A stretch of DNA of 64,000 nucleotides from a phage. The DNA is taken from assembly GCA_014816185.1 (NCBI GenBank), contig GCA_014816185.1_4095.1; one strand, written 5' to 3'. Under the pieces are notes generated by a model, which worked only from the letters and a program-made list of their open reading frames with translations, ran no database searches and had not been told where the DNA came from. Position numbers and translations under genes: made by a program. Within the stretch, counting starts at the first letter, position 1. Every line of letters begins with the position of its first letter. This document shows positions 1 to 64,000 of the stretch, in pieces.

Positions 1-8775: not shown

Positions 8776-9885
8776 TTATTTCGGCATTGTAATTGCAGAC
8801 CATGAGTTCGTGGTAATAGGACCTGGTACATACAAAAAAGAACCACAAGCATAAATTTGATTATTACCATCAAATACTATACTAAAATGTGCACATGTGT
8901 ATAATGATGATTTTTCTGGGTTGTAATTATCTAAAGTTAGTGTATTGGTGAATCTACTCAAACCACCTCCCGAACCATTTCTACCAAATTCACCAGTACT
9001 GTATATCTTTCCTTCGGTTGTTGCGTACATATTAACATATGAAGTCGCACTTGATTTTGATATTTTATGTATCTTACTATCAATAGTAGTGGAGTTAAAT
9101 GCAAATGGATATACTTGTGTGTTCGTTGTAATACCGTTACCAAGTTGACCAATATACTGCCAACCTGCGTTGTATATATTGCTGGCTGAATAAGCAAGAG
9201 TACCAGTACTGTTACCACCAAATAGTTTAACACTTGTTAACCTGCTTACTAGTGTAGTATACTGTCCTGGACTTACGCCAAGTGAACCATACCCACTGCT
9301 CCCGCAACCGAGAAGTTCATTATTTGATGTTAATATTAATGTGTTATTCTGTGTACCCAATATATCAAGAACTGTATTAGCTCCGGTATTAATAACTGAA
9401 ACAAAAGTACTCTGAGCCGTGGAATACCCACCACCGAGTGAATAGTTACCATTCATGCCTCTACCATAAACAATCGAACCACTAGCATCAACGTAGTGCA
9501 TTGTATCTGCACCAATTGATATCATTTTAATATTAGATATATGTGGAAATGAAGAAGTAACATTCAAACCACCCAACGGAATCATAGTATTTCCTGTGCC
9601 TAATTGTGTGGTAACTCCATGCATTATGAATTCTTCACCCTTGAGATAAAGAATATTGTACGCCCCAGCCCATGCATCAGTAACACCTTCTGAAATTAAT
9701 ATCCAAGTATTTCTTGTTGCTGTATTTTCAACGTTTAACTGAAAATACGTATTAACCCCACAACCATAAAGTGAGCCATCACCATAGAGGACGTACAAAT
9801 TATCAAGACCGCACAGTACTTTCTTTATCTTTGGAGCTTCAGGTGCAATATTTCCGTACTTAATCATTCTAACAAAAGGTAACAT
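8776..9885 (-). CDS. MLPF-propeller family protein 2
   Basis: starts MLPFVRMIKYGNIAP at 9885; G-x-N-x-x-G-Q-L-G-like blades. Confidence 0.65.
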   Translation of the reverse strand: MLPFVRMIKYGNIAPEAPKIKKVLCGLDNLYVLYGDGSLYGCGVNTYFQLNVENTATRNTWILISEGVTDAWAGAYNILYLKGEEFIMHGVTTQLGTGNTMIPLGGLNVTSSFPHISNIKMISIGADTMHYVDASGSIVYGRGMNGNYSLGGGYSTAQSTFVSVINTGANTVLDILGTQNNTLILTSNNELLGCGSSGYGSLGVSPGQYTTLVSRLTSVKLFGGNSTGTLAYSASNIYNAGWQYIGQLGNGITTNTQVYPFAFNSTTIDSKIHKISKSSATSYVNMYATTEGKIYSTGEFGRNGSGGGLSRFTNTLTLDNYNPEKSSLYTCAHFSIVFDGNNQIYACGSFLYVPGPITTNSWSAITMPK

Positions 9886-9956
9886 ATTTCCCTCCTTATT
9901 CATTATACTATATTTAATACAAATAAGAAAGCCAGTATCAAGTACTGGCCTATATT
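9886..9956 (-). promoter_or_regulatory. MLPF-family upstream cassette
   Basis: same conserved element as 8698-8775. Confidence 0.55.
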
Positions 9957-10694
9957 TTAGACTGAATTGTTAGGATAATATCTCCCACGTCCCCATATTA
10001 TTCGCACAGCACCACCACCAGCAGCCGTATAAGAAAAATTATCCCATATACTACCACCACCACCATACATCTTACCAGCACCACCACTACCAGCACCACC
10101 ATTATATGAACCATCGTATCTACCGCCAATACCATTAGCACCTTGAACAATGATACCAGTACCACCACCCGTACCAATGAACGAGGTATTATAGAATGCA
10201 CCACCACCACCGCCGCCCCCAGCACCATTTTCACCAGTGATTGCATCTCCGTTACCACCTTTACCAGTGTAGCCACCAGCACCACCACCAATGACTGCAC
10301 CACCACTTACACCAGCGTTGCCCCCATTACCACCACCATCATTAATAGCGTTAGCAGCTTTCCCACCTAGTCCACCAACCCTATATTCACCAGTGAAGCT
10401 AACACATAGTTTTTCAGTTCCACGATATAAACCGTTTTCAACTGGTGTAGTAGTGTTGGGATGTGTAAGAGAAACACTTAAGTACTCACCACTAGTAACC
10501 GGAATATTATTACGCCACGATAAGCCGCCACCAGCACCACGTTGACCACCCGGCGAAATAACACATACTGATATTTCGGTAACGCCAGCAGGAACTGTAA
10601 ATTGTGTTGTTCCTATTGTCGTGATTAATTGTTCACCATGTGGCTTATATTCAATTTTATTCCCGTACTTAACCATTCTTCCAAAAGGTAACAT
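9957..10694 (-). CDS. MLPF-tagged glycine-rich protein
   Basis: MLPFGRMVKYGN N-terminus followed by long Gly-rich low-complexity body (GGGNGGNAGVSGG..GAGGGGGGGA); 245 aa. Confidence 0.6.
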   Translation of the reverse strand: MLPFGRMVKYGNKIEYKPHGEQLITTIGTTQFTVPAGVTEISVCVISPGGQRGAGGGLSWRNNIPVTSGEYLSVSLTHPNTTTPVENGLYRGTEKLCVSFTGEYRVGGLGGKAANAINDGGGNGGNAGVSGGAVIGGGAGGYTGKGGNGDAITGENGAGGGGGGGAFYNTSFIGTGGGTGIIVQGANGIGGRYDGSYNGGAGSGGAGKMYGGGGSIWDNFSYTAAGGGAVRIIWGRGRYYPNNSV

Positions 10695-10765
10695 AATTCC
10701 CCTCCTTATTCATTATACTATATTTAATACAAATAAGAAAGCCAGTATCAAGTACTGGCGTAATG
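10695..10765 (-). promoter_or_regulatory. MLPF-family upstream cassette
   Basis: conserved element. Confidence 0.55.
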
Positions 10766-11908
10766 TCAATAAGTATCCCAAGGTAATGGTGTCTTCCTAA
10801 ATCCATACCTGGTTGTGCTCGCACCATCACCAGCAATGTATCTACCTATACCACATTGGTATAACTCTGTACTACTACATATAGCACCACCTATAGTACC
10901 ACTACTCCACTGAATTATATTAGAATATGTTATTGGTAAATCACTACATTTAGTATATACAGCAACGGTAGAAGCACCACTAATACCACCAAACATACTT
11001 CGGTTAGCACCAGTGTAATATATACCATCTGGACTCATAAATGCAGAGGTGTAAGTTGTACTGCAATCCACTGGACTTCTTATTGTATTAAGATCGCCTG
11101 GGTATGTCCTGACACCAAAGGTGTATACATTACCATCAGTTGTAATACCATTACCTAACTGCCCACTGCTTTGTCCACCACATGTAAGCAACAATGCAGA
11201 ACCAGAAACAATTGCAGTAGCATTATACGAAGTACCCATTGCAATAGAAGCACCAGACAATAGTTTTGGTGTAACGATAGCTGTTGTATTACCCTGGCCT
11301 AATTCACCATTTGTGTTTCGTCCCCATGCGTATATAGAAGTTGTATCCAAGCGACATAGTACTGAACCATAACTAAACGTATATCGCATGTCATTTACAG
11401 CAGAAGGCAAATTAACCTTAGTTGCAACACTAATAACACCGCCAGTAACACCACTGTTTGCGTTCATGTTACGACCATATGCATATAAAGAACCATCTGA
11501 AGTTTTAATATGCATCATACCATCTGTGCAATATAATGCATCGATGCTATCCACCGCAACCGGACCCATACTGGCAGTTATATCGGTCCACCCAAGAGTA
11601 GTAGTACTAGAAATTAAGTTATTTCCTGCATATAGTATTCTATTATTATTAGTAACTACCACTGTATATCTAGCAGTAACTCCAATTAATCGAACATCAG
11701 TATATATCTTAGACCACGCACCTAGTGAATTTGTATTTGCATCCAAAAAGCCTAACTGCCCATCTGTATTGTATCCAATACCCCATGCATCACCTGCACT
11801 GTCCAATAACACTTCATGTGAAAAGCCAATCTTAAAATCTTTTATTGTAGGAACTACTGGAACTGGTGCTATATTCCCGTACTTAACCATTCTTGCAAAA
11901 GGTAACAT
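10766..11908 (-). CDS. MLPF-propeller family protein 4
   Basis: MLPFARMVKYGNIAPVP; motifs YNTDGQLGF, GRNTNGELGQGNTT, GGQSSGQLGNGITT. Confidence 0.65.
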   Translation of the reverse strand: MLPFARMVKYGNIAPVPVVPTIKDFKIGFSHEVLLDSAGDAWGIGYNTDGQLGFLDANTNSLGAWSKIYTDVRLIGVTARYTVVVTNNNRILYAGNNLISSTTTLGWTDITASMGPVAVDSIDALYCTDGMMHIKTSDGSLYAYGRNMNANSGVTGGVISVATKVNLPSAVNDMRYTFSYGSVLCRLDTTSIYAWGRNTNGELGQGNTTAIVTPKLLSGASIAMGTSYNATAIVSGSALLLTCGGQSSGQLGNGITTDGNVYTFGVRTYPGDLNTIRSPVDCSTTYTSAFMSPDGIYYTGANRSMFGGISGASTVAVYTKCSDLPITYSNIIQWSSGTIGGAICSSTELYQCGIGRYIAGDGASTTRYGFRKTPLPWDTY

Positions 11909-11980
11909 AATTCCCCTCCTTATTCATTATACTATATTTAATACAAATAAGAAAGCCAGTATCAAGTACTGGCATTCTTT
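11909..11980 (-). promoter_or_regulatory. MLPF-family upstream cassette
   Basis: conserved element. Confidence 0.55.
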
Positions 11981-13144
11981 TTAAAATGGTGAATCTATTA
12001 CAAATACTAAGCTATTAATACCACCATATGTGACATCAGCCCCAGTACTATATACAAAATTACCATCAGTTATATAAGTACGGTTATACCCACCTGACAT
12101 TTGTGATTTACTATAATCAAAACCATCAGGTACGATTGCTTTGGTATATACTAATGCGTTAGTAGATGTACCAACACCTAACATACCAGCTTGTGTTGAT
12201 TGGTTGTAGCCACAACAATATATACCATCTGTTGTAGCAATAACTTGGTTATAATATGAAGTATTATGGGCCATACTGAGTACATCACCTGGTGGCATTA
12301 GGGAAGCAGTTTGAACAGCAAATGCTCTTATATCAGTACTATTCACTCCATCTGCCTGTGCACCAAATCTTTTCGCCCCACCATTGGCAATTATGGTTTT
12401 TCCATTTGGATCAGTACCAATAGCCATCGCCATTGAATTGTTATTATTTACATAGTACTCGATATTAATTACACTCCTTAGACTCGTAGGAGCACTAGTG
12501 TATACTGTATATAGAGAAGTACCACTAGTGCTAATTGCATTGACACGGCCTGTATAGTATAACCAACCGTTAGCAGTAACATAACCATGCATTAGATTAC
12601 TTGCAAACAATTTAAATGGTAATTGGTCTTCTTCAGTAGAGACTGTGCTCTGGACGAATTTAGTATTAACGTTGTTAGTTGTTGTCCCATTACCTAACTG
12701 ACCTTCTGCCCCTGCCCCAGTACTCCATATTGTTCGATCTGAAAGTAATACACTTGTAGTCTGATTACTAACTGCCATATCTAATATTGGTAATGTTAAT
12801 GTATTGAATGTTGGCATAGCAGAAGTCCACACTGATACGGCTGCCCCTGTCATACCAACAGTAGTTGACGAACCACTGTACCATATTTCATTGTTGAATT
12901 TCTTAATAACCAAAGAAGTGGTACTTAACCAAAAATCTTCAACACCAGAAGTACTTAACGTCCATGTAGTAACGGTTTCTTTGTGACCTAAACCCAAAAG
13001 ACCATTTGAATTCTGACCACGTACATATAAATCCCCACTGCTTGTTAAAACTGCAACGTTGTAGTTATTGGCGAGTATTTTTTTAAATTTCGGTGGTGCT
13101 GGTGCTATATTCCCGTACTTAACCATTCTTGCAAAAGGTAACAT
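11981..13144 (-). CDS. MLPF-propeller family protein 5
   Basis: MLPFARMVKYGNIAPAPP; GQNSNGLLGLG, GAEGQLGNGTTT motifs. Confidence 0.65.
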   Translation of the reverse strand: MLPFARMVKYGNIAPAPPKFKKILANNYNVAVLTSSGDLYVRGQNSNGLLGLGHKETVTTWTLSTSGVEDFWLSTTSLVIKKFNNEIWYSGSSTTVGMTGAAVSVWTSAMPTFNTLTLPILDMAVSNQTTSVLLSDRTIWSTGAGAEGQLGNGTTTNNVNTKFVQSTVSTEEDQLPFKLFASNLMHGYVTANGWLYYTGRVNAISTSGTSLYTVYTSAPTSLRSVINIEYYVNNNNSMAMAIGTDPNGKTIIANGGAKRFGAQADGVNSTDIRAFAVQTASLMPPGDVLSMAHNTSYYNQVIATTDGIYCCGYNQSTQAGMLGVGTSTNALVYTKAIVPDGFDYSKSQMSGGYNRTYITDGNFVYSTGADVTYGGINSLVFVIDSPF

Positions 13145-13216
13145 AATTCCCTCCTTTATTCATTATACTATATTTAATACAAAAAGAAAAGCCAGTACTG
13201 AGTACTGGCTATTATA
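13145..13216 (-). promoter_or_regulatory. MLPF-family upstream cassette
   Basis: conserved element. Confidence 0.55.
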
Positions 13217-14404
13217 TTATAATTGTCGGGGTGTATCTAGTACATATCTAGTTGTACTAGGACCACCATCATCATAAGTTCCGGTTGAATATATATTTTT
13301 CATATCAGTTAGAAATGTACGATATGAACCTCTATATATTTTTATTTTATCATACATAGAATATGTTATTTGTGTAGGCATTGGACATGCAGTAAACTTA
13401 CCAACAGTTGCACTAGTACCAATACCCAATGAACCAGCATAACTACTGGCATTTAAACCAGTTGCATATACACCAGTACTCGTAATTAGTATACTAGATT
13501 GTGGTGGGTATCCAGTATGAATTGAATACAAAGTACCGGGTGGTAACGTAGTACTGTTATTTCCTAAAACTCCATTAACAGAGCTAGATGTAGTGTTATT
13601 TCCCCATGCCCCATTATTAGCTAACCCACCGACAAGGAACTGACGTGCTCCTGTATTTGGATTTTCAACTAAAGCACTTACTGCACCAGTTGAGCATCCT
13701 GTGTATTGTAACGTTTTTGTGTATGTTGTACTTGGTTGATATAAAGTATATTCATTATATGAAGTCCATGTAGTCGCGGAACTTATACCGGATGTAACAC
13801 CACCAATATATAAATTATTTTGTTTATCAAACATCAATACACAGTTATTTGTTGACTGTATTTGTGCAATATCAACATTAGGTGTGACCGCTTTTACAAA
13901 TGAACCATCGGTTATTTCATAAGTAGTTCCCGTTCCATCGGCGAATTGTCTAGCACTGTTCCACCCTGTACTCCATATTGTATTATTATCCATTAATACC
14001 GTAAACCACGTAGTACCTCCATACATCTGTTTAATTGAAGTACTTGAACTTTGTGTGTACAAATTTTCAATATATTGGTTATAACTTAAAAACGTAGTAG
14101 TACTTGTTGGTAAACCAATATGAGAACCATATCCACAATAAAAATAATTTAAGTCATTGTCTTTTACTAATAAAGTTCCTTGTGTAAGCCAGCAATCGTT
14201 AACGTTTTCTCTAATTAATGTCCATGATTTTAATGCAGTGTTGTTTCCTCTACCGAATTTCCCAAAACTATTATTCCCACGTGCATATAGTTGACCATCC
14301 GTATACAGAACCACAACATCTAAATCAGTTGGGATTATTTTCTTAATTTGAAGTGGTACTGGGGCAATATTCCCATAATTCATCATTCTTGCAAAAGGTA
14401 ACAT
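13217..14404 (-). CDS. MLPF-propeller family protein 6
   Basis: MLPFARMMNYGNIAP; G/S/T/N-rich. Confidence 0.6.
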   Translation of the reverse strand: MLPFARMMNYGNIAPVPLQIKKIIPTDLDVVVLYTDGQLYARGNNSFGKFGRGNNTALKSWTLIRENVNDCWLTQGTLLVKDNDLNYFYCGYGSHIGLPTSTTTFLSYNQYIENLYTQSSSTSIKQMYGGTTWFTVLMDNNTIWSTGWNSARQFADGTGTTYEITDGSFVKAVTPNVDIAQIQSTNNCVLMFDKQNNLYIGGVTSGISSATTWTSYNEYTLYQPSTTYTKTLQYTGCSTGAVSALVENPNTGARQFLVGGLANNGAWGNNTTSSSVNGVLGNNSTTLPPGTLYSIHTGYPPQSSILITSTGVYATGLNASSYAGSLGIGTSATVGKFTACPMPTQITYSMYDKIKIYRGSYRTFLTDMKNIYSTGTYDDGGPSTTRYVLDTPRQL

Positions 14405-14475
14405 AAATTCCTCCTTTATTCATTATACTATATTTAATACAAATAAGAAAGCCAGTATCAAGTACTGGCATTAAA
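14405..14475 (-). promoter_or_regulatory. MLPF-family upstream cassette
   Basis: conserved element. Confidence 0.55.
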
Positions 14476-15624
14476 TCATTGTATAAATGACATATCAACT
14501 TCTGTATAACTAAGAATGTTTTGTCCAGCAATTCCCCCCATTACTACCATAGCATACCCACAATAATATAATTGCTCAGTGTCCGTAAGTATAAGTGAAC
14601 CAGATGGAGTGCGTACCAAATTACACGAACTATTAAACGAAGTATACGAAGGAGTATATGAGTACTGATTAATATTATTACCAACACCTAATTGACCAAA
14701 TCCATTCGACCCAGATGCGTATAGAACTTCATCACCTTTAGCTATATGTGATGCCATGTTACTAACACACGTATATAGAGTATAAACTCCTGAACTCAAT
14801 AATGTCGGAGTTTTGTATTGTATATCGGTAGATGAAGAAGTACCACCTGTGCCAAATTCGTTCCCGTATTGTGCACCGAACTGTTTACCACAAGCGTACA
14901 AATTATTATCCGATTTAATAAAAAATGTACTTTGATAACTTACATCAAAATCTATAACATCCGAAGCAATCATCGTCACCCCAGTAATAGAAGTTTGATT
15001 ACCTGTACCTAACTGATAGTAATAGTTAAAACCACAACCCCATAAAGTATTATCTTCTTTTAGGTATATGTTACCAACTGCCTTTTTAACCGAAGTTATA
15101 GTATCTACCCTTTTGAATGTGTTAAAAGAATTAATGTTTGTACCATCACCAAATGATGATAGGTTCGAGTTATTGTTAACTCCACAACAATACAACGTAC
15201 CATCGTTTGTTATCAAATTCACCTTCATATCATTAAAACTACTCATGTATTTTATATCAGAAACATTAATACCACCTGATGTTATCCACGTAGTACAGTC
15301 CGTCCACAAAGTTTTTGTATCAGTTACACCAGTGAATGCCTTCGTGTTACCAGTGATAAAAACTTTTCCAGTACCTTTCTCTTCATACAATTGACAACTA
15401 CTACTGTTATCTTCCAATAGAACTCGTTTAACATTCTCCGCACAAAGAATAAATTTACTCGATGCTACACCTGTACCAGTACCCCAATTCGTCGCAGAAG
15501 ATGCATACAACTTATTAGTATAAGTATCATGAAGATACATAGAATCACTTGAATATATTTTAAAACGCCTATCCTTACCAGGGGCAATATTCCCATAATT
15601 CATCATTCTTACAAAAGGTAACAT
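14476..15624 (-). CDS. MLPF-propeller family protein 7
   Basis: MLPFVRMMNYGNIAP; GSNGFGQLGVGNN motif. Confidence 0.6.
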   Translation of the reverse strand: MLPFVRMMNYGNIAPGKDRRFKIYSSDSMYLHDTYTNKLYASSATNWGTGTGVASSKFILCAENVKRVLLEDNSSSCQLYEEKGTGKVFITGNTKAFTGVTDTKTLWTDCTTWITSGGINVSDIKYMSSFNDMKVNLITNDGTLYCCGVNNNSNLSSFGDGTNINSFNTFKRVDTITSVKKAVGNIYLKEDNTLWGCGFNYYYQLGTGNQTSITGVTMIASDVIDFDVSYQSTFFIKSDNNLYACGKQFGAQYGNEFGTGGTSSSTDIQYKTPTLLSSGVYTLYTCVSNMASHIAKGDEVLYASGSNGFGQLGVGNNINQYSYTPSYTSFNSSCNLVRTPSGSLILTDTEQLYYCGYAMVVMGGIAGQNILSYTEVDMSFIQ

Positions 15625-15695
15625 ATTTCCCTCCTTTATTCATTATACTATATTTAATACAAATAAGAAAGCCAGTACAGTGTACTGGCATTATA
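15625..15695 (-). promoter_or_regulatory. MLPF-family upstream cassette
   Basis: conserved element. Confidence 0.55.
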
Positions 15696-16835
15696 TTATT
15701 TCCACGGTAGAAGTGAATCAGGAACCCTTGTTGGTACAGTAGTTGAAGACATTCCAGTAAGATTGGGTACACCACATGTGTATAAATTATTATATTCGTC
15801 AACTAACATCGTATAAGAATAGCTCTTACAAAAACTACTAAGATTACTACCTTCTAATGCAGTAAGATCCATTTCAGCGAATGATGTTATATACATATCA
15901 GTTGTACCAATACCACATTGACCATTTGAATTAAGGCCACATGAAAATAACTTATTATTATTATTAATTATACAGGATGGTCCGGTAAGGTTTGTCCCAA
16001 GCTCACCCACCAACTCCACTTCTCCTTGGAATGATAAATTTGGAATTAATGTACTCATTGGGGCTACTGACCTATTTCCTGTACCTGCTTGTCCATAGTC
16101 GTTAATAGATGCAACTTTAACATTACCATCATTAAGAAATATATAAGAAGTTTCATTTGTATTGACTGCTTTAATTGCATTACTAATCGAAGTATCTTGT
16201 GTAAATGTGAGCAAGTTTTGTGTCGTCGTTCCTGATACAAACGTTCTACCTGCATACCAATATGAACCATCATTTAGTACTAATCCAGTACTATATATTG
16301 CACAACCAGCACTGATAACATTTTCTATTGTACTATAGGTGAATCGTGAAACGCTTGAAGTTGATCCATTCCCAAAAACACCACCAGTACCAGCACCACA
16401 GTAGAACCACTTTCCATTTTTTAAAAATACACGCATACACGAAGATATCACAACACTATCAATATCATCTGCACTGACACCGAAATCAGTAAAGTTCTGT
16501 GTTATATCAACCCAAACGCCGTTAGTGTTTGAAGATAGTATTGGAATAACAGTACGTCTACCAGTGTACCAAATAGTACCATCTTTCTTTATAGCAATTG
16601 TTCCTTGTACCCCACCCCAATATCGTGTAACATTTGAGTTGACAAGAGTCCATTCAGTTGAAGAGTCCAATGAACCATTACCACTTTGTCCATATGCTGA
16701 AGAACCAAACCAATATAGATTGCCATTTGTGTGTAAATAAAATTTGGCATCAGCAGAACATTGTAACCTGTTTTTAGGTAGAATCAGTTCAGGTGCGATA
16801 TTCCCGTACTTAACCATTCTTGCAAAAGGTAACAT
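15696..16835 (-). CDS. MLPF-propeller family protein 8
   Basis: start moved to MLPFARMVKYGNIAPE at 16835; GLNSNGQCGIGTTD motif. Confidence 0.6.
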   Translation of the reverse strand: MLPFARMVKYGNIAPELILPKNRLQCSADAKFYLHTNGNLYWFGSSAYGQSGNGSLDSSTEWTLVNSNVTRYWGGVQGTIAIKKDGTIWYTGRRTVIPILSSNTNGVWVDITQNFTDFGVSADDIDSVVISSCMRVFLKNGKWFYCGAGTGGVFGNGSTSSVSRFTYSTIENVISAGCAIYSTGLVLNDGSYWYAGRTFVSGTTTQNLLTFTQDTSISNAIKAVNTNETSYIFLNDGNVKVASINDYGQAGTGNRSVAPMSTLIPNLSFQGEVELVGELGTNLTGPSCIINNNNKLFSCGLNSNGQCGIGTTDMYITSFAEMDLTALEGSNLSSFCKSYSYTMLVDEYNNLYTCGVPNLTGMSSTTVPTRVPDSLLPWK

Positions 16836-16905
16836 ATTCCCTCCTTTATTTGTTATACTATATTTAATACAAATAAGAAAGCCAGTACTCTGTACTGGCA
16901 TTATG
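16836..16905 (-). promoter_or_regulatory. MLPF-family upstream cassette
   Basis: conserved element. Confidence 0.55.
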
Positions 16906-18015
16906 TTATTTTGGTAAATCAATTTTAGTAAAGACTGCAACATCCTCGATTGCACCTGGAATGGCGTAATACGATCCAGTACTATACACATCTCCATTTT
17001 TGGTTAATATCGATGTCAAACCATCACTAAAAAGAACATCCCTAATCTCACTAACTTCAACGGGTAATTGTAAATTGGTAGCACTATATATAGCACCAGT
17101 TTGAGAATTGTTTAATCCCAAACCACGGTTCGCCCCAACACCCTTCTGATATGTACTAGTAATTACCATTTGTGTAGCAGTATTTAAGGCAGGTGAATTC
17201 GTCATAAACAACGGAGAACTATTAGGCAAAGTACTTAAAGGAACTGCACGGAATGTAGTCGTACCTGAACTAAGAAAGTTTGGAGTTTGACCACATACGA
17301 AATATGATGTACCATTATAGTAATTTAATGCATTACCACCAATGGCTGCATCGATTACACCAGAACTACGCAATCCCCAAGTGTTAATTTGTGTTTGGTT
17401 CCCCGTACCATGCTGCCCACTACTATTCCATCCAGAACTATATAGCTTATTATCTAATGTAAGATACATACTATCATTCGCATTGGTCATTACTTTACGA
17501 ACGTTCGTAGCACATTGAGTTAATGTGTAAATTGATGATGAACCAATACCCAAAGAACCACGATATCCATTATCTCCTGCACCATAGAGTACTGAATTAG
17601 TGCTAAGTACAAATATTAAACCATTTGTACATACAATATTAGCAATTTCACTTACTGGTATAGCATTGGTAAACCAATTAGTTCTTTCAACTAATACAGT
17701 ACTGTAAGAAGTAGTTGTAGAAGATGAGAACCAGTACGTTTGACCTGATGTCCATATCGTATTATCATTTTTAATAATAACAAGTGTACGATCACCCACG
17801 AAAAAATTAGAAACATCTGCACTTACTAATGTCCACGAAGACACCGTGTTGGTATTACCATTTCCAGATTCACCACCTTGATTTCTACCTATGTAATATA
17901 AATCATGTGAATCAGTCAATAAGAATTGGCCTTGGGTAGAAGCACCAACTTTAATTATTTTTTTAGGACCAGGGACAATATTTCCATACATAATCATTCT
18001 TCCAAAAGGTAACAT
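16906..18015 (-). CDS. MLPF-propeller family protein 9
   Basis: start at MLPFGRMIMYGNIVP (18015); no cassette upstream, only 8 nt after stop of 18024..19226, so co-transcribed; GWNSSGQHGTGNQT motif. Confidence 0.6.
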   Translation of the reverse strand: MLPFGRMIMYGNIVPGPKKIIKVGASTQGQFLLTDSHDLYYIGRNQGGESGNGNTNTVSSWTLVSADVSNFFVGDRTLVIIKNDNTIWTSGQTYWFSSSTTTSYSTVLVERTNWFTNAIPVSEIANIVCTNGLIFVLSTNSVLYGAGDNGYRGSLGIGSSSIYTLTQCATNVRKVMTNANDSMYLTLDNKLYSSGWNSSGQHGTGNQTQINTWGLRSSGVIDAAIGGNALNYYNGTSYFVCGQTPNFLSSGTTTFRAVPLSTLPNSSPLFMTNSPALNTATQMVITSTYQKGVGANRGLGLNNSQTGAIYSATNLQLPVEVSEIRDVLFSDGLTSILTKNGDVYSTGSYYAIPGAIEDVAVFTKIDLPK

Positions 18016-18023
18016 ATTCCCTC

Positions 18024-19226
18024 CTATTGTTGCCATAACTGCGATGGCATTAATGTTAGTGTAGTAATACTATAAGTGCCATCTGGCAATCTACCACCAT
18101 TTCCATTCCAGCCACCACATGCATATAATTTATAATCTTTAGTAATTATTATGGTTCTGCTCCAATCTTTAGATGCCATAAGAACATTGTCATAACCACC
18201 ACTTATTGCACTAAGATTAAAAATATTCCAAGTTCTAACTAATGTATTAGTTCCATTACCTTCTTGACCATATGAGTTAGCACCACTACTTCTAACATAT
18301 GGTGCGTATTGTGCCATAGGTGCACCAATTGATGCATTTCCCATATTACTTGGACAAATAAAAGTACTGTACTTACTTACATCAACCGTGACCGATGTGT
18401 TCCTAATTGGTGTTAGCTGATTTACCGATGTAGTCGTACCATTACCAGCTTGTCCAGAACTGTTAGCCCCGCTATAATATACAGACCCACCAGTAGTAAA
18501 CCACCAAGTAACATCGTATGTAGTACTAATATGTTCTACATTACTAATCACGAATTTGTTCAAATATACAACAGAACTACCACCACATCCACTTTCACCA
18601 AAGTTATCCTTACCACAAAACCATGCATCTTTATTTGATTTGATATAGTGCGTTCCTTGTAATGAACATGCCATATGTGTAACTTCACCCATATTAGTCA
18701 TAACTGTGAGTGTAGGGATGGAATTTTTATTCCCAGAGCCACATTCACCATTAGTATTTCTTCCACACGCAATTACTCTACCATCGGTTAATAATATTCT
18801 AGTACTTTCACCTATATATACACTCTTGATCATATTAGCCATAACACCTATTTTATTAAATGCAACAGTAACATCAGTCCATGTTGTCAAATAACCATTA
18901 ACAGGTGTTGCATCTCCATAATCAGAAAATGCACCAACCGACCCAGTGTAGTATATTTTATTATCCAAATCAATCATCAATGAACCTTGAACACCAAGCC
19001 AAAAGGCTGCACAGTTCCTTGCAAGTACTGTAAATGACGAAACTGCTGCTGAATTCCCAAGACCAAATTGATAAAAGTTATTACTACCATAACCATATAA
19101 AGTATTAGTTGGGTTATGGAGATACATACAGTTTGTATAATGTTGTTGTAAAACATCTGAGAACTCTACAGGTTCTGGACCTGGTGCAATATTTGCGTAC
19201 TTAACCATTCTTCCAAAAGGTAACAT
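18024..19226 (-). CDS. MLPF-propeller family protein 10
   Basis: MLPFGRMVKYANIAP; GANSSGQAGNGTTT motif. Confidence 0.6.
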   Translation of the reverse strand: MLPFGRMVKYANIAPGPEPVEFSDVLQQHYTNCMYLHNPTNTLYGYGSNNFYQFGLGNSAAVSSFTVLARNCAAFWLGVQGSLMIDLDNKIYYTGSVGAFSDYGDATPVNGYLTTWTDVTVAFNKIGVMANMIKSVYIGESTRILLTDGRVIACGRNTNGECGSGNKNSIPTLTVMTNMGEVTHMACSLQGTHYIKSNKDAWFCGKDNFGESGCGGSSVVYLNKFVISNVEHISTTYDVTWWFTTGGSVYYSGANSSGQAGNGTTTSVNQLTPIRNTSVTVDVSKYSTFICPSNMGNASIGAPMAQYAPYVRSSGANSYGQEGNGTNTLVRTWNIFNLSAISGGYDNVLMASKDWSRTIIITKDYKLYACGGWNGNGGRLPDGTYSITTLTLMPSQLWQQ

Positions 19227-19297
19227 ATTTCCCTCCTTTATTCATTATACTATATTTAATACAAAAAGAAATGCCAGTATCAAGTACTGGCATAATA
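19227..19297 (-). promoter_or_regulatory. MLPF-family upstream cassette
   Basis: conserved element. Confidence 0.55.
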
Positions 19298-20476
19298 TTA
19301 TCGGTTAAATTTAAAATCTGTTATGTGTGTCCATGTATGATTTAATGGTGTACTCAATGGTGTAAAGCCAGCAGGGTCTGACCACGTTGAACCACATGCG
19401 TACATAAATTGATTGCCAGTACAATCCATTATAGCATAAGAACGTGTTGCTGTACCACATTTGAATCCAACTGCACTACTTGGGGTCGGTAATACTTCAA
19501 ATGTAGGTGCATTTGAAGTATTACCCCCATTTTTTGTTCCAGCTATGTACAGAACTCCATTAGTATCAATGATTAAGTTAGTCCAATATGCTTGTTCTCG
19601 ACCAGCATAAAAATATGTTAAATCACCGGGTACAAATGGTAACGTACCTTTATATAGTGTAGTATTAACATCCACTGGTGCTCCAGATACACCCCATGAA
19701 CTCATATAGTTTCTCCCACTTGCGTAGAATGTAGTTCCTTTACCGTAAAGTATTAATGATGCATGACTTGTTCGCATTGCATTATATTCAAACTCAGGAT
19801 CATCAGTAGCGTCCTTAAAAATCTGTGTCCATGTTGTTATATAGCCAGTAGTTGTAACACCCATTTGATAATAATAATTATCACCAGTAGCATAGAATTG
19901 TTTAGGGCCAGTTTGTACAATTGCATTCCTATTAGTTAACCAAAAATCTAATGTATTAGTCATGATCTTGGTGGGTGTGAAATTCGCCACGGTATTTCCT
20001 TTTCCGAAATAACCCTTAGCGTTATCTCCATGACCCCATAAATCACCATTAGTTGTGCGTAGGAATAATGTACCAGAATTGAATACAACTTTTTCTATAG
20101 TACTTATATCAATACCAACAGAAGTGTAATTCGTTGTAAAATCTTGAAAAGTACCCCAAAAATTAGATGAACCATTAAACATGACTTGACTACCAGTGTA
20201 CTTCACTTTATTATCTTTAGTGATAAGTAATGTCCCCCACGATGCCGCGAACATTAACTTAACATTTTCCATAACAAAGTATGGCTTACCGTATGCTGAC
20301 GCGGTAGAGTTCAAACCTAATAGTTGTCTATTATTACTACAACCCCATACTTCGCCGTTATCCAAAAGCATCAACATAGTAGGTTTACCAGATAATACAG
20401 ACAAAAAGAAATCTTTTGGTGTTGGTACACCAGGTGCAATATTCCCATAATCAAACATTCTAACAAAAGGTAACAT
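19298..20476 (-). CDS. MLPF-family protein 11
   Basis: MLPFVRMFDYGNIAP; body Trp/Tyr/Thr-rich and more divergent. Confidence 0.6.
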   Translation of the reverse strand: MLPFVRMFDYGNIAPGVPTPKDFFLSVLSGKPTMLMLLDNGEVWGCSNNRQLLGLNSTASAYGKPYFVMENVKLMFAASWGTLLITKDNKVKYTGSQVMFNGSSNFWGTFQDFTTNYTSVGIDISTIEKVVFNSGTLFLRTTNGDLWGHGDNAKGYFGKGNTVANFTPTKIMTNTLDFWLTNRNAIVQTGPKQFYATGDNYYYQMGVTTTGYITTWTQIFKDATDDPEFEYNAMRTSHASLILYGKGTTFYASGRNYMSSWGVSGAPVDVNTTLYKGTLPFVPGDLTYFYAGREQAYWTNLIIDTNGVLYIAGTKNGGNTSNAPTFEVLPTPSSAVGFKCGTATRSYAIMDCTGNQFMYACGSTWSDPAGFTPLSTPLNHTWTHITDFKFNR

Positions 20477-20579
20477 AATTCCCTCCTTTATTCATTATAT
20501 CATATTTACCTCCTAAAGAAAACCCTTGACACCCTTTCAGTACTGGTGTACTATAGAAGGAATATAAGGAGAACTGTAC
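20477..20579. promoter_or_regulatory. divergent promoter region (partial MLPF cassette on minus; TTGACA-17-TACTAT on plus)
   Basis: plus-strand TTGACA ccctttcagtactggtg TACTAT then AAGGAG and ATG 20580. Confidence 0.4.
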
Positions 20580-20807
20580 ATGACAACTACACTTAAGTAC
20601 TACATTAATACTCTAAATGAACTAGAGTACGCGAAGTTTCTCGCGGATAGTTCGTGGCTAATTGAGCTAAAAACACATAACAGTACTGGATGTAACCTTA
20701 TGCTGAACAATGCACTTGATACCCTTGTAGTGAGTATTTTACACAGCAACATCTGCGGGAATAGCAATAAACAATTATCAAAAATCTTAGTACTGGTAGC
20801 TCTATGA
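20580..20807 (+). CDS. small protein, divergent first member of ~60-aa tandem family
   Basis: 75 aa; KYYINTL N-term, LVLVAL C-term. Confidence 0.5.
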   Translation: MTTTLKYYINTLNELEYAKFLADSSWLIELKTHNSTGCNLMLNNALDTLVVSILHSNICGNSNKQLSKILVLVAL

Positions 20808-21016
20808 ACACTATGAACATTGAACAGTACTACATCGATGCACTACCAACAAAAGGTCTACGAGAAAGCCTACTGTATACACAAAATAATTATATAAACT
20901 TCAAACATTGTCCTAAACTCTTGAACTCGTACAGGAATAATAAAATAAGAAATGCTGTACAAGGGGTAGAAAGTATGCAATACTATTACATCCTAACCCT
21001 TTTAATCGAGCACTAA
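20804..21016 (+). CDS. ~60-aa family member
   Basis: N-term QYYIDALP, C-term YYILTLLIEH; ATGA overlap. Confidence 0.55.
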   Translation: MNTMNIEQYYIDALPTKGLRESLLYTQNNYINFKHCPKLLNSYRNNKIRNAVQGVESMQYYYILTLLIEH

Positions 21017-21017
21017 T

Positions 21018-21203
21018 ATGTATAAAGAATTCTACTGTAGTAAGCTGCACAAACAATACAGAGATTCATTTCCAAATGAACCTATGGATATGAATAGTCC
21101 CTTTTATAAATTTGACTTCAGACTGGAGACACGTTATGCAATAGAACATCAATTTCCTGAAACTAAGTACTTATCTATCATGAACCTCATCTTTAAGTTC
21201 TAA
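21018..21203 (+). CDS. ~60-aa family member
   Basis: MYKEFY..; C-term YLSIMNLIFKF. Confidence 0.55.
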   Translation: MYKEFYCSKLHKQYRDSFPNEPMDMNSPFYKFDFRLETRYAIEHQFPETKYLSIMNLIFKF

Positions 21204-21214
21204 AAGAGTACTAT

Positions 21215-21427
21215 ATGAAAACTATGAACATACACCAGTACTACTTAGATATTCTCCCTAAAGATGTACAGTTCATCCTTAAACAAGAATACAGTACTTT
21301 AAAAAACCTTAAAAGAACCGCACCGAATGTATTAATCCTGCACCAAGAAAATGTAGTTGATAATATTCTACAAGGTGTACCAGGGACCGAGTACTTTAAC
21401 ATAATAAGGCTAATTACATTACCATGA
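21215..21427 (+). CDS. ~60-aa family member
   Basis: QYYLDILP..YFNIIRLITLP. Confidence 0.55.
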   Translation: MKTMNIHQYYLDILPKDVQFILKQEYSTLKNLKRTAPNVLILHQENVVDNILQGVPGTEYFNIIRLITLP

Positions 21428-21609
21428 ATCATATATTATACTATTACCAAAATCTATCCGACAGGGACAAGTACACCCACAACTCCAATGTATGGTACTA
21501 CAAACGCGGTAGTATAAGAGACAAACAACATTACTTCTGTATTGCTATAAAAGAAGCACTAACAACTAAGTACACGTACAGAGCAGTACTGAAACTTATT
21601 GATATGTAA
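21424..21609 (+). CDS. ~60-aa family member
   Basis: C-term YTYRAVLKLIDM. Confidence 0.55.
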   Translation: MNHILYYYQNLSDRDKYTHNSNVWYYKRGSIRDKQHYFCIAIKEALTTKYTYRAVLKLIDM

Positions 21610-21619
21610 AGAGAATACT

Positions 21620-21802
21620 ATGAGCATTGAATTGTACTTAAGTAAATTACAGCCTGGCGATAGATTCATCTACAATAAGTTCGAATTCAACTACAAGAAC
21701 GGGAGCAACAAATATCGTCGAGGATACCTATATACAAGCACAAGAGATGCACAAAACGAAAAGTACACATACAGAGAAGTACTTAAACTAATCTCTATTT
21801 GA
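21620..21802 (+). CDS. ~60-aa family member
   Basis: start at ATG 21620 (MSIELY); track start 21599 is TTG; C-term YTYREVLKLISI. Confidence 0.5.
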   Translation: MSIELYLSKLQPGDRFIYNKFEFNYKNGSNKYRRGYLYTSTRDAQNEKYTYREVLKLISI

Positions 21803-21810
21803 GGTAATAT

Positions 21811-21996
21811 ATGAATACATTTGAGTACTATACCAATAAACTATCTATGCCTGAAAGATCTCATCTCTATGTGTGGAGAAATGCGTATAAAAGCGGCAAT
21901 AAACTTATACAAAGAAATTCCCTTACAGTGTGTACAAATTTAATTAAAGCAGAGTACCGCACATATATTGAAGTACTCAAACTGATAGCAATATAA
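21811..21996 (+). CDS. ~60-aa family member
   Basis: MNTFEYYTNKLS..YIEVLKLIAI. Confidence 0.55.
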   Translation: MNTFEYYTNKLSMPERSHLYVWRNAYKSGNKLIQRNSLTVCTNLIKAEYRTYIEVLKLIAI

Positions 21997-22004
21997 GGTA
22001 CTCT

Positions 22005-22172
22005 ATGCAAGAATTCTATATCTATAACCTCCAGCACAAAGATAGATACAACTATAATAAATTCCAAAGGTACTACACAGTCGGGAACAAAAGAGATAAA
22101 AAACGTTATCTACTCTCGTGTACAGTAGAAGCACAAAACGAAAAGTACACGTACAGAGAAGTACTTAAACTA
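22005..22172 (+). CDS. ~60-aa family member with 1-nt deletion near 3' end
   Basis: MQEFYIYNL..; aaaacgaaagtac here vs aaaacgaaaagtac in paralog 21620..21802 shifts frame and removes the conserved YTYREVLKLISI tail. Confidence 0.35.
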
Positions 22173-22191
22173 ATCTCAATCTAAGGTAGAC

Positions 22192-22380
22192 ATGAACACT
22201 TTTGAGTACTACTTCAATAAACTAAACCACATAGAACAAAGTATGCACAACTCATTTATTCAGCACCATCAATCATCTGCACATGGAATTAAAAATATAT
22301 CGATTGAGATTATCACTACCCGTGTACTGTCATCTGAACGTTATATGTATATTGATGTACTGAAACTCATCTCTATGTAA
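22192..22380 (+). CDS. ~60-aa family member
   Basis: MNTFEYYFNKL..YIDVLKLISM. Confidence 0.55.
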   Translation: MNTFEYYFNKLNHIEQSMHNSFIQHHQSSAHGIKNISIEIITTRVLSSERYMYIDVLKLISM

Positions 22381-22388
22381 GGAATAAT

Positions 22389-22568
22389 ATGCAAGAATAC
22401 TATATAGAACACATAAGCATTAAAGACCGTTTCATGTACGACACCTTCGTGAAGTACTACAACCTGGCAACTAATAGTACTAAAAATATTAATCTCAATA
22501 GCTGCATTCATCACGCACTAACAAAAGATAATCCCTTCAGGGAAATCCTCGCTCTCGCATCTGTATAA
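22389..22568 (+). CDS. ~60-aa family member
   Basis: 59 aa MQEYYIEHIS..; below track threshold, read from sequence. Confidence 0.45.
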   Translation: MQEYYIEHISIKDRFMYDTFVKYYNLATNSTKNINLNSCIHHALTKDNPFREILALASV

Positions 22569-22578
22569 AGGAAACCAA

Positions 22579-23238
22579 ATGAAACTTAATGCACACAGCA
22601 AACAATACCTTAAGCACTTTAAGTACCTCAACAGTATTCAAGCAGAATCTATTACATCTGCATATACGTATCACCCAAATGTACTAAAGAAACGAAATAA
22701 AAAGAAAAAATCCAGAAATGTTCTCGTATCTAAGAACCTCAAATCGTACTTGAAGAAAAATAATATAGCTCTTGCTTTTATTAATATCTATAATACTGAT
22801 TTAAAAGTATTGAGTACTAATACCAGCACAAAAGCACTAAAGAATGCATCTATCTATATACACATGGATAATATCCCGTGCACTATAATTCTATCTTTCG
22901 GGAATGTATACTTCTTCGGGAATTGTAATAGCACCCATGATATCAGTACTGCACAATTCCAAATCGGCGATATGTACTGCATGGGTTCAGAAAAAATACA
23001 CGATAACATGCACTTCTTCCAAAAGCAACGTACTAACGAAACTGATACAGTACTGCAATTCCTAAAAGAACTACAAAACAAAGAATTAACACCAGAAGAA
23101 GAATTCATGTACAGTACTGTAATCGATAATCCAGAACTCTATAAAAACGCGTACAATCTAACAAAACATGTACAGGAACTTATCAGTACTGATAAGAAAT
23201 TTCATCACCTCATTACGTATATTTCAAACTATGTATAA
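22579..23238 (+). CDS. hypothetical protein (219 aa) embedded in array
   Basis: longer Lys-rich ORF, not obviously a family member. Confidence 0.5.
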   Translation: MKLNAHSKQYLKHFKYLNSIQAESITSAYTYHPNVLKKRNKKKKSRNVLVSKNLKSYLKKNNIALAFINIYNTDLKVLSTNTSTKALKNASIYIHMDNIPCTIILSFGNVYFFGNCNSTHDISTAQFQIGDMYCMGSEKIHDNMHFFQKQRTNETDTVLQFLKELQNKELTPEEEFMYSTVIDNPELYKNAYNLTKHVQELISTDKKFHHLITYISNYV

Positions 23239-23404
23239 AGAATTCTACCTCTCGTACCTTAATTCCGATATAGTAACATCCAATACCTTCAGTACTAAAA
23301 TTATCTATAATGAAGTAATGAAAGAATGTATTAAAGGTGCTATTAACCCTAAAGATACGTATGACTTGTACTATGCAGTACTAACCCTTGTTTTCACGAA
23401 ATAA
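23231..23404 (+). CDS. ~60-aa family member
   Basis: MYKEFYLSYL..YYAVLTLVFTK; overlaps previous stop. Confidence 0.5.
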   Translation: MYKEFYLSYLNSDIVTSNTFSTKIIYNEVMKECIKGAINPKDTYDLYYAVLTLVFTK

Positions 23405-23412
23405 CACATAAT

Positions 23413-23604
23413 ATGAATAACCACAAAGAATACTACATAGAGAAACTCCCAATGTATCTCCAACACCTTGTACCAACAGAACCATTGCGTATAGAAAAAG
23501 ACTACGAAAAAGACTACTTCGTTAAGTGCACTAAATCCTCGATAGATATTGAGGACTATAATCGAGTACTGTATCACATCCTTTTACTAATATATAAGTA
23601 CTAA
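23413..23604 (+). CDS. ~60-aa family member
   Basis: MNNHKEYYIEKLP..LLLIYKY. Confidence 0.55.
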   Translation: MNNHKEYYIEKLPMYLQHLVPTEPLRIEKDYEKDYFVKCTKSSIDIEDYNRVLYHILLLIYKY

Positions 23605-23605
23605 T

Positions 23606-23794
23606 ATGAATAACCACAAAGAATACTACACACAATTTCTCCCCAGTATTTTTGAACACTACGCCAGATATAAAGTCCCTCTGGATAACGATTTGGCAGT
23701 ACTGGGATTCAATAATTGCATAGAACGCAGTATAGAAAATAGTAGTAGCTATGACCAATTATATAACACTATCCTACTTATATTCAGGTACTAA
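23606..23794 (+). CDS. ~60-aa family member
   Basis: MNNHKEYYTQFLP..ILLIFRY. Confidence 0.55.
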   Translation: MNNHKEYYTQFLPSIFEHYARYKVPLDNDLAVLGFNNCIERSIENSSSYDQLYNTILLIFRY

Positions 23795-23795
23795 T

Positions 23796-23984
23796 ATGCA
23801 TAAAGAATACTACACAAAATATTTCCCAATGTACCTCAGTACTAATCTATTAGATAAACCTCGCGGTATCAATGCTCAAAACGATAAAGTGTACTTTACT
23901 ATGTGCACTAAAGCATGTATACTAGATTTTGATAGCTATCATCGAGTACTGTATCATACACTGTACCTAGCTTTCGTGTACTAA
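23796..23984 (+). CDS. ~60-aa family member
   Basis: start at MHKEYYTKYFP (23796). Confidence 0.5.
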   Translation: MHKEYYTKYFPMYLSTNLLDKPRGINAQNDKVYFTMCTKACILDFDSYHRVLYHTLYLAFVY

Positions 23985-23994
23985 AGAGGCCAAT

Positions 23995-24201
23995 ATGAAC
24001 GAACAGAAAGAATTTTACACCAAACACCTCAGTGCATCAGAACAAATGTTTCTAAGGAGTGTATCACCTTTACGTTTAGATACACCACACGCCAGAGATT
24101 GCTTTAATAATTGTATACGTATTACTCTAGAAGCTTTAGAAAACAATAACAAAAATATTCAGTACTCAGGCGTAATGGGACTAATATTCTTCTATGAATA
24201 A
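23995..24201 (+). CDS. ~60-aa family member
   Basis: MNEQKEFYTKHLS..GLIFFYE. Confidence 0.55.
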   Translation: MNEQKEFYTKHLSASEQMFLRSVSPLRLDTPHARDCFNNCIRITLEALENNNKNIQYSGVMGLIFFYE

Positions 24202-24382
24202 CAAAGAATTCTACTTAAACCATCTGGAACTAAACTCCCAAATGCTTATACCACTAAACCCAATAGATATCAAGGATAAGAAAAATACCAAACAATTCCA
24301 CTACCACACACTATGTGCTATCAACCCAGATTATAATACATATAAACTGTACTACATTCTCGCCCTAATATACAGGTACTAA
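24194..24382 (+). CDS. ~60-aa family member
   Basis: MNNKEFYLNHL..LALIYRY. Confidence 0.55.
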   Translation: MNNKEFYLNHLELNSQMLIPLNPIDIKDKKNTKQFHYHTLCAINPDYNTYKLYYILALIYRY

Positions 24383-24383
24383 C

Positions 24384-24569
24384 ATGCATAGAGAATACTA
24401 CACACAATTTGTTAAAGGGAACTACAAACACGCCGTCCCCGTAAACCCCTTAAATTCTAATGACCCAAGTACTATATTCTTGTTCCATGACGCAATACGT
24501 ACAGTACTCAATACTAAAGATGAACAGGTGCAGTACGTATTCTTACTATTACTTATATACAGACACTAA
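24384..24569 (+). CDS. ~60-aa family member
   Basis: MHREYYTQFV..LLLIYRH. Confidence 0.55.
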   Translation: MHREYYTQFVKGNYKHAVPVNPLNSNDPSTIFLFHDAIRTVLNTKDEQVQYVFLLLLIYRH

Positions 24570-24574
24570 CTAAT

Positions 24575-24784
24575 ATGAATACAGAACATAAAGAATTCTA
24601 CTCCAAACACCTCAGCCCATCAGAACAAATGTTTCTAAGGACTACAGCACCTTTAAGTACTGATACATATTTCGGCAGAGTATGCTACAATAATTGTATT
24701 CAAATGACTTTAAACGCAAACGCCAATAATAACAGTACTAATATGTACTCCGGCATCATAGGTATACTATTTCTATATGAATAA
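24575..24784 (+). CDS. ~60-aa family member
   Basis: close paralog of 23995 (KEFYSKHLSPSEQMFLR). Confidence 0.55.
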   Translation: MNTEHKEFYSKHLSPSEQMFLRTTAPLSTDTYFGRVCYNNCIQMTLNANANNNSTNMYSGIIGILFLYE

Positions 24785-24959
24785 AGAACATAAAGACTTC
24801 TACATAAGAAAACTGACATTCGTCCCCGTAAAAATATATAAAGAATGCGACCCAAGATTATACCTATGGCACTTCAATGAGTGCATAAAAGATTCTATAT
24901 ACCCTAAGAACTACAAAGAACAATTGATCTCAGTACTAACACTAGTACTATCATATTAA
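24777..24959 (+). CDS. ~60-aa family member
   Basis: MNKEHKDFYIRKL.. Confidence 0.55.
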   Translation: MNKEHKDFYIRKLTFVPVKIYKECDPRLYLWHFNECIKDSIYPKNYKEQLISVLTLVLSY

Positions 24960-24972
24960 TAGAGATAATACT

Positions 24973-25164
24973 ATGCATAAAGACTATAAAGAGTACTATA
25001 TAAGTAAACTAAAAGAAAACGAACAAGCATGGGTTAACAATTTAATCCCCCTGGCAATGACTCAATACGAATTTAATATGTGTACAAAGATTGTTTTAAC
25101 TAGTAATGATATCTCTAATACGTACTACTTCCTATTAAGAGTACTATATGGTACTTTGAAATAA
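24973..25164 (+). CDS. ~60-aa family member
   Basis: MHKDYKEYYISKL.. Confidence 0.55.
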   Translation: MHKDYKEYYISKLKENEQAWVNNLIPLAMTQYEFNMCTKIVLTSNDISNTYYFLLRVLYGTLK

Positions 25165-25175
25165 TAAGGTATACT

Positions 25176-25382
25176 ATGCAGAACATAAAAAACTATAAAG
25201 AGTACTATATAAGTAAACTACCACCGACTGACCAAGCATGGATTAGATCTATAATAGTACTGGCATTTAATAGATATGCATTTAATAGATGTACCGAGAT
25301 TGCTATAGACCCTTATAATATTAAAGAGAATGTACAGCATAATCAGTACTACTATATGTTAATGCTTATATATAGGAAGTAA
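25176..25382 (+). CDS. ~60-aa family member
   Basis: NYKEYYISKLPPTDQAW.. paralog of 24973. Confidence 0.55.
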   Translation: MQNIKNYKEYYISKLPPTDQAWIRSIIVLAFNRYAFNRCTEIAIDPYNIKENVQHNQYYYMLMLIYRK

Positions 25383-26049
25383 TTCAACATATAGACAGGG
25401 GAAGCTCCGCAGGGAAAGCATTGGACAGGCTTTAACATATGTTATATATGTTAAAATTCAGCCTGGACAAATGCGATCACTAGGATTCTCCCCAGGCTAA
25501 ACCCCGTAATCATATGTAGTCATAAGTAATCATATATAAACATTTAAGTAATCATTTATAATCACAGTAGTGATCAGTATTGAGTACTAGAGTGTAATAG
25601 AGTACAGGAATGTGCACGTTTAATCAAGAACGTAGCAGTACTGCCCCAAAAGTATTCAGTACTGAAGGTGGCGATATCCCACTAAGTAGGCAGAGGAAGT
25701 CTGCCGTACTTTGTAGTTTCCAAGCTCCTTTTCCATTTTGCAAATTACATCAAATGTAATCAAAAGTAATCACGCAATGATTAGTACTGAATTATTACTT
25801 TCACCTTAATTTCAATTACCCTTTTACCCTTCGGGGTAAAATTCAATTACCCCTTGAGGCTCCAGCAAAAAGTTGGTTAGTACTCCATCCTAAATCTCGA
25901 TCCTAAAAATTTTGGAGTACCTATGAAATAAAAGTTGGATCTTCGAAAGTTGAAATTTACGTTGGGACGTTTATGATTTGTGGGATATAATGATGTTTGT
26001 AGTCGGGTAGTTCTCAAGAATATCAGTACTGAAAGATGAAAGAAAGTTA

Positions 26050-26077
26050 TTGACTTTATGATTCAGTACTGTATAAT
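26050..26077 (+). promoter_or_regulatory. orphan sigma70-like promoter TTGACT-16-TATAAT (no ORF downstream)
   Basis: TTGACT 26050-26055, TATAAT 26072-26077; no ORF of 60 aa or more on plus strand until 27368. Confidence 0.4.
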
Positions 26078-26439
26078 GTTCTACATAGCTTCAAGGGGTG
26101 ATGAGTTGCTGCGAACAATTCATTTACTCTACCTCCTGTCGTGAGACAGTACAGAAAAGATAGTTCCTCCTGTGGTGGTACATCTTTTTGAACCTCATAT
26201 GAAAATCGTAATAACAGTACTGATATTAACAGAATGGTATCAGTACTGATTTTAATCTAAAGCATTATGCCACCAGCTTGTGCTGGTGGATTCCCTCTAA
26301 CAGTATTCAGTACTACATGATAGTCTTCATCCTCCTAGGGTAACATAGTGAGGGCTATGATGGCAGTACTGAATACTCCCTTTCAAAAGATAGATCTATG
26401 GTATAGTACTGACGGATTTTGGGTGTAGTTACCCTGGAT

Positions 26440-26600
26440 GGATTTTGGACGTAGATATGTCTAGCCCTCCAGAAGTCTGGAAGTAAAGATGGCTATCCAT
26501 CTAGACGGCTAAACGGCTAGATTTCTGGATGGCTGGATGGCTAGACGTTTGGACGGCTAAACGTCTAGATGGTTACACGTCTGGAAGTATAGACGGCTAA
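26440..26600. repeat. cluster of short direct repeats (iteron-like)
   Basis: repeated words CTAGACGG, GACGGCTAAAC, TCTGGAAGTA(A/T)AGA(T/C)GGCTA (two copies ~104 bp apart), tandem CTGGATGG. Confidence 0.5.
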
Positions 26601-27113
26601 ATCAAAATTTTATTTTGTTTTTTCCAATAGTTCCCCTACCGCGTGGGGATAGTTTCCCCGCAGTATCTGGAGTTAGATTTTTCTGAATCTGGAATCATTA
26701 TCTTATAAACTGGGGGCAATGTCAACGGCCTGGACGGATATTTTTAAAAATTTTTTCAGTACTGAATTTTGGGCGTAACTATGCACCCGGTGGGCTTGAG
26801 TCTTTCTCGACTTGATGGAACTATTATACAGTACTGGAAAAATAAAGCAATACCCTGGATGAAAAAAGTTTTAATTAATTTGCTTGCTATCCTGGGCCGG
26901 ACTATGGTACTATATTTCAGTACTGAGAAAGTGCGTTAACCTGCTAGGGTGCGGGAGTGTATCCTTTTTAAATTTTATGAATTTTGGACGGATCTTCCCA
27001 CCCCCTGGGGTATCCGCTTTCTCGCGTCTATGTAGTAATTATACGCTTTTTTAGTACTGAGTCAATAGCTAAAAACAAAATAATTGAAAATAATTTAACG
27101 CGTTTAAACGGCC

Positions 27114-27198
27114 TGTAACGCCCTGGATTGTTGGGAGTGGTGCAAATGTATAGCTTAGGTGTATTAATGCGTTAGAATGCGATTGAGGCCGTTTTACG
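27114..27198. repeat. inverted-repeat-bracketed segment containing CGTTAGAATGCGATTGAG motif
   Basis: AAACGGCC ... GGCCGTTT flank; motif recurs at ~33266 and ~37812. Confidence 0.35.
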
Positions 27199-27341
27199 GG
27201 GTGTAGTAGTGATTTGGTTGATTCAGTACTGAATAATAGTACTCCTATATAGAAAGATAGTTCCCCTGGATGGTTGCAGTACTGAATAATAGTACTCCTA
27301 TATAGAAAGAAAACTATTTTAAAAGTATTTGTAGAAAGTAC

Positions 27342-27401
27342 TTGCACCGTACTGATAAAAGCGTATAATGTTTTACATCGAGAGCGGGAACACTTCCCGC
27401 T
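27342..27401 (+). promoter_or_regulatory. PeSL-like cassette (early promoter + GGGAA/TTCCC stem-loop)
   Basis: TTGCAC 27342-27347, TATAAT 27364-27369, stem AGCGGGAA-cac-TTCCCGCT 27383-27401. Confidence 0.55.
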
Positions 27402-27424
27402 ACACATTAAGAGAGATTAAAACG

Positions 27425-27787
27425 ATGGCGACTCAAATCAATAAAATCATGCTTAACCTGGTAAACTTCCGCGAAGAGATGAAAGGTCTTCCGGCTGAAA
27501 CTGTAAAAATTCACATTGCAGCTTATCGGGAACTTATTGCAATGTTGCCGCTTAAGCGTGAACAATACGCCGCTACTTTGATGCTTGATTCAATGATCCA
27601 TGTAATGATCTCAAATGATTTAACGATGGTTTATCAGTACATGGGAGAAAATTTCGCGGTGTGTAGTAAGCCAGTACCAGGGATGGCAACTACTGAGGAA
27701 TTGCACGGTTTAAATTTAAAGCAAGATGCATGGGATAATATGCCTCGTTTCCTGGTATGGGCTGACAGTGGCAAAATTTACAAATAA
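27425..27787 (+). CDS. hypothetical protein
   Basis: start at ATG 27425 (MATQINK) after GAGAGA RBS; 120 aa. Confidence 0.5.
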   Translation: MATQINKIMLNLVNFREEMKGLPAETVKIHIAAYRELIAMLPLKREQYAATLMLDSMIHVMISNDLTMVYQYMGENFAVCSKPVPGMATTEELHGLNLKQDAWDNMPRFLVWADSGKIYK

Positions 27788-27801
27788 GTTTAATAAAGTA
27801 C

Positions 27802-27860
27802 TTGCATACTAAGTTAAAACAAGTATAATACTTTCTATCAGGTGGGGAATAGTTCCCCAC
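27802..27860 (+). promoter_or_regulatory. PeSL-like cassette
   Basis: TTGCAT 27802-27807, TATAAT 27824-27829, stem GTGGGGAA-tag-TTCCCCAC. Confidence 0.55.
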
Positions 27861-27879
27861 TATATAAGAGGATTAAAAA

Positions 27880-28119
27880 ATGGCTAAATCAAAAATGTTC
27901 TTAGGTCACAAAAACAAAACTCATTGGAATGTAAGCCTGTGGATTAATAACGATGAGGGATTGTATCGGTTGGCCCTGGATTTTATTAACGACAACACTA
28001 ATCGCAATGATGCGGCCCGTCATATGATGTTATTTTTAGAACAGACTGGACAAGATAAAACACCGGACGGATTCAAATATAGCACTACTGCGATCCGTGC
28101 GGCGATGGTTGGAATGTAA
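27880..28119 (+). CDS. hypothetical protein (paralog of 29918..30157)
   Basis: shares GHKNKTHWNVSLWINN..LYRLA and C-term TPDGFKYSTTAIRAAMVGM. Confidence 0.55.
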   Translation: MAKSKMFLGHKNKTHWNVSLWINNDEGLYRLALDFINDNTNRNDAARHMMLFLEQTGQDKTPDGFKYSTTAIRAAMVGM

Positions 28120-28204
28120 TAGAATTTATTTAAAGTACTATCATTTTTTGCGATAGTACTTTATAATAGTGTTTTATTCATACACCAACGATAAGGGTAA
28201 CAGC

Positions 28205-28471
28205 ATGAATATTAAGTATTTTGCGACGCGTGAACAAGCTCGGATCGCCGCACGCCAGGACGGGGCAACGTTTAAAGATATGGGCGTACAATCGGAACGT
28301 GGTAAACGTTGGGCCATTGTAAAGCGTAGTACCGCCAGATCATTACAGTACTGGTTAGCGGCCTTAAAAAGACCCGATAGTGTATCGCGACGAGTGGTAG
28401 AAATAAAGCTCGACCGAAAGGGCAACCGCGTGACCGTGTACCGTACTAAAAAGATTGCAGTACTTGAATAA
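28205..28471 (+). CDS. hypothetical protein (paralog of 41730..42125)
   Basis: start MNIKYFATRE; shares ATRE.ARI.AR..GA.FKDMG and DRKGNRVTVY. Confidence 0.55.
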   Translation: MNIKYFATREQARIAARQDGATFKDMGVQSERGKRWAIVKRSTARSLQYWLAALKRPDSVSRRVVEIKLDRKGNRVTVYRTKKIAVLE

Positions 28472-28478
28472 AAAGTAC

Positions 28479-28537
28479 TTGCAAACTATGTTTAATGGCG
28501 TATAATGTTTTACATCGAGAGCGGGAACACTTCCCGC
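28479..28537 (+). promoter_or_regulatory. PeSL-like cassette
   Basis: TTGCAA 28479-28484, TATAAT 28501-28506, stem GCGGGAA-cac-TTCCCGC. Confidence 0.55.
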
Positions 28538-28558
28538 CTATAACCTGGAGTAATAAAA

Positions 28559-28789
28559 ATGACTAATATGTATATGACTGAAGTTAAAACCGTAAAAGAT
28601 ACTACCACTAATAAAACTACTTACTTACAGCGGATCTGTGGTGTATGGCAACGTATCAGCAAATCAAAGTACTTTAAATTAACATCATATGCCAATCGTT
28701 CGGATTCATTCAGTACTGAAATAAAAGGTAATAAAGTACACCAATACGGCACTTATTATTATTATAGCCTGGACGCGATTGCAGTATAA
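28559..28789 (+). CDS. hypothetical protein
   Basis: 76-aa ORF. Confidence 0.45.
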   Translation: MTNMYMTEVKTVKDTTTNKTTYLQRICGVWQRISKSKYFKLTSYANRSDSFSTEIKGNKVHQYGTYYYYSLDAIAV

Positions 28790-29065
28790 GCAGTTTACAA
28801 ATCTTTACAATTGCCGGTATTGACTTATTTTGTCAGTACTGGCATAATGTATTCATTGGCAGATAAGCCGTAGCCCATAGGGTGCGGGAGTGTATCTATA
28901 GAAAAAGTAGTTTATTACAGTTACAATTGTGCACCCGGTGGGTTAGCTGTTGTCATGGGGTATATTATGCCAGTACTGGATAGTGCTGTCAATACCTTTT
29001 TACTATTCAGTACTGAAAACTATTTGATAAAAAGTACTTGCAAACTATGTTTAAAGGCGTATAAT

Positions 29066-29155
29066 GTTTTACATCAGGACGGGGAACGAAATAAGTAACT
29101 TCCCGTTAAGTAGCCCAGGAGTAAGGCACACGAAAAACTCCCCTGATAAAATAGT
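29066..29155 (+). ncRNA. candidate small structured RNA / long structured leader (copy 1)
   Basis: transcribed from promoter TTGCAA 29038-29043 / TATAAT 29060-29065; no ORF; ~85% identical to 40538-40614; followed by second promoter TTGACA 29156-29161 / TATAAT 29178-29183. Confidence 0.35.
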
Positions 29156-29215
29156 TTGACAAATGTTTTTAAAAGCGTATAATACTTACATCAACTACTG
29201 AATGAGGGTTACAAA

Positions 29216-29827
29216 ATGAAAACTATCACTACTACTACTTTCGTTATGGATTTTTCTGAATTGAACGCAGAACAACAAACGTCAGCTATCGAACTGGTTC
29301 GGGAACGTGAAAAAAACTTAAACGATGATTATTTTTCTGAAAGTGAAATTGAATACTATAAAGAAACAGTACTACCGGAATATGGCATTAATGACGCTGA
29401 TTTACGATTCAGTGGCTTTTGGTCCCAGGGTGACGGTGCATCAATCAGTACTGACCACGTTGACGCAGTGAAGTTTTTACGCAAGGTAAGAGCATTAACT
29501 AAGTATCGCTCAATCCGTCACCTGCTGAATGAAGATGATTTGGCGATGAGTGTAAAGCGTTCGCACTCCCACTACTCGCATGAGAACACTGTAAGCGGGT
29601 ACATTGAATCGGCTTACACTGATTTAACAGCAAAACAAGAAACGTTAGTTAATGAGCTTGAGGAACTACTCACTGACACTATTCGTGAATTGTCCCGCAA
29701 GTTGTACCGTGATTTAGAGAATGCATATGAGGATCAATTCACTACTGAAAACATTACGGCACTGATTGAGGGTAACGAATATCAATTCAATGTTATTGAT
29801 GGCGTAGTAGAATCAATCGAATATTAA
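29216..29827 (+). CDS. hypothetical protein
   Basis: 203-aa acidic protein; motif FSGFWSQGDGASIS. Confidence 0.55.
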   Translation: MKTITTTTFVMDFSELNAEQQTSAIELVREREKNLNDDYFSESEIEYYKETVLPEYGINDADLRFSGFWSQGDGASISTDHVDAVKFLRKVRALTKYRSIRHLLNEDDLAMSVKRSHSHYSHENTVSGYIESAYTDLTAKQETLVNELEELLTDTIRELSRKLYRDLENAYEDQFTTENITALIEGNEYQFNVIDGVVESIEY

Positions 29828-29839
29828 TTTAAAAAGTAC

Positions 29840-29899
29840 TTGCAAACTAAGTTTAAAAGCGTATAATACTTTATATCGAGGCGGGGAGTGGTTCCCCGC
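29840..29899 (+). promoter_or_regulatory. PeSL-like cassette
   Basis: TTGCAA 29840-29845, TATAAT 29862-29867, stem GCGGGGA-gtggt-TCCCCGC. Confidence 0.55.
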
Positions 29900-29917
29900 T
29901 CAAACGAGGATTTAAAA

Positions 29918-30157
29918 ATGGCTAGTACTAAAACTTACAACGGTCACAAAAACAAAACTCATTGGAATGTTTCCTTATGGATTAATAACGGTGAGTCATT
30001 GTATCGGCTTGCACAAAGTTGTATCGCACAAAGTAGAACTAAAGATATTGCAGCGGAATGTATGTACCGCAGATTAAAAGCCAACGGTACTACTACAACG
30101 CCGGACGGCTTTAAGTATAGCACTACTGCGATCCGTGCTGCAATGGTTGGAATGTAA
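29918..30157 (+). CDS. hypothetical protein (paralog of 27880..28119)
   Basis: start MASTKTYNGHKNKTHWNVSLWINN. Confidence 0.55.
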   Translation: MASTKTYNGHKNKTHWNVSLWINNGESLYRLAQSCIAQSRTKDIAAECMYRRLKANGTTTTPDGFKYSTTAIRAAMVGM

Positions 30158-30214
30158 TATTCAGTACTGAGATAATGGCGGGTAATAGTTCCCGCCTTTA
30201 CTGAGGGTTATCTA

Positions 30215-30502
30215 ATGAGTAAAGTAATAAAGTACAATGTGTTAAGCAAATCATTGTCTATCAGTGAATGCACCGATGGTTTTTGGCTATTTGATGAAAC
30301 GCGTGGAATGAATTTAGCTATGCGTGAGAAAACGGCTGAGGCCGCATATGTTGAGGCACTGGAATACTACCAGGAACGTTTAAAGGAAGTAGAAGAAGAT
30401 TATAAAAGCCTCAAAGCGAAAGTAGATCATTTCGTCGGTCAATTAGTGGAAGACAACGACGAGGACGGGCACTACTGCGACCGTTGCGGATCTTACAGTT
30501 AA
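30215..30502 (+). CDS. hypothetical protein
   Basis: 95 aa; C-terminal HYCDRCGSYS. Confidence 0.45.
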   Translation: MSKVIKYNVLSKSLSISECTDGFWLFDETRGMNLAMREKTAEAAYVEALEYYQERLKEVEEDYKSLKAKVDHFVGQLVEDNDEDGHYCDRCGSYS

Positions 30503-30519
30503 GTACTAAGGATTATATA

Positions 30520-30732
30520 ATGAGTGATTTAATTGAACGTATCAAAGAGCTTGAAGAAAAAGAATTGCAGTTGATCGGGTTACGGAATAAAGTATTCCAT
30601 GATTTAGGTGGCTTTATTAATGCCTGGGATAGTGGCGATCCTGATGCGTTACCTGCTAACCGCCAGGCGATGATCAATGATGTGCGTGGTGTCTTTGAGT
30701 ATGTTTTAAAAGTACTAGACACTAAGCAATAA
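30520..30732 (+). CDS. hypothetical protein
   Basis: start MSDLIERIKELEE at 30520. Confidence 0.45.
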   Translation: MSDLIERIKELEEKELQLIGLRNKVFHDLGGFINAWDSGDPDALPANRQAMINDVRGVFEYVLKVLDTKQ

Positions 30733-30793
30733 AGGCGTATAATACTTTATATTGGTACTGACAAACATTATAAGCGATTCAGGAGCTTTAATC

Positions 30794-30979
30794 ATGACAA
30801 CATTATCTGAGGTTATCCGCGAGCAAGCTGCAAAGGCTGGAATGACTGTTATCAATGTAGGGATCAAGATTGAGATCTCCCCTAACGAGTTGCAAGGGAT
30901 TCCCGATCCTACTAGCTGGGATCGTGCTGGGCGAATGATGCGTAATGCTTCATTACTGGACGGTACAAAATTTAATTAA
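30794..30979 (+). CDS. hypothetical protein
   Basis: start MTTLSEVIRE at 30794 after AGGAG. Confidence 0.45.
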   Translation: MTTLSEVIREQAAKAGMTVINVGIKIEISPNELQGIPDPTSWDRAGRMMRNASLLDGTKFN

Positions 30980-31063
30980 AAGTACTTGCAATTAGTTTTC
31001 AGTACTGTATAATGGTTTACATCAAAGGGAGAAATGGTTCTCCCTGGTAATGAGGAAAATACA

Positions 31064-31285
31064 ATGGCTAATATCACTACTCTTTCCCAACTGGAAGCAC
31101 TGGTTAAATCTATGCGGGAACATGCCGACAAAATCGGCGTACAAGATCCAGCCGTTTGCTTCTGCGACGAATTGAATGATGATACACTGGTAATAGCAGA
31201 AGTCCAGGACGTTTCTAACTATTCCTCGCGTTACACTGGCGGCGTAGCAAATAAAGGCGACTTCTGTTTATACCTTACAAAATAA
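31064..31285 (+). CDS. hypothetical protein
   Basis: start MANITTLSQ at 31064. Confidence 0.45.
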   Translation: MANITTLSQLEALVKSMREHADKIGVQDPAVCFCDELNDDTLVIAEVQDVSNYSSRYTGGVANKGDFCLYLTK

Positions 31286-31453
31286 CAACGCGGGGAGATA
31301 ATAACTCCCCGTTACTTTTTCAGTACTGAATCATTTAATAGACGGATATATGCACCCGGTGGGTTAGTGACTGTTTCGTCTTGATGTAGTAATTATGCCA
31401 GTACTGGATGCAGTTGTCAACAATTATTTTTCAAATACTTTTTATTAAAATAC

Positions 31454-31507
31454 TTGCAATTAGTTTTTAAACGCGTATAATGTTTTGCATAGGGGAGCGG
31501 TTCCCCT
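31454..31507 (+). promoter_or_regulatory. PeSL-like cassette
   Basis: TTGCAA 31454-31459, TATAAT 31476-31481, stem AGGGGA-gcggt-TCCCCT. Confidence 0.55.
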
Positions 31508-31527
31508 GGTAACTAAGGAATAAGAAA

Positions 31528-31764
31528 ATGCTCGAACAAATCAAATCAACGTCTGCGAATGTAACGGGAACGGTATCACACTTTACTAGTGATGAATCGC
31601 GTGGTGTTCCTTATTGTGCTGTACATGTAAACACTGAGGGTAACTACTGGTTTACGGTTTACGGATCATATTCATTTGGTCGGCCTGGACATCAAAAAAT
31701 CCTGGATAAAGTACAGCCAACGGGTAAAAATATCACTGCTGAAATGTTTTATAAAAAATCATAA
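31528..31764 (+). CDS. hypothetical protein
   Basis: 78-aa ORF. Confidence 0.45.
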   Translation: MLEQIKSTSANVTGTVSHFTSDESRGVPYCAVHVNTEGNYWFTVYGSYSFGRPGHQKILDKVQPTGKNITAEMFYKKS

Positions 31765-31847
31765 AGTACTTGATAATAGTTTTTAGTACTGTATAATATT
31801 TTACATCGCAAGGGGGAGCGGTTCCCCTGGTAACTAAGGATAATCAA

Positions 31848-32147
31848 ATGAAAATTGCAATCATCGCCCTGGCTTTATCTGTTTCCTCTTTCGCTGTTAA
31901 TGCGTCGTTAGATGTAAGTAGTGAAAAATTCATTCAGTGCACTGTAGCGATGACCAATGAAAGTACTGGCGAGATTGTTTTAAAGGATTTAGAGATCCAG
32001 CCAGAAGCATTTAAAAACGGGCCGTTCCATGAAGAAGACGAAAAAGGTAGCACGACAATTTATTACGATGCAAGTACTAAACGCGGTTCGGTTACTGTTA
32101 TGGATACTGAGAAAGTAACGCATTCCGGCGTTATTAATTGCCGTTGA
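31848..32147 (+). CDS. secreted/periplasmic small protein (signal peptide)
   Basis: N-terminus MKIAIIALALSVSSFAVNA then SLD, a typical Sec signal. Confidence 0.5.
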   Translation: MKIAIIALALSVSSFAVNASLDVSSEKFIQCTVAMTNESTGEIVLKDLEIQPEAFKNGPFHEEDEKGSTTIYYDASTKRGSVTVMDTEKVTHSGVINCR

Positions 32148-32168
32148 TAGATACTACGGGGTAACATC

Positions 32169-32399
32169 ATGACAGCACGAATAGTTTTACTTAACGAAAG
32201 CAGTACTACACAACTCCTTAACGCCGTGCATTATGATATTGAAACGAGCGTTAATCTTATCAGTACTGTCGTACTGTTGGACACTGGAAAGGTCGCCAAT
32301 GATAAAGCGATTGCAGGTATACTAACGGATCTTGAGCCTGGTAGCAGTGCATCAATAACGTTAAATGGTAAAGTGTTTAACATTTTACTTACTGATTAA
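32169..32399 (+). CDS. hypothetical protein
   Basis: 76-aa ORF. Confidence 0.45.
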   Translation: MTARIVLLNESSTTQLLNAVHYDIETSVNLISTVVLLDTGKVANDKAIAGILTDLEPGSSASITLNGKVFNILLTD

Positions 32400-32405
32400 G
32401 TACAT

Positions 32406-32431
32406 AGCCCACCTGGTGGGCTTTTTTGTTT
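32406..32431 (+). terminator. intrinsic terminator
   Basis: GCCCA-cctgg-TGGGC followed by TTTTTTGTTTTT. Confidence 0.6.
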
Positions 32432-32632
32432 TTATAGTATCGTAGTACTGAGATACTTTGAAAATAGTTTTAAGAAAGTAGTTGACATTACCACAGAAAA
32501 GCGTAGAATGTATTACATCAAGACGGGGAGCACTAAGTAGACCGCCAGTAAGTCGAACGAAAAACTGGACACGTCGAGAAAACTTTGATACACTAATAAA
32601 CGTAAACTAAACTTTAATTGAGGATTTATAAA

Positions 32633-33115
32633 ATGGCTAATGTAAAATCATTCATCAAAGCACTGGTAGCAAATGAAACTAACGTCGCGGCTGAGATCCT
32701 GGCTGAACTGGATAACGATACCATGAAAGCGGTACGCAATAATTTTAACATCGCGTACAGTACTGCGAAAGAACTACAAGCAAATAAAGCGGCAGAAATT
32801 GAAGCGGCAAAGGCGGCCCGTGAAGCAGAACTACAAGCAACAATCGAAAGTATTCAGGCGGCAGTAGTTGGATTGGATCTGGAAGTAGTTACAGAGATGG
32901 CACAAAAAGCCCTGGCGGTTAAGTATGGGGAAGACAAGCCAGAAGTAAAAGCCAAAAAATGGATTCAGGAACGCGTAGCGGTAGTACTGGACAACGGGGA
33001 AGAATATCTGATTCCGGTGCGTGGTAACTGCATTGCGGTAGTACTGGATGCGATTAACTCCAGTGGTATGACTCGCGAGGAATGGATCGAAGCTCATCGC
33101 AAAGTTGAAGCATAA
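32633..33115 (+). CDS. hypothetical protein
   Basis: start MANVKSFIKA at 32633; Ala/Glu-rich helical middle. Confidence 0.5.
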   Translation: MANVKSFIKALVANETNVAAEILAELDNDTMKAVRNNFNIAYSTAKELQANKAAEIEAAKAAREAELQATIESIQAAVVGLDLEVVTEMAQKALAVKYGEDKPEVKAKKWIQERVAVVLDNGEEYLIPVRGNCIAVVLDAINSSGMTREEWIEAHRKVEA

Positions 33116-33136
33116 CAATTAAAGTACTGAATCACT

Positions 33137-33165
33137 AGCCCACTGTATAAGTGGGCTTTTTTGTG
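33137..33165 (+). terminator. intrinsic terminator
   Basis: AGCCCAC-tgtataa-GTGGGCT followed by TTTTTTGTG. Confidence 0.6.
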
Positions 33166-33389
33166 TTTATCGTTTACCAGGCCACCAGCACCGCCTAGAA
33201 TCGATTCTAACGCATTAAACTGATTATCTGATGCATTGCCCTAGCTGGTGGCGTTAAGGTCGTTAGAATGCGATTGAGAGCGTTTAAAGTATTTTGCAAA
33301 AAGTAATAAAAAGTACTTGCACGATTAAGAGATTAGCGTATAATTAATTACATCAAGGCGAGACACCTTAACTAACTGAGGATATAAAG

Positions 33390-33542
33390 ATGAATACTTA
33401 TGAACTGGATTGTTTTACTTTACAAGTAATGTCAGTATGCAGTAAGAAAGATTGGTCATCAAAGGAATTTAAAGCAGTTATCGCGTGTGCAAAACACGGC
33501 AAGACTATCAATGAAACGGCATCAATCATTGATAAACTTTAA
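33390..33542 (+). CDS. small protein (50 aa)
   Basis: MNTYELDCF..; below track threshold; preceded by promoter-like TTGCAC..TATAAT. Confidence 0.35.
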   Translation: MNTYELDCFTLQVMSVCSKKDWSSKEFKAVIACAKHGKTINETASIIDKL

Positions 33543-33550
33543 AAAATAGT

Positions 33551-33579
33551 TTGACAATAGTTTTAAGTACTGGCATAAT
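33551..33579 (+). promoter_or_regulatory. early-type promoter TTGACA-17-CATAAT
   Basis: TTGACA 33551-33556, CATAAT 33574-33579. Confidence 0.45.
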
Positions 33580-33611
33580 ACATACATCAACTACTGAATA
33601 GGAATTAAAAA

Positions 33612-33839
33612 ATGGCTATTATCATTACTCGCGTATCTGGTACTACTGGCAACGAACAAGTAGTTGCAGTCATTACCAACAAGGAAGGTGCGGAATTGCA
33701 AAATGCAATGAATACCTGGGCCGTTAATGAGTTCGGTCAGTGGGCAAGTGTAGCATACATTGAAACCTATCAAGTGCCGTCGATTAGTTTAACTGATTTG
33801 GGCGTTGAGCGTATCCTTTGCCTTGATGAATTAAATTAA
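33612..33839 (+). CDS. hypothetical protein
   Basis: 75 aa MAIIITRVSG. Confidence 0.5.
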   Translation: MAIIITRVSGTTGNEQVVAVITNKEGAELQNAMNTWAVNEFGQWASVAYIETYQVPSISLTDLGVERILCLDELN

Positions 33840-33924
33840 AAAAGTACTTGCAAAGTAAATCGAATAAAGTATAATACATTACATCAAGGGGAGAAATGGT
33901 TCTCCCCACTACAAGGAAACTAAA

Positions 33925-34068
33925 ATGAAAACTTGTCAATGTGGTCAGAAATCTATTACGGGTTTAAAGCGGGGCGTTGCACTTTGCCAGTACCATTATA
34001 ATTTACAAGTATGGGGTAAAGAATGGGCCGACCAGGTGGAAGCAGCAAAGAAAGAAAAAAGTAAGTAA
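33925..34068 (+). CDS. small Cys-containing protein (47 aa)
   Basis: MKTCQCGQKS..ALCQYHY; read from sequence. Confidence 0.35.
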   Translation: MKTCQCGQKSITGLKRGVALCQYHYNLQVWGKEWADQVEAAKKEKSK

Positions 34069-34087
34069 AAATATTATCACAGTACTA

Positions 34088-34116
34088 TTGACATAGTTTG
34101 ATAGTACTGGCATAAT
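34088..34116 (+). promoter_or_regulatory. early-type promoter TTGACA-17-CATAAT (copy 1 of 70-bp direct repeat)
   Basis: 34065-34135 nearly identical to 34359-34429, including the 3' codons of the preceding gene. Confidence 0.45.
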
Positions 34117-34149
34117 AGATTTTATCAAGACAACTAAGGGGAAACAATA

Positions 34150-34362
34150 ATGGCTATCATTACTAAAATCAAAGTTAACAAGACTATCGTTAAACTGGCA
34201 GAAGTGAAAGAAGGTTATAAAGTATCTTGGTGCGGTATGTATCGGACGTTCGCAGATATAGATGATGCAATCAATTACTACACTGACACGGTTAAAAACT
34301 TTGTTCGTGCTGATGTGGTTATGGCAGTGGCAACATATAAAGCAGCGAAAGAAAGTAAGTAA
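34150..34362 (+). CDS. hypothetical protein
   Basis: 70 aa MAIITKIKVNK. Confidence 0.5.
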   Translation: MAIITKIKVNKTIVKLAEVKEGYKVSWCGMYRTFADIDDAINYYTDTVKNFVRADVVMAVATYKAAKESK

Positions 34363-34381
34363 AAATATTATCACAGTACTA

Positions 34382-34410
34382 TTGACATAGTTTGATAGTA
34401 CTGGCATAAT
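34382..34410 (+). promoter_or_regulatory. early-type promoter TTGACA-17-CATAAT (copy 2 of direct repeat)
   Basis: TTGACA 34382-34387, CATAAT 34405-34410. Confidence 0.45.
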
Positions 34411-34453
34411 AGATTTTATCAAGACGACACATATTAATTTAAGGAATACTAAA

Positions 34454-34777
34454 ATGGCTAAAACTATCATCAACACCGTTTCCCTGGCTGCAATCCGTGC
34501 AATCAATGTTGACGGTAAACGTTGGTCTGATTCATATGGCAATACTTATCATTCTTGTCATGTAAGCGTTGAACTGGATAACGGTTTGAATGATCTGGCG
34601 GTTGAATCATTTACTTATGGCTATGAAGATGCATATCAACAAACGGCGTTTGATCTCTTAAAGGAATCAGTAGACGGGCTTGATACTATTGAAACCTCCC
34701 TTACTCGTTTATGTAATGATTTGTCTATCCCGTTGCATTGTACTGTACAGGATGTAAAACGTAAAAAAGATCTTTAA
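34454..34777 (+). CDS. hypothetical protein (paralog of 41311..41634)
   Basis: shares RW.DS.GNTYHSC.VS, FTYGY and C-term VKRKKD. Confidence 0.55.
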   Translation: MAKTIINTVSLAAIRAINVDGKRWSDSYGNTYHSCHVSVELDNGLNDLAVESFTYGYEDAYQQTAFDLLKESVDGLDTIETSLTRLCNDLSIPLHCTVQDVKRKKDL

Positions 34778-34857
34778 TTAGCTTTACTTTATGCAGATAC
34801 TTTGGTACAGTGTCTGCATAGGGGAAAGAAATTAAATTAACTTAAGAGGATCGTATA

Positions 34858-35127
34858 ATGAAAAATATCAGTACTTTAATCGACGCAGGTACACATGTTC
34901 GGCGGTCTATGGTTGCAACCAGTACTACAAAACAAGTAGCGAGCGGTTATCTTGTATTTGTGCACGATGGTAAACTCCTGGAACGTTCAATCAATTTTGA
35001 TGTTAAAAACAATTGCCGTTTTATTATCTTTAAGCGTGAACAATATAAAATCGATTTGCCAGCAAAGCCCATTAGCGGGGCGTACAACGTGCAATCATTG
35101 TTTGAGCGTCAACCTTACACCTATTAA
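34858..35127 (+). CDS. hypothetical protein
   Basis: 89-aa ORF. Confidence 0.45.
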   Translation: MKNISTLIDAGTHVRRSMVATSTTKQVASGYLVFVHDGKLLERSINFDVKNNCRFIIFKREQYKIDLPAKPISGAYNVQSLFERQPYTY

Positions 35128-35178
35128 TCAAAACATCGTTAGCGGTCGTTTTAGGCCGCTTATATTGGGGATTATACC

Positions 35179-35451
35179 ATGAACGTTAATCAAGTACTGA
35201 ATGAGATCGAAAGCATCATTAAACCGATGAAGCGTACTGATGCTATGTTAACACCGGAAGAATGCCGCCTTTATGAGCGTTACAGCGTCGAACAAGTCCA
35301 GGCAATGGCTATGGCTACCCCAGCCGTTAAACCGCCTGAGAATGCGTTACAGGACGTTACAGGGGATTATATCATCAATCCAGTACTAGGGAAGATGGCG
35401 GCAATCACCGAAGATCAACAAGACTACTTAAGCCAGTACTTAAAAGGTTAA
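35179..35451 (+). CDS. hypothetical protein
   Basis: 90-aa ORF. Confidence 0.45.
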   Translation: MNVNQVLNEIESIIKPMKRTDAMLTPEECRLYERYSVEQVQAMAMATPAVKPPENALQDVTGDYIINPVLGKMAAITEDQQDYLSQYLKG

Positions 35452-35456
35452 TTAAT

Positions 35457-35666
35457 ATGCTTACTGTACAGGATAAGATCGACATCTTAAAGGTTAATAT
35501 GTATGTGATTGATGCAGTACCTGGGAAAGTATTTGCATACGATGACACCACTGTAAGCGATTTCTACTATAGCCAGGACGTGGGGGATCTTTCTGTACAG
35601 TCGGTTATTGAAAACGTAGTTAATGCAGCGTATGAGCATTTACTTTCAAATAGTACTTGCAATTAG
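35457..35666 (+). CDS. hypothetical protein
   Basis: 69-aa ORF. Confidence 0.45.
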   Translation: MLTVQDKIDILKVNMYVIDAVPGKVFAYDDTTVSDFYYSQDVGDLSVQSVIENVVNAAYEHLLSNSTCN

Positions 35667-35735
35667 TTTTTAAACGCGTATAATGTTTTACATGAAGGGG
35701 AAAAATGATTCTCCCCACTAATTAAGGAATATGAA

Positions 35736-35882
35736 ATGAAAGCATCAAAAAAGAGTACTAACAAGAAAGCACGTTCAACCTTAGATGGGGTATTCCCTTT
35801 ACGTTTCGTTGATGAAGTGGTTTCCTACCCGCCTGGCCTTACTCCTGAGATGGTAGAAAGTTTGCGTAAATCTAAAAAATAG
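35736..35882 (+). CDS. small basic protein (48 aa)
   Basis: MKASKKSTNKKAR.. after PeSL stem-loop and AAGGA. Confidence 0.35.
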   Translation: MKASKKSTNKKARSTLDGVFPLRFVDEVVSYPPGLTPEMVESLRKSKK

Positions 35883-35963
35883 TACTTGCAATTAGTTTTT
35901 AGTACTGTATAATAGTTTACATGAAGGGGAGAAATGTTTCTCCCCAATAACAGGAGAAACAAA

Positions 35964-36116
35964 ATGAAACAATACAACGCTCGGTTTGATGTTACTATCG
36001 GTAACGGCAAAGGTCAATTCTCTTTCAGTACTCGCCGCAGTTATACAGAAAACTTCCTGCGTAATTGTGCACTGACCGCCGCACAAATTAAACATTACTT
36101 TCAGGCTAAAAAATGA
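35964..36116 (+). CDS. small protein (50 aa)
   Basis: start MKQYNARFDV at 35964 after PeSL and AGGAGA. Confidence 0.4.
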   Translation: MKQYNARFDVTIGNGKGQFSFSTRRSYTENFLRNCALTAAQIKHYFQAKK

Positions 36117-36202
36117 GATCATTAGCTTATTACAGTTCGGCCCTGGTCGGTGCATTGATCGCGGCGTTGTTAGTAACCTATCTATTCTTTATGGTGATTT
36201 AA
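36113..36202 (+). CDS. putative 29-aa hydrophobic peptide
   Basis: MRSLAYYSSALVGALIAALLVTYLFFMVI; ATGA overlap with upstream gene. Confidence 0.25.
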   Translation: MRSLAYYSSALVGALIAALLVTYLFFMVI

Positions 36203-36346
36203 ATGAATCCAACAGGTTTAAACTATAAAAGTTGTTCGGCGTTTACGAAAGCAAATAAAGCGAATGCACGTAAAGCGAAAGTACAGGAATACATCAAGCA
36301 AGGCATGACGCGAAAGGCGGCGATTCTAAAAGCTAAAAATAAATGA
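36203..36346 (+). CDS. putative small basic protein (47 aa)
   Basis: MNPTGLNYKS..; TAAATG junction. Confidence 0.25.
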   Translation: MNPTGLNYKSCSAFTKANKANARKAKVQEYIKQGMTRKAAILKAKNK

Positions 36347-36351
36347 AAAAA

Positions 36352-36445
36352 GTGGTTGACTCCGGTCAGCCATTTTGCTATTATATATTCATTGAGAGAT
36401 AGCTCACTAGCCCACAGGGTGCAGGAGTGTATCTATTGTATAATG
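36352..36445 (+). promoter_or_regulatory. composite element: UUCG-type hairpin/promoter + conserved CCCACAGGGTGCA segment
   Basis: related copies at 40379, 43645, 46399. Confidence 0.5.
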
Positions 36446-36488
36446 TTTGAGTACTGAAAACTATTTTAAAGTATTTGATAAAAAGTAC

Positions 36489-36548
36489 TTGCAAACTATC
36501 TCAATAGGCGTATAATGTTTTACATCGAAAGGGGAAACGGTTTCCCCT
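36489..36548 (+). promoter_or_regulatory. PeSL-like cassette
   Basis: TTGCAA 36489-36494, TATAAT 36511-36516, stem AGGGGAAA-cgg-TTTCCCCT. Confidence 0.55.
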
Positions 36549-36567
36549 GGTAATAAGGAAACAAATC

Positions 36568-36909
36568 ATGACTATTGCAATTGCTCAATCTAACTTTGAA
36601 AATGAAATCATCGCTCAGACACTGCGTTTAAGTGATGGTCGGGCCGAAATTAATTACGGTTTCAATTCAGGCGGTTGTGAAAAATATCAGTACTTTGTAA
36701 CGGCTGATGGCGGTGTCCTGGGTATCAATACAGTTATTGTAAACATCCAGAAAATTAATTTCAATGATCCAGACGATAGCCAGTTTTACATCACTGGCGT
36801 AGACGTGAACTATGAGGATGACTCACTAACTGATGACCACACTGGCGAGAAGTTAGAAAGTGCATACGGTGAAGATGATTATCAGTCCGGTCCAGAAGAT
36901 TTCGAATAA
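36568..36909 (+). CDS. hypothetical acidic protein
   Basis: 113-aa ORF. Confidence 0.5.
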   Translation: MTIAIAQSNFENEIIAQTLRLSDGRAEINYGFNSGGCEKYQYFVTADGGVLGINTVIVNIQKINFNDPDDSQFYITGVDVNYEDDSLTDDHTGEKLESAYGEDDYQSGPEDFE

Positions 36910-37004
36910 TATAAAAAAAATAGTTTGACAATAGATTATAGTACTGTATAATAGTTTACATCAAGGGGAGAAAAACTTCTCCCCACTAACAGAGAGAAAA
37001 CAAA

Positions 37005-37217
37005 ATGGCTAATATCCGGTCGAAATTAAAAAATGCAAAACAAGTTTTATTTTCAGATCATGAATACTTTAATAAAGATATTACAGGAGTTACAAGTATC
37101 AAGGAAGTAAAAGAAAAAACCGGCGTTTTGTGTGATGTGCGATTAGTTGGAACATTTGGGAATAACGTGCTATATCGCTGTGGTGATTACAATTTTACAC
37201 TGACTATCATTAACTAA
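37005..37217 (+). CDS. hypothetical protein
   Basis: 70-aa ORF. Confidence 0.45.
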   Translation: MANIRSKLKNAKQVLFSDHEYFNKDITGVTSIKEVKEKTGVLCDVRLVGTFGNNVLYRCGDYNFTLTIIN

Positions 37218-37310
37218 AAATATTATCACAGTACTATCAAAGCTATTGACAATGATTGATAGTACTGGCATAATAAGTTTTATCAACTACACTACTAAGG
37301 AATTAAAAAA

Positions 37311-37490
37311 ATGGCTATCATCGCAAAAACTGAAATCGTTGGTCTGGATTCTATCATCATGACGTTTGAAGATCAAAAAGGTATGTATGTAGTTTCCTAT
37401 GGTGATTATGTTCGGGAGTATGAAACGGTAGACGAAGCCTTTGAAAGTTACATTCGCCAGGTGAATAAAGCATACGACGATTACCGCTAA
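37311..37490 (+). CDS. small protein (59 aa), MAII-type
   Basis: MAIIAKTEIVG..; N-terminus like 33612 and 34150. Confidence 0.4.
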   Translation: MAIIAKTEIVGLDSIIMTFEDQKGMYVVSYGDYVREYETVDEAFESYIRQVNKAYDDYR

Positions 37491-37589
37491 AATATATTAC
37501 CAGTACTATTAAATATATTGACAACGTTTGATAGTACTGTATAATAAGTTTTATAAACAGTAGTTAACTTAACCTAAGAGAGAAACAAA

Positions 37590-37733
37590 ATGATCGCACT
37601 GGATTCATTCATCGACGCAGTACTGGCAAAAACTGGCGAGGATCTGACCGCAGAACAATACGCAATGATCGAGCAATGCCAGCAAGACGGTAAATCGGTG
37701 AAAGATACTGTTAAGATTATCCGCAAGATGTAA
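37590..37733 (+). CDS. small protein (47 aa)
   Basis: MIALDSFIDAVLAK.. after AGAGAGA RBS. Confidence 0.35.
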   Translation: MIALDSFIDAVLAKTGEDLTAEQYAMIEQCQQDGKSVKDTVKIIRKM

Positions 37734-37832
37734 GATTATAGCCCACTGGTTAACGCTGGTGGGCTTTAATTCATTACCCTATACAATGCCAGTACTAAAC
37801 CGTTTATCTCGTTAGAATGCGTTACAGGACGT

Positions 37833-38036
37833 TTGACAATGATTAGCATGAAATCAGTACAAAAACAAATAGAAACATTATCAAAAATTAAACGTAAACA
37901 GTACTCGTTAGAATATACAATCAATGGTAACTATCATCTAATGAAAGAGAATAATTTCATTGTCATTGATGAATCATTGCAAGTTATTAGTATAGTACTG
38001 AAAGCATTAATCAATGACAGAAAAAAATTAAAATAA
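37833..38036 (+). CDS. hypothetical protein
   Basis: 67-aa ORF. Confidence 0.4.
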   Translation: MTMISMKSVQKQIETLSKIKRKQYSLEYTINGNYHLMKENNFIVIDESLQVISIVLKALINDRKKLK

Positions 38037-38365
38037 TCTATTGACAATATCCTCCAGTACTGGCATAATACTTACATCAAGACGAGAACGTCACTAACCC
38101 ATAGGGTGCACAAATGTAACTATATAATATCGATCAATAAATGATCAAAAAAGTACTGGATTAATTTAGCATAAGGCGTATAATTCTGATCAATTCTTGA
38201 TCAAAGGCAATATACGCAGTTGAATTTATATAGACAGTACAAAGGCGTTACTATCCGTGGTAATGCTGATGGATATGTAGTATCATATGGTTTGAATAAG
38301 ATAAACACTAGTAGTATTATTGTAGCATTACAGTACTATAGTATTTTTATAATGAGGTTAAAATA

Positions 38366-38623
38366 ATGGCAGTAGGATACGCGAAAGACGGGGCCGAACA
38401 AGACGAGATTCACGCAGTGATTCAGGCCGCCGTTAACCACGCTAGAAAGCAAATTAACGCACAAAGAGAATCACTAGTACATTGCCTCGACTGCGGCGAT
38501 AAAATCCCTGAGAATCGACGCCAGGCCGTTATAGGGTGCATGTATTGTATTACTTGCCAGGAGGATCATGATAGTACTTTTAAAAGAGATCCGCGTAATT
38601 GTTGGCATAGATCTATGAGATAA
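38366..38623 (+). CDS. TraR/DksA-family C4 zinc-finger protein
   Basis: HCLDCGDKIPENRRQAVIGCMYCITCQ fits the C-x2-C ... I-P ... R ... C-x2-C DksA/TraR signature. Confidence 0.55.
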   Translation: MAVGYAKDGAEQDEIHAVIQAAVNHARKQINAQRESLVHCLDCGDKIPENRRQAVIGCMYCITCQEDHDSTFKRDPRNCWHRSMR

Positions 38624-38687
38624 AAAGTAATTGACAGTACTGAAAGATAGTGTATAATGTTTTATATCTTAACTGAGGATAGTAATC

Positions 38688-39044
38688 ATGGGAATACAAC
38701 ATATCACGCGTACTACTGACAATGGCGAGATCACTGGCTATCAAGTACAGGGCAAAGTAGCACAATTGCAGTACTGGTTTGTTAAACGTGGAATCATTGC
38801 ACCGGATCTTGATTATGACCGTGTAGCGTTTATTGATTCTCTTTATGTTGATCCTGATAGTCGGGGCAATGGTGAAGGTAACGAATTAATGAATGCCTTT
38901 ATCGATGCCGCCGATGATTCAGATTGTATCATCTTAGAATGCGATACGGGAGAAGATAACGCCTTTAATCTTAAAGAATGGTACGAAGGATTCGGATTCG
39001 AGGTACTGATCGATAGTGAATATCCTATCATGATTTTATCATAG
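38688..39044 (+). CDS. possible small GNAT-like acetyltransferase
   Basis: LYVDPDSRGNGEGNELMNAFIDAA resembles GNAT motif A (R-x-x-G-x-G); 118 aa. Confidence 0.35.
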   Translation: MGIQHITRTTDNGEITGYQVQGKVAQLQYWFVKRGIIAPDLDYDRVAFIDSLYVDPDSRGNGEGNELMNAFIDAADDSDCIILECDTGEDNAFNLKEWYEGFGFEVLIDSEYPIMILS

Positions 39045-39116
39045 TACTTGCAATTAGTTTTCAGTACTGTTATAGTACTTACATCAAGGGGAAACGTCTT
39101 CCCCTACTAAGAGGAA

Positions 39117-39311
39117 ATGAAAATGGAAAACTTATCAAGTATTTTAGTACAAGATGATTTCGGTAATCCTGGAAGTGCTATCATAGTTCGGGGCAATAAA
39201 GCAACGTTTGTTATTGCTGGTGGACCCGTACAGCGTAGCATTAAAAATAATGCTGTTACCATTAATAATGTACGCTATCGCTTAGATAAAGAATTGATTC
39301 ATAAACTGTAA
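39117..39311 (+). CDS. hypothetical protein
   Basis: 64-aa ORF. Confidence 0.45.
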   Translation: MKMENLSSILVQDDFGNPGSAIIVRGNKATFVIAGGPVQRSIKNNAVTINNVRYRLDKELIHKL

Positions 39312-39338
39312 TATTAATTTAATAGAGGATAACAATAA

Positions 39339-39662
39339 ATGTACATTCATACTACTATCACAAAGGAAGTCCGTTGCCAGTTCGAAAGTATTCCGGGCGT
39401 ATGTTTCATCACTGGTACGTTTTCCCCTGGTGATCGTGATAATCCAGTACTGTTACAGTTACGCCATCCATTATGGGATAAAGCATTTGATCTGCCGTTG
39501 AATGAATTCGCAACTACTGCTGAAAAGTACATTAAAAATATTCGCGAGAATGATCGACTATTCATTAATGCTTTTAGTGATGTCGCGTTAAGTGAGATCC
39601 ATGCTGTATTGGTTGCAATCATGGAATCAATGGAGAAAACTAAATTCAAACAAGGTGAATAA
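39339..39662 (+). CDS. hypothetical protein
   Basis: 107-aa ORF. Confidence 0.5.
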   Translation: MYIHTTITKEVRCQFESIPGVCFITGTFSPGDRDNPVLLQLRHPLWDKAFDLPLNEFATTAEKYIKNIRENDRLFINAFSDVALSEIHAVLVAIMESMEKTKFKQGE

Positions 39663-39745
39663 AAACTATTGACAAGATAATCTAGTACTGTATAATAGTT
39701 TACATGAAGGGGAGAAATGATTCTCCCCACTAAGAGGAAAGAAAA

Positions 39746-39958
39746 ATGCAAGGTCAACTAATCGTTCGTAAATGGTCTGATACTAACGAAAAACCGTGGG
39801 ATGTACAATACATCGCCCCAAATGGTGAATCCAGATATCAACCAGGTGTAACGCATAGTACTGAGCAATTCGCTGCCGCCCATCGTGAACGTCTGTTACA
39901 GTCAATGCAGCAAGGTTCCGGCGAAAAATTCATTCAGGATCATTGGCTGAAAGATTAA
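39746..39958 (+). CDS. hypothetical protein
   Basis: 70-aa ORF. Confidence 0.45.
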   Translation: MQGQLIVRKWSDTNEKPWDVQYIAPNGESRYQPGVTHSTEQFAAAHRERLLQSMQQGSGEKFIQDHWLKD

Positions 39959-40044
39959 AAAGTACTTGCACAGTACTGAATAAAGTGTATAATGTTTTAT
40001 ATCGAGAGGGGAATAGTTCCCCTCCTAACAAAAAGGAAAGTATA

Positions 40045-40218
40045 ATGATCCAAGTAGAATTATCAGTACTGAAAGATCTGTTTTATCGGTTAGGTACTAA
40101 TGGCGAGTATCCTAAAAGTGATACCGCAAAACTTTTTGTATCACTCGACTTATGGCAACGCGAACAATTAGTAATGTCCTGGCGTAAAGGTAAAGCAGAT
40201 CGCGAGGTGAAAGCATGA
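40045..40218 (+). CDS. small protein (57 aa)
   Basis: start MIQVELSVLKD at 40045 after PeSL and AAGGAAAG. Confidence 0.4.
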   Translation: MIQVELSVLKDLFYRLGTNGEYPKSDTAKLFVSLDLWQREQLVMSWRKGKADREVKA

Positions 40219-40364
40219 AAGAATTCTTATTCGAAGTAGTGTTTCAAGGTGTCGGTAGTAACCAACTGATTCGCTCAAGTGGTTACAATGTTAGCCAGGC
40301 ATGGAATAACATTAAACAAATGTACCCGAACGCCATCACCTATCGCAACCCGAAAGAAGTTTAA
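40215..40364 (+). CDS. small protein (49 aa)
   Basis: MKEFLFEVVFQGVG..; ATGA overlap. Confidence 0.35.
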   Translation: MKEFLFEVVFQGVGSNQLIRSSGYNVSQAWNNIKQMYPNAITYRNPKEV

Positions 40365-40378
40365 AAATAATTGAAAAA

Positions 40379-40465
40379 GGGATTGACTCCGGTCAGTCCC
40401 TTTGCTATTATATACGCATAGAAACAAATCAGCCCACAGGGTGCATAAATGTATCTATTATATGC
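40379..40465 (+). promoter_or_regulatory. composite element: UUCG hairpin / TTGACT-17-TATTAT promoter + conserved segment
   Basis: GGGATTGAC-TCCG-GTCAGTCCC; TTGACT 40383-40388, TATTAT 40406-40411. Confidence 0.5.
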
Positions 40466-40537
40466 TGGTGGCTAGTACTGAAAACTATTTTTAAAAAAGT
40501 ACTTGCATTGTACTTAGAATCAAGTATAATGTTTTAC

Positions 40538-40614
40538 ATCAGGACGGGGAACGAAACAAGTAACCCCGTTAAGTAGTCCAGGAGTAAGACATAAGAAAAC
40601 CTCCCCTGATAAAA
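40538..40614 (+). ncRNA. candidate small structured RNA / structured leader (copy 2)
   Basis: ~85% identical to 29066-29155; flanked by promoters (TATAAT 40525-40530 upstream; TTGACA 40619-40624 / TATAAT 40641-40646 downstream). Confidence 0.35.
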
Positions 40615-40678
40615 TAGTTTGACAATAGAAAGTAAAAGAGTATAATACTTACATCAACCACTGATAAGGAAACATAAA

Positions 40679-40954
40679 ATGCGGATTCTACTGACAGCTA
40701 ACGAAATCGAGCAAGTACTGACTACTAACCTGGAAGACTGGAAACGTGAAGCAGATATCCAGGCGGTTCAACAGCTTAACGATGAGTTAACGCCGGATGA
40801 CTTAAGCAAGATTGTAGATCCTCAATTCTACGAAGATATCCACGACACCGCGTTAAGCGTCGAGGATGTACTAGATAAGCACTACATTGATATTGATTTG
40901 CAGGTGTACGGTCGTAAAAACTTTATCACTATTCACGACATTTACAACAATTAA
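40679..40954 (+). CDS. hypothetical protein
   Basis: 91-aa acidic ORF. Confidence 0.5.
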   Translation: MRILLTANEIEQVLTTNLEDWKREADIQAVQQLNDELTPDDLSKIVDPQFYEDIHDTALSVEDVLDKHYIDIDLQVYGRKNFITIHDIYNN

Positions 40955-41039
40955 GTATTGACAAAGTATCTTAGTACTGTATAATAGTTTACATCGAGAG
41001 GGGAATGGTTCCCCTCCTAACTAAAAGAGAGAAATAAAA

Positions 41040-41222
41040 ATGGCTAAGTGCACTATCTGTAATAAAGAAATAGTATTAGTTCCAAGTGCCCGTGAACGTG
41101 CCGCTCGGTTCGGTGGCAAAGCGTCAGACTATACAAAAATGTTTACTGCCCATACAGCTTGCCAGGTAGCAAAACGTTCACAAGAAAGCGTAGAATTAAT
41201 GCGTAAACTTTCCAAAAAATAA
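41040..41222 (+). CDS. small Cys-containing protein
   Basis: MAKCTICNKEIV..TACQ; 60 aa. Confidence 0.45.
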   Translation: MAKCTICNKEIVLVPSARERAARFGGKASDYTKMFTAHTACQVAKRSQESVELMRKLSKK

Positions 41223-41310
41223 GTATTGACAAAGTATCTTAGTACTGTATAATAGTTTACATCAAGTGAGGGGAAACGGTTCCCCTCCTAACAAAGAGAG
41301 AGAAATAAAA

Positions 41311-41634
41311 ATGGCTATGATCCTTGCCCAGAAAGTAGAACTGAAAATTGTAACCTCCTTTGACATTAAAGTTAATCGGTGGACTGATTCACACGGCAAT
41401 ACTTACCACTCTTGCTACGTGTCTGCGTTAATTGGTGATCGTTGGGAAGACCTGGGACATGAAACCTTTACATACGGTTACGGCACACAAGGAGAATACA
41501 CGGGCTTGGAGATCATTAAAGAAACCGTTATAGGTTTCAACCCGAAAGAAAACGTTATTCACCGCATCGAGGAAGAGATCAACAAAGAAATAACAGTTCG
41601 ATACTACGATGTAAAACGTAAGAAAGATATGTAA
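41311..41634 (+). CDS. hypothetical protein (paralog of 34454..34777)
   Basis: start MAMILAQK; shared NTYHSC motif. Confidence 0.55.
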   Translation: MAMILAQKVELKIVTSFDIKVNRWTDSHGNTYHSCYVSALIGDRWEDLGHETFTYGYGTQGEYTGLEIIKETVIGFNPKENVIHRIEEEINKEITVRYYDVKRKKDM

Positions 41635-41729
41635 TAGAATCCATTTAAAGTACTATTTGACATTGCCCAGATAGTACTTTATAATAGACTCTAACTTGTA
41701 GTACTAACTTAACTAATAGGATGTATACC

Positions 41730-42125
41730 ATGATTACTAAATTCTACGCTACCCGTGAAGCTGCCCGTATTGTTGCACGCGAGGAAGGAGCAGCATTTAA
41801 AGACATGGGCAAAGATGCACCGAAAGGCCAACGCTGGGCCGTACAGTTCAAAGAAATCTCTGATATTGTGAATTCACCGGAGCCAGTACTAACAGCATCA
41901 GAACTAAAACGAGCGGATTTACTGGCGGCAGTACTTAACGCACAAGATGAATTTATCGCTGATTCTGATATCAAAGTACAGACAAACCATACCGCTTGGA
42001 CTCACGCGGATCACCTGGCAAACCTTAAGCGTCCAAGTGAACTGGTTCGCAACCAGAAAGAGATCCGACACGACCGTAAGGGTAATCGTGTAACAGTATA
42101 CAGTAAACGCCGCCAGGTTATCTAA
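41730..42125 (+). CDS. hypothetical protein (paralog of 28205..28471)
   Basis: start MITKFYATRE 9 nt after AGGA. Confidence 0.55.
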   Translation: MITKFYATREAARIVAREEGAAFKDMGKDAPKGQRWAVQFKEISDIVNSPEPVLTASELKRADLLAAVLNAQDEFIADSDIKVQTNHTAWTHADHLANLKRPSELVRNQKEIRHDRKGNRVTVYSKRRQVI

Positions 42126-42147
42126 TAACTTGCAGTACTAACAACAC

Positions 42148-42172
42148 GGCGGGATCAGTTCCCGCCTTTTTT
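42148..42172 (+). terminator. intrinsic terminator
   Basis: GGCGGGA-tcagt-TCCCGCC followed by TTTTTT. Confidence 0.55.
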
Positions 42173-42187
42173 ATAGGATAAACTAAA

Positions 42188-42442
42188 ATGATTAAGGTAC
42201 AACTATCTAAAGATAATATCTTGCGGGTACACTATAAAGCACCACAGAGAATCATCACAAAGGCCGTACAGCTTGCTAATGAGTTTATTAATGGTAACCT
42301 ATTACCAAGGAAGTTAAGCAACGGAAAACTGCGTGTAATCGATGTAGACACTAACAACAGAATAGTAATTGAGAACACAGGAAAGATAAACCTATATGAA
42401 CACCAACAATATAATAAGAAAATAAAACTAATATCACGTTGA
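42188..42442 (+). CDS. hypothetical protein
   Basis: 84-aa ORF. Confidence 0.45.
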   Translation: MIKVQLSKDNILRVHYKAPQRIITKAVQLANEFINGNLLPRKLSNGKLRVIDVDTNNRIVIENTGKINLYEHQQYNKKIKLISR

Positions 42443-42495
42443 CAGTACTCAATTGTTTTAGTATTATGTACACATACCAACACGGGAGAAACAAA

Positions 42496-42714
42496 ATGAA
42501 ATTATCTAAAATCGAAAAGAAAACTATTGATGAAGCAGTTAAGCACGGTTATACCTTTCGTAATGATTCACATTTTACCAATTTTCAACAAGGCCAAAGG
42601 ACTATTAAAAAACTAATTGACAAAGGTTTATTAGTTAAAGTAGATAACGGTAACGGCATTGAGTATCAGCCAACCCAAGACGCATTATCTTTAAAGAAAT
42701 ATGCAATTATCTAA
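42496..42714 (+). CDS. hypothetical protein
   Basis: start MKLSKIEKK; upstream promoter region duplicated before next gene. Confidence 0.45.
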   Translation: MKLSKIEKKTIDEAVKHGYTFRNDSHFTNFQQGQRTIKKLIDKGLLVKVDNGNGIEYQPTQDALSLKKYAII

Positions 42715-42771
42715 TTGACAGTACTCAAATGTTTTAGTACTATATGTACATACCAACACGGGGAAAACAAA

Positions 42772-43014
42772 ATGATTACTTTAGAAAAACGTATCAAAGA
42801 AACTACATCGCTGGTGGAACTGTTAACAGTACTGAAATGCCGTACTACTCGGTTTAGTACACCGGACTTTATTAATATGGTTGATGTTAACGGTCGTTAT
42901 CGCATTGCAGTAGAACATGGAACAGCGAAAGTATTCAGTACTAAAAACACTAAGGAAGTGATTCACGCGGTTAGTGTGAAAAAAGTGGTTGCCATTGATA
43001 GTAAAGTACTGTAA
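42772..43014 (+). CDS. hypothetical protein
   Basis: start MITLEKRIKE; same upstream promoter repeat as previous gene. Confidence 0.45.
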   Translation: MITLEKRIKETTSLVELLTVLKCRTTRFSTPDFINMVDVNGRYRIAVEHGTAKVFSTKNTKEVIHAVSVKKVVAIDSKVL

Positions 43015-43045
43015 GATAGTTTCATTAACTCAAGGAGAACATGCA

Positions 43046-43630
43046 ATGCGTAATTATACTAAATTCATCCGTACCCTGTCAGAAATGGAAACCAACAAAG
43101 AGATCCTTTCAGCTTGTCGGTTAGCTGGTCTGGAGATCATCGGTGCGGGTTCTTCCCGTATTGTATTCGCTTTAAATGTTCGGTTAGTGATTAAGGTCGC
43201 CAATTGTGATGCGGGTGTAGAACAAAATGAAACTGAATGTAAGGTATGGAATTTTTTAGACTATGACCGCCCTCAATTGAAACAGTACTTTGCAAAGGTG
43301 CATATGCATTTATGCGATCCTGATAATATGTTTATCGTTATGGATCGGTTGAGTACTGCAAGTAAAGGCAGTGTGAAGCACGTTAACGCGTGCAACGAAT
43401 TAAAGTACAATATTAAACGTAATGCCATTGAACGCCAGCACCGCTTTGCTGATGCACTACAACACGTCGATGATACATTATCAACACTAACGATAAGAGA
43501 TATCAGAAAACAGAATATCGGCCAGGATCGTAATGGACTTATTAAAGTACTTGATTACGGTTTAACCCGCAATATCTGGAATCAGTACTATAAAAAGCGT
43601 GATGTGGCAGCAAGTAAAGTAACACGATAA
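43046..43630 (+). CDS. minimal eukaryotic-like protein kinase (ePK-fold) candidate
   Basis: Gly-loop IIGAGSSRIVF, beta3 Lys in LVIKV, catalytic loop IRDIRKQN (RD..N spacing as in HRDLKPxN), IKVLDYG matching the DFG region; only ~195 aa so C-lobe truncated. Confidence 0.5.
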   Translation: MRNYTKFIRTLSEMETNKEILSACRLAGLEIIGAGSSRIVFALNVRLVIKVANCDAGVEQNETECKVWNFLDYDRPQLKQYFAKVHMHLCDPDNMFIVMDRLSTASKGSVKHVNACNELKYNIKRNAIERQHRFADALQHVDDTLSTLTIRDIRKQNIGQDRNGLIKVLDYGLTRNIWNQYYKKRDVAASKVTR

Positions 43631-43644
43631 AAAAGATTAAAAAA

Positions 43645-43735
43645 GGGATTGATTTCGGTCAGTCCCTTTGCTATTATATATTCATTGAGAGATAGCTCAC
43701 TGACCCACAGGGTGCATAAATGTATCTATTATATA
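43645..43735 (+). promoter_or_regulatory. composite element: UUCG hairpin/promoter + conserved segment
   Basis: GGGATTGAT-TTCG-GTCAGTCCC; downstream ATTCATTGAGAGATAGCTCACTGACCCACAGGGTGCA. Confidence 0.5.
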
Positions 43736-43852
43736 AGTATTCAGTACTGAAAACTATTTTTAAAAAGTACTTGCATTGTACTTAGAATCAAGTATAATGT
43801 TTTATATCGAGAGGGGGGGGAACGGTTCTCCCTGGCAATAAGGAATAAAATC

Positions 43853-44074
43853 ATGACTACAATGACTTGCATTTACGCTTCCAATCTTCTGAATGATGCG
43901 GCCTTTAATGTTGATTCAGAATATCAATGTTATCGGGATGAAAATAAAAAAGTTTTTGTAGTTGATAATAATGGTTTCCATATTGAATTACAATCCGGCT
44001 TCACTGGTGTTGATGGTAAATCAGTATGGGGCGTACAGGATGATAACGGTACATATCATTTTAAACGTAATTAA
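43853..44074 (+). CDS. hypothetical protein
   Basis: 73-aa ORF. Confidence 0.45.
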   Translation: MTTMTCIYASNLLNDAAFNVDSEYQCYRDENKKVFVVDNNGFHIELQSGFTGVDGKSVWGVQDDNGTYHFKRN

Positions 44075-44157
44075 GTATTGACAAAGTATATTAGTACTGT
44101 ATAATAGTTTACATCAAGGGGAGAACTATTCTCCCCGATACTAAAAGGAATAAAATC

Positions 44158-44565
44158 ATGACTACTACTAATCAAGCTCGGTCCATCGCCAACGATAAAA
44201 ATCATGCTGCAATGGTCGCTGGTTACATTGAAGCTATGCAATTCAGTACTGTACACAATGAGAACGGCGATTACCTGGAAGATTATGAATTATCAGAGCA
44301 AGCCCATCAAGCGGCAGTGATTGCATGTTCACGTTTCCTTGCTGTACATGGTGAAGATATGGAAACAGTACAAAAACACCATAATCCTGATTATACTTAT
44401 AGTCATGCAGGTCATGATCTATTTCTTACTCGCGAAGGTCACGGCACTGGTTTTTGGGATCGTGATATCGGTCACTATGATGATATATTCACTAAGTACT
44501 GCGAAGAAATCAACGTTTGCGATCCCTATGTAGGCGATGATAATTTAATCTATATGGGCGAATAA
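44158..44565 (+). CDS. hypothetical protein
   Basis: 135 aa; motif HAGHDLFLTREGHGTGFWDRD. Confidence 0.5.
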   Translation: MTTTNQARSIANDKNHAAMVAGYIEAMQFSTVHNENGDYLEDYELSEQAHQAAVIACSRFLAVHGEDMETVQKHHNPDYTYSHAGHDLFLTREGHGTGFWDRDIGHYDDIFTKYCEEINVCDPYVGDDNLIYMGE

Positions 44566-44652
44566 AAGTATTTGACAAAGCATATCAGTACTGTATAATA
44601 GTTTACATCAAGGGGAGAATAGTTCTCCCCGATACTAAAAGGAAACAAAATT

Positions 44653-44925
44653 ATGTCTAGCTACTCCGCTACTATGATCATTAAAGATATGAACGGTAAT
44701 CCTACTTCTGCTGGTGGATCATTTGGAAACATTAACTTAGATGGTCGGTTATCAATTGAATCAGCCATCAATGCAGCGAAAGAAGTTTTTAAGAATGAAT
44801 GTACTGTTAGTAAGCTGGATTATATGGGATTCGCTATCGAGAAAACTAATCGTTTTGTGAACTACAAAAATCCACTGATGATTGATACTAACCTGAAAGC
44901 TAACGAAGTGGAATACTTATTATGA
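44653..44925 (+). CDS. hypothetical protein
   Basis: 90-aa ORF. Confidence 0.45.
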   Translation: MSSYSATMIIKDMNGNPTSAGGSFGNINLDGRLSIESAINAAKEVFKNECTVSKLDYMGFAIEKTNRFVNYKNPLMIDTNLKANEVEYLL

Positions 44926-45113
44926 CAGTTGAAGAAGTTAAAAAAGTACTGGCAGTACTACGCTATCATAACCATTGCAAGGTTAAGAATGATCCTGATT
45001 ATGTTGATTCATCCCTGGAGGAAGACACATTAAACGCAATAAGCCATATGCAAACATTAGCAAAGCGTATGACCGAAAAGAATAGACCGGACTATATCGG
45101 AAATAAAATTTAA
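44922..45113 (+). CDS. hypothetical protein
   Basis: 63 aa; ATGA coupling. Confidence 0.4.
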   Translation: MTVEEVKKVLAVLRYHNHCKVKNDPDYVDSSLEEDTLNAISHMQTLAKRMTEKNRPDYIGNKI

Positions 45114-45199
45114 AAAGTACTTGCATTGTAGTTAGATTAACGTATAATGTTTTACATAGAGCGGGGGAATAGTTCTCCCGCCAGTCCGGGAGATACACC

Positions 45200-45463
45200 A
45201 TGAACACTATCGAAATCACTATCAATGCACACGTATACGACAACGTAGTACTGCAAACTACTATGACCGCTAATGATACCAGTACTTTGCGGAATACCGT
45301 TGTAAGTGCTGTATGTGCTGCAATCGGTGATGTAGCCCTGGAAAATGCAAAACACGTAAACGATGGTTTCACTATGTGCAAACGTGATAACGCAAAACAT
45401 ATCATCGTAGAAGGTTACGGCGGTGTAGAATTTAATGTTTATTTGAAAAAAGTACTTGCATAA
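45200..45463 (+). CDS. hypothetical protein
   Basis: 87-aa ORF. Confidence 0.45.
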   Translation: MNTIEITINAHVYDNVVLQTTMTANDTSTLRNTVVSAVCAAIGDVALENAKHVNDGFTMCKRDNAKHIIVEGYGGVEFNVYLKKVLA

Positions 45464-45530
45464 TAACTAAAACAAAGTATAATGTTTTGCATAGGGGGAG
45501 ATATCCTCCCCCACTAAAAGGAGTACTAAA

Positions 45531-45755
45531 ATGGCTAACTTTGATGAACTGATGCGGGAAGTAGCTAACCTGGCAGAAGAGAAGAAATCATTCGATTCTA
45601 TCTATAACACCGCTCACCGTGATTCAGTACTGTCATGTACTCAGGATCAAAAAGATGAACTAATCGCCACATATCATGAAGCATGGAAGTACTACCGCCA
45701 ATGGGAGAAAGAAGAAAGTGAGTCTATCATTGACGGCCTCAATAATCTAATCTAA
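45531..45755 (+). CDS. hypothetical protein
   Basis: 74-aa ORF. Confidence 0.45.
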   Translation: MANFDELMREVANLAEEKKSFDSIYNTAHRDSVLSCTQDQKDELIATYHEAWKYYRQWEKEESESIIDGLNNLI

Positions 45756-45830
45756 AGTTTTATTTCAGTACTATTGACATAGCTTGATAGTACTGATGTA
45801 ATAACTTTACTAACTACAAGGGGAAACATA

Positions 45831-46088
45831 ATGGAACAGTTCACACAATATCGGGTAAATCCTCAAGCTATGGCCTACGTAGAAGACCATAAAACGTTAC
45901 CAGTACTGCAACCAGTTAAAGGCCATATCTATCGTGCAATGTCGTGGAGTACGGCCCAGGATGGCTATAAAACCGTAGCTGTCGGTATGTACTGCGGTAA
46001 TGGTGAATGGTTTGATCCAAATAATCCGGTCGCCGTTGACAGTACTGAAAAAATGAAATGGGCCGACTACATCGAAGATATTTCATAA
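45831..46088 (+). CDS. hypothetical protein
   Basis: 85-aa ORF. Confidence 0.45.
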   Translation: MEQFTQYRVNPQAMAYVEDHKTLPVLQPVKGHIYRAMSWSTAQDGYKTVAVGMYCGNGEWFDPNNPVAVDSTEKMKWADYIEDIS

Positions 46089-46178
46089 AAACTATTTGAC
46101 AGTACTAACCAGTAATGTATAATGTTTTACATCGAGCGGGGGAATAGTTCTCCCGTCAATAGTTTGGAGTAAAACATT

Positions 46179-46379
46179 ATGTCTATCGCTATCGCCCTGG
46201 TCGAAGTACTGAAAGAAGCTAAAGCCAACCTTATCGATGTACAGATTAAGGAATTGCAAAACGGCTTAATCGGCTGTACTTGTACCGCTGGTGGAGCGGC
46301 AGACTATCGGGAATTCGAATCACTTGAATCGATGGTCCGGTATCTTACAATCATCGTAGAAGATTGGAGAATCATCTAA
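46179..46379 (+). CDS. hypothetical protein
   Basis: 66-aa ORF. Confidence 0.45.
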   Translation: MSIAIALVEVLKEAKANLIDVQIKELQNGLIGCTCTAGGAADYREFESLESMVRYLTIIVEDWRII

Positions 46380-46398
46380 CAAAAAAGAATAAAAAAAA

Positions 46399-46480
46399 GG
46401 GATTGACTCCGGTCAGTCCCTTTGCTATTATATACGCATAGACAAAAACTAGCCCACAGGGTGCATAAGTGTATCCAAAA
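46399..46480 (+). promoter_or_regulatory. composite element: UUCG hairpin/promoter + conserved segment
   Basis: GGGATTGAC-TCCG-GTCAGTCCC; CCCACAGGGTGCATAAGTGTATC downstream. Confidence 0.5.
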
Positions 46481-46646
46481 TATATAGTTAATAACGGTGA
46501 GTAACTATCTGCTGGTGGATGTACTGCCAGTACTCAAGGGAACTAAAACTATTAATAAAAAGTATTGACAAAGTATATCAGTACTGCAATAATGTATCTC
46601 GTAGGGCGGCAATGGTGCGACGGTCCACAAAGTTAGGAGATTCAAA

Positions 46647-46979
46647 ATGAGTACTTCAATCGCTATCGTTAAAGCTTTCATCCGTACCAATGTTTCATCT
46701 GTATTCATCGACGGTCTGGATCGGGAAGTAGAATACTCAATCATTATCGCACAGACTGCAAACGGTGCTCGGTATATCCTTAATGATAGTGAAGCAAATC
46801 ACTACTACTTCACTAAAGCTACTGGCTTTAAACGCATCGATGCTGACGTAGTATACGCTAAGATGAATAAGCTGGTAGACAAGATTAACGCGAAAGGTAC
46901 TATCGATTTACAGTACTGGACCGAAACCGATCCAGAATATGGTTCTCACCGCTATCTGAATCCAGGTATTAAAATGTAA
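46647..46979 (+). CDS. hypothetical protein
   Basis: 110-aa ORF. Confidence 0.5.
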   Translation: MSTSIAIVKAFIRTNVSSVFIDGLDREVEYSIIIAQTANGARYILNDSEANHYYFTKATGFKRIDADVVYAKMNKLVDKINAKGTIDLQYWTETDPEYGSHRYLNPGIKM

Positions 46980-47068
46980 AAAGTACTTGCATAGTACTTA
47001 GAATCAAGTATAATGTTTTACATAGAGAGGGGGAAATGGTTCTCCCTCCTAAATTAAGGAGTTTTATC

Positions 47069-47470
47069 ATGACCTTCTCAATCAATTCCTTCGCTGACGT
47101 TTTAGTACTGGCTCGGACTTTTGGTAAAGATGCACTGGAGTACGCTGTAAGTAATGGTACTATCCAACCGGAACAGTGCCGCATCATTGGAAACTGCAAA
47201 CGTTGGGCGGTATCCAATACTATTGCACTGGAAAACTTCCACGATGGCAACAATGAATATTCTGTTGATGTAGTATTCGAAGCCGTTGATCTCGGCGGTA
47301 TCTATAATACTAACCTGAATGATGTGCGTATCGTTCGCACGGGGTTCGGTGCTTATGATGTATCTATCCGTGAAGCTATGGACAACGGATACATTAGCAA
47401 GGACTTACTTGCTCACATCATGCAGCTGTGTACGGAACGTAACGAAGCACGCACTATCTTAGGACTGTAA
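47069..47470 (+). CDS. hypothetical protein
   Basis: start MTFSINSF at 47069. Confidence 0.5.
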   Translation: MTFSINSFADVLVLARTFGKDALEYAVSNGTIQPEQCRIIGNCKRWAVSNTIALENFHDGNNEYSVDVVFEAVDLGGIYNTNLNDVRIVRTGFGAYDVSIREAMDNGYISKDLLAHIMQLCTERNEARTILGL

Positions 47471-47538
47471 GCGTTACACATCACCAAACATCATAGGCCG
47501 CCTTGTAGCGGCCTTAACTATATCAGGAGGGCATACAT

Positions 47539-47748
47539 ATGTTCTATACAGTATACAGCGTTCTAGGTACTATTGCAGGCGTACATGATAACGTCAATGA
47601 TGCTATGCGTACAGTACTGCAACAGGTTCCACTAAAGCCTAAGACCATTAAGCAGATGACAGCACGACTAACCAGGGCGACCGATGGCGTGGAAGTATGG
47701 CAGGACTACGGGGATACACAGATAATCGTTAGCGTAACGAAGGATTAA
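47539..47748 (+). CDS. hypothetical protein
   Basis: 69-aa ORF. Confidence 0.45.
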   Translation: MFYTVYSVLGTIAGVHDNVNDAMRTVLQQVPLKPKTIKQMTARLTRATDGVEVWQDYGDTQIIVSVTKD

Positions 47749-47997
47749 TGCGTAAAGGGATCTAGTACTGATTCAGAAAAAAGTCAAGGCGTTTTTAAAA
47801 TTATGCGTTAAAAAAATGCATAGGTAATCCCTTGACTTTTTTGAAATAAAAGGGATTGGACTATGGCAAAATGCGTAGGGGGCTAAAGGGCGGGTAACCT
47901 TAGCGACTTCGATAAAGGGGTATTACGAATAAAATGTTATTGACTTTTTATATGAATCGTATAAAATATGATCGATAATAATTTTAAGGGAGTCCCT

Positions 47998-48195
47998 ATG
48001 CGTATTTTAACTAAAGAACAGCACCACGAAAGACTTATCAATAACATGGCTATGATAATGTATAAGTCCCATGACCGTGGTATTGCCTATAAGCGTGAAT
48101 TAATTATGGCACTATTCATTGGAACTAACTTTCAGGAAAGGTATGTCAACGATTGGATTTGGTATTTAATTGAAGATATAACGAGTAAACTATGA
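47998..48195 (+). CDS. GTNYQE-family small protein (first member)
   Basis: start MRILTKEQ; motif IGTNFQERYV; C-term ITSKL. Confidence 0.55.
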   Translation: MRILTKEQHHERLINNMAMIMYKSHDRGIAYKRELIMALFIGTNFQERYVNDWIWYLIEDITSKL

Positions 48196-48392
48196 AAATG
48201 CGTATTTTAAATAAAGAAGAATATCAATCACTGTTACGTAAAAACTTCACAAAGATTTATAATACAGACACACACGTAGAACGAATGGAGTTATACCTTT
48301 TGATTACTTTGGGAACTAACTATCAGGAAAGATGGGTGATTCAATATATGGATACATTGAAAAATAAAATATTGTCCACGAGGAAACAATGA
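48192..48392 (+). CDS. GTNYQE-family small protein
   Basis: LGTNYQERWV; ATGA overlap. Confidence 0.55.
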   Translation: MKMRILNKEEYQSLLRKNFTKIYNTDTHVERMELYLLITLGTNYQERWVIQYMDTLKNKILSTRKQ

Positions 48393-48598
48393 AAACTATA
48401 ACACGAACCCAATCATACGGTCTTATCTTGAAATACATGGACTTAATGGTGGATATCAGCAAAGACCTTCCTAAAACTGAAATTGAAGTTGCAAGAGCAG
48501 AGATCCGCATGTTGGCTGTACTGAACACAAACCATCAGGAAGATTATGTTGAAGAATGGATTCGATTTTTAATTCAAGATATAAAGAGTAAATTATGA
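48389..48598 (+). CDS. GTNYQE-family small protein
   Basis: LNTNHQEDYV..IKSKL. Confidence 0.55.
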   Translation: MKTITRTQSYGLILKYMDLMVDISKDLPKTEIEVARAEIRMLAVLNTNHQEDYVEEWIRFLIQDIKSKL

Positions 48599-48810
48599 TT
48601 ATTATAGAAAACTCATATCAATATACTGAACGCATCGCTGCCAGACAACTTGAAATCCTCATAATATACGAAGAGACTTCTGATTTAAACTTAGCCGAGG
48701 TATTGGAAAATGATATACTATTGGGTGCATTCTTAGGAACAGACTATCAGAAGTATTATGAGGAAAAGTATTTGTCATCTCTTGAGAAATATATCAGGAG
48801 CAAATTATGA
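48595..48810 (+). CDS. GTNYQE-family small protein
   Basis: LGTDYQKYY..IRSKL. Confidence 0.55.
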   Translation: MIIIENSYQYTERIAARQLEILIIYEETSDLNLAEVLENDILLGAFLGTDYQKYYEEKYLSSLEKYIRSKL

Positions 48811-49019
48811 TTTTTTTAACACCAGAAGAATATAAGAAACGTTTCAATTCCGCACAGGGTGAAATCTTACTTATATACCTTTCAAATGCAGACCTTAACT
48901 TATCAAGGGTATTAGAAAAAGATTTACTTATGGGTGCATTCCTTGATACAGACTTTCAGGTGTATTATGTAGGGGAATACTTAATTGCACTTCAAAATTA
49001 TATCAGGAGTAAACTATGA
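48807..49019 (+). CDS. GTNYQE-family small protein
   Basis: close paralog of 48595. Confidence 0.55.
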   Translation: MIFLTPEEYKKRFNSAQGEILLIYLSNADLNLSRVLEKDLLMGAFLDTDFQVYYVGEYLIALQNYIRSKL

Positions 49020-49234
49020 AACATTTAAGTAACTCCGAGAAGAATAAAATTATCGTTGCTGCAATAAACAAATATTTTACACTTCCTCACACAGAAGGTT
49101 TATGTGTAAGGGAACACAGGATAAACACCACCGATATACGCATGATGGCTGTACTGGGGACGAACTTTCAGGAAGAGTATGTTGTTGCACACATAGTTGC
49201 CCTCACTGATTTAATAAGGGACAAATGCAAATGA
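49016..49234 (+). CDS. GTNYQE-family small protein
   Basis: LGTNFQEEYV. Confidence 0.55.
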   Translation: MKHLSNSEKNKIIVAAINKYFTLPHTEGLCVREHRINTTDIRMMAVLGTNFQEEYVVAHIVALTDLIRDKCK

Positions 49235-49539
49235 AACACTTAACTGATGATGAATTTGAAACTATAATTCGTAAACTAACCCCCATCACAAGGATAGTCT
49301 ACGGTGACCCCAGCCTTACATGGAACCAAATGCGAGCTAAAGTTAATGAGCTATGGTTGCTGTACTTTATGGGGACTCAATATCAAGATAAGTTTTGCAC
49401 AGAATATATCGAACAATTAACGAATGTTATACAGGATAAACTAGATGATTATTTGCTCACAAAACATGAAGATTTTATCAGGAGTGGAGTATCAGACTGC
49501 CCTCTTCTCTCTTCTAAACACCCTCCGCACGAACAATAA
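49225..49539 (+). CDS. GTNYQE-family protein with C-terminal read-through extension
   Basis: MGTQYQDKF; junction reads aaactaGATGA where the family pattern would be aaactATGA, so the stop is lost and the ORF runs 31 codons into the next gene. Confidence 0.45.
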   Translation: MQMKHLTDDEFETIIRKLTPITRIVYGDPSLTWNQMRAKVNELWLLYFMGTQYQDKFCTEYIEQLTNVIQDKLDDYLLTKHEDFIRSGVSDCPLLSSKHPPHEQ

Positions 49540-49717
49540 ACTTTATAATTCCCGTGAAGCTGATATCGTCAACGCTGATGTATATCTTAATAAATTCATA
49601 GGGACTAACTATCAAGAACTGTTCACTCTACGATATATCGCTGCATTGAGAAACGAAATATCAGATAAAACCCGTCAAGCCAGAAGAGAATGGAATAAAC
49701 AATGCGACACAGACTAA
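49445..49717 (+). CDS. GTNYQE-family small protein
   Basis: IGTNYQELF. Confidence 0.5.
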   Translation: MIICSQNMKILSGVEYQTALFSLLNTLRTNNKLYNSREADIVNADVYLNKFIGTNYQELFTLRYIAALRNEISDKTRQARREWNKQCDTD

Positions 49718-49953
49718 ATCACAAAATGTATTGTAAACTATTACAGACACTGGCACAGAAACACTATGACACTGTATCTGAAATATTACCCTATGATATC
49801 ATGCGTTTAATTCATAGTGAGGCAGAGATGCTTGTACTGATGACAGGCACTGATAAAAAAGCAATTGCCAAATCAATAGATATGTTCATCGAAGCACAAT
49901 GTCAACACATTAGAACCGAGATATGGAGACGAGAGAATGATAACACTAAATGA
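49702..49953 (+). CDS. GTNYQE-family-like small protein (divergent)
   Basis: MTGTDKKAI in place of the motif. Confidence 0.45.
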   Translation: MRHRLNHKMYCKLLQTLAQKHYDTVSEILPYDIMRLIHSEAEMLVLMTGTDKKAIAKSIDMFIEAQCQHIRTEIWRRENDNTK

Positions 49954-50152
49954 GTTTCAGTATCATTGGAGGTTACAAACTATCAAATCAAAAGTGTATA
50001 GTATTGTGTTAAACAAATCTATTGCACAAGAGGACAAATGTGTTATAATAGCTGAAATGAAGTTGGGTGCTTTCGTAGGGACAAACTATCAAAACATCTA
50101 CACTGACGTATTGTTAAGTGCCTTACGTAACAAGGTGGTATCCAAAATATGA
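49937..50152 (+). CDS. GTNYQE-family small protein
   Basis: VGTNYQNIY. Confidence 0.55.
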   Translation: MITLNEFQYHWRLQTIKSKVYSIVLNKSIAQEDKCVIIAEMKLGAFVGTNYQNIYTDVLLSALRNKVVSKI

Positions 50153-50367
50153 GAAATTTACAAGGCTTTGAATACATCAGACTCCTGAAAACATGTGGAA
50201 GCAGAAGGAGAATGATATCAAGCGATAAGAGCATCCAAGCTAACCTTAAGCACGCACTAGTAACTGAACTCTATGTAGGTGCACTCTTAGGCACAAACTA
50301 TCAACAAATGTATGTGGATCTATGGATTGACGCTCTACAGAAAGAGGTTAAAAGTAAATGCAAATGA
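50149..50367 (+). CDS. GTNYQE-family small protein
   Basis: LGTNYQQMYV. Confidence 0.55.
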   Translation: MRNLQGFEYIRLLKTCGSRRRMISSDKSIQANLKHALVTELYVGALLGTNYQQMYVDLWIDALQKEVKSKCK

Positions 50368-50576
50368 TTAATTTAAGTAAAGACGAATTTTATGTTATAC
50401 TGGCGAAAACTTATCCAGCACGTAAGGCCGTTTATGATAGTCACATTATTGAACCCTCAAAGAAGTTGATTTTAGTAAATGAGATAAAGATGCTTTCAGT
50501 CTTAGGAACAAACTATCAAGAGAATGCTGTACTGATGTTAATTGATGCCCTCCAGCGAGAGGTTAAACGTAAATGA
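50358..50576 (+). CDS. GTNYQE-family small protein
   Basis: LGTNYQENAV. Confidence 0.55.
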   Translation: MQMINLSKDEFYVILAKTYPARKAVYDSHIIEPSKKLILVNEIKMLSVLGTNYQENAVLMLIDALQREVKRK

Positions 50577-50803
50577 AAATGATTAATTTAACTTACCATG
50601 AATATCAAAAACGTTTAAATGCATCCAGAGATATAAGGATTCAAATATTCAATAACAAAAGATTGAAGCCTGATATCAGGAAAATCAAAATCATAGAAGC
50701 CGTGTTGTGCAACTTCCTAGGGACTAACTATCAGGAAGGTAAGGTAGAAAACTATCTTATAGAACTCATGAATAGTATTGAAAATAAATGTAAGGGTAAT
50801 TAA
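50573..50803 (+). CDS. GTNYQE-family small protein
   Basis: LGTNYQEGKV; 3' end duplicated at 51038-51076. Confidence 0.55.
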   Translation: MKMINLTYHEYQKRLNASRDIRIQIFNNKRLKPDIRKIKIIEAVLCNFLGTNYQEGKVENYLIELMNSIENKCKGN

Positions 50804-50804
50804 C

Positions 50805-51044
50805 ATGAAAATGATTAAATTATCTCAAGCAAAATATAAAGAACGCCTGGTAAAAATTGCACCTGGACTTAATGAAATCCATCACGGAGAAGTCATTAAA
50901 CACGGAAATAAGATGATTATGAAACTTGAGTTAAAGGTGGGTGCATTCATAGGAACAAACTATCAGGAGTATTATGTAGATGAATACATAATCGCACTTA
51001 AGAGATACATTGGAAGAAAACTATATCTACAAACTAAAGAATAG
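50805..51044 (+). CDS. GTNYQE-family small protein
   Basis: start MKMIKLSQ; IGTNYQEYYV. Confidence 0.55.
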   Translation: MKMIKLSQAKYKERLVKIAPGLNEIHHGEVIKHGNKMIMKLELKVGAFIGTNYQEYYVDEYIIALKRYIGRKLYLQTKE

Positions 51045-51073
51045 TATTGAAAATAAATGTAAGGGTAATTAAC

Positions 51074-51394
51074 ATGCAAATGATCAATTTAAGTAAAGAT
51101 GAATATACCGAGCGTATGACAAAAATTACGCACAAACGTAATACAATCTATCACAACCCAGAAATTCAACACAGTAAGAAAATGATTATGATGCGTGAGT
51201 TAAAGATGGGTGTATTCTTAGGAACAAACTATCAAGATACAGAAGTAAATCGCTTAATCGCGGAGTTGCTACTGGAAATCAGAGGTAAGCTGTACTTTCA
51301 TCAAATGACCCAACCACTGAGGTGTACTAAGAAATGTTCAACATCACATTGCAAGAAAGATTCATCCGAATCAACTATGCAATTACCAAATTAG
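51074..51394 (+). CDS. GTNYQE-family protein with C-terminal extension
   Basis: start MQMINLSK; LGTNYQDTEV; extends ~40 codons past family length into next gene. Confidence 0.45.
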   Translation: MQMINLSKDEYTERMTKITHKRNTIYHNPEIQHSKKMIMMRELKMGVFLGTNYQDTEVNRLIAELLLEIRGKLYFHQMTQPLRCTKKCSTSHCKKDSSESTMQLPN

Positions 51395-51549
51395 ATGCTA
51401 CTATAGGATTCCAAAGTCTACCATACAAAACCAGATTGTTATTAGAGTGTGAAGCTAAGTTGGGTGTACTGTTAGGGACGCAACACCAACAACGATATGT
51501 GGAAATCTGGATTGACCTTTTAACCCAAAATATATATGAGAGAATGTAA
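51334..51549 (+). CDS. GTNYQE-family small protein
   Basis: LGTQHQQRYV. Confidence 0.5.
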   Translation: MFNITLQERFIRINYAITKLDATIGFQSLPYKTRLLLECEAKLGVLLGTQHQQRYVEIWIDLLTQNIYERM

Positions 51550-51780
51550 ATGCAAAATGAAATGATATACTTAACGAATGAAGAATTTCAAGAGAAGATG
51601 TTAAAAACCAAAAACATTACTCTTAAGTTCGTTCCAAATCAATCAATATCTGAAGTATCTGCAAATGTATTGTTTCAGAAGCTACCATACGTTCTTGGAA
51701 CTGATAAACAAGAATTTATGGTTCAAAATATGATTGAACATCTTATAATGAGTATTAAGGAAAAAGTAAATGCAAAATGA
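51550..51780 (+). CDS. GTNYQE-family small protein
   Basis: LGTDKQEFMV. Confidence 0.55.
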   Translation: MQNEMIYLTNEEFQEKMLKTKNITLKFVPNQSISEVSANVLFQKLPYVLGTDKQEFMVQNMIEHLIMSIKEKVNAK

Positions 51781-52024
51781 AATGATATACTTAACCTATA
51801 ATGAATACGTCGAGAGATTAGTTCGTGCCAAGAGATATACCAATAAACGTCCAATTGACCTAAACCAAACCCCAGCAGAAAGGAGTGCAGAAGTATTATT
51901 CCAATCACTACCATATCTTCTGGGAACTGATAGACAAGAGGAATATGTTGCACGTATGATTAGATATCTTAAAATCACTATTAAGGAAAAAGTAAATGCA
52001 AATGAAATACTTAACAGACGATGA
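51770..52024 (+). CDS. GTNYQE-family small protein
   Basis: LGTDRQEEYV; paralog of 51550. Confidence 0.55.
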   Translation: MQNEMIYLTYNEYVERLVRAKRYTNKRPIDLNQTPAERSAEVLFQSLPYLLGTDRQEEYVARMIRYLKITIKEKVNANEILNRR

Positions 52025-52247
52025 GTTAAAAGAACGACTAATTAAATCAAGAAAACATACAAATCAACTTCCAAACGACACAAACAAGTCTCCAGCGGAA
52101 AGGAGTGCAGAAGTTTTATACATTCAACTCATGTACTTTCTTGGCACTGACAGACAAGAGTATTACATTGAAAGTATGCTTCGATATCTTAAATTCTCTA
52201 TAAAGGAAAAGATACATGATCAAGTATTTAAAAATCCTAACTGCTAA
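51996..52247 (+). CDS. GTNYQE-family small protein
   Basis: LGTDRQEYYI. Confidence 0.55.
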   Translation: MQMKYLTDDELKERLIKSRKHTNQLPNDTNKSPAERSAEVLYIQLMYFLGTDRQEYYIESMLRYLKFSIKEKIHDQVFKNPNC

Positions 52248-52458
52248 TGAATATCATAAGATTGTAATGAAGACTAATAGTGCTTACGCTAAAAAATCAA
52301 ACCCCAAGTACATACTGGAACACACATTTGAAGAACGTCAATTAGCTTTAGTTGAAGCAAAACTTCTTGCACTATTAGGAACAAACTATCAGGAAGAATA
52401 CAATAGAAAACTAATATACCTTTTAACTAAACATATAAGAAAAAGAAAAAATGCATGA
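52216..52458 (+). CDS. GTNYQE-family small protein
   Basis: LGTNYQEEY. Confidence 0.55.
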   Translation: MIKYLKILTANEYHKIVMKTNSAYAKKSNPKYILEHTFEERQLALVEAKLLALLGTNYQEEYNRKLIYLLTKHIRKRKNA

Positions 52459-52685
52459 AACACTTGACAGATGATGAACATGGGCTTATAGTAATGGATG
52501 TAATCAACATCGAATACAAAAAGTTGATACGCTATCGTTGTTATGAAGATAAGCAACTCGTTCTAGCAGAACAGAAGTTGTTTCGACTCTTAAACACAAA
52601 CTACCAAGCACAATACGAAGAATCGTATATGTACCTTTTGGCGAGGAAAGCAAAAAGAGATTATGAAAATTTTAAGCAAAGGTGA
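52455..52685 (+). CDS. GTNYQE-family small protein
   Basis: LNTNYQAQY. Confidence 0.55.
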   Translation: MKHLTDDEHGLIVMDVINIEYKKLIRYRCYEDKQLVLAEQKLFRLLNTNYQAQYEESYMYLLARKAKRDYENFKQR

Positions 52686-52884
52686 TTCAGTAATATTACT
52701 TATAGAGAGTTCAAGTAAATTCTTAAACATAACACTGTCTGATATAGATGAAGATGATAAAGAAGTACTGAGAGCAGATTTAAGAGTACTGTTACATATC
52801 GGAACAAACCTACAAGAAGAATATGTAGAGTGCTACATTAATGAACTTAAAGAATCAGTACTGAGAAAATGCAAATGCAAATGA
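52663..52884 (+). CDS. GTNYQE-family small protein
   Basis: IGTNLQEEYV. Confidence 0.55.
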   Translation: MKILSKGDSVILLIESSSKFLNITLSDIDEDDKEVLRADLRVLLHIGTNLQEEYVECYINELKESVLRKCKCK

Positions 52885-53108
52885 AAATCATTTCACCCAC
52901 AGAATACAACCAACTATTAAGTAGTTTAATTCTAAAGCTGTTTATAACAAAAAGCATGAAATTACCAGATGATGAAATAAGTATTCTAGTAAGTGAAATC
53001 TATGTTCAAGCTACACTAGGGACTAACTATCAAGAATGCAATATTAATGATTACATCAATGAACTAAAAAGGTTTATCCAATGCAAATGCGAATCATTAC
53101 CGAAGTAG
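52869..53108 (+). CDS. GTNYQE-family small protein
   Basis: LGTNYQECN. Confidence 0.55.
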   Translation: MQMQMKIISPTEYNQLLSSLILKLFITKSMKLPDDEISILVSEIYVQATLGTNYQECNINDYINELKRFIQCKCESLPK

Positions 53109-53323
53109 AATACCTAACAATCATAAATGGACTGTTTTCGAAGTTATTTGCCATTAACACATCAAAACTTCCAGATTCTGATAAAATTATTAAGTTAAAT
53201 GAAATCTACGTTCAAGCTACTCTAGGAACAAACTATCAAGAAGCCAATGTGTATAATTACATTAATACACTCAAAAGGGTAATACAATTAAAATGCACAG
53301 ACAGCACACACACAAACCCCTAG
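53081..53323 (+). CDS. GTNYQE-family small protein
   Basis: LGTNYQEANV; close paralog of 52869. Confidence 0.55.
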   Translation: MQMRIITEVEYLTIINGLFSKLFAINTSKLPDSDKIIKLNEIYVQATLGTNYQEANVYNYINTLKRVIQLKCTDSTHTNP

Positions 53324-53523
53324 GAACAGCAGAATACATTGAACTAATGGCTGCAAACTTCTCATCCTTTAAGAAACTGATGCAAGAATCAAAGAATGAT
53401 TTAGAATATCACATCAAAAGTTCAGATTTAAGATTGCTACTCACTCTAGGAACAGATTCCCAAGAGCGATTTGTCAATGAGCATATTAGAGCACTTTTAA
53501 ATGGCATCAGGAATAAACTATGA
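53293..53523 (+). CDS. GTNYQE-family small protein
   Basis: LGTDSQERFV. Confidence 0.5.
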   Translation: MHRQHTHKPLGTAEYIELMAANFSSFKKLMQESKNDLEYHIKSSDLRLLLTLGTDSQERFVNEHIRALLNGIRNKL

Positions 53524-53735
53524 AGGAAATATCAAATCAAGAGTACTTGGCACTATTCAGGAAGAATAATCACAAATATATGGCACTTGATTCAAGAACT
53601 GATATAAGTGAACTTGAAAAAAATCTTTTGCGTTCAGAGATGATAGTACTGACACTCTTAGGAACACAGCATCAAGAGAGAACTGTTAATTCACACATAG
53701 GGATTCTTATGCAGATAGTTCAGGAAAAGATATGA
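53520..53735 (+). CDS. GTNYQE-family small protein
   Basis: LGTQHQERTV. Confidence 0.55.
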   Translation: MKEISNQEYLALFRKNNHKYMALDSRTDISELEKNLLRSEMIVLTLLGTQHQERTVNSHIGILMQIVQEKI

Positions 53736-53953
53736 GAATCATAACACAACAAGATATTCTTAAGTTCACAAGGGTTCATGCATCTGAATTTGATGCTATA
53801 TTATCAAAAAGTTACAACAACCCTTATACACAAGATGTACATTACAGTGAATTATGGATGTATATACTTTTAGGTACAAATAAGCAAGAGCAAGCCGTAC
53901 AGAAGTATTTGACAGCTTTACGTGATGCTACTGCTAATGGAGTATGTGTTTAA
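53732..53953 (+). CDS. GTNYQE-family small protein
   Basis: LGTNKQEQAV. Confidence 0.55.
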   Translation: MRIITQQDILKFTRVHASEFDAILSKSYNNPYTQDVHYSELWMYILLGTNKQEQAVQKYLTALRDATANGVCV

Positions 53954-53954
53954 T

Positions 53955-54197
53955 ATGAAAGTACTGACAGAACTAGAAATGTATCATAGATTTAATAAGT
54001 ACTATCATTTACTTAAGCCTATACAGAGGATTAAATGTCCATTTGAAGAGAAACAGGTTTTAATCTATGAGCACAAGTTCTTTGTATCATTAGGTACAGA
54101 TCAACAAGAGTACTATTTGACGTTGTACTTGATTACATTAATAGATTTAATTCACTATAAAACCAAACAAGCTAATAAAGAGAAATATGAAAACTAA
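53955..54197 (+). CDS. GTNYQE-family small protein (last in array)
   Basis: start MKVLTELE; LGTDQQEYYL. Confidence 0.5.
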   Translation: MKVLTELEMYHRFNKYYHLLKPIQRIKCPFEEKQVLIYEHKFFVSLGTDQQEYYLTLYLITLIDLIHYKTKQANKEKYEN

Positions 54198-54531
54198 TAT
54201 ACAACTCAAGGTATATAAATCATTTGAACATACATATATCAAAAGTAGTCTATGTAGAGATGTAATGGATTACAAGGGTAAGCCATTCACAATTACCTAT
54301 GATTCTTATGTTAGTGATTTATATATATCATTTGTTAATTACGAAAATAAAATATACAAGCACGTTGATATTAAAGATTTAAGTACTTTATCACCAGAGG
54401 AATACTTTCAGGAATCATTAGTATGGGATTTAGAGTTTCCTATGCCATTAGTACATAAGATGATAGTACTAATGAAAGAATCTAAACAGGAGCCTAATGG
54501 TGATTATGAAGAACACACAGTTGAGTACTGA
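54187..54531 (+). CDS. FQxSL-family protein
   Basis: LSPEEYFQESLVWDLEFP. Confidence 0.55.
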   Translation: MKTNIQLKVYKSFEHTYIKSSLCRDVMDYKGKPFTITYDSYVSDLYISFVNYENKIYKHVDIKDLSTLSPEEYFQESLVWDLEFPMPLVHKMIVLMKESKQEPNGDYEEHTVEY

Positions 54532-54892
54532 TAATATTAAGAGTTATACAAGCTCAAGTACTGTGACAATCGAAGTGAATTCTATTAATGCTGGTAATGC
54601 AGTAGATAAGTTCTTTATTGCTCAAGGGTACAGGAAAGATATTCATCAATATTGTTCAGTATATGGGGAGTACAATAGTACTGAAGATATAATTTATTGG
54701 TCAACACATCAAGATTATCTAACTAAAATTGGAGTTCCAGATGTTAGTACTTTATCTGAAGAAGAATACTTTCAGTACAGCTTAGTACATGATGTACCTA
54801 TACCTTTAGGGTTAATCAAGGGTATACAGGAAGAGGTTCATAAGCTTAAATCCATGAGTAAAGGTACTTTCATTAGAACAGTGCAATACTAG
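54497..54892 (+). CDS. FQxSL-family protein
   Basis: LSEEEYFQYSLVHDVP; start may be 54506. Confidence 0.55.
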   Translation: MVIMKNTQLSTDNIKSYTSSSTVTIEVNSINAGNAVDKFFIAQGYRKDIHQYCSVYGEYNSTEDIIYWSTHQDYLTKIGVPDVSTLSEEEYFQYSLVHDVPIPLGLIKGIQEEVHKLKSMSKGTFIRTVQY

Positions 54893-54951
54893 CTTGACAG
54901 TACTTTTCATTACTGATATAGTACACTAACGTTAATCATAGGGTAAAAATT

Positions 54952-55197
54952 ATGTTAAATTTTTTAAATTTCCTTATCGTTTTGTGTATTGTTCTTGGGA
55001 TTGCACCATTTGTATTGTATTTCATGGATTCAGATGAAATGCAGAAGATGAATTGCACAAGGACAGGACAGAGTAGAGTAGAGACGATTCTTATGCCTGT
55101 TACGGTTATTGTTAACAACATGCCCATTACGAACATGGTCCCTACCCTAACGACAACGTACCAGTACTCTTGTGCTGACGGTGAGAGGTGGAGATGA
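54952..55197 (+). CDS. small membrane protein
   Basis: 81 aa; hydrophobic N-terminus. Confidence 0.45.
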   Translation: MLNFLNFLIVLCIVLGIAPFVLYFMDSDEMQKMNCTRTGQSRVETILMPVTVIVNNMPITNMVPTLTTTYQYSCADGERWR

Positions 55198-55505
55198 AAT
55201 TTAATATAGCAAAAACATCGAGTATATGTATTTTTGGTTATGCTGATGAGTTAGGTGATATTGACATTCTTTTGTACAAAAAGGATGGTGTTATGCATTT
55301 CAAGTACCAGGATGAAGAGGCAGACAATTATCCTTTACCTAATTTAGTACAAATGCAGGAAGATGAATTATTCCAGTACAGCTTAGTATACGACATTGAT
55401 ATTTGCACGATGCCAGTACTAATTAGTATTCAAAAAGTGATGCTCGATATGTATGATAAGCTAATACAAGGTACATCAGGGAGAATCATTGAAATTGACA
55501 TATAA
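55188..55505 (+). CDS. FQxSL-family protein
   Basis: QEDELFQYSLVYDID. Confidence 0.55.
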   Translation: MEMKFNIAKTSSICIFGYADELGDIDILLYKKDGVMHFKYQDEEADNYPLPNLVQMQEDELFQYSLVYDIDICTMPVLISIQKVMLDMYDKLIQGTSGRIIEIDI

Positions 55506-55701
55506 GAATATACCTAATGCATATGAAATGAAGTACAGGGAGTTTATTAAAAATGTACACACCGATCCTTTTAATATCAAAATATCAGATTTTGATGTAT
55601 TATTTTATCTAGGGACAATAGCACAGGATCAATGCGTTGATAAGCTCATATGGTCCTTGAAAATGGAGATACAATGCAGACCCAAATATATAAAAAGGTA
55701 G
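55489..55701 (+). CDS. GTNYQE-like small protein embedded in FQxSL array
   Basis: FYLGTIAQDQCV. Confidence 0.45.
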   Translation: MKLTYKNIPNAYEMKYREFIKNVHTDPFNIKISDFDVLFYLGTIAQDQCVDKLIWSLKMEIQCRPKYIKR

Positions 55702-55937
55702 ATTCTTTATTGTACGCTTCAAAGTACAGGGATTTTTGTTTACGAGGGGGAGAGGAAGATTTCTCTCTGAGATTATCTGAATTTAATATGTTATTTTATC
55801 TTGGTACAAAAGATCAAGAAGATACAGTACAGAAATTTATCAAGCACCTTGAACAAAAAATTCATATGCAAATTTTTATGCTTAAGGTACATAATGAGAT
55901 AAACAAATATGAACCCAACAATAGTACAGGATCTTAA
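55674..55937 (+). CDS. GTNYQE-like small protein embedded in FQxSL array
   Basis: start MQTQIYKK; FYLGTKDQEDTV. Confidence 0.45.
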   Translation: MQTQIYKKVDSLLYASKYRDFCLRGGEEDFSLRLSEFNMLFYLGTKDQEDTVQKFIKHLEQKIHMQIFMLKVHNEINKYEPNNSTGS

Positions 55938-56295
55938 ACAAGTAATATTCCTTTTGAATACCAGAAGTGAATTGTATACAGAGTTAAAAGAGATTAATGC
56001 ATTTTATCAGAATTTTGTAATCCAAGAGTTCAGTGATTTAATTACAGATGCATTATTTGAATTCTCGGAGAAATACAAAGGAACAGAGTTCAGTGTTAAG
56101 AATGTTATTCGTCCAAGTACAAGGAAAATTATATTATCACATTTTACATTTGACAATAAAGATTTATTCAGTCATAATCCAAGTACAGCTTTATATTTTA
56201 TTCCTGATTCAGATAAAAATCATCCTATTCATTACGGATGGATTTTGTCATATATAGTACAAGGAAAGGAGTATCCTATTAAATGGAAAGATTAG
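55909..56295 (+). CDS. hypothetical protein
   Basis: 128-aa ORF. Confidence 0.5.
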   Translation: MNPTIVQDLKQVIFLLNTRSELYTELKEINAFYQNFVIQEFSDLITDALFEFSEKYKGTEFSVKNVIRPSTRKIILSHFTFDNKDLFSHNPSTALYFIPDSDKNHPIHYGWILSYIVQGKEYPIKWKD

Positions 56296-56443
56296 GGCGA
56301 TTAGATTATTACACAATTAATACAAATTATTTGTTGCGTAATATAAAATCCGATTACAAAATATGGATAAAGAACAGAGATAGCATGTGTTATGAATTTT
56401 ATTTAGATTATGCTATCAAACGATTTTTAAGAGAAGAACATTA

Positions 56444-56647
56444 ATGCAAAAGATTAATACGATAACATTAAATGCATTACAGGATTCATTATTAGATAGT
56501 ATTAAGATGTATTACAATATACATTTGAAGGGTGGTATTGATGATTACGATTATTATTTGAGTTTAATTACATTTGAGCACCTTTCAGTACAGGACAGGA
56601 TTTTACATCCTACAAATCCTAGGTATCCATCGATAGGTAAATTATGA
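56444..56647 (+). CDS. hypothetical small protein
   Basis: 67-aa ORF. Confidence 0.4.
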   Translation: MQKINTITLNALQDSLLDSIKMYYNIHLKGGIDDYDYYLSLITFEHLSVQDRILHPTNPRYPSIGKL

Positions 56648-57198
56648 ATGAGATAGAGTTATTAGCACACAAGATAAGTACAATAATGCTTATCCTCAAT
56701 AACAACCATCCTATATCGCAGATAGATGGAATCCTGAGTCAGAGGACAGGTGGTAGTTTATATTTGTCCATAAACGCAGATATCGCAAGGAAATACATTG
56801 ATATTGACATTGATGTTGAAATCGAATATGATACAACGGGGATTGTTGGTGTAGGTGCATTAATCAGTTCAAATCCAGTATCAGCATCCCCATTGACCAA
56901 AGATGTTAGTACAGGATTCGAAGGGTATTTGTGGTACAATACCAATGATGATTATTTTATATATCAGCATTCCAATACAAATTATGATGAAGACAAATTT
57001 CAGTTCATAGACCCTTATGATGAAGCTGAAGTATTTCAAAAATCATTAATCACAAAACCGCATGAGATGATGTATCTAATTTTATTCAGTACAATGCATT
57101 TGAATCCATTAATTAAAGGTTTAAAATTTTATATTCAATTAAATTTAGTCCATGTAGTTTATGATTTATTAATGCAAGGATATAGTTATGAAGTATAA
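56644..57198 (+). CDS. FQxSL-family protein
   Basis: DEAEVFQKSLITKP. Confidence 0.5.
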   Translation: MNEIELLAHKISTIMLILNNNHPISQIDGILSQRTGGSLYLSINADIARKYIDIDIDVEIEYDTTGIVGVGALISSNPVSASPLTKDVSTGFEGYLWYNTNDDYFIYQHSNTNYDEDKFQFIDPYDEAEVFQKSLITKPHEMMYLILFSTMHLNPLIKGLKFYIQLNLVHVVYDLLMQGYSYEV

Positions 57199-57499
57199 AA
57201 TGATGTATACCCCAGATATGATTTATGTTGAATTAGAAGATGATGACGATGGGTGGAATTTGATTTATTCAAGAAGTTCAGGTTGGTACATGGCACATTT
57301 AAATGATTCGATAGTTACAGATTATTTTGTAGATTTCAATACATTATCCGATGAAGAATTGTTCCAACAGCAATTAGTGATTGACACGGGTGGTTATGAT
57401 GTCTTATTATTAAAAAAGATACAGAAAGCTGTTATTGATTTTAAGCCCATGATATGGCAAAGGAAATATTATGACCTCGAAGTACCGTACCAGCAATGA
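57188..57499 (+). CDS. FQxSL-family protein
   Basis: SDEELFQQQLVIDTG. Confidence 0.5.
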   Translation: MKYKMMYTPDMIYVELEDDDDGWNLIYSRSSGWYMAHLNDSIVTDYFVDFNTLSDEELFQQQLVIDTGGYDVLLLKKIQKAVIDFKPMIWQRKYYDLEVPYQQ

Positions 57500-58037
57500 T
57501 ATTCAGTACACCTACGCTAATGCAATCCTTATGGGACAAAAGTTAGCTTGTATTGTTGCAGCCTTATATAATGCACAGAAATATCACAAGCGTCATTTCC
57601 ACAAATGTATTGGTATTATTCCATCGAAGTACAATACATATATTGCGTGCACGAGTCATTTTGATAAACGATTCAATACACCAGATACACCAAATGCCCG
57701 TAGTGTTATTGGTCTTTTGGATTTCGCACCTGGTGCTGTTATTGGAAAGAATGATTTAGAGTACGCATGGTATAATAAAAATGCCCCGTTAGTAATGGTA
57801 ACATATGATAACGAAACGAACAACGCAATAGAGTACAATACATATAAATCAGAGGAAGAATTTTTCCAAGGTTCATTGCTTGTACCAGTGCGTTTATTGT
57901 TTTATAATGTCCTTATTAGTACAGTACACAATAGTCCATTACACAAGAATCACAAAATTAATTTCAATTTTTGTGCTTATGCGATTGATGGTGTGTATGA
58001 GTGTTTAATGGAGGTATTGAGTTATGAAGCTGAATAA
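57471..58037 (+). CDS. FQxSL-family protein
   Basis: SEEEFFQGSLLVP. Confidence 0.5.
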   Translation: MTSKYRTSNDIQYTYANAILMGQKLACIVAALYNAQKYHKRHFHKCIGIIPSKYNTYIACTSHFDKRFNTPDTPNARSVIGLLDFAPGAVIGKNDLEYAWYNKNAPLVMVTYDNETNNAIEYNTYKSEEEFFQGSLLVPVRLLFYNVLISTVHNSPLHKNHKINFNFCAYAIDGVYECLMEVLSYEAE

Positions 58038-58365
58038 TACATTTGATATTAATAAGTTAAGAGAATGGTTTTATAGTATTGAAATTGAAGCCATCCCGTA
58101 TCATAGATATGAACAATATAATTTAACCAGTATTGATATCAGTGAGTTGTACGCGTATTATCAAAGTGCATTAGAGATGCATAAGTTATTTTTGAGTACA
58201 GATTTTGTTCTAAATTACAATTTTGAGGAATTTAATAATTATAATTTAGTACAGAAATATGTAGTAGCAAAGTACATGTACCTTCAAGGAATTACAAGTA
58301 TAGTGGAATTCAATACAGTCCTTGCTTTAGTTGAGGTAATTTTATGCAGTACATGTATGATTTAG
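58024..58365 (+). CDS. hypothetical protein
   Basis: 113-aa ORF. Confidence 0.45.
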   Translation: MKLNNTFDINKLREWFYSIEIEAIPYHRYEQYNLTSIDISELYAYYQSALEMHKLFLSTDFVLNYNFEEFNNYNLVQKYVVAKYMYLQGITSIVEFNTVLALVEVILCSTCMI

Positions 58366-58850
58366 AGTTCAGCTTAGATGCTGCATTTAAATATGTTCAC
58401 AAGATAGAAACAATATACAGTACATTATGTGCAATAAAATCAGTAACAGAAGAGCTTGATGTTGGTGAAAAATATCAGGTATGGAATAATACATTTTTAA
58501 ATAAAGAACGTTGCTCTACGGGGTTTAATATTTTAACATTTAATCCCAGCAATTGTTACCCAGAGAAGCATGAACGTTATCCGAATGACGACATGTGGTT
58601 TGAGTACAAAGAAGATTGTGATATGTCGTTCATTGAAGTTCCTGATGATTTTAATGCACAAGATTTAACAGACGAGTGGTGGTTCCAGCAGAATTTAGTC
58701 CACGATGATATTGATTTATTTTTTTATGTAGTATTTAAAATGCTTTATCACAACAATATAGTACAAGATAGTGTATTTTTTTCATGTCTATATATTGATG
58801 ATTTGTACAATGAAATTCAAATCAACATGCCCAGAACGCCTGTATCGTAA
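58344..58850 (+). CDS. FQxSL-family protein
   Basis: TDEWWFQQNLVHDDID. Confidence 0.5.
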   Translation: MQYMYDLEFSLDAAFKYVHKIETIYSTLCAIKSVTEELDVGEKYQVWNNTFLNKERCSTGFNILTFNPSNCYPEKHERYPNDDMWFEYKEDCDMSFIEVPDDFNAQDLTDEWWFQQNLVHDDIDLFFYVVFKMLYHNNIVQDSVFFSCLYIDDLYNEIQINMPRTPVS

Positions 58851-58902
58851 GATATGGGCTTTTTTCGTTTTGGTATTGACATAGAAGACCAAAGCTGTTA
58901 TC

Positions 58903-59445
58903 ATGTGTATTCATTTTAAAGGAGAACATATAGTGAGTTTCATAATCCCAAGTACATACGAAGATGCATCAAGTGCAGTTCATAAGATTCATTATATTTT
59001 TAATTTAATTATTAAATCTGCAAAAATTAAAATGTATGCACCTCTTGTGACAAATAATCGAAATGAAGAAATTTTTATTAGCACAGACAAAATTATTTTT
59101 CCATATTTCAATGAAGATAGATTGTGGTTCATACATTTAGCTGCATTACAAAAATATAAGATGTCAATTCGTAATAATTTGGTTATACCGTTATATCATC
59201 CCGATATTGGAGAGGATGAATATTTTCAGTACAGCACAGTACACCGCCATGAAGATATCTTTGCTGCTATGCTTATTGCTAAATTGAACACCGTTGATTT
59301 GGAGCAGTACAAATACAATAATAAATCATGTAAGATCATAATCCCTGCATTCATAGCTCTTTATGATTATGTGGTGCATAACAAAAAAGATGATACATAT
59401 GCTTTCAATGAAGAGTATTTGAATTTTTTTAAGGAGAACATATGA
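58903..59445 (+). CDS. FQxSL-family protein
   Basis: GEDEYFQYSTVHRHED; possible GTG start at 58933 after AAGGAG. Confidence 0.5.
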   Translation: MCIHFKGEHIVSFIIPSTYEDASSAVHKIHYIFNLIIKSAKIKMYAPLVTNNRNEEIFISTDKIIFPYFNEDRLWFIHLAALQKYKMSIRNNLVIPLYHPDIGEDEYFQYSTVHRHEDIFAAMLIAKLNTVDLEQYKYNNKSCKIIIPAFIALYDYVVHNKKDDTYAFNEEYLNFFKENI

Positions 59446-59969
59446 GCAGTGAAGTGCAGAAATCAATGACATTCAATGAAATTGGTGCATTTAAAGATAA
59501 GATTATTGATTGCATTGAATACATGATTTGTAGTAATATCGAAAGTATTGAGATATTTAACAAGACAAATCGCTCTTACCATATGATGTACATTGCAAAC
59601 AATAATGGTATCATTCCATTTATTTCGGATAGTACAATATGGTACGCATGTGATACGAAAAAATACACAGCAGGTTCGTATAGCTTAGGGTCACATACGG
59701 AATTGATTATTCCTGAGCATTGTATGCAAGAAGAAGAATATTTTCAAATGCAATGTATACATTCACCATTAGTGTTGTTTAGTTTATATATTATACCTTA
59801 TATCACCAAATGTGTTCATGAGAATAAAGCTCCGTGGAATCATGAATTTGTATCGTTGAAGTTATTGTATAATGTATTAGTAGAATATTATGATTACAGG
59901 CACAATGGTACAATCAGTGATGTATGGGATTTTGAATCGCTAAGGGTGAAAACATACACAGGTGAATGA
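59442..59969 (+). CDS. FQxSL-family protein
   Basis: QEEEYFQMQCIHSP. Confidence 0.5.
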   Translation: MSSEVQKSMTFNEIGAFKDKIIDCIEYMICSNIESIEIFNKTNRSYHMMYIANNNGIIPFISDSTIWYACDTKKYTAGSYSLGSHTELIIPEHCMQEEEYFQMQCIHSPLVLFSLYIIPYITKCVHENKAPWNHEFVSLKLLYNVLVEYYDYRHNGTISDVWDFESLRVKTYTGE

Positions 59970-59970
59970 T

Positions 59971-60585
59971 ATGACCAGAATTAAAATGTATGATTTGATG
60001 CAGTACAGTAAAATTGCCATTCCGGTGCTTAATAAAGTGCTGGATGCATTCATTGCCAAATACCCTGAGAATTCAGTGTTATGTATTCCATTTAGTGTTC
60101 CAGATAAAGATGATATATTCCAAGTGAATGTCAGTACACGTGGTATTACATTACAGCAGAAATACATGGATACGGAATATTATGGAATAAAGTTGGATTC
60201 AGTACAGGGTTCAAAATCAGCCTATGATTTTTTTGTTCCTAATAATATAGAGTCATGGGAAACAAACATTTCAAAGAAAGATGAAAATGATGTTCCTATT
60301 AGTGGTGTGTTCAACAATAAAGTTTTTTATTATTACGAAACCGACAAATTCCCTGAAGAGTTATATTACAATTCAGAAATGAATGAAGATGTAGATGCAT
60401 TCATGTTTCAATTATCGTTAGTACATGATATCATTGATGTTCAAGAGTTAAGAGCAGAAATCAATTTAGCTAAAGAGTTATCGGACATGCTGCCACCGTT
60501 TAGTATGCTTTTTTGTGAAGGTGGTTATTTTTCAAAAGAAGTGTTTGAACATTTCGTAGATGTTGTAAAAGGGTTGGATATATAG
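59971..60585 (+). CDS. FQxSL-family protein
   Basis: start ATG 59971 (MTRIK); VDAFMFQLSLVHDI. Confidence 0.5.
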   Translation: MTRIKMYDLMQYSKIAIPVLNKVLDAFIAKYPENSVLCIPFSVPDKDDIFQVNVSTRGITLQQKYMDTEYYGIKLDSVQGSKSAYDFFVPNNIESWETNISKKDENDVPISGVFNNKVFYYYETDKFPEELYYNSEMNEDVDAFMFQLSLVHDIIDVQELRAEINLAKELSDMLPPFSMLFCEGGYFSKEVFEHFVDVVKGLDI

Positions 60586-60586
60586 T

Positions 60587-60781
60587 ATGCTTACAGTTGA
60601 TGTTAAACAAAAATACCGTAAGTTTGATTGGTTCACCGACAGTTTCCAGCTTGAATTATTACATTTGAATATCTGTGAAACATTATGTGCAGAAACACAA
60701 GATGAATTTGATGATAGAGTGATGAACATAGTAATGCTTTCTTGTTTTAAACATTTTGGTTATTTTTTCGGACAGAATTGA
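60587..60781 (+). CDS. hypothetical small protein
   Basis: 64-aa ORF. Confidence 0.4.
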   Translation: MLTVDVKQKYRKFDWFTDSFQLELLHLNICETLCAETQDEFDDRVMNIVMLSCFKHFGYFFGQN

Positions 60782-60789
60782 GGTAAAAA

Positions 60790-61305
60790 ATGCATCAACA
60801 CAAGCATCATTCATATGATTTTGCAATTAACATTATGAAGTTCATTCGAGCGTTGGAGGATGGTAAGCTTAGTCATAAGTACAAGAAAGAGGGTAACAAT
60901 TGGTTCAGAAATGATTCCGAGTTCAGTTGTCATAAAATCGTGTATAGTAATCAGTACAGTGCCAATTACCTACAAGATGTAGTGATGTGTTTTGAATATG
61001 TGTTGCAGTTCAGGGGTTCAATCCAAGATGAGTTGATGGAGAACATGTACATCCGATACCTTCCAATGCTCAAAGATGAAAATGTATTATTAAATTCAAT
61101 ATACCAACGAGTTCGTGAAATTGAGTGCAGGGATATATTAGATACAGAAGAATCGTATTTCCAGCAATCCCTGATTTATGCACCTGATTTATTACAGGTA
61201 CATAATTTGTTTAATACATTACGTCAAAACATCGGTACAGACATATTTTTGTCATTATCGGATTATGATACATTTGTCAAAGATTTAGAGGAAATAGGCT
61301 TATGA
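60790..61305 (+). CDS. FQxSL-family protein
   Basis: TEESYFQQSLIYAPD. Confidence 0.5.
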   Translation: MHQHKHHSYDFAINIMKFIRALEDGKLSHKYKKEGNNWFRNDSEFSCHKIVYSNQYSANYLQDVVMCFEYVLQFRGSIQDELMENMYIRYLPMLKDENVLLNSIYQRVREIECRDILDTEESYFQQSLIYAPDLLQVHNLFNTLRQNIGTDIFLSLSDYDTFVKDLEEIGL

Positions 61306-61646
61306 GTCGATTTTCGGTTTATATAGTAAACGTCAGTAAAGATGGTAGTTTAATTGAATTTGATGTAGTTGATAACAATGATAATTCATATGGTATTAAG
61401 GTACAGGACAATGATGTGCAGTTCAGTACAAGGACAAATTTTGAGAATCCAGTCCAAGTTCCGAATTTCATAGAAGATGAAGCTGCACGATTCCAATACG
61501 AAACGGCATATGACAATGTACATATGCATATTATTATGCAAACGAATTTAGTTCAATTAGTTCCTTTGTTCAGACAAAATATATATGTACATGAAGTCTC
61601 GATTAATGGCATTCAAAGTTCCGTTTTGTTTGGTACAAATATGTAA
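61302..61646 (+). CDS. FQxSL-family-like protein
   Basis: DEAARFQYETAYDN. Confidence 0.45.
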   Translation: MSRFSVYIVNVSKDGSLIEFDVVDNNDNSYGIKVQDNDVQFSTRTNFENPVQVPNFIEDEAARFQYETAYDNVHMHIIMQTNLVQLVPLFRQNIYVHEVSINGIQSSVLFGTNM

Positions 61647-61656
61647 GGAAAGTACA

Positions 61657-62208
61657 ATGAGTTCAATGAGTTTATTAGATACATTAGAAAAAGACAGAAG
61701 TGCCATTAAGCGTTTAAAAGAGCAAGTACAAAAGATTGTATACAACGTTGATAAGTTTGAAGTCCCAGGAAGATTTGGTGATATTTCCCATACGGAGATC
61801 AAATCCCTTAAGTCAGATTTGTTGATTAAAAATAAAAATGGGTTGATTTTAGTTTTGAGTTCAGATATGATGGGGGCAACACATAGTTATAATGCCGTAT
61901 CGGTGCGTTCCGAGTGTGAAGGTATATATCTATCACAGGGTTTCAATAGCGAGACACAGGTTTGTTTTTGTGATGCAGTACATGACCCTATGAAGTTCAC
62001 GAGAAGTGAAGCCCAAGCGTTATTAGAGCTATCAGACGAGAGTTTGTTTCAGTACAGTACAATGTATGACAATGATAAGCTTCGTTGTATGTACGCTGTA
62101 AAGCATTATACACAGGAGTTCTCTGGATTTGCATACCTTTTAGTTAGAACCAATACCAGATATATTGATATGTTAGAAGATTACATCGATAAAGTTGTTA
62201 ATGTATGA
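61657..62208 (+). CDS. FQxSL-family protein
   Basis: start MSSMSLLD after AGGA; SDESLFQYSTMYDND. Confidence 0.5.
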   Translation: MSSMSLLDTLEKDRSAIKRLKEQVQKIVYNVDKFEVPGRFGDISHTEIKSLKSDLLIKNKNGLILVLSSDMMGATHSYNAVSVRSECEGIYLSQGFNSETQVCFCDAVHDPMKFTRSEAQALLELSDESLFQYSTMYDNDKLRCMYAVKHYTQEFSGFAYLLVRTNTRYIDMLEDYIDKVVNV

Positions 62209-62230
62209 TGTATTATTATGTGATGGGATA

Positions 62231-62398
62231 ATGCTGATGAAAGAGTTATTTGAAGATCAGTTCAATACATATGTGGATAATATTCTTTATTCCAGCCGTG
62301 CTAGTCAACGAGGAAATCGTGCTTACAATATAGATTACCTATTAGTGGTGCTGAGTTCACAGTACACCTACGCTGTACAGAGGACATATTATGAATAA
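62231..62398 (+). CDS. hypothetical small protein
   Basis: start uncertain (track 62195). Confidence 0.3.
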   Translation: MLMKELFEDQFNTYVDNILYSSRASQRGNRAYNIDYLLVVLSSQYTYAVQRTYYE

Positions 62399-62594
62399 TT
62401 TTAGAGATGTTGCTAAGGAGAAGTTCAAGTGCAGTTTAGATTTTGGGTTAAATGATTTTCTTACATGCACAATGTACAGGAATGATGATTATGAGCAATC
62501 CGTAATTTCGTTGCACAGATATTTCGAAATAATTTACGCAAGATATCTTAGAAGGTTAGAGGGAATAGGGGATTGGAATTATGATTACGTTTGA
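62391..62594 (+). CDS. hypothetical small protein
   Basis: 67-aa ORF. Confidence 0.4.
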   Translation: MNNFRDVAKEKFKCSLDFGLNDFLTCTMYRNDDYEQSVISLHRYFEIIYARYLRRLEGIGDWNYDYV

Positions 62595-62817
62595 AGAACC
62601 AGAAACAATGAGTCCATATACGATGAAAGGTTTTGAATTCATGATGGATTCGATTTTGAAGAATTCGTGTTTAGTACACAATCCTGAGCGTGCAACAGTG
62701 AGGGAATATCAGGACAATGCATTACAGCGTGTAATGAATATGTACAGGAATACGAGTCGCAAGCTTTGTGCGTTGAAAAGGATTGAAGAAATCAAGGTTT
62801 CTAGGCTGAATAAATAG
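62581..62817 (+). CDS. hypothetical small protein
   Basis: 78-aa ORF. Confidence 0.4.
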   Translation: MITFEEPETMSPYTMKGFEFMMDSILKNSCLVHNPERATVREYQDNALQRVMNMYRNTSRKLCALKRIEEIKVSRLNK

Positions 62818-63015
62818 AGACGTTTCATTTTGACAGGCCGCAGGGGGGGGTCAAAAAAATTTCCGCTGAAAAACATGCTAAGGTATATGTTTAATATAAA
62901 GTTTTATATTGTGTTTTTCAGAGTACAGTTCATGTTTCCTTAAACAAAAAATACCCCGCCGCCGAACGTGCTCCTTATATTGGAGTTTACCTTATTAATT
63001 ATAGTAGAGATTAAG

Positions 63016-63393
63016 ATGGAAATAAAATATAATGAATTTTGTGCAAGGACATGGATGTACACTGGTGAGTTAGTTACGCACTCTAACTTATACAAGGGTG
63101 ATTTAAACTACGCTAGGGACAAGATTTTAAAGTACTGGAATGCTGACTTTTATTTGATGGATTTTAGTACTGGGTTTAGGGGTAAAGCAACCGAGATGTT
63201 GGACTATACAGTACTTGATGATGCTGCACTGTTTCAGGCGGCATTAGTATTTGATAAGAAGTACATCTGTACATTAGAAGAGATGATTGAATTACAGCGT
63301 AGAATTAAATGTATTCACAGGGAATGTATAGATATCTGGTGCAGTACTGGTGAAGATGATTTTTGTAATCATTTCAATCTAGGGGAAGTGTGA
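63016..63393 (+). CDS. FQxSL-family protein
   Basis: start MEIKYNEF; DDAALFQAALVFDKK. Confidence 0.5.
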   Translation: MEIKYNEFCARTWMYTGELVTHSNLYKGDLNYARDKILKYWNADFYLMDFSTGFRGKATEMLDYTVLDDAALFQAALVFDKKYICTLEEMIELQRRIKCIHRECIDIWCSTGEDDFCNHFNLGEV

Positions 63394-63554
63394 TGGAATT
63401 TGATTTTTTAATATCAGTACATTCTTTTAAGCACAGTTATCAGTACTTTTGTAATTTAAACAAAGGTGATTTGATTATGGATACAGATACAGAGGCTGTA
63501 TACAGTTCTAATATTCTGTACAAATTCAGTACTAATCTGAAGGAGATTTTATGA
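63393..63554 (+). CDS. small protein (53 aa), copy 1
   Basis: MEFDFLISVHSFKHSYQYFCNLNKGD; near-identical 5' part at 63922. Confidence 0.35.
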   Translation: MEFDFLISVHSFKHSYQYFCNLNKGDLIMDTDTEAVYSSNILYKFSTNLKEIL

Positions 63555-63922
63555 AAAAAGAAATTAGAATTCAATTCGGTATGAGGAAAAAAGAGGTCAT
63601 CTGTACACTGAATCATGCGGTCGTGGAAAGCCTTGGTGGTGCATTACAAAAATTCTCCCATTTTGTTCTTGTACTATATGAAAATGGGTCTTTTAAAATC
63701 TTCACATATGATGATTCAAAAAATTACCGTAATGATTTTGTAAATCTGACAGTACTGTCAGAAGAGGAATTCTTTCAGGAAAGTACTGTCTGGAATTTAC
63801 CAGGAGCACCAATTGAATACGTCCGTGCTACACAGGCAGAAATGATCAAAGTAATGCAGAACTATCCAGAAGATTATATGACTAAGTTTCCTGAATCTAT
63901 TTATGTAGAGGTTGAGTACTGA
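63551..63922 (+). CDS. FQxSL-family protein
   Basis: SEEEFFQESTVWNLPGAP. Confidence 0.5.
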   Translation: MKKEIRIQFGMRKKEVICTLNHAVVESLGGALQKFSHFVLVLYENGSFKIFTYDDSKNYRNDFVNLTVLSEEEFFQESTVWNLPGAPIEYVRATQAEMIKVMQNYPEDYMTKFPESIYVEVEY

Positions 63923-64000
63923 TGGAATTTGATTTTTTAATATCAGTACATACTTTCAAGCACAGTTATCAGTACTTTTGTAATTTAAACAAAGGTGATT
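63922..64000 (+). CDS. small protein, copy 2 (truncated by window end)
   Basis: MEFDFLISVHTFKHSYQYFCNLNKGD; partial. Confidence 0.3.
   Translation, partial: MEFDFLISVHTFKHSYQYFCNLNKGD

Follow-up and report, generated by a model that had tools for sequence, protein, structure and literature searches.

What is the short motif that recurs in the 64,000-nucleotide stretch of phage DNA analyzed here (the window; GenBank assembly GCA_014816185.1, contig GCA_014816185.1_4095.1), and does it act as RNA or as DNA? The first-pass annotation had described it as lying downstream of a terminator, inside segments bracketed by inverted repeats, and had proposed that it was either a structured RNA or a recognition site. 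A 3-kb query around the locus matched 42 phage records at 90-98% identity, most of them from Escherichia jumbo phages (121Q, PBECO4, fEgEco12 and vB_Ec-M-J) classified as Asteriusvirus, and by these matches we assign the window to an Asteriusvirus, a 121Q/PBECO4-like jumbo coliphage. The record of vB_Ec-M-J marks the DNA that matches the window as a direct terminal repeat of 21.5 kb, with position 1 of that genome at window position 25685 and the end of the repeat, by alignment, at about 47900. Based on that alignment the locus sits in the ~21-kb terminal repeat. Repeats of ~21 kb were confirmed for fEgEco12 by PhageTerm and restriction mapping (PMC13070987). The terminal repeat carries the early genes, which are dense, small plus-strand ORFs, each with a repeated cassette of a sigma-70 promoter and a 5'-UTR hairpin upstream, and at its left end (25685-27340) ~1.7 kb is untranslated before the first early gene. 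Searches found no tRNA or tmRNA. The complete 352-kb genome used for comparison was that of a relative, ECO103 4-12-1, which was assembled for this analysis.

The recurrence of the motif proved to be exact and far from random. The 18-mer CGTTAGAATGCGATTGAG was identified on the plus strand at 27170-27187 and 33261-33278 without mismatch and at 37810-37827 with three mismatches, in agreement with the second exact copy (~27172-27190) and the partial copy (~37812) that had been reported. These three copies compare with 0.01 expected, and none of 100 shuffled sequences reached three or more. With a position weight matrix (PWM), trained on motif instances that we had chosen ourselves, four copies were found in the window (A at 27170, B2 at 33261, C at 37810 and D at 35335; scores of 27 to 45 bits), whereas no match of 14 bits or more was found in five shuffles of the window (top score 13.3). 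In the ECO103 genome the 12-mer core occurs exactly three times, all on one strand and at sites orthologous to those in the window, and the count thus lies far above what base composition predicts, in the window and genome-wide. The motif is ~30 bp long (up to 40 bp) and consists of three or four CG-led units phased at 10 bp, or one helical turn, with the consensus CGTTAGAATG CGATTGAGAG CGTTTTAG (the third unit can also be written CGTTTWA). In B2 the extra phased unit GCGTTAAGGT precedes the 30-nt motif, giving the full array GCGTTAAGGT CGTTAGAATG CGATTGAGAG CGTTTAAAGT, and in C the corresponding upstream unit is CCGTTTATCT, giving CCGTTTATCT CGTTAGAATG CGTTACAGGA CGTTTGACAA. Coordinates of these and the other features are collected in the table.

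Table. Motif copies, brackets and neighboring features in the window (positions are those of the whole 64,000-nt stretch)
Feature	Position	Strand	Remarks
Intrinsic terminator of upstream 165-aa gene	33137..33157	+	also annotated as a terminator in phage G17
Left bracket, opposite-orientation Chi	33182..33189	-	CCACCAGC on + strand; not genus-conserved
Copy B1	33191..33220	+	degenerate, partly palindromic CCGCCTAGAATCGATTCTAACGCATTAAAC, core TAGAATCGATTCTA; read from sequence
Right bracket, Chi GCTGGTGG	33244..33251	+	9 nt 5' of B2; genus-invariant
Copy B2	33251..33290	+	30-nt motif proper 33261-33290, CGTTAGAATG CGATTGAGAG CGTTTAAAGT; exact 18-mer; PWM 45 bits
Sigma-70 early promoter	33317..33344	+	TTGCAC, 16-nt spacer, TATAAT; repeated AAAGTACTTGCA cassette type
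Inverted repeat around copy A	27106..27194	.	AAACGGCC 27106-27113, GGCCGTTT 27187-27194; right arm overlaps motif unit 3
Copy A	27170..27199	+	CGTTAGAATG CGATTGAGGC CGTTTTACGG; exact 18-mer; PWM 44.9 bits
Copy D	35335..35364	+	diverged; inside 90-aa ORF 35179-35451; PWM 27.2 bits
Copy C	37810..37839	+	CGTTAGAATG CGTTACAGGA CGTTTGACAA; PWM 36.7 bits
Chi, plus strand	26282, 33244, 37755, 39216, 40464, 42810, 44710, 46287, 46511	+	exact GCTGGTGG
Chi, opposite orientation	26270, 33182	-	exact match
TAGCCCAYAGGGTGCRNRAGTGTATCTAT family	26938-26973, 28871-28906, 36408-36443, 38095-38130, 40430-40465, 43701-43736, 46450-46485		seven copies of ~36 nt

All of the window copies lie within the terminal repeat, in settings that differ from one another. 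Copy A is far from promoters, in the 1.7-kb untranslated leader and ~1.5 kb inside the left boundary of the repeat, and is kept in vB_Ec-M-J, ECO103 and 121Q. Copy B2 occupies about -90 to -61 relative to the start of the next early promoter, while copy C begins 47 nt 3' of a terminator hairpin that contains a Chi site and extends as far as 37839, where a 65-aa gene has its start codon. Copy D is located inside an ORF, where it encodes ..PENALQDVTG.. and aligns with copy C over ~46 nt; no counterpart of it was found in the motif scan of ECO103, and D may have arrived recently, by recombination or capture. The terminator that had been noted upstream of the locus was confirmed as an intrinsic one. 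The ~60-nt bracketed segment, which was said to contain both the motif and its complement, does contain the complement match ATTCTAACGCATT (33204-33216), whereas the full motif at 33261 lies downstream, outside the bracket. That match belongs to the degenerate copy B1, which is close to a variant found in a T5-like phage, CGCCTAGAGTCGATTCTAGGACGTTCTAGG, is partly deleted in G17, and has as its equivalent in EJP2 a palindrome that is a terminator stem.

The brackets themselves have a different identity. The 9-mers GCCACCAGC (33181-33189) and GCTGGTGGC (33244-33252) contain, by exact sequence match, the E. coli Chi site GCTGGTGG. The left arm is mutated in 121Q, G17, slurp01 and UB and is absent in EJP2, with no compensating change in the right arm. 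At copy A the reported brackets AAACGGCC and GGCCGTTT are present, and phage 121Q alters the right arm only, so that pairing is lost. Since arms are mutated or missing without compensation among the nine genomes aligned, and in 121Q at copy A, the inverted-repeat brackets are not conserved helices. Conversely, the right-hand Chi together with B2 is nearly invariant across the nine aligned Asteriusvirus genomes, including the divergent EJP2, whereas their flanks diverge or, as in EJP2, are replaced. We conclude that the motif is a genuine, conserved, non-coding DNA element of ~30 bp.

Nine plus-strand Chi sites occur in the window, every one within the terminal repeat, whereas chance predicts ~0.2 per 64 kb, and the relative ECO103 has the same nine co-oriented sites. 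In this orientation Chi would halt RecBCD entering from the right genome end. Such an arrangement would suit RecA-mediated circularization via the terminal repeats. Two Chi sites also stand back to back in a hairpin, CCACCAGC-ttgt-GCTGGTGG, at 26270-26289.

The untranslated left repeat end (25685-27340), in addition to this Chi hairpin and copy A, holds direct repeats (for example, cagtactgaataatagtactcctatatagaaag twice, ~27221-27309) and, at 26447-26598, 19 in-frame tandem octamers (AGACGGCT, AAACGTCT, GGATGGCT and others), a layout similar to that of the untranslated repeat regions in the T5 terminal repeat. Each octamer shares 4-7 of its 8 positions with the MetJ met-box consensus AGACGTCT, and 14 consecutive units agree at five or more positions, compared with a maximum of three in shuffled sequences; the array could be a MetJ-binding array or an array of sites for a phage protein. 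Two other repeat families were observed. The hexamer AGTACT and CAGTACTG are two to three times more common in the terminal repeat (~25685-47900) than in its flanks, and both belong to ~20 early-promoter cassettes composed of AAAGTACTTGCA, a 16-17-nt spacer, TATAAT and a 5'-UTR hairpin (GGGGAGAA..TTCTCCCC), with alternative genes joined directly after the -10, which resembles the PeSL-type shuffling of T4-type phages. The seven members of the TAGCCCAYAGGGTGCRNRAGTGTATCTAT family are scattered through the repeat, and the one at 26946 is terminator-like.

With respect to the choice between RNA and DNA, the proposal of a structured RNA was not supported. The predicted fold of 33165-33300 was no more stable than shuffled sequences on either strand (z = -0.8 and -1.1), and a search of the window with Rfam produced nothing at gathering thresholds and only terminator-like noise in a permissive scan. 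The orientation of the motif relative to genes also varies: it follows the direction of the genes in Asteriusvirus and T5, opposes it in T1-like phages and in two prophage groups, and is located between convergent genes in another group. In view of the absence of a fold signal and of an Rfam match and of the variable orientation, we favor a double-stranded DNA site over RNA. We also considered that the motif might be a coding remnant, as one phage group has the 18-mer inside an opposite-strand ORF (translated ..LNRILT.., which by eye only resembles a helix-turn-helix regulator), and rejected this as coincidence, given that the frame has stops in T5 and in prophage group L023.

The second proposal, that of a recognition site, gained support from the occurrence of this non-random, genus-conserved and non-coding motif in unrelated enterobacterial phages, prophages and plasmids. 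An exact-pattern scan of the IMG/VR viral contig collection returned 88 loci, whereas a comparable 16-mer used for calibration returned 13, of which ~8 were obvious random GC-rich matches. Among the groups represented were ~25 T5-like contigs, including T5 itself, T1-like phages, prophage-like contigs and contigs of 97-220 kb; exact-pattern searches of this kind bias the core towards apparent invariance. When the 41-nt B2 array was used in BLAST, 457 phage records were matched, almost all at unannotated intergenic positions, and these included T5-like and T1-like phages, ~145-kb phages and Erwinia jumbo phages. The same array matched 521 of 5426 complete E. coli genomes (~10%), with 36 of the places lying on plasmids, so that the motif is accessory rather than core E. 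coli DNA. A scan of one genome per species found only three small plasmid-like contigs, with ColE2-type mrs sites, and a few coding coincidences. The similarity between groups can be close: the copies in viral contig L220 and in pSCU-106-7, a plasmid, are identical at all but 2 of 30 positions, and some T5-like phages have a second, inverted copy that aligns with B2 and C over four units (~40 nt). As judged from these sequences, the motif is shared by Asteriusvirus, T5-like and T1-like phages, prophages and small colicin plasmids. No description of it was found in the searchable literature, including by a sequence-string search.

The occurrence in phage T5 is particularly informative as to setting. 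The T5 version, CGTTAGAATGCGATCTAGGACGTTTTAGGC (39 bits), is at ~9271-9300 of AY587007, in the untranslated injection-stop-signal region (iss, Repeat Region 3) of the left terminal repeat, 57 nt 3' of the palC terminator and 42 nt 5' of palD. As in the window, the same motif is thus found in untranslated DNA of a long direct repeat that has the first-expressed genes, just 3' of a terminator. The palD sequence TACTGTATAAATATACAGTA (1842-1861 of locus L099, ~9318-9337 of AY587007 by offset) is, by sequence, a perfect LexA box, and it lies between the motif and DnaA boxes, with no downstream gene. A LexA-box scan aimed at T5-like loci retrieved mostly unrelated temperate phages, together with four divergent T5-like motif variants, and in divergent T5-like phages a recognizable variant occupies the same place. 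In an unrelated 59-kb viral contig the motif is 12 nt from a LexA-like box. Davison's comparative analysis describes T5 Repeat Region 3 as highly conserved, and no mention of the motif was found in the section consulted; it is likewise absent from the annotated repeat features of AY587007. The two systems are not identical in layout: T5 has one copy per repeat followed by the LexA box and paired DnaA boxes, whereas the window has three or four dispersed copies, no LexA box (CTGT-N8-ACAG) anywhere, and its nearest DnaA-box match at 33486 on the minus strand. Two-step DNA transfer is a feature of T5 and, for Asteriusvirus, a conjecture.

In ColE2-type plasmids the motif is found in a second well-studied context. 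The plasmid version GCGTCAGAAAGCGATTGAGAGCGTTTTAGAG directly abuts a cer-like XerC/XerD core, GGTACGTACAA-CAGGAG-TTATGGTAAAT, and the core pattern GGTGCGTACAA-N6-8-TTATGGTAAAT adjoins the motif in pL4, pSCU-106-7 and the three small contigs. An ARG-box-like TGCATAGTTATGCA is present ~100 nt upstream, followed by a shortened, inverted copy of the motif ~45 nt upstream of the motif itself. A PWM built from phage sequences only gave 35.5 bits for pL4 and 40.8 bits for pSCU-106-7, compared with a maximum of 17.2 bits in 200 random 750-nt sequences, while ColE1 cer shares only the last ~16 nt of the motif, TGAACGCGTTTTAGCG. According to published work on cer, 98 bp separate the Arg box from the XerC site, the region bound by PepA is poorly defined, the A/T tracts are phased, and the site contains the Pcer promoter (PMC2409434, PMC2831885, PMC5935869); the geometry of the ColE2-type plasmids (motif, Xer core and ARG-like box) agrees with that layout. 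The plasmid copies occupy the XerC-proximal accessory arm, which is where cer-type sites place accessory proteins and Pcer (PMC2409434, PMC2831885). In contrast to the plasmid sites, with their XerC/XerD core and ARG box, the phage copies have neither: a search out to 250 nt from each window copy found no Xer core, the window has no credible full core, and there is no ARG box (with up to three mismatches) upstream of the window copies, the sole match being ~100 nt downstream of copy C. Since this phage is lytic and its genome linear, the motif does not serve it in plasmid dimer resolution.

Which protein might bind the motif was approached by comparing the neighboring genes and the sites of known regulators. 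The ORFs of the window's terminal repeat and those near the motif in other phages had no blastp match at E < 1e-3, a result that speaks against a common, phage-encoded binder; the genes flanking the motif are all of unknown function. The motif-bearing plasmids encode only Rep, Mob and colicin functions, and it is unlikely that a trans-acting factor is encoded by the motif-bearing elements themselves. Because no phage protein co-occurs with the motif and the plasmids contribute only these functions, a putative trans-acting factor would have to be host-encoded. Several host proteins were tried and rejected. DeoR operators were verified in the K-12 deo region (TGTTAGAATTCTAACA, a 16-bp palindrome, and TGTTAGAATACTAACA, 599 bp apart), and unit 1 of the motif, CGTTAGAAT, agrees with the half-operator TGTTAGAAT at 8 of 9 positions, with the other half, ATTCTAACG, carried by B1. 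However, the two halves are ~56 bp apart in the window, the rest of the motif is unrelated, no 16-bp palindrome occurs in the window, and no site within four mismatches overlaps the motif. The control regions of carAB P1 and pepA, examined for PepA, scored at best -3.1 and -4.4 bits with the PWM, no better than random sequence, and ArgR and XerCD were rejected at the window copies for want of an ARG box and an Xer core. Compared by eye with what we take to be the consensuses of FIS, IHF, CRP/CRP-S, ArcA, OmpR/RstA, MetJ, H-NS nucleation sites, the marbox and boxA, the motif offered half-site or partial matches at best, which we treat as leads.

Taken together, we tentatively favor, at somewhat less than even probability, the reading that the motif is a cis-acting, double-stranded DNA recognition module for a host protein. 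That a protein binds the motif, and that it is of host origin, we infer from the considerations above. The helically phased CG-led units would form the docking site of a DNA-binding protein of the Enterobacterales host, either sequence-specific or architectural, around which a nucleoprotein complex would assemble on the DNA of the terminal repeat. Such a role would be analogous to the one suggested where the motif occurs in the injection-stop region of T5 and the XerC-proximal arm of ColE2-type sites. The three or four co-oriented copies occupy the intervals between an intrinsic terminator (or Chi) and the next early transcription unit. Candidate roles include a transcriptional insulator or roadblock, protection or synapsis of the DNA ends or recombination of the repeat in cooperation with Chi, and a T5-like control of DNA entry. 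The reading of a host-protein site draws support from the fact that elsewhere the motif sits in protein-binding regulatory DNA (the T5 iss and the ColE2-type mrs). Against the host-docking reading, no candidate protein tested fits and the contexts of the copies in the window are heterogeneous.

Some of the sharing across phages could have arisen through the lateral spread of an intergenic cassette that itself has no function. Taken further, this becomes the best of the alternatives, which we regard as unlikely: that Chi, the motif and the early promoter form a hitch-hiking cassette or recombination junction, an intergenic glue for RecBCD/Chi-stimulated gene shuffling, whose spread to other phages and plasmids would be horizontal transfer and not independent function. 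In EJP2 the homology to other Asteriusviruses begins at Chi plus the motif, with the alignment stopping at query position 258, and, further downstream, two alternative genes follow directly on the promoter -10. Furthermore, Chi adjoins B2, is close to C and, in 121Q, is near copy A, and the region has dozens of repeated promoter/5'-UTR cassettes. The promoter-early stem-loop (PeSL) cassettes of T4-type phages, which consist of a promoter and a stem-loop, are lineage-specific and have been proposed to shuffle early genes. The motif resembles them in being a short conserved intergenic module between small early genes at mosaic junctions, but it is neither a promoter plus stem-loop nor lineage-specific, being common to phage families and plasmids. 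Moreover, a near-identity of ~30 bp among T5-like phages, T1-like phages and plasmid mrs sites, which have no other detectable sequence or protein in common, is hard to account for without selection, the substitutions in slurp01 and in the plasmid copies fall at the same tolerated positions, and 30 bp is short for RecA-mediated exchange.

A narrower form of the host-protein reading, which we consider doubtful, is that the motif is the site of a single host architectural protein with which enterobacterial mobile elements build higher-order complexes, for example, the long-sought sequence determinant of PepA-type wrapping at cer-like sites, and that T5 and the jumbo phages share a control, dependent on that host factor, over the DNA that enters first. 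There exists no usable PepA consensus (PMC2409434). If this form were true, T5-like staged entry or end-protection would be implied for Asteriusvirus.

Of a similarly low probability is a promoter or small-RNA element, in which TAGAAT would serve as a -10 or TTGAGA as a -35 for a short transcript like Rcd, the transcript made from Pcer inside cer-type sites. Precedents can be found outside the window. In the ColE2-type plasmids 17 nt separate the TTGAGA of the motif from the TACAAC that follows in the XerC arm, and in deoP2, TGTTAGAAT carries the hexamer TAGAAT, which we take to be its -10, ~60 nt upstream of deoC. In ColE1, TGAACG is 15 nt upstream of TACAAT, which is the reported 15-bp spacer of Pcer (PMC5935869). 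The window copies do not conform to this pattern, as no copy has both hexamers at 16-18 nt and no -35 is found upstream of TAGAAT. In the sigma-70 promoter test, A and B2 had no partner hexamer 16-18 nt from either TAGAAT or TTGAGA, with B2 offering GCAAAA, CAAAAA and AAAAAG at the expected -10 place, and at C the one candidate was TAGCAT, 15 nt away and accompanied by a poor -35. There was also no terminator or fold signal for a small-RNA product.

Still less probable, and in our judgment very unlikely, is a structured RNA or long-range hairpin in which GATTCTAACG base-pairs with CGTTAGAATC/G over a distance of 45-60 nt, either within a transcript or within single-stranded DNA. Its best evidence is that several groups (the window, prophage group L023, contig L047, the ~97-kb contig L042, EJP2 and the plasmids) have a partial copy in inverted orientation 45-60 nt upstream, and that in the plasmids both arms have CTGAC/GTCAG in place of CTAAC/GTTAG. 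Beyond the fold energies and the empty Rfam search described above, however, G17 carries a deletion of the partner, copies A and C and the T1-like phages lack it, in EJP2 and L042 it is merely an ordinary intrinsic terminator stem, and matched changes in the arms are equally expected from two protein sites. The least credible alternative, a tyrosine-recombinase or known-repressor site, be it a cryptic Xer or integron attC-like site (GTTRRRY-like CGTTAGA) or a DeoR operator, has in its favor the XerC/XerD core that abuts the motif in ColE2-type plasmids and the 8/9 DeoR half-operator, and against it the lack at the window copies of an Xer core within 250 nt, of an ARG box and of a full DeoR palindrome (one half-site only), along with an L'/L'' pairing that is not evident in the sequence.

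If, as we favor, a host protein does bind the motif, this would explain a conserved and so far unexplained part of the T5 injection-stop region, would define the poorly characterized XerC-proximal accessory arm of ColE2-type resolution sites, and would tie both of these systems to the terminal repeats of jumbo coliphages, giving a first sequence-level handle on them. The cluster of nine Chi sites and the met-box-like array suggest that the terminal DNA of these phages is loaded with sites for host factors, which would bear on how the linear phage DNA survives RecBCD and becomes circularized.

Follow-up and report, generated by a model that had tools for sequence, protein, structure and literature searches.

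The 64,000-nucleotide stretch of phage DNA considered here (the window) contains four composite repeats, with hairpins at 36352, 40379, 43645 and 46399, each of which joins two modules: a hairpin fused to a promoter and, just downstream, a predicted short non-coding RNA. As judged from its conserved core and predicted structure, this RNA recurs across RaK2-like giant enterobacterial phages and matches no described RNA family. The reading that we favor, with a probability of about one half, is that the second module represents a family of immediate-early small RNA genes, in places used as 5′ leaders, whose invariant hairpin would be a protein-recognition site; both transcription and function we infer from the DNA. 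With 92-97% identity to Ecwhy_1, PBECO4 and related phages, the window comes, at the level of sequence, from an Asteriusvirus-like (PBECO4/121Q) jumbo coliphage. The original observation of the four repeats is confirmed, and its interpretation, in which they are copies of one element that combines a hairpin, a promoter and a conserved segment, is partly supported.

All four hairpins are found where they had been reported. When the window is scanned systematically for hairpins with a TTGAC -35 box as left arm, exactly six are obtained, with starts at 1250, 2663, 36349, 40376, 43642 and 46396, and the first two recover the simpler hairpin/promoter combinations previously assigned to 1252 and 2667. 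The hairpins at 40379 and 46399 both read exactly GGGATTGAC-TCCG-GTCAGTCCC; the one at 43645 differs from this by two mismatches and has the loop TTCG, no such match being expected by chance, and the one at 36352 is degenerate (GTGGTTGAC-TCCG-GTCAGCCAT). Folding energies range from -16 to -21 kcal/mol with z-scores from -4 to -6, and the hairpins are flagged as terminator-like, with an A-tract and a U-tract on their flanks. In the composite repeats, all on the plus strand, the stem-loop starts 3-17 nt past an upstream stop codon and overlaps an extended -10 promoter scoring 10 of 12. The first hairpin, AAAGTGGTTGAC-TCCG-GTCAGCCATTTT (36349-36376), starts 3 nt after the ORF end at 36346, still folds with -16.9 kcal/mol (z -5.0) and uses its 5′ arm as the -35 box of a predicted sigma-70 promoter, TTGACT-17-TATTAT with TG extension, at 36356-36384. 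The second (40376-40403, -21 kcal/mol) follows the ORF end at 40364 and carries the same promoter, again with TG extension, at 40383-40411, so that the promoter originally proposed is matched in both copies. The same layout can be read from the sequence in the other two: the third hairpin (43642-43669, loop TTCG, ORF end 43630) has a TTGATT -35 box and the promoter TTGATT-17-TATTAT at 43649-43677, in the register of the other copies, and the fourth (46396-46423, ORF end 46379) has TTGACT-17-TATTAT at 46403-46431. The hairpins at 1250-1275 (loop TTCG) and 2663-2690, also on the plus strand, are followed by TATAAT and lead straight to a ribosome binding site and a gene, with no RNA module. The earlier suggestion that the element stops upstream transcripts and starts new ones agrees with every in-silico test run (stem strength, A- and U-tracts, stop-codon spacing, promoter overlap). 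By these features the first module is a PeSL-type fusion of a predicted terminator and a sigma-70 promoter.

PeSLs are promoter-early stem-loop cassettes of T4-type phages (Arbiol et al. 2010, PMC2839356; Comeau et al. 2014, PMC4122927), and their stem-loops often lie between or over the promoter boxes (PMC2839356, PMC4122927). The fusions in the window share with them this placement, the joining of a terminator stem-loop to a strong early promoter that is sigma-70-like and AT-rich upstream, the intergenic location in many repeats among small ORFans of a plastic early region, and the indel breakpoints of close relatives at the repeats. They differ in that here the stem provides the -35 box with its 5′ arm and the terminator U-tract serves as promoter spacer, that four copies carry a conserved non-coding RNA module instead of a Shine-Dalgarno sequence and an ORF, a cargo not described for PeSLs, and that the phages are RaK2-like jumbo phages, only distantly related to T4.

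The RNA module is about 58 nt long and promoter-proximal, and consists of a 5′ hairpin (P1), a mini-hairpin (P2, RCCC-AYN-GGGU) and a wobble-rich helix (P3, GGGUGC/GYRUCY) that overlaps P2. Its 12-base core, CCCAYNGGGTGC, is nearly invariant. The conserved segment reported behind the hairpin is borne out, in that the core CCCACAGGGTGCA is exact in all four composite copies; with up to two mismatches it has 10 matches in the window against 0.49 expected. A covariance model finds 11 modules in the window, four of them on the minus strand, and the original list had overlooked 38098 and two near 26794 and 27010. The words described as related, near 26940, 28875, 28925 and 31355, do recur, but they are full further modules with their own promoters, several on the minus strand, rather than mere words.

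The composite copies alternate between two sequence types. The module at 36387-36444 (67.2 bits) has P1 UGAG/CUCA, its core at 36411-36422 (CCCACAGGGTGC) and P3 extending to 36434, and is followed by AGTACTG (36450-36456), a PeSL promoter region (36467-36537) and an ORF (36568-36909); similar to it is 43680-43737 (69 bits, core 43704-43715), followed by AGTACTG (43743-43749), a PeSL region (43749-43819) and an ORF (43853-44074). The other type belongs to a short class that lacks P1, and comprises 40414-40466 (39.2 bits, core 40433-40444), with Chi (40464-40471), AGTACTG (40474-40480) and a PeSL region (40481-40551) downstream, and 46434-46486 (45.4 bits, core 46453-46464), with Chi (46511-46518), a promoter (46563-46598) and an ORF (46647-46979). 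The second PeSL promoter that had been proposed after the conserved segment is thus present in the first three copies, but in the fourth a TTGACA-type promoter comes about 100 nt on, and not a TTGCA-type PeSL. Outside the composite repeats, the plus-strand module at 38074-38131 (55.3 bits) has a plain promoter, TTGACA-17-CATAAT (38041-38069), and lies upstream of a small ORF and of DksA/TraR-type zinc-finger and GNAT genes. A stand-alone minus-strand copy at 31330-31387 (57.4 bits, promoter 31420-31392) ends at a bidirectional terminator (31311-31291). The copies at 28851-28907 (plus, 55.9 bits, promoter 28820-28848) and 28909-28955 (minus, 32 bits, promoter 28992-28964) form a convergent pair. 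The module at 26761-26818 (minus, 50.8 bits) marks the left edge of the early region. A degenerate copy at 26910-26974 (plus, 16.9 bits, E 0.019) has lost CCCAYN but keeps P3 (26946-26965), which, with the TTTTT that follows, takes the shape of an intrinsic terminator, and convergent with it is a diverged copy, CCCCAGGGGGTGG, at 26976-27033 (minus, 27.3 bits, promoter 27065-27038).

When the covariance model is run on the window together with stretches of RaK2, GAP32, CBB, 121Q, fHe-Yen9-04 and related contigs, 76 copies are found, a number that is a lower bound (at least 76) for the RaK2-like phages. Depending on the test, the counts given below refer to 76, 74, 73 or 69 (distinct) copies. 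The module is present in all five named phages, and therefore in phages of Klebsiella, Cronobacter, Pectobacterium, Escherichia and Yersinia, and the relatives carry the module region at the left end of the genome or in the terminal repeat. Nothing in Rfam matches it at the gathering or the E-value threshold, the motif turns up neither in the literature nor in 5,426 E. coli genomes, and a scan of 185,579 bacterial and archaeal species, one genome each, with its strict form yields a single chance hit.

The sequence changes among copies indicate selection on structure. In P1, all four pairs are changed on both sides, 93.8% of cells are paired, the helix includes G.U pairs, and the model-fitted alignment of 76 copies contains 99 compensatory cells; in an alignment-free test, matched 5′ and 3′ halves fold with -4.42 kcal/mol, compared to -2.13 kcal/mol for mismatched halves (permutation p ≤ 1e-4). 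The covariation score of the whole structure is reached by none of 500 shuffles, a statistic that overstates the significance because related copies are not independent observations. P2 is paired in 98.5% of cells and closes with G.U in 33 copies and with A-U in 31; its loop has 3 or 4 nt (AYN, UAUA). Two copies, each from a different phage, combine a rare C-to-U with a rare G-to-A change (CCUACAAGG, CCUUAUAAGG). In P3, 91% of cells are paired, versus 23-62% with the partner shifted along the sequence; variation on the free strand is confined to changes that preserve the pair (U-A 47, U.G 22; G.U 52, G-C 16), and a loop-closing C-to-G change in four copies meets a C on the opposite side in three of them. 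The support for P2 and P3 comes mostly from one-sided changes, since one strand is invariant, and double changes number only two in P2 and three in P3.

The modules are also tightly linked to promoters. A promoter with at least 10 of 12 consensus positions precedes the module at a fixed distance in 64 of 73 copies (88%), compared to 3.5% of random positions, with 20-22 nt from the end of the -10 box to CCC in the short class and 25-29 nt in the long class, and a TGn extension is present in 47 of the 73. The PeSL-type hairpin accompanies the module in only 16 of 74 copies and also occurs alone, as seen above, which dissolves the idea of an indivisible element. About a third of the copies (~26 of 74) stand in tail-to-tail convergent pairs, a strong intrinsic terminator follows at least 12 of 74, and the four minus-strand modules of the window lie inside an array of plus-strand genes. 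The four composite copies have no terminator of their own and continue into the next promoter and gene, and therefore fit a cis-acting leader as well as a gene. It had been left open whether the conserved middle is a protein-binding site or a short RNA; an RNA is favored by the compensatory variation in P1 and P2, the G.U-compatible changes in P3, the fixed promoter distance and the terminators that many copies possess.

To see how such a unit might work, consider one of the composite repeats. A stem-loop of 9-12 bp, with a UCCG or UUCG loop and flanking A- and U-tracts, sits directly behind the upstream gene's stop codon and would stop incoming transcripts. Its 5′ arm doubles as the -35 box, TTGAC(T), and its U-tract as the spacer, of a sigma-70 promoter with extended -10, from which host RNA polymerase would make a short non-coding RNA immediately after infection. 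The transcript would start at CAT, about 7 nt past the -10 box, and open with the 5′-terminal hairpin P1, which is free in sequence; a P1-like hairpin seems to begin most early transcripts of this phage. Then would come the near-invariant P2, R-CCC-AYN-GGG-U, whose 3′ half (GGGUGC) could alternatively pair with GYRUCY 6 nt downstream to form P3, often with an AGUACUG box next. The unit could end in three ways: at a U-run or its own terminator, at a convergent partner, or at the next early promoter. The invariant hairpin would be recognized by a conserved protein, of host or phage, and the many strongly promoted copies would supply a high dose of this recognition site, perhaps acting in trans. 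Neither a complementary target nor a partner protein turned up, and the 64-kb window has no antisense match to the core except in convergent partners.

A different use of the same anatomy, possible but rather unlikely in our estimate, is a cis-acting attenuator or antiterminator, in which P3 with a U-rich tail terminates or pauses transcription and a protein bound to P2 decides read-through into early genes. P2 and P3 share G48-U50 and are therefore mutually exclusive, and the predicted ensembles split accordingly into 49 P2-like and 16 P3-like of 69 copies. Some 30 copies are followed by an early promoter and a gene, one (L023:12598) is a direct 5′ UTR with the ribosome binding site 12 nt past the module, each composite copy opens a gene block of 3-4 kb just past a terminator, and in one case a module has kept the same gene beside it in phages of Escherichia, Klebsiella and Yersinia. 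However, roughly half of the copies are without a gene that they could regulate, being convergent, terminated within about 40 nt, or on the minus strand in plus-strand arrays, and the downstream genes are mutually unrelated ORFans of many families with promoters of their own. P3 itself is weak and G.U-rich, and although the P3 at 26946-26965 is flagged as terminator-like, the tails are mostly UAUA-like: a U-run (at least 5 U in the next 8 nt) directly follows in only 9 of 74 copies. Nor is there a boxA, or a loop resembling that of boxB.

It is improbable that the 12-mer acts as double-stranded or non-template DNA, be it as an operator or roadblock for shut-off some 15-45 bp past strong early promoters or as a loading site for an elongation factor, on the model of the lambda Q binding element or the RfaH ops site. 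The core is nearly invariant and not merely covarying, which could mean that it is recognized as double-stranded DNA; it stands at a fixed distance from the promoter, CCC...GGG forms a short palindrome, and other words are enriched near promoters in the phage (AGTACT occurs 282 times against 22 expected). Yet the closing position, A or G opposite an invariant U, pairs in RNA and makes no palindrome in DNA, the CCU...AGG double change hits both half-sites, the loop length varies, the only changes on the free strand of P3 are wobble-compatible transitions, in contrast to the freely varying loop-side position, and P1, a part of the same module, clearly evolves as an RNA helix. Just as improbable is that the repeats are recombination linkers or remnants of duplicated cassettes, with no RNA function of their own. 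Modular shuffling by PeSLs is documented in T4-type phages (PMC2839356, PMC4122927), indel breakpoints relative to PBECO4 fall at repeated early promoters, a 224-bp PBECO4 insertion at 40481-40483 comes directly after a module, and the two alternating types (36387/43680 and 40414/46434) would fit duplication. But the breakpoints are at PeSL promoters and not in the module, the core is kept across phage genera with diverged flanks, P1 stems and neighboring genes, homology for recombination would require neither a fixed core nor a fixed distance, and the compensatory changes speak for structural selection. Very improbable, finally, are a mini-ORF, with GGGUG as Shine-Dalgarno sequence and an NUG start, and a second promoter, in which the 12-mer would be an activator box and TATNNT the -10. 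AUG, GUG or UUG stands 5 nt after GGGUG in 37 of 69 distinct copies, but the other 32 have AUC, GUC or other triplets there, and the frames, which share no conserved feature, vary in length from a start codon with a stop right behind it to over 20 codons. P3 is mostly followed by TAT, but A2 and T6 of the -10 hexamer are present together in only 28 of 69, and such a promoter would be senseless in convergent or immediately terminated copies.

The logic of a cis-acting leader resembles that of known systems. Lambda nut (boxA-boxB) and HK022 put are promoter-proximal RNA elements that modify RNA polymerase, and like the module they are short structured RNAs just downstream of strong early promoters. 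Both lambda boxB and P2 are small hairpins of conserved sequence with a G/C stem, GCCCU/AGGGC in boxB and RCCC/GGGU here. The nut loop, however, is a GNRA-like pentaloop whereas that of P2 has 3-4 nt, nut includes a boxA, there are two nut sites but at least 11 modules per genome, and half of the modules have no downstream operon; no N-like or Nun-like partner was identified for the module. In RAT/terminator antitermination leaders, of the BglG/SacY/LicT type, a conserved protein-binding hairpin likewise overlaps a helix further downstream, on the 5′ strand of the latter, and such an overlap would account for P3 having one invariant strand and one free to vary. The module differs from them in that P3 is a real terminator, stem and U-run, in a minority of copies only, in that many copies lack a downstream gene, and in having no sequence relation to RAT (no match in Rfam).

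The favored reading, that of small RNA genes, also has its parallels. PA5oct, a jumbo Pseudomonas phage, has two single-copy non-coding RNAs of 236-451 nt, ncRNA001 and ncRNA002, which are highly expressed by RNA-seq, at 2-5% of phage reads (Lood et al. 2020, PMC7318152). They too lie in the terminal-repeat/early region of a phage of the same wider clade, but have no sequence or structure in common with the multi-copy module, and the covariance model has no match in the first 40 kb of PA5oct. Trans-acting small RNAs of bacteria and phages with an intrinsic terminator are a further class for comparison. The present family differs from these in being multi-copy, with at least 11 genes per genome, in lacking a complementary target in the window, and in the predicted pairing of the conserved segment itself. 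It resembles them in that each unit has its own promoter, in the order of a 5′ hairpin and a conserved middle segment, in the 3′ hairpin and U-tail of a subset, and in a length of about 55-100 nt.

The composite feature is real and non-random. Its four copies are present at 36352, 40379, 43645 and 46399, where the original prediction placed them, and can be aligned with each other over about 130 nt. The 22-nt hairpin is identical at 40379 and 46399 and carries two changes at 43645, when the number expected by chance is 0, and the hairpin at 36352 is a diverged version that has retained its folding. The promoter that was proposed to overlap the hairpin, TTGACT-17-TATTAT with a TG extension, is borne out. 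When the window is scanned systematically for stems of 8 bp or more with TTGAY inside the 5' arm, hairpins with an embedded -35 box come up at all six predicted sites (1250, 2663, 36349, 40376, 43642 and 46396), together with four further matches that are weak and unrelated.

The stems have 9-12 bp, with RNA folding energies from -16 to -21 kcal/mol and z-scores from -4 to -6 in relation to shuffled sequences, and A-tracts upstream of the hairpins are predicted to pair with U-tracts downstream of them. The hairpins of the four copies begin 3-17 nt past the stop codons of ORFs that end at 36346, 40364, 43630 and 46379, and a scan for the shape of intrinsic terminators reports three of the four; from folding, they are predicted to be able to terminate transcription that arrives from upstream. 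The -35 box is the 5' arm of the stem, the U-tract plus GC makes up the 17-nt spacer of the promoter, and an A-run precedes the promoter. From this location of the -35 box and the U-tract it follows that an upstream transcript holds the entire hairpin, while a transcript started here holds none of it. A hairpin with the -35 box as one of its arms is a very compact terminator-plus-promoter part. A like design, GGGGTTGAC-TTCG-GTYRGCCCC, is present in phages RaK2, GAP32 and CBB, and one such hairpin in GAP32 was annotated by its authors as a stem-loop with a terminator predictor.

Escherichia phages of about 350 kb, among them Ecwhy_1, WPEC3, fEgEco12 and PBECO4, share 92-97% identity with the stretch from 36.3 to 40.6 kb. 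They belong to Asteriusvirus, a RaK2-like group of jumbo phages, and the annotation of the corresponding stretch in their records consists of small hypothetical proteins only. Jumbo phages of the RaK2 group have hundreds of unannotated early genes. Between about 27 and 49 kb, the window is a plus-strand array of tiny genes. Upstream of nearly every gene stands an early promoter of a repeated type, AAAAGTACTTGCA-N16-TATAAT (family D1, 20 copies), and then a transcribed stem-loop and an RBS; this is the family that the original prediction named the PeSL promoter. In the relatives, the homologous region lies at the start of the record or within a terminal repeat determined with PhageTerm, and the early region with its modules would probably enter the cell with the first of the phage DNA.

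Promoter-early stem-loop (PeSL) cassettes have been described in T4-type phages, with the stem-loop mostly between or over the promoter boxes (PMC2839356, PMC4122927). The hairpin/promoter has the same location, an early promoter of the sigma-70 type behind an A/T-rich region and, in silico, a stable stem-loop beside or over the promoter that could terminate upstream transcription. PeSL cassettes also end, on their 3' side, in a Shine-Dalgarno sequence and the first codon of an ORFan. This holds at 1250 and 2663, where an RBS and a gene come immediately after the hairpin/promoter, while the four composite copies have a non-coding module instead. When the window is compared with PBECO4 (locus L027), the sole relative compared, the breakpoints of indels and replacements within 27.8-47.9 kb lie at 27.8, 30.75-30.97, 33.36-33.60, 33.93-34.14, 35.70-35.88, 38.64-39.06 (a GNAT gene that PBECO4 lacks), 40.48 (where PBECO4 has an insertion of 224 bp) and 44.17-44.57 kb. 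They coincide with TTGCA-type repeated early promoters, which is the pattern that PeSL-mediated shuffling predicts, and only one of them, at 40481-40483, adjoins a composite copy. From the fit to the published description it follows that the hairpin/promoter belongs with the PeSL cassettes, as a compact variant of this known regulatory kind. It extends the PeSL idea past the classical T4-type phages and could serve synthetic biology.

The conserved segment that follows the promoter, here called the RNA module (about 58 nt, with the stretch CCCACAGGGUGCAUAAAUGUAUC), is a separate family, much larger than the hairpin/promoter composites. Its core, CCCACAGGGTGCA, has four exact occurrences, and 10 sites match it with at most two mismatches when 0.49 are expected. 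A covariance model built from 20 copies finds 11 in the window, all between 26.7 and 46.5 kb. Seven are on the plus strand, at 26910-26974 (weak), 28851-28907, 36387-36444, 38074-38131, 40414-40466, 43680-43737 and 46434-46486, and four on the minus strand, at 26761-26818, 26976-27033, 28909-28955 and 31330-31387. Related words had been predicted to recur outside the composites, and so they do, but the model copies at these sites mean that they are complete modules, several of them on the opposite strand. In 190 kb made up of the window and related loci, the model finds 76 copies. When IMG/VR is scanned with the pattern CCCAYNGGGTGC-N5-TGTAWC, the matches are, besides a few chance ones in coding DNA, confined to contigs of about 345-378 kb, namely Klebsiella phage RaK2, Cronobacter phage GAP32, Pectobacterium phage CBB, Yersinia phage fHe-Yen9-04, 121Q and related, uncultivated contigs. 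The core is identical in phages of five host genera, and the module, absent from annotation and from Rfam, thus spans phages whose hosts belong to five or more genera of enterobacteria.

Three helices can be drawn in the module: a 5' hairpin (P1), a small hairpin R-CCC-AYN-GGG-U (P2) and a helix of GGGUGC with GYRUCY 6 nt downstream (P3). P1 has 3-5 bp and is found at a common position, 2-4 nt from the predicted 5' end, in 41 of 57 copies, with at least 12 different stem sequences; copies of the short class, among them those at 40414 and 46434, have only an A-rich stretch in its place. RNAalifold on a MAFFT alignment recovered P2 alone, because the position of P1 shifts by 1-3 nt between copies, and P1 was therefore tested in three ways. 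In an ungapped subset of copies in the same register, all four pairs are changed on both sides and 93.8% of the cells are paired, with a whole-structure covariation score that is reached by none of 500 shuffles. The model-fitted alignment of the 76 copies contains 99 compensatory cells in P1. When no alignment is used, matched halves pair with -4.42 kcal/mol and halves from different copies with -2.13 kcal/mol (p <= 1e-4).

P2, with a loop of 3 or 4 nt, is paired to 98.5%, and 33 copies close it with G.U and 31 with A-U. A rare change of the third C to U is accompanied by a rare change of the first G to A in two copies, each from a different phage, and these double changes were seen among copies that had not been pre-selected by motif. 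P3 is paired to 91%, compared with 23-62% in slid controls. Its free strand shows only changes that preserve pairing (U-A in 47 and U.G in 22 copies, G.U in 52 and G-C in 16, G-C in 63 and G.U in 6); the position on the loop side varies freely, and a change there from C to G is met by an opposite C in three of four copies. P2 and P3 have three or four nucleotides in common and are mutually exclusive; predicted ensembles of 69 copies favour P2 in 49 and P3 in 16. Several minimum-energy folds gave the idea of a long-range helix, in which the P1 loop or 5' strand (AGAUA, GGCAGAU) pairs with UAUCU or GUCUGUC after P3, and it was rejected since matched and mismatched duplexes have alike energies (-5.69 and -5.62 kcal/mol, p = 0.40). 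AGTAC occurs 6-18 nt after P3 in two-thirds of the copies, against a background of 30%.

A near-consensus promoter stands at a fixed distance before the core in all contigs that bear the pattern. A match of at least 10/12 to TTGACA-N16-18-TATAAT precedes 64 of 73 distinct copies (88%), compared with 3.5% of random positions in the same loci, and 47 of the 73 have a TGn extension. The distance from the end of the -10 box to CCC is 25-29 nt in the long class and 20-22 nt in the short class. With the usual promoter geometry, transcription would start about 7 nt past the -10 box, at a conserved CAT, and the first nucleotide of the core would lie near +14 to +22.

What follows the module was surveyed for 74 distinct copies. 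About half are convergent or immediately terminated. Some 26 are paired in convergent orientation, tail to tail, with model ends 2, 13 or 20 nt apart, and the wider pairs have the central palindrome GCGAATGAnnATCATTCGC in common. A strong GC-rich terminator lies within about 25-40 nt downstream of at least 12 copies, the minus-strand copy at 31330-31387 ends at a bidirectional terminator at 31291-31311, and a U-run directly after P3 is seen in nine copies, in the window at 26946-26965. In about 30 copies, the four composite ones included, the next early promoter and a gene come after the module; a single copy serves as a direct 5' UTR, and 16 have a hairpin-embedded -35 box. The downstream genes fall into 26 unrelated groups, one of which, with four members, is conserved across genera, as a pairing of module and gene in Escherichia, Klebsiella and Yersinia phages. 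No Pfam domain was found in the genes after the four composite copies.

In the pairs with gaps of 13 and 20 nt, the common central palindrome can be written GCGAATGA-nn-ATCATTCGC; in loci of related phages it lies at L002:8083-8103, L006:1281-1301, L007:339-359, L023:6093-6106 and similar places, and it could be a site for a protein or a bidirectional terminator hairpin that serves both copies. Immediately after the module at 38074-38131 come genes for a DksA/TraR-type C4 zinc-finger protein (38366-38623, 85 aa) and for the GNAT acetyltransferase that PBECO4 lacks (38688-39044, 118 aa).

That the composite joins a terminator/promoter to a structured promoter-proximal RNA module is very probable. 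The reading of the whole that we prefer, with a probability of about one half, is that the modules are a family of immediate-early small RNA genes, in which the invariant hairpin is a protein-recognition site. The transcription unit would then consist of a very good promoter, a protective 5'-terminal hairpin of free sequence, a small hairpin of invariant sequence and, in many copies, an end of its own, and in places, including the four composite copies, a module ahead of a gene would be the 5' end of a longer transcript. Copies on the opposite strand and convergent pairs cannot lead anything, and are therefore read as small RNA genes. The core is invariant where a plain helix would covary, which points to recognition by a protein, and the invariant strand of P3 is explained by its being part of this presumed site. 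The main rival is a cis-acting switch, where P2 competes with P3 as a terminator. Such a switch, which would organise early transcription, accounts for the overlap between P2 and P3 and for the copies ahead of genes, but leaves unexplained the half of the family with nothing downstream, and a cis-regulator of one gene family is rejected by the diversity of the 26 downstream groups. Recognition of the core as DNA is a weaker alternative, since the G.U pairs, the alternation of A and G opposite U and the compensatory changes indicate selection on RNA rather than on duplex DNA. Weaker, too, is the proposal that the modules are pure recombination linkers, since the breakpoints relative to PBECO4 lie at the PeSL promoters rather than in the module, and a mini-ORF or a second promoter at the conserved segment is rejected because neither a start codon nor the key positions of a -10 box are conserved.

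If the modules are small RNA genes, the large number of copies with strong promoters suggests that dose is important, as it is for a titrating or decoy RNA. A tentative and rather unlikely extension is that, in the first minutes, RaK2-like jumbo phages swamp the cell with a small decoy RNA in a dozen or more copies. The invariant RCCC-AYN-GGGU(GC) hairpin would then capture one conserved protein, and the candidates are an early protein of the phage or a factor of the host that acts in RNA binding, transcription or defence. If true, phages would have an RNA-based means of host takeover or anti-defence that is not yet described for them; as decoy or regulator, the RNA would point to a host or phage protein that is important in the first minutes of infection. 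The module itself is a concrete object, defined by its coordinates, by a structure model and by a covariance model, and it is conserved, multi-copy, strongly promoted and non-coding.

Among known RNA families, Rfam 15 gave no match in the whole window at the gathering threshold and no match overlapping a module at E <= 5 within 26000-47500, and ARAGORN found 0 tRNA or tmRNA genes in the window. The phage lambda nut boxB has a 5-bp stem and a GNRA-like pentaloop, while P2 has a stem of 3-4 bp and a loop of 3-4 nt (AYN, UAUA, UAGA); boxA is lacking, the sequence upstream of P2 being the variable 3' strand of P1 and a YNAR linker; and nut sites stand at the head of operons with read-through terminators, in contrast to the convergent or immediately terminated half of the modules. 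The put RNA of HK022, with two stems in about 70 nt just past the promoter and acting in cis on the polymerase, would be compatible in position and size. In RAT/terminator leaders, a hairpin that binds a protein overlaps the 5' strand of an intrinsic terminator; P2 and P3 overlap, the U-run after P3 is limited to 9 of 74 copies, and no Rfam match connects the module to the RAT family. Terminator-bearing, trans-acting sRNAs have a promoter and an intrinsic terminator of their own; a promoter is nearly always present at the module, at least 12 copies, and none of the four composite ones, have their own terminator, and convergent pairs have the shared central hairpin. As for complementary targets of a conserved seed, antisense matches to the core in the window, with up to two mismatches, are convergent partners only.

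An RNA anti-CRISPR, i.e., a solitary mimic of the host's CRISPR repeat, is rejected, as is host origin or mimicry, by the lack of similarity to the module in 5,426 complete E. coli genomes; the former is also contradicted by one and the same core in phages of five host genera. The related phage PA5oct has highly expressed ncRNAs in its terminal repeat (PMC7318152), and homology to these is rejected because the module was not found in the first 40 kb of PA5oct. With one genome per bacterial or archaeal species, the strict motif gave only a chance match, in a Parcubacteria terminator, and the searchable literature held nothing relevant, with the motif string in unrelated papers only. Partial resemblances to a segment of 16S rRNA helix 18 (AGGGUGCA), to the anticodon stem of tRNA-Thr (ACCC/GGGU) and to a CsrA site (ACAGGAUG) are taken by us to be coincidences. 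The RNA module is an undescribed, clade-wide, multi-copy early RNA module.

A sub-threshold Rfam match to the Trp operon leader at 33100-33164 (29.9 bits with a gathering threshold of 41, E 0.016) is probably the terminator hairpin at 33137-33157. This and another strong plus-strand terminator, at 32406-32422, have stems of the form AGCCCAC.../...GTGGGCT, and thereby the 7-mer AGCCCAC in common with the module core.

The word AGTACT occurs 282 times in the window, when about 22 are expected, and most densely at 20-48 kb; CAGTACTG occurs 63 times (0.7 expected) and TCAGTACTGA 15 times. In many early promoters (CAGTACTGGCATAAT, AGTACTGTATAAT), AGTACT directly precedes the TGn -10 box, and free palindromic boxes with AGTACT, TTCAGTACTGAA, are found after the RNA module and at a distance of about 25 nt before the next -35 box. 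A dimeric regulator may have its operator in AGTACT. Chi of E. coli, GCTGGTGG, is present nine times on the plus strand, eight of them within 26-47 kb, and five times as its complement, when 0.2 are expected. There is an inverted pair, CCACCAGCTTGTGCTGGTGG, at 26270-26289, Chi follows directly after two of the four composite modules (40464-40471 and 46511-46518), and in relatives CCACCAGC is found within promoter spacers.

Other repeats in the window include an 80-nt promoter region that is duplicated at 34055-34134 and 34349-34428 (98% identity, 294 nt apart, family D15), about 10 paralogous units of about 1.2 kb with common 5' ends on the minus strand at 8.6-20.5 kb (families D3-D5), and about 12 small paralogous genes with the common segment TAGGAACAAACTATCA on the plus strand at 48.3-53.7 kb (families D10, D12 and D14). 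At about 26420-26600, a tandem array with a period of 8 bp and units such as TGGACGGC, TAGACGTT and TGGATGGC separates the minus-strand gene block from the early plus-strand block; it may be a genome-end, packaging or origin feature, and the records of several GenBank relatives start close to window position 27.2 kb.

Follow-up and report, generated by a model that had tools for sequence, protein, structure and literature searches.

A YbiI-type member of the DksA/TraR zinc-finger family encoded in the terminal-repeat-equivalent block of an Asteriusvirus jumbo coliphage: a candidate RNA polymerase secondary-channel binder

The closest described systems are F-plasmid TraR, Orf73 of phage lambda, DksA and E. 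coli YbiI. Working TraR homologues combine a C4 zinc knuckle, an N-terminal helix (residues 2-27) with a DxxDxA motif by the catalytic Mg, the residues R48/R49, and a C-terminal helix (residues 58-73) on beta-Si1 (PMC9239242, PMC6970531). In TraR, R48 contacts the beta' rim helices and R49 contacts beta'Si3, with a role for E46 as well (PMC9239242, PMC6970531), and the N-terminus already lies 4.3 Å from the catalytic Mg (PMC6970531). Lambda Orf73 binds RNA polymerase and inhibits rRNA and ribosomal-protein promoters; it also retards the growth of the host and increases the burst size. All five phage TraR homologues tested bind the polymerase and inhibit rRNA promoters (PMC9239242). Function cannot be predicted from the C4 finger by itself, as PMC9239242 and PMC6970531 emphasize, nor is the finger proof of RNA polymerase binding; some members of the family are not DksA-like (PMC9239242, PMC4010833). 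One of these is RSP0166, which has a C4 finger and a Glu in the motif and lacks the C-terminal helix (PMC4010833). The substitution D74E in DksA causes loss of function, while the equivalent D80E variant of Rhodobacter DksA works (PMC4010833). For the YbiI-type branch a solved structure is available (2KGO) but there is no established function. Overexpression of E. coli YbiI was reported, with data not shown, to rescue the auxotrophy of a dksA mutant (PMC2613031); a filtered literature search for ybiI otherwise turned up regulon listings without a mechanism, and no published polymerase-binding biochemistry for YbiI-type proteins was found.

The DNA analyzed here (referred to below as the window) is a stretch of 64,000 nucleotides from a 121Q/PBECO4-type jumbo coliphage of the genus Asteriusvirus. 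On its + strand, the ORF list and the sequence define an ORF at 38366..38623, which starts with an ATG at 38366, ends with a TAA at 38621-38623 and encodes 85 amino acids, MAVGYAKDGAEQDEIHAVIQAAVNHARKQINAQRESLVHCLDCGDKIPENRRQAVIGCMYCITCQEDHDSTFKRDPRNCWHRSMR. The first-pass annotation had placed a TraR/DksA-type zinc-finger protein at exactly this position. A Shine-Dalgarno sequence, GAGG, can be read 8 nt 5' of the ATG (38354..38357, + strand). Upstream lies a 48-codon ORF (38220..38366, + strand; gene 293 in the 121Q annotation) that belongs to PHROG_38664, of unknown function, and has a dN/dS of 0.24 with an invariant 3' third. The TAA stop codon of this ORF overlaps the zinc-finger ATG in the sequence TAATG, and the two genes are therefore possibly translationally coupled. 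A regex and frame scan revealed a single copy of the zinc-finger gene within the 64-kb window and no second copy or paralogue: the two other CxxC...CxxC strings are chance occurrences in non-coding frames. ORFs on the minus strand that overlap the zinc-finger gene are short and have no support.

A median dN/dS of 0.13 in 21 pairs of Asteriusvirus orthologues shows that the gene is subject to purifying selection. The substitutions observed among these orthologues spare residues 1-15 (except for Y5F) and the last ten residues. Of the seven other Asteriusvirus genomes compared, six contain full-length and intact orthologues. In the remaining one, CMSTMSU, the gene has indels, but so does every gene next to it, an indication of errors in the sequence and not of decay. 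The ORF at 38366..38623 is thus a real, conserved and selected zinc-finger gene of the DksA/TraR family.

The family label given by the first-pass annotation proved correct. The Pfam search that it had proposed as a check returned PF01258 (zf-dskA_traR) over residues 39-68 with 36.9 bits, above the gathering cut-off of 24.9 (E = 3.7e-9), so the objection of a missing profile match fails. PHROG_54, 'DksA-like zinc-finger protein', was matched at 8e-19. In a Foldseek search with the predicted fold, the six best matches were all family members, namely YbiI, TraR on RNA polymerase (6N57_M, 5W1S) and Chlamydia Dks, and most of the next places were filled by DksA and DksA2. TraR 6N57_M was matched with a TM of 0.52 and a probability of 1.00. 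The AlphaFold2 model used for these comparisons is of moderate confidence (pLDDT 71, falling to ~50 at both ends).

None of the NCBIfam equivalog models for TraR, YbiI or DksA reaches its cut-off with this protein. The best NCBIfam model is NF008243/PRK11019 (YbiI type), which covers residues 1-73 with 78.6 bits (cut-off 96). The scores for TIGR02419 (TraR subfamily; 49.1 bits, cut-off 59.7), NF010268 (TraR equivalog; 31.6 bits, cut-off 108) and NF033459 (DksA; 14.2 bits, cut-off 105) are lower. The N-terminal peptide MAxG(F/W)AxDGAxQ is present, together with a collinear full-length similarity to E. coli YbiI; the near-invariant N-terminus of the YbiI branch reads MAxG(F/Y)AKDGAxQ. When a profile built from 47 homologues was compared with the PDB, E. 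coli YbiI (2KGO) aligned end to end (E = 1.6e-28), whereas TraR aligned from mid-helix onward only (E ~1e-12). Judged by these sequence comparisons, the protein is a member of the YbiI branch and not TraR proper.

Phage Ecwhy_1 encodes a protein of exactly the same sequence (100% identity), annotated as 'C-4 type zinc finger protein', so that the assignment to the family was already on public record. Orthologues in numerous other public genomes, among them 121Q, carry labels such as 'DksA-like zinc-finger protein' or 'TraR/DksA C4-type zinc finger protein'. The family assignment is therefore already known at the annotation level, and what is added here is the YbiI branch, the extended non-canonical tip, the phage-specific tail and the location in the putative early block that is equivalent to the terminal repeat. 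The homologues form three shells. The first comprises Asteriusvirus proteins (88-100% identity), and the second those of T4-like phages of Citrobacter, Escherichia, Enterobacter and Yersinia (62-72%), which share the C-terminal tail. The third is composed of bacterial YbiI proteins of 88 aa, which are 42-51% identical when aligned over the full length and 47-61% identical when aligned locally; the closest of these bacterial relatives (47-61%) come from environmental Gammaproteobacteria.

An exhaustive search of 1.84 billion representatives identified 573 clusters of relatives, and at least 81 of the 150 best-scoring 50%-identity clusters are of the YbiI type. Among the best 130 matches with a canonical C4 finger, 81 have a YbiI-type N-terminus and 21 a TraR-type DxxDxA, while none has both (DxxDxA occurs in 0/81 of the YbiI-type relatives). 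The two kinds of N-terminus are mutually exclusive in these 130 relatives, an indication that the family may be split in function. When bacterial genomes were scanned for the YbiI N-terminal peptide, 452 loci were detected, almost all of them in Proteobacteria, the phylum with the Si1/Si3 insertions used by TraR (PMC9239242). Some relative of the zinc-finger protein is present in 954 phage records. The possibility that the phage gene was recently captured from a host ybiI was considered and rejected on account of the low identity to E. coli YbiI (~39%), the environmental origin of the closest relatives in bacteria, and the distinct tail of the phage clade. The raised G+C content of the ORF (46% vs 35.5%) is insufficient by itself as an argument for such a capture.

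The zinc-finger motif quoted in the first-pass annotation, CLDCGDKIPENRRQAVIGCMYCITC, corresponds to residues 40-64 (38483..38557, + strand) and, as had been stated, fits the C4 signature, in the form CxxC-x17-CxxC (C40, C43, C61 and C64). The regex and frame scan and the homologues agree on this knuckle. The four cysteines, I47, P48, R51 and R52 are invariant across the 47 homologues, and C58 is an extra, non-conserved cysteine. The segment IPENRR (codons 47-52, 38504..38521, + strand) is the counterpart of TraR I44-P45-E46-A47-R48-R49 in ungapped HMMER alignments. R51/R52 (47/47) align without gaps to TraR R48/R49, and E49, which corresponds to TraR E46, is invariant or nearly so. Within the globular domain, conservation peaks at IPExRR.

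The most conserved segment across hosts is formed by the 12 N-terminal residues, as would be expected for a segment touching the universally conserved active centre. They belong to the near-invariant N-terminal peptide of the YbiI branch, MAVGYAKDGAEQDE (codons 1-14, 38366..38407, + strand), which was delimited by conservation in the 47 homologues: M1, A2 and G4 are invariant, and A6, K7, D8, G9, A10 and Q12 are at least 90% conserved. The acidic residues D8/E11/D13/E14 occupy the place where TraR-type proteins carry DxxDxA. The tip reads D8-G-A-E11-Q-D13 (DxxExD), and the canonical DxxDxA is absent. Codons 6-28 (38381..38449, + strand) are predicted by AlphaFold2, with moderate confidence (block pLDDT 50-77), to form a single N-terminal alpha-helix, similar in length to the TraR helix 2-27, which enters the RNA polymerase secondary channel, and its putative counterpart.

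A MAFFT alignment of the N-terminus with TraR and Orf73 introduced arbitrary gaps and was discarded in favor of an ungapped register anchored on the zinc finger. In TraR, Orf73 and the phage protein, the (I/L)N motif lies 10 residues from Cys1. D8 and E11 are located 32 and 29 residues before Cys1, which is identical to the spacing of D3 and D6 in lambda Orf73 and within the 28-36 range of the 21 relatives bearing DxxDxA. In the comparison of the profile with the PDB, the tip region could not be aligned to TraR by sequence, so the proposed equivalence of the tips is one of spacing only. At position 11, E occurs in 35/36 phage-clade sequences but in 0/11 bacterial ones, all of which have V, and position 14 is E in 36/36 phage-clade sequences vs Q in 11/11 bacterial ones; position 13 varies within the phage clade (D, L, N or E). 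The five residues that precede the start point of Orf73, MAVGY, are part of the most conserved segment of the family. Given the 4.3 Å distance between the TraR N-terminus and Mg, these extra residues would need a different geometry.

The protein ends with a basic tail, FKRDPRNCWHRSMR (codons 72-85, 38579..38620, + strand), which homologue comparison and profile alignment identify as specific to the phage clade. C79, W80 and H81 are present in 36/36 phage-clade sequences, compared to S, K and D in the bacterial ones. This tail corresponds to that of bacterial YbiI, GYNRRGSKDSQLR, from which it has diverged, and the YbiI profile alignment runs through it. The bacterial-type tail itself is absent. 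The two tails are alignable and intermediates exist (P0057, ...HNRKVWHRSMR), but the difference between them is consistent. The structural model contains only a short helix at residues 62-68, followed by the conserved, non-helical tail (pLDDT ~50-64). According to this prediction, the tail would replace most of the TraR C-terminal helix (58-73), which makes the beta-Si1 contact.

In phage vB_Ec-M-J, a direct terminal repeat of 21.5 kb is annotated, and the orthologue lies within it, at a distance of 12.3 kb from the left end. Mapped onto the window, this repeat corresponds to positions of about 25,685-47,880, with the zinc-finger gene inside. The equivalent block contains 12 perfect TTGACA-16/17-TATAAT promoters compared to 0.13 expected, and 23 sites with no more than one mismatch, all on the + strand between 26,050 and 46,565. 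The discriminators of these sigma-70 promoters are AT-rich, with 1-3 G/C in 8. The likely promoter of the unit comprising the 48-codon ORF and the zinc-finger gene is TTGACA-17-CATAAT with an upstream TG (38041..38069, + strand; 11/12 matches in the scan), assigned because it is the nearest strong upstream promoter on the + strand and no terminator intervenes before the gene. A functional link with the downstream GNAT acetyltransferase gene is unsupported, as the latter has a perfect promoter of its own in the promoter scan (38631-38658, + strand) and is absent beside the zinc-finger gene in Salmonella phage SD-15_S21. The other neighboring ORFs are ORFans for which domain searches were uninformative.

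PA5oct, a phage of the same RaK2-like clade, encodes no RNA polymerase of its own and is sensitive to rifampicin (PMC7318152), and the 121Q-like phage appears to rely on the host RNA polymerase. Judging from its position and promoters, the block probably represents an early takeover region transcribed by the host polymerase. In the T4-like phage phiR1-RT, the homologue is located between the primase (gp61) and dCTPase (gp56) genes, 2 kb from modA (polymerase ADP-ribosylase), which is an early/middle host-takeover neighborhood. A comparative paper on jumbo phages (PMC7824862) contains nothing on DksA/TraR proteins or on 121Q transcription.

The first-pass annotation had also suggested that a phage copy could reprogram host transcription. 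Orf73 of lambda and four further homologues from phages are direct precedents for this (PMC9239242), and the early-gene, host-promoter context found here is compatible with it. Since the protein belongs to the functionally uncharacterized YbiI branch and carries no canonical DxxDxA tip, it is by analogy with TraR and Orf73 that we regard polymerase binding as probable. We consider it somewhat probable that the protein is an early binder of the host RNA polymerase secondary channel which acts like lambda Orf73. It would be made early in infection from the host-type sigma-70 promoters of the terminal-repeat region. [quoted passage not shown] Without ppGpp, open complexes would be destabilized at rRNA and ribosomal-protein promoters; these promoters, whose open complexes are short-lived, would be turned down, while the phage consensus promoters with their AT-rich discriminators would be spared. 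The insensitivity of the phage promoters would then shift the polymerase to phage genes.

A protein docked in this way may also act unlike TraR, as a plug or competitor of DksA, GreA or GreB (uncoupling, for example, phage transcription from the host stringent response), or as a direct inhibitor with the N-terminal peptide in the active centre. We regard this as unlikely, but several features point to it: the non-canonical tip DxxExD, in which D-x-x-E reproduces the acidic spacing of the Gre-factor DxxExA tip, the five extra invariant residues MAxG[F/Y] beyond the position of the TraR N-terminus near Mg, the predicted replacement of much of the beta-Si1-contacting helix needed for allosteric regulation by TraR, and the precedent of Rnk, which binds in the channel and does no more than compete (PMC9239242). 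General inhibition would extend to the transcription of the phage itself, which depends on the host polymerase, and polymerase binding as such is presumed from the sequence. The rim-contact residues are TraR-like, as any competitor needs, and thus the competitor and the Orf73-like readings are inseparable by sequence. A further, rather improbable idea is that the phage YbiI-type clade represents a distinct mechanistic variant, with an invariant seven-residue extension (MAxG[F/Y]AK) before D-x-x-E, in place of a terminal DxxDxA tip by the catalytic Mg, and a phage-specific Cys-Trp-His tail replacing the beta-Si1-binding helix. In such a variant the N-terminal peptide could enter or occlude the active centre, or the polymerase could be remodeled in a manner unlike that of TraR or DksA. 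If true, this would be the first function for the large bacterial YbiI family.

It is also conceivable, although on the whole unlikely, that YbiI-type proteins, including the phage copy, have a role unrelated to the secondary channel and use the DksA/TraR fold only as a scaffold. The role might be metal- or redox-linked, or might involve binding of nucleic acid or another host protein via the conserved termini. The conservation of the TraR contact residues IPExRR above the rest of the globular domain argues against this, as do the acidic residues in the TraR/Orf73 register, the gain of Glu at a critical position in the phage clade, the reported rescue of a dksA mutant by YbiI (PMC2613031) and the Proteobacteria-centred distribution, which matches that of TraR. 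These points have to be set against the inactivity of some C4 family members on the polymerase, the strong conservation of an N-terminus (without DxxDxA) and a C-terminal tail that are both subfamily-specific, and the scores of all equivalog models, which are below cut-off. That the ORF is a chance ORF or a decaying remnant without function is extremely improbable. Its small size (85 aa), the lack of annotation of the gene in the UB and CMSTMSU records and the interrupted appearance of the phiR1-RT homologue might suggest this, but the above-threshold profile matches, the good ribosome binding site, the dN/dS value and the full-length homologues across T4-like phages and bacteria speak against it, and conservation and purifying selection effectively refute it.

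The modest value of the gene is as a pointer to the YbiI-type branch. Lytic phages of two lineages keep a version of the protein with an acidic residue gained where TraR and DksA have a critical Asp, and the gene is placed among what are probably early genes for host takeover, transcribed by the host polymerase. This bears on the question of whether YbiI-type proteins are secondary-channel factors, and on how large lytic phages without a polymerase of their own redirect the host enzyme.

Among solved structures, E. coli YbiI (2KGO) is the best sequence match to the phage protein (85 vs 88 aa), and the two share the N-terminal peptide, the helix-to-finger spacing, IPxxRR and a basic tail ending in R. 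They differ in overall sequence (~39% identity), in E11 (Val/Asn in bacteria) and E14 (Gln in bacteria), and in the tail, which is GYNRRGSKDSQLR in YbiI and FKRDPRNCWHRSMR here. Moreover, ybiI is regulated by sigma-S and Fur, whereas the phage gene is found in lytic phages, behind sigma-70 consensus promoters. Lambda Orf73 is identical at 23/73 residues (32%) in the ungapped, zinc-anchored register (37% by MAFFT), shares the RR pair and the additional Cys ahead of the second CxxC (GC..C..CQED), and is likewise a phage-encoded accessory gene product. However, Orf73 starts at the tip (M-A-D3) with a canonical DxxDxA, while the protein described here has five extra residues and DxxExD, and its model shows a short C-terminal helix followed by the conserved tail. 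Orf73 originates from a temperate phage, and the present protein, known here from sequence alone, from a lytic jumbo phage.

The similarity to F-plasmid TraR (6N57, 5W1S) is ungapped from mid-helix through the zinc finger, with R(K/Q)(Q/K)INA, CxxCG, IPExRR and CxxCQ kept. Identity is 25-26% (18/73 in the ungapped, zinc-anchored register; 26% by MAFFT), DxxDxA is missing, and TraR P43 and K50 are replaced by K46 and Q53. With E. coli DksA (1TJL), the phage protein shares the globular domain with its C4 zinc finger and the Pfam family. DksA is larger, at 151 aa, and contains a coiled coil made of two helices, residues that bind ppGpp and a C-terminal helix that is long, in contrast to the 85 aa and the predicted single helix of the phage protein, which in this respect resembles TraR.

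The DNA around the zinc-finger gene was compared between window positions 37800-39200 and three loci of other phages (L003, L006 and L008). Nucleotide identity of the zinc-finger gene (38366-38623) was 88-91%, compared to approximately 99% for the adjacent GNAT gene between the same pairs of phages. In phage UB, the upstream 48-codon ORF was only 87% identical, compared to 97.7% for the zinc-finger gene. These unequal identities of neighbouring small genes imply mosaicism local to this region, with putative recombination breakpoints located between the genes. The zinc-finger ORF also differs from its surroundings in base composition: its G+C content is 46%, compared to 35.5% for the window, which places it in the top 1.6% of the window's 258-nt windows. 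This fits either a foreign origin or an amino-acid constraint; the nearest bacterial relatives of the protein are non-enterobacterial.

The 48-codon ORF (38220-38366; PHROG_38664) lies directly upstream, and its stop codon overlaps the start of the zinc-finger gene in the sequence TAATG. Across phages, its first 30 codons are very variable and its last 16 are invariant, and it is annotated in some genomes only. Selection on regulatory DNA, or on the ribosome binding site of the downstream zinc-finger gene, may account for part of this conservation in place of a coding constraint. Directly downstream, a gene for a GNAT acetyltransferase of 118 aa (38688-39044; Pfam PF00583, 4e-9) is preceded by its own perfect promoter (38631-38658). 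In Salmonella phage SD-15_S21, no GNAT gene adjoins the zinc-finger gene, and therefore linkage of the two is not obligate.

Two homologue records were irregular. In the record of phage CMSTMSU (L005), flagged UNVERIFIED_ORG, both the zinc-finger gene and its neighbours contain indels, probably as a result of sequencing errors. In phiR1-RT (L010, 3501-3753), the homologue was recovered as two tblastn pieces, with an annotated length of only 132 nt, and may represent a frameshift or a pseudogene.

Elsewhere in the window, a 113-aa ORF (36568-36909) is labelled 'DNA ligase' in the related phage vB_Ec-M-J and matches a PHROG bearing the same name (6e-9). This label is doubtful, since 113 aa is far below the size of a ligase and the ORF has no Pfam match; it is probably an annotation error passed between records. 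No tRNA or tmRNA genes were identified in the window (1-64000) using ARAGORN.

Window positions 25,685-47,880 are the counterpart of a direct terminal repeat of 21.5 kb in vB_Ec-M-J. The window extends beyond this segment on either side, indicating that the source assembly is permuted or that the repeat was collapsed. Within the segment, 23 sigma-70 promoters were found on the + strand when up to one mismatch was allowed, 12 of them perfect (0.13 expected); the 23 share the core TAGTACTG-TATAAT-AGTTTACATCAAG. In addition, 19 GGGGA-N5-12-TCCCC hairpins (0.10 expected) occur between 26,645 and 45,511, exclusively on the + strand (e.g., 36965-36984 and 44118-44136). Many start approximately 12 nt downstream of a -10 element, where early transcripts are predicted to begin. 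Folding of two of the hairpins yielded energies of -13 to -14 kcal/mol (z = -2.8 to -3.6). Candidate roles are mRNA 5' stabilisation, control of the ribosome binding site, or a processing site. The likely promoter of the zinc-finger gene itself (38041) has no such hairpin. The promoter-rich layout of 25,685-47,880 is reminiscent of that of T5, whose pre-early region lies inside the terminal repeat.

Follow-up and report, generated by a model that had tools for sequence, protein, structure and literature searches.

Positions 40538–40614 of the phage DNA analyzed here (a stretch of 64,000 nt, hereafter called the window) read ATCAGGACGGGGAACGAAACAAGTAACCCCGTTAAGTAGTCCAGGAGTAAGACATAAGAAAACCTCCCCTGATAAAA and lie between two promoters. 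A sequence-only reading had listed them as the second copy of a candidate small RNA, which raises the question of whether this repeated segment specifies an RNA and, if so, whether the RNA is a bounded transcript or the beginning of a longer one. We found that the element is a structured leader RNA. It is a member of a large family, present also in T7, that lacks annotation.

Three copies of the element in the window

The window matches Escherichia phage vB_Eco_slurp01 and other jumbo phages of the 121Q/PBECO4/G17 type at ~98% identity and comes from a 121Q/PBECO4-like jumbo coliphage of the genus Asteriusvirus. Its 27–47 kb region contains more than 20 copies of an early-promoter cassette with the order AAAGTACTTGCA-N16-TATAAT, GTTTTAC, ATCGAG, G/C hairpin, SD sequence and ATG, and nearly every gene there has its own promoter. 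Promoter P1, upstream of the element at 40538 (copy 2), is one of at least 20 AAAGTACTTGCA-N16-TATAAT promoters in the window. Since a terminator-like hairpin precedes it, at the end of the unit with ORF 40215–40364, P1 is expected to start a new transcript; the equivalent site of phage G17 carries a terminator annotation. P1 and the first transcribed bases (ATCGAGAGGG) are closely similar to promoter A1 of phage T7, whose start is annotated at nt 498. Judging by this analogy, in which both the spacing and the ATC start match, transcription from P1 would begin at A40538, 7 nt past the −10 hexamer, so that copy 2 would begin at +1. The second promoter, P2, would drive the gene at 40679 on transcripts that lack the element.

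The element was correctly described as a second copy of one at approximately 29066–29155 (copy 1): the two sequences align, the promoter hexamers named around copy 2 are present, and the downstream genes are different, as had been stated (Table 1). The shared block extends further than had been stated (approximately 29010–29205 and 40475–40670); its mean column identity is 87%, and the promoters on both sides fall within it. A covariance model built from 18 jumbo and Justusliebigvirus variants scored both copies highly (E-values of ~1e-27 for copy 1 and ~1e-26 for copy 2), and their likeness is not due to chance.

Table 1. Predicted features of the three element copies and their surroundings (coordinates in the window)
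Feature	Position	Strand	Details
Copy 1, promoter P1	29038..29065	+	−35 TTGCAA, −10 TATAAT
Copy 1, leader RNA element	29073..29147 (alignment block to 29150)	+	104 bits; core 29106–29142, 53.3 bits
Copy 1, closing helix	29073–29078 with 29142–29147	+
Copy 1, hairpin A	29079–29085 with 29100–29106	+
Copy 1, linker	29107–29117	+
Copy 1, hairpin B	29118–29122 with 29137–29141	+
Copy 1, promoter P2	29156..29183	+	12/12 consensus
Gene after P2 of copy 1	29216–29827	+	203 aa, PHROG 5162; ATG 29216
Copy 3, promoter	32482..32509	+	TTGACA 32482–32487, TAGAAT 32504–32509; directly past terminator AGCCCACCTGGTGGGCTTTTTT
Copy 3, reduced variant	32517..32589	+	23 bits with full model; core 32533–32569, 56.1 bits
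Copy 3, closing helix	32517–32522 with 32584–32589	+	ATCAAG with TTTGAT
Copy 3, linker		+	TAAGTAGACCG, containing TAAGTAG
Copy 3, hairpin B		+	CCAGT / ACTGG, loop AAGTCGAACGAAAA
Intrinsic-terminator-like hairpin, end of unit upstream of copy 2	40376..40403	+	follows ORF 40215–40364
Copy 2, promoter P1	40491..40530	+	A-rich upstream tract, −35 TTGCAT 40503–40508, 16-nt spacer, −10 TATAAT 40525–40530
Copy 2, leader RNA element	40538..40610	+	covariance model, 100 bits; core 40569–40605, 50.9 bits
Copy 2, closing helix	40538–40543 with 40605–40610	+	ATCAGG with CCTGAT
Copy 2, hairpin A	40544–40549 with 40564–40569	+	ACGGGG with CCCCGT
Copy 2, linker	40570–40580	+	TAAGTAGTCCA
Copy 2, hairpin B	40581–40584 with 40601–40604	+	GGAG with CTCC, loop 40585–40600
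Copy 2, promoter P2	40619..40646	+	TTGACA 40619–40624, 16-nt spacer, TATAAT 40641–40646; 12/12 consensus
Downstream early gene	40679..40954	+	91 aa, PHROG 14947; ATG 40679

The number of copies had been set too low at two. Run without filters, the same covariance model detected a third copy at 32522–32579 (23 bits, E 4e-4). Its promoter-proximal start ATCAAGACGGGG matches that of the other copies, and the copy forms the leader of a 160-aa gene (ATG 32633, PHROG 27871). Hairpin A was absent on inspection of 32517–32589, and no clear second promoter follows the element. As at copy 2, a terminator precedes this copy. A second model, R2, which comprises the linker and hairpin B, located exactly three copies within the window, a single copy in T7 nt 1–1300 and four in phage EJP2, at 45–58 bits; the E-values of these short-calibrated models are rough, and the bit scores are large.

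Several identities were tried and rejected for the element. A coding function was rejected on the grounds that the sole ORF through the element starts within the −10 hexamer and is broken by a 2-nt indel between the copies, and also by an extra C in phage muut; the AUG of a possible mini-ORF occurs in only one EJP2 paralogue and is not conserved, the other copies having ACG or AAG. ARAGORN identified no tRNA or tmRNA gene in the window. Mimicry of host RNA was rejected, as BLAST found no match to the jumbo or the T7-type sequences in 5,426 E. coli genomes. A likeness to nt 856–912 of 16S rRNA (compared with rrnH) reached 23/30 identities at best, and 9/200 shuffled sequences scored as high; the motif model gave only 11 bits on the rrnH operon. 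As to antisense pairing, the linker and the loop of hairpin B have no complement in the window besides the copies themselves. Sequences resembling boxA, a potential partner, match at chance level in the window, and none is near any copy.

Rfam 15 gave no match at gathering thresholds in the whole window, and at E-values up to 10 only chance-level matches (E ≥1) were obtained around copy 2 and in T7 nt 480–930; the families covered, none of which matched, include hammerhead, pistol, twister, riboswitches and CRISPR repeats. This result bears on the idea of a self-cleaving ribozyme or ligand-sensing aptamer, with a role in leader processing or in the sensing of a metabolite. Both classes typically combine nested hairpins with a pseudoknot and with conserved bases in junctions and loops, as the element does, but there is neither a match to an Rfam ribozyme or riboswitch at E up to 10 nor an expression platform, i.e. 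a terminator or a sequestered gene start site. The sequence CUGAUAA in the element resembles the hammerhead core and, as we take it, does not contain the essential G. We consider such a role improbable.

As for the designation as a candidate small RNA, the element was rightly seen as repeated, non-coding, structured, on the plus strand and bracketed by promoters. Its status as an independent small-RNA gene fared less well: copy 2 has its own P1, but no terminator was found between the element and the next gene at copies 1 and 2, nor a U-tract after any variant. For want of a terminator, the element more likely forms a domain of a 5′ leader than a small RNA with its own boundaries, and transcription that starts at P1 should continue past P2 into the gene. 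Copy 3 and the T7 element plainly belong to longer leaders.

Fold and covariation of the leader RNA

The element comprises four parts: hairpin A of variable sequence, the single-stranded linker UAAGUAG(A/U)C, hairpin B, and a 3′ tail that folds back. Its core is the linker followed by hairpin B, which has a covarying stem of 4–5 bp and a conserved loop of 14–16 nt, UAAG-N-C-NN-ACGAAAA; in this loop, copy 2 carries AAG at the position where others have ACG. The minimum-free-energy folds of copies 1 and 2 are alike and form a three-way junction (z −2.7 for copy 2, −2.0 to −2.1 for copy 1). The junction is composed of the closing helix AUCAGG/CCUGAU, which involves the six bases at the start of the transcript, hairpin A (copy 2, ACGGGG...CCCCGU; copy 1, ACGGGGA/UUCCCGU), which ends 0–1 nt before the linker, the 11-nt linker UAAGUAGYCCA, and hairpin B, GGAG(U)...(A)CUCC. 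The tail of the jumbo-phage element is thus predicted to pair with the beginning of the transcript and to bury its 5′ end in the junction. The fold of copy 3 was no better than that of shuffled sequence. Further closing helices, CGGC/GCCG and GCGGC/GUCGC, were read directly from the sequences of phage 7t3 and of L060, respectively.

The RNA of the minus strand was rejected as the functional product: it folds no better than shuffled sequences, and the G·U changes would turn into A-C mismatches. The G·U substitutions are compatible with the plus-strand RNA only.

In the arm of hairpin A the two copies first compared do differ as had been noted (aacttcccgtt and aaccccgtt), and pairing is kept because a 7-bp stem with one G·U pair becomes a 6-bp stem. 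Whether the substitutions are compensatory had been proposed as a check, with a decaying repeat as the alternative. Applied to copies 1 and 2, this check gives a weak answer, with no double compensatory change among approximately eight differences: one difference keeps pairing, the U-A pair at the end of the hairpin B stem is lost through an A to C change at 40600, and the others are located in loops or in the linker. An alignment of the 18 distinct jumbo and Justusliebigvirus variants was similarly uninformative. The proposed structure is 95.9% paired in it and there is almost no variation: a single pair is compensated (A-U to U-A, in the hairpin B stem of one EJP2 paralogue), five changes are of the G·U type, and covariation among these 18 variants was not above that of shuffles.

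The answer came when the comparison was widened to copy 3, the EJP2 paralogues, other jumbo phages and T7-like phages, and the structural proof rests on these distant relatives. In copy 3, hairpin B is CCAGU/ACUGG versus GGAGU/ACUCC in the others, and the closing helix is AUCAAG/UUUGAU versus AUCAGG/CCUGAU. Over 27 distinct sequences, hairpin B had a covariation score of 0.50 (0.17 ± 0.03 in shuffles) and 27 double-change cells (11 ± 2.2 in shuffles), values that none of the 500 shuffles reached. Four of its six pairs change on both sides, and pairing collapses to 35–44% in slid registers. The 4–5 versions of the stem include GGAG/CUCC, GGUG/CACC, CCAG/CUGG, CCUG/CAGG and CUUG/CAAG. For hairpin A, a stem of 4 bp or more ending 0–1 nt before UAAGUAG was found in 81% of 36 distinct upstream sequences and in 15% of shuffles, with at least 12 different arm pairs.

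In the T7-like phages, the closing interaction is a pseudoknot between the loop of hairpin A and the bases that start 2 nt past hairpin B. It exists in four versions, GUCAA/UUGAC, GAUUAG/CUAAUC, GUCGGU/ACCGAC and GUCAUC/GAUGAC, and its helix is compensated at five of six pairs. For the T7-like set of 16 sequences as a whole, both-sided changes were observed at 10 of 15 pairs (2.6 ± 1.3 in shuffles, 0/500). Although the shuffle controls leave phylogenetic relatedness in, the independent multi-base compensations of the pseudoknot are hard to explain otherwise. In the jumbo copies, the complementarity between loop A and the tail was no better than in shuffles, and a T7-type pseudoknot was not found; these copies are a topological variant of the T7 A1-leader motif. 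Since hairpins A and B and the closing interaction covary family-wide, the element is a genuine conserved RNA structure, and the decaying-repeat alternative is contradicted. We are confident that the window contains three copies of one conserved, structured sense-strand RNA domain, located at the very 5′ end of host-RNA-polymerase transcripts from strong sigma-70 early promoters.

Distribution among phages, including T7

BLAST searches identified the full jumbo-type element in 45 phage records of Asteriusvirus and Justusliebigvirus. The Asteriusvirus genomes had two copies each, with three in EJP2 and four where the terminal repeat was assembled twice; jumbo genomes thus carry 2–4 copies. The Justusliebigvirus-type phages (~145 kb; muut, outra, EmilieFrey, A73, W70, A7_1 and A5-4) had one copy each. 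With copy 3 as the query, matches were obtained in further jumbo phages (Erwinia phage Hallingskeid, Salmonella phages 7t3, Munch and SE_PL, and Klebsiella phage fENko-Kae01) and in T7-like Yersinia phages. In T7 itself, the motif is located at nt ~536–596 of NC_001604, between the host promoters A1 (498) and A2 (626), and reads ACCGGGGTCAACCGGA TAAGTAGACAG CCTG ATAAGTCGCACGAAAAA CAGG TA TTGACA; the last six bases, TTGACA, form the −35 hexamer of A2.

A pattern scan of IMG/VR identified 32 loci, mostly in T7-like contigs of 38–40 kb, and a BLAST search with the T7-type consensus matched 502 phage records, almost all T7-like, with one copy each. The hosts of these 502 are Escherichia, Klebsiella, Salmonella, Yersinia, Enterobacter, Shigella, Citrobacter, Serratia and Pectobacterium. 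Among the matches listed, annotation of the motif is missing from nearly all. A loose pattern, ATCAGGACGGGG...CCTGATAA, gave three GC-rich chance matches in IMG/VR. Among 185,579 genomes of bacterial species, the sole match was a T7-like fragment inside a MAG. Because the same element lies between A1 and A2 of T7 and in approximately 500 other phage genomes, it is probably functional.

In every genome examined, every copy is on the gene-sense strand and has a sigma-70 promoter upstream, and the jumbo version begins at about +1. Between phages, the P1 spacers, P2 and the downstream genes differ, and the conserved block extends from the transcription start to CCUGAU. The unrelated phage muut has the element, P2 and the 91-aa gene in common with the window, which indicates recent horizontal transfer. 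More generally, the close likeness across phage genera reflects, at least in part, such transfer, and the exchange of the promoter-flanked domain among genomes is cassette-like.

The distribution also bears on two further explanations. The first is that the segment acts as DNA, as an upstream activating or spacing element or as a protein-binding site for the next promoter (A2 in T7, P2 in the window). A promoter indeed follows within 2–40 nt of the motif in most contexts, and the strand UUGAC of the T7-like pseudoknot coincides with the −35 hexamer of A2. However, the spacing between the conserved A-tract and the −35 hexamer that follows ranges from ~7 nt to above 40 nt, in copy 3 and L036 the motif is not followed by a consensus promoter, and the compensatory changes and G·U pairs point to selection on pairing in the RNA of one strand. 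We regard a role at the DNA level as highly improbable. The second explanation, which corresponds to the decaying repeat named above, is a decaying remnant of an ordinary promoter–hairpin–SD cassette that lost its ORF and acquired tandem promoters by recombination. The first ~50 nt do parallel the cassette of the region (promoter, ACATC, G/C hairpin, AGGAG), and in one EJP2 paralogue an AUG is suitably spaced from the SD-like bases, with ACG or AAG in its place in the others. Against this stand the retention of the element in the 45 jumbo and Justusliebigvirus records and of its core in more than 500 T7-like phages, which have no SD-like sequence there, as well as the covariation of the helices, indels that break any reading frame, and the persistence of a promoter even in cases where another one has taken its place. 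A decaying remnant can hardly account for the element.

Possible function and comparison with known systems

The working model that we tentatively favor is that the domain acts in cis. It would fold as soon as it is transcribed, and the invariant unpaired bases of the linker and loop would bind a host component common to Enterobacteriaceae, which may be RNA polymerase or a factor of elongation, termination or RNA decay. Acting on the transcript that carries it or on the polymerase, the domain would protect the untranslated first part of early transcripts against being terminated prematurely or degraded; in T7, 427 nt of the early leader precede gene 0.3. Recombination at the flanking consensus promoters would move the domain between genomes as a cassette. 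That the same unpaired bases occur in unrelated virulent phages of Enterobacteriaceae and are absent from the bacterial collections searched points to a host factor needed by early phage transcripts. This cis reading, i.e. binding of a host component and action on the domain's own transcript or polymerase, is a possibility of somewhat less than even strength.

With no terminator and with read-through of P2 from P1, two mRNA forms, with and without the domain, are expected for each downstream gene. Transcripts without the domain, made from P2 directly downstream, and the presence of a promoter at nearly every gene of the region speak against the cis reading. It gains some support from a boxA later in the T7 leader and, in one T7-like contig, ~20 nt past hairpin B, and is weakened by the absence of boxA near the window copies.

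The domain could instead act in trans, as a small RNA or decoy. P1 and the element would then constitute an RNA gene, and the processed 5′ domain would accumulate early and titrate a host RNA-binding protein or a defence sensor, after release by RNase III at R0.3 in T7 and by some nuclease in the jumbo phage. Several observations fit: copies 1 and 2 and the Justusliebigvirus element fill a gene slot between two complete promoters and contain no ORF, there are 2–4 copies per jumbo genome, unpaired bases are conserved across unrelated phages that have only their hosts in common, the base-paired 5′ end should stabilize the RNA, and in T7 the leader fragments upstream of R0.3 are set free by RNase III. 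On the other hand, no terminator or known processing site is present at the 3′ end of the element, copy 3 and its T7 counterpart lie inside longer leaders, and neither a complementary target within the window nor similarity to host RNAs was found. We therefore consider a decoy unlikely and retain cis action as the preferred reading.

A broader reading is that the element represents an unrecognised class of phage RNA, a compact domain with a pseudoknot or three-way junction that begins the first transcripts of the host polymerase, distributed among T7-like podophages, Justusliebigvirus and several jumbo myophage lineages, mobile as a cassette and binding a conserved enterobacterial factor for host takeover. 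We consider this somewhat less likely than not. RNA polymerase, Rho or Nus, the decay machinery and a defence sensor would be the candidates for such a factor. Knowledge of the host factor would bear on how early expression driven by the host polymerase, and in T7 also genome entry, is protected, and would extend the nut and put paradigm by an RNA tool that is protein-independent. For the terminal-repeat regions of jumbo phages, the element accounts for otherwise puzzling 'empty' promoter-to-promoter intervals.

Among known arrangements, the PeSL cassettes of T4-type phages combine a strong sigma-70 early promoter with a G/C stem-loop, flank small orphan genes and are shuffled as modules; the stem-loop terminates transcription coming from upstream, and an SD sequence and a start codon close the module (Arbiol et al. 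2010, PMC2839356; Comeau et al. 2014, PMC4122927). The window element resembles them in that it, too, appears to be exchanged between genomes at flanking promoter consensus sequences. In contrast to PeSL, its structure lies past the promoter, is far more elaborate, has conserved loops and is not joined to an ORF: the SD-like AGGAG has no start codon after it, the first ATG further on being that of the P2 unit.

Like the boxA and boxB leaders of lambda nut and the rrn operons, the element is a promoter-proximal leader hairpin with an A-rich loop. These systems differ in having boxA, which is not found near the window copies, and in the pentaloop of boxB versus the loop of 14–16 nt here; nothing in the element implies an N-like protein. 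In T7, a boxA (CGCTCTTTAACAA) is located further along the same A1 leader, and in the T7-like contig mentioned above it follows hairpin B closely.

The putL and putR sites of phage HK022 are cis-acting antiterminator RNAs of ~70 nt with two stem-loops, located just past early promoters and present in more than one copy per genome; they act on the host RNA polymerase, and no phage protein is needed. The anatomy and placement of the window element resemble those of put. However, the two stems of put are nearly contiguous, whereas the window element has a 9–12 nt linker and a closing or pseudoknot helix. Model R2, which was built from the window motif and not from put, gave at most 6.2 bits without filters on HK022 24000–34000, the region in which we assume the put sites to lie, as they are unannotated in that record.

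A description of the motif was not found in Rfam 15 or in the literature searchable without subscription. T7 is among the best-studied phages, and its A1–A2 pseudoknot, although supported by covariation, has no Rfam family and is unannotated in nearly all of the T7-like GenBank records listed. This interval differs from the window element in three respects. In the T7-like phages the tail forms the pseudoknot by pairing with the hairpin A loop, whereas in the window it would pair with the 5′ end of the transcript in a nested three-way junction; the T7 motif lies at ~+39, after a separate 5′ hairpin, whereas the window element lies at +1; and the T7-like phages have one copy per genome, whereas the window phage has three. 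The similarities are more extensive. Both have the core UAAGUAGAC followed by a hairpin with the loop (A)UAAGUC-NN-ACGAAAAA, both have a hairpin directly 5′ of the linker (copies 1 and 2 in the window), both lie on the same strand after a strong host-type early promoter, usually with another promoter next, and both are scored equivalently by model R2 (57.8 bits in T7, 50.9–56.1 in the window). The closest known relative of the element at 40538 is the unannotated A1–A2 interval of T7.

Copies of the element in other phages

The region of phage muut (Justusliebigvirus; L003, positions 1501-1700) and window positions 40538-40720 have in common the folded leader element, P2 (the promoter downstream of it) and the beginning of the 91-aa gene that follows. 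Despite this common element and P2, the promoter upstream of the muut copy is unrelated to that of the window. With the window belonging to an Asteriusvirus, this sequence comparison clearly shows that a cassette has been transferred between phage genera. A divergent paralogue was found in phage EJP2, where an AUG within loop B, the loop of hairpin B, lies 8 nt after the SD-like AGGUG and opens a 12-codon ORF; this position is ACG or AAG in other copies.

A loop resembling loop B is also carried by the T7 A3-leader hairpin, which is followed 5 nt downstream by boxA (CGCTCTTTAACAA), and in a T7-like IMG/VR contig (L049) the full motif precedes boxA by ~20 nt. Since boxA is found near both, the motif may be linked to Nus-type antitermination. 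We also considered E. coli 16S rRNA, in which CCGGAGCUAACGCGUUAAGUCGACCGCCUG (rrsH, nt 856-885) agrees at 23 of 30 positions with the part of the T7-type motif that spans hairpin A, the linker and the 5' arm of hairpin B. This alignment was borderline, as 9 of 200 shuffles scored equally well or better, and the covariance model of linker and hairpin B gave it only 11 bits; the resemblance was therefore treated as chance.

Repeats and blocks around the early region

The coordinates of the features are collected in the table. The blocks common to the regions upstream of copies 1 and 2 of the element may be degenerate terminators, because a related sequence upstream of copy 3 is a clean terminator. 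The 8/16/24-nt array, located immediately upstream of the early-gene block, might lie at the inner edge of the direct terminal repeat, given that it lies ~21 kb from the genome end by a rough coordinate transfer from the related jumbo phage G17. The D3-D5 repeats have conserved ends (...GGTAACAT..CCTCC on the plus strand, corresponding to an SD and ATG on the minus strand), and their region looks like a minus-strand tandem array of paralogous genes. The D10, D12 and D19 repeats, with TAGGAACAAACTATCA and AAATGCAAATGA in common, look like very small genes of one paralogous family arranged in tandem.

Features in the window and in other phages
Feature	Location	Description
D3-D5 direct repeats	window 8600-20550	period ~1.2 kb
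Repeat array	window 26439-26598	periodicity 8/16/24 nt; units such as AGATGGCTAAACGTCT
Early-promoter cassette	window 27300-47100 (e.g. 39944-40042, 43749-43819, 46965-47035)	>20 copies
Second shared block, ahead of copies 1 and 2	window 28872-28899 and 40431-40458	AGCCCAYAGGGTGC...TGTATCTAT
Clean terminator upstream of copy 3	window 32407-32430	AGCCCACCTGGTGGGCTTTTTT
D10, D12 and D19 repeats	window 48300-53500	~12 repeats; spacing roughly 210-230 bp
Divergent EJP2 paralogue	L013 ~7773-7870	AUG in loop B (GUAUGAAAAACACCCCUGAUAAAAG...)
T7 A3-leader hairpin	L025 780-824	GGUC-UAACGAAACCU-GACC

The early-promoter cassette and T7

The early-promoter cassette is arranged in the order AAAGTACTTGCA-N16-TATAAT, GTTTTAC, ATCGAG, a G/C hairpin, an SD and ATG. 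Its promoter and the initial bases of the transcript (ATCGAGAGGG) are very similar to T7 promoter A1, which suggests that coliphages share an exchangeable early-expression module.

Follow-up and report, generated by a model that had tools for sequence, protein, structure and literature searches.

The gp0.7 kinase of phage T7 (T7K) phosphorylates most of the proteome of the infected cell and disables defence systems such as Retron-Eco9 and DarTG1 (PMC13645617). Though truncated, T7K acts against defence, is hyper-promiscuous, and is highly active alone; it carries DPV in place of DFG, and it has a regulatory, inhibitory autophosphorylation site, S216, at D+3 (PMC13645617). Bartolec et al. described homologues of T7K in the jumbo phages G17 and Munch, and these lack the C-terminal DNA-binding shut-off domain (PMC13645617). 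Kinase domains of about 170–220 amino acids with a depleted C-lobe are also known from SteC, OspG, and NleH, bacterial effectors of type III secretion (T3SS), which likewise act inside another organism's cell. The minimal effector kinases OspG and SteC depend on a cofactor or on activating phosphorylation; SteC, which retains an activation segment and the substrate-binding αF, requires pS379 (PMC13395416).

Here we characterise another truncated kinase-like protein, which is encoded by a jumbo coliphage of the genus Asteriusvirus (the PBECO4/121Q/G17/Sharanji group). The gene lies in a window of 64,000 nucleotides (the window is the whole stretch of DNA that was analysed), and the window's DNA is 93–97% identical to that of Asteriusvirus jumbo coliphages (PBECO4, 121Q, G17, Sharanji, fEgEco12, vB_Ec-M-J, and others). 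We propose that the protein is a shortened, catalytically competent protein kinase that is made early and would modify host proteins for takeover or to counter defence. By analogy to T7K, we think this reading somewhat likely. The analysis shows the open reading frame, its conserved catalytic residues, the fold, the truncation, the family, and the location of the gene; we infer the enzymatic activity, the protein substrates, the timing, and the biological role.

Others had already identified the protein as a kinase. In GenBank, orthologues are named "serine/threonine-protein kinase PRP4" (fEgEco12 g044), "protein kinase domain-containing protein" (ph0011), "PknA" (Turkey3), or "putative protein kinase" (Munch, Muenster, and SE_PL), and UniProt names PBECO4 L7TKF0 "Protein kinase domain-containing protein". 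The Sharanji genome paper lists the orthologue WNN14351.1 as "another protein kinase, function unknown" (PMC11895373). Because the label already existed, the value of this analysis lies in characterisation, not discovery. The analysis adds a confident structural picture of where the kinase domain is cut short, and it defines a signature for the family. It also shows that this family is large, restricted to phages, and not represented in Pfam, that some relatives carry several kinase units in tandem, that the gene keeps its place in the terminal repeat, and that it is clearly distinct from the T7K-like gene of these phages.

The gene and its signals

The gene and the signals next to it are:

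42715–42743, + strand: σ70-like promoter (TTGACA, 17-nt spacer, TACTAT) that precedes the upstream 80-aa gene; a consensus match only
42989–43017, + strand: weak promoter-like site (TTGCCA, 17-nt spacer, TAAGAT; 9 of 12 positions) directly 5' of the kinase gene
43033–43037, + strand: Shine-Dalgarno sequence AGGAG, 8 nt before the ATG, as read from the sequence
43046–43630, + strand: coding sequence of the truncated protein-kinase-like protein (PHROG 4301)
43642–43669, + strand: hairpin with a 12-bp stem, 12 nt past the kinase stop; a terminator-like end of the unit

The open reading frame is a real gene, and the strand opposite it is full of stops. It runs from an ATG at 43046 to a TAA at 43628–43630 on the + strand, and the product has 194 amino acids. 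(An earlier note on this DNA gave 195, which is the number of codons including the stop.) Its orthologues include Sharanji gp063 (WNN14351.1), fEgEco12 g044, and PBECO4 L7TKF0. We also considered a start at the TTG at 42989, which would give a protein of 213 amino acids. However, the AGGAG sequence favours the ATG at 43046, and the orthologues are all 191–198 amino acids long, so we rejected the longer form.

We saw no strong promoter of the kinase gene's own. The nearest candidate is the weak site at 42989–43017, which may be a chance match. Judging from the sequence, the promoter at 42715 probably also drives the kinase gene, in a two-gene unit with the 80-aa gene. The hairpin is the first element of an intergenic module of about 170 nt that is present three times. 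Rfam and tRNA scans of the window gave no matches.

Catalytic motifs and predicted structure

We assessed conservation with an alignment of 114 homologues (19–91% identity). The motifs are:

43136–43168, + strand: Gly-rich loop IIGAGSSRIVF (residues 31–41)
43184–43198, + strand: strand β3, LVIKV (residues 47–51), with K50 invariant (114 of 114)
43214–43237, + strand: start of αC, with G57, Q60-N61, and E64 in the family-specific signature GxxQNxxE
43493–43522, + strand: catalytic loop IRDIRKQNIG (residues 150–159)
43553–43567, + strand: DYGLT (residues 170–174), the equivalent of DFG
43568–43627, + strand: short C-terminal helix (residues 175–182; Y182 in 107 of 114) and basic tail

The Gly-rich loop, the lysine of LVIKV, IRDIRKQN, and IKVLDYG (residues 166–172) all lie where the earlier note had placed them. 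Within the Gly-rich loop, G35 and R38 are invariant, and G33 and S36 are found in 111 and 109 of the 114 homologues. GxGxxG is thus present as G33-A-G35-S-S-R, with S/R at the position of the third glycine. In αC, G57, Q60, and N61 are invariant, and E64 (in QNETE) is present in all but one homologue (113/114). The earlier note had missed this glutamate. E64 is expected to be the salt-bridge partner of K50: in the AF2 model, K50 is in a strand (47–52) and E64 is in a helix (55–74).

In the catalytic loop, D152 is invariant and G159 is found in 113 of 114 homologues. N157 is at D+5, which is the canonical D-x4-N spacing, in the Asteriusvirus clade; this position is N in 11 and Q in 2 of 13 close homologues, and H, S, N, or Q (mostly H) in the wider family. 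R151 is not conserved. The 13 close homologues have A, G, I, R, Q, or T there (R in just one), 83 of the 114 homologues have G, and orthologues that are 87–91% identical read IID at the RD position. Hence, of the "RD..N" that had been claimed, the D and the N are meaningful and the R is not. Position 150 is I, V, L, A, or Y, so the HRD motif is not kept; and D+2 is R, N, S, H, or T, so the Lys that Ser/Thr kinases have there is not conserved. D170 and G172 are invariant, residue 171 is Y in 109 of 114, and residue 174 is T or S in 97 of 114. D152 and D170 are 18 residues apart and align to the HRDxKxxN and DFG of MKK4/MKK7. The family signature is LGxGSSRx(V/A)(F/Y)...V(L/I)KxA...GxxQNxxE...GD(L/I/V)x4-5(H/N/S/Q)(W/I/L)G...LDYG(F/L)T...Y.

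Searches with the single sequence gave little from domain databases. Pfam's Pkinase (PF00069) aligned at E = 0.0036 over profile positions 68–152 of 263, but with 17.2 bits it stays under the gathering threshold (31.7). Of the 114 family members, only two match PF00069 at E ≤ 0.01. NCBIfam gave a negligible match only, and PADLOC gave generic kinase-domain similarity to PD-T4-6 and nothing further. Against the PDB, 58 of the 60 matches listed at E ≤ 10 were eukaryotic-type protein kinases and two were bacterial Ser/Thr kinases, with RDIRKQN aligned over HRDIKPSN and DYG over DFG. A profile of the close family matched MKK4 (E = 1.3e-4), MKK7 (E = 4.6e-4), and also MST/PKA (E from 1.3e-4 to 1e-3 across these matches), and the alignment spans from the Gly-rich loop to past the DFG (residues 28–181 against kinase residues 20–170). 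These matches to MKK4/MKK7, together with the invariance of K50, D152, and D170 in the 114 homologues, bear out the kinase reading of the earlier note and take the motifs beyond chance.

To obtain a structural model, we used AF2. With an alignment of 13 sequences, the C-terminal half had pLDDT below 50, and the 114 homologues were used instead (pLDDT 93.4, pTM 0.90). The model has two N-terminal helices, β1–β3, αC (55–74), β4/β5, αD (109–120), αE (130–145), the catalytic loop, β7, β8, DYG, a short helix (175–182), and the C-terminus at residue 194. This is the order of a kinase up to DFG+12. It corresponds to the bilobal fold of the protein-kinase-like (PKL) superfamily, with a five-stranded β N-lobe plus αC, a hinge, αD/αE, the catalytic loop, and β7–β8, and with the K50-E64 pair, the catalytic Asp, an equivalent of the metal-binding Asn, and the Asp equivalent to that of DFG. 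After DYG, the model lacks the activation segment, APE, and the helices αF to αI. The chain stops 22 residues after DYG, rather than about 35 as had been claimed, and since the model has just one short helix there, the claim that the substrate-binding region of the C-lobe is absent holds. According to the model, then, the protein is a kinase fold that is cut off just past the catalytic centre.

Foldseek, which the earlier note had suggested as a check, was run on the AF2 model and returned kinase folds. In the PDB, the matches were mostly to kinase-like folds (Lpg2603, OSR1, APH(2''), CDK2, MEK1, and RIO2), and some were to SAICAR synthetases (E of about 1e-4 to 1e-3, TMq 0.35–0.45). In BFVD, the best matches were orthologues, including RaK2 H6X4G3 (3e-18) and PBECO4 L7TKF0, followed by many small uncharacterised phage proteins and by T7-like "protein kinases" (TMq about 0.55). 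These T7-like phage kinases outscore any cellular kinase structurally.

Could the motifs be accidental, with this small phage protein having an unrelated fold? This might explain why the Pfam score of 17.2 bits is below the gathering threshold of 31.7 and why PHROG 4301, to which the protein belongs, is labelled "unknown function". However, the kinase matches of the family profile cover the whole domain, the catalytic residues are invariant in 114 sequences, and the AF2 model (pLDDT 93) gives hundreds of kinase-fold matches. We regard chance resemblance as effectively refuted, and its probability as very small.

The protein also differs from the better-known branches of the fold. Hanks-type kinases (MKK4/MKK7, PKA, PknB; PF00069/PF07714) have subdomains VIII–XI (APE, the αF Asp, αG–αI, and a conserved Arg), which are absent here; furthermore, our family conserves neither the His nor the Arg of HRD, and the AF2 model has two extra N-terminal helices. 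Bud32, RIO1/RIO2, and the archaeal Ark1 keep helices after the DFG equivalent and act in defined complexes or on RNA. They share the fold but have no sequence-level relationship to our protein, and the ranking of structural matches does not separate them from ordinary kinases. APH(2'') enzymes bind the antibiotic through a large helical subdomain at the C-terminus and carry an HxDxxxxN motif; our protein has neither, and there is no sequence-profile match to APH.

When a profile of the wide family was compared to the PDB, the sole match was the N-lobe of SteC (E = 0.0056), with β1–β3 of SteC aligned at 84% probability (GSGSYGTVY...VIKVPINEQG against GxGSSRxVF...VLKIAxNxxG). We considered a relationship to SteC and compared the Salmonella steC locus. 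However, the similarity is confined to β1–β3 (33 columns of the N-lobe), and we rejected this relationship; no similarity to SteC, OspG, or NleH across the whole domain was found.

A phage family separate from T7K

The protein matches PHROG 4301 with E = 5.7e-41 (141.5 bits; residues 3–188 against profile positions 13–185 of 225). Word-indexed searches found 15 and then 183 relatives, and none of the listed members of those 183 had a precomputed Pfam domain. An exhaustive HMMER search found 1,884 cluster representatives with E ≤ 1e-3, of which 177 reached E ≤ 1e-10. At 50% identity, the family thus amounts to about 1,900 clusters, most of them on contigs from large or jumbo phages, and this large phage family has no Pfam model. 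Using tblastn, we found full-length homologues in 54 phage records. Identity is 90–99.5% in the Asteriusviruses of Escherichia and Salmonella and 36–39% in RaK2, K64-1, Muenster, Munch, 7t3, and Erwinia phage Kaldavass.

Some homologues (P0024, P0025, and P0028) repeat the unit two to four times in tandem within a single polypeptide, and in these the next unit begins about 12–25 residues after each DYG. Since the tandem copies end each unit about 12 residues past DYG, the short unit is a self-contained domain. We also considered, and rejected, a split kinase, in which a small neighbouring gene would supply the C-lobe. This is inconsistent with the autonomy of the unit in the tandem copies, and the neighbours of distant homologues are unrelated. 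Nor did we find a conserved partner gene adjoining the kinase: neighbours differ completely between distant homologues.

On a 358-kb contig, distant homologues adjoin genes for nucleotide metabolism and replication. This setting, the lack of a conserved Lys at D+2, and the prevalence of His at the Asn position in the wider family would fit an active kinase-fold phosphotransferase whose substrate is not a protein. Small molecules, nucleotides, signalling molecules, sugars, and RNA are all conceivable substrates; the aminoglycoside kinases, the Kdo/WaaP-type kinases, and the archaeal tRNA kinase Ark1 are models for such an enzyme. However, small-molecule kinases of the PKL fold normally have an extra C-terminal helical subdomain that binds the substrate, while our protein has only about 22 residues after its DFG equivalent and no such subdomain. 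Furthermore, the sequence matches are to protein Ser/Thr/Tyr kinases and not to the APH or choline-kinase families, the Gly-rich loop has the form typical of protein kinases, as does the K-E pair, and the nearest named structural neighbours among viral proteins (in BFVD) are T7-type protein kinases. We consider a non-protein substrate unlikely, and we prefer the reading as a protein kinase.

The T7K homologues of G17 and Munch are a different gene, of the type of Sharanji gp144 (WNN14432.1), which encodes 223 amino acids, belongs to PHROG 15752/2828, and has an ITDP motif. In Sharanji's coordinates, gp144 is about 46 kb from the kinase gene, which would place it an estimated 4 kb or so beyond the start of the window; no match to T7K was found within the window. 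T7K and Sharanji gp144 both match PHROG 2828 and PHROG 15752. Our protein matches neither; at E ≤ 1, it matches PHROGs 4301, 34815, 28332, 20935, 13574, and 36424. Comparing it with hhalign to a profile of 80 T7K-family sequences gave an alignment of 137 columns with the motifs in register (E = 1.2e-4, probability 54.7%, with no canonical-kinase control), and comparisons to the single sequences of T7K or gp144 were not significant. We therefore rejected membership in the T7K family: there is no match to PHROG 2828 or 15752, and the probability from the family profile is only 55%.

The two kinds of protein are nevertheless alike in several ways. T7K, like the PHROG 4301 protein, is encoded by a phage; it is transcribed in the early region from host-type promoters, as our protein probably is too. 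Its kinase domain is likewise about 200–240 amino acids and ends about 20–30 residues past the Asp equivalent to that of DFG, without an activation segment or αF–αI. The Gly-rich loop, the Lys of VIK, D-x4-N, and the Mg-binding Asp of the two align in register. On the other hand, our protein has DYG (not DPV or DP) and the signatures GSSR and GxxQNxxE, and it ends at residue 194, without the C-terminal DNA-binding shut-off domain of T7K from Autographiviridae. T7K is the closest functional analogue of our protein, not its family, and the phage genus has two unrelated mini-kinases: the orthologue of gp063 and the T7K-like gp144.

Terminal repeat and proposed role

In vB_Ec-M-J, the orthologue (16690–17274) is inside an annotated direct terminal repeat (DTR) of 21,525 bp, and the orthologues of Muenster and fENko-Kae01 are likewise within annotated terminal repeats. 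The corresponding feature in the window is:

25657–47900 (approximate), + strand: DTR, located by its homology to the repeat annotated in vB_Ec-M-J; edges uncertain by several hundred bp in either direction, owing to indels

By this homology, the kinase gene is inside a DTR of about 21.5 kb. The window has 12 perfect σ70 promoters (TTGACA, 16- or 17-nt spacer, TATAAT), with a chance expectation of 0.13; all 12 are on the + strand, between 29156 and 46123, and all are within the DTR. In the related phage CBB and RaK2-like phages, RpoD-type promoters are reported to be concentrated in the early region and the terminal repeat (PMC5259590). Because the gene is in the DTR and shares its strand with all 12 perfect σ70 promoters, it is probably transcribed early by E. 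coli RNA polymerase. The earlier note had put the gene among the early genes; its position in the DTR and the dense, one-strand cluster of promoters support this, with expression deduced from the DNA. A literature search found no transcriptome of an Asteriusvirus and no functional study of the kinase gene.

In T7, a depletion of Ser, Thr, and Tyr in the early proteins is a signature of the promiscuous kinase. Here, no such signature stands out clearly: these residues make up 17.0% of the proteins encoded in the DTR, versus 18.3% and 23.2% in its flanks, a comparison that is confounded by the phage's second kinase and by arrays of paralogues.

Our proposal for how the protein might work is as follows. 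A complete ATP-binding N-lobe (the Gly-rich loop, K50, and E64 of αC) would be joined to a C-lobe that is reduced to αD, αE, the catalytic loop (D152...N157), the Mg-binding DYG (D170), and a short helix. As the activation loop, the P+1 pocket, and αF–αI are all lacking, and the family is non-RD, the active site would be open and unregulated, with low built-in sequence specificity. The gene, in the DTR and behind host-type σ70 promoters, would be transcribed early by E. coli RNA polymerase. The kinase would then phosphorylate host proteins (and possibly phage proteins) on Ser/Thr and possibly Tyr, which might aid takeover or blunt defence, as with T7 gp0.7. The T7K-like kinase, the second one of the phage, would work in parallel with it. 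Constitutive activity is not guaranteed, because the minimal effector kinases OspG and SteC need a cofactor or phosphorylation.

So we also considered that the protein might be inactive alone, either as a pseudokinase or ATP-binding scaffold or because it needs a partner (as OspG needs E2~ubiquitin) or activating phosphorylation (such as pS379 of SteC). In canonical kinases, αF and the C-lobe core anchor the catalytic and regulatory spines; in our protein, αF and the rest of this core are missing. Also, the Thr/Ser at D+4 that is conserved in 97 of 114 homologues is close to the position of S216 in T7K (D+3). However, the catalytic residues are invariant across a very deep family, which is unusual for pseudokinases, and no partner gene is conserved next door. 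The family is also non-RD, and non-RD kinases are usually independent of phosphorylation of the activation loop. Although the characterised minimal effector kinases are dependent on cofactors or phosphorylation (PMC13395416), T7K has the same truncated layout and is highly active alone (PMC13645617). Inactivity alone thus seems to us quite improbable, and we return to the proposal of a competent protein kinase. By analogy to the autophosphorylation site of T7K, we speculate that the conserved Thr/Ser at D+4 might be a self-limiting switch.

A broader idea, which we put forward tentatively and think rather doubtful as a whole, is that this phage-restricted clade might represent the smallest self-sufficient protein-kinase unit known (about 190 amino acids, with its end 12–25 residues past the DFG equivalent), and that its members might, as T7 gp0.7 does, serve as constitutive, promiscuous enzymes for takeover and anti-defence. 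Each Asteriusvirus would then deploy two unrelated mini-kinases, with the one in the terminal repeat placed so as to be expressed earliest.

The Asteriusvirus and RaK2-like jumbo phages, several of which are candidates for phage therapy, bear a second, unrelated, and uncharacterised mini-kinase in the terminal repeat. If it is active, then the strategy of a truncated, unregulated kinase would reach beyond the T7K clade into a phage family that is far larger and more diverse, and the protein would show how little of the kinase fold suffices for catalysis. It would also be a candidate anti-defence or host-takeover factor, with relevance to host range. If instead it is inactive or its substrate is not a protein, then the family would add a new functional branch to the kinase-like fold.

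Promoters and a repeated non-coding module around the kinase gene

Within 29156-46123, in the terminal-repeat region that holds the kinase gene, we found 12 perfect TTGACA-N16/17-TATAAT promoters, all on the + strand, where 0.13 would be expected. Eight of these 12 share a spacer motif, TAGTACTG, immediately 5' of TATAAT, and one more has its AGTACT shifted one base upstream. AGTACT, which is a ScaI palindrome, is also found repeatedly across the intergenic regions. A regulator may bind at this sequence.

A non-coding module of about 170 nt is also repeated in the window sequence, with its three copies spaced 2.8-3.3 kb apart:

40360-40560, + strand: module, copy 1
43626-43800, + strand: module, copy 2
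46380-46600, + strand: module, copy 3

Every copy has a hairpin with a 12-bp stem (AAAGGGATTGAYTYCGGTCAGTCCCTTT), and the stem includes a -35-like TTGAYT. The hairpin is followed by GCTATTATAT, then by a conserved block (CCCACAGGGTGCATAAATGTATC), and then by an AGTACT-rich stretch and a promoter-like TTGCAT..TATAAT. The module looks like a combined terminator and promoter or a regulatory cassette; possibly, it is a small RNA. The module had no match in Rfam.

Two genes upstream of the kinase gene is a probable early gene whose match to Pfam's ParE_like family (E = 6e-11) is above threshold (42.6 bits; threshold 24.4):

42188-42442, + strand: 84-aa protein with a ParE_like toxin domain

Arrays of paralogous genes

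The window contains arrays of paralogs:

7032-20476, - strand: 10 paralogous genes, head to tail
21424-22568, + strand: 6 tandem paralogous genes, about 60 aa each
47968-53953, + strand: 21 tandem paralogous genes, about 70-100 aa each

The minus-strand genes of the window are concentrated in the first array. Nine of its 10 genes encode about 375-430 aa and the other is a fragment of about 106 aa; in the related phage Sharanji, one ortholog carries an RCC1-repeat protein annotation. At 20.8-25.4 kb there are several more sets of two or three small paralogs. Stop and start codons often overlap in the 21-gene array, which starts right where the terminal repeat is inferred to have its inner boundary.

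Other kinases and distant relatives

Asteriusviruses have two truncated kinases, because a second mini-kinase, gp144, is found in the same genus and is unrelated to the kinase at 43046-43630:

Sharanji (OR545507.1) 66182-66856 (L004:21183-21857), - strand: gp144, 223 aa, PHROG 15752/2828, with ...ITDP...

We estimate that gp144 would lie outside the window, about 4 kb past its start. It is the homolog of the T7 gp0.7 kinase that was already reported for jumbo phages.

Among the representative proteins, three homologs of the window's kinase have several copies of the mini-kinase domain in one polypeptide: four in P0024 (923 aa), three in P0025 (693 aa), and two in P0028 (468 aa). A full set of motifs (GxGSSR, K, QNxxE, D, and (L/V)D(Y/S/T)G(L/F)) is present in every copy, and the DYG form of the last motif occurs in P0024 and P0025.

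More distant members of the family (23–28% identity) are on two other jumbo-phage contigs, L088 (from a metagenome; 357,674 bp) and L090 (299,776 bp). Their neighbors are replication genes (RNR, DnaB, RecA, gp32, PolA) or tail and baseplate genes. Accordingly, the terminal-repeat location is a peculiarity of the RaK2/Asteriusvirus lineage.
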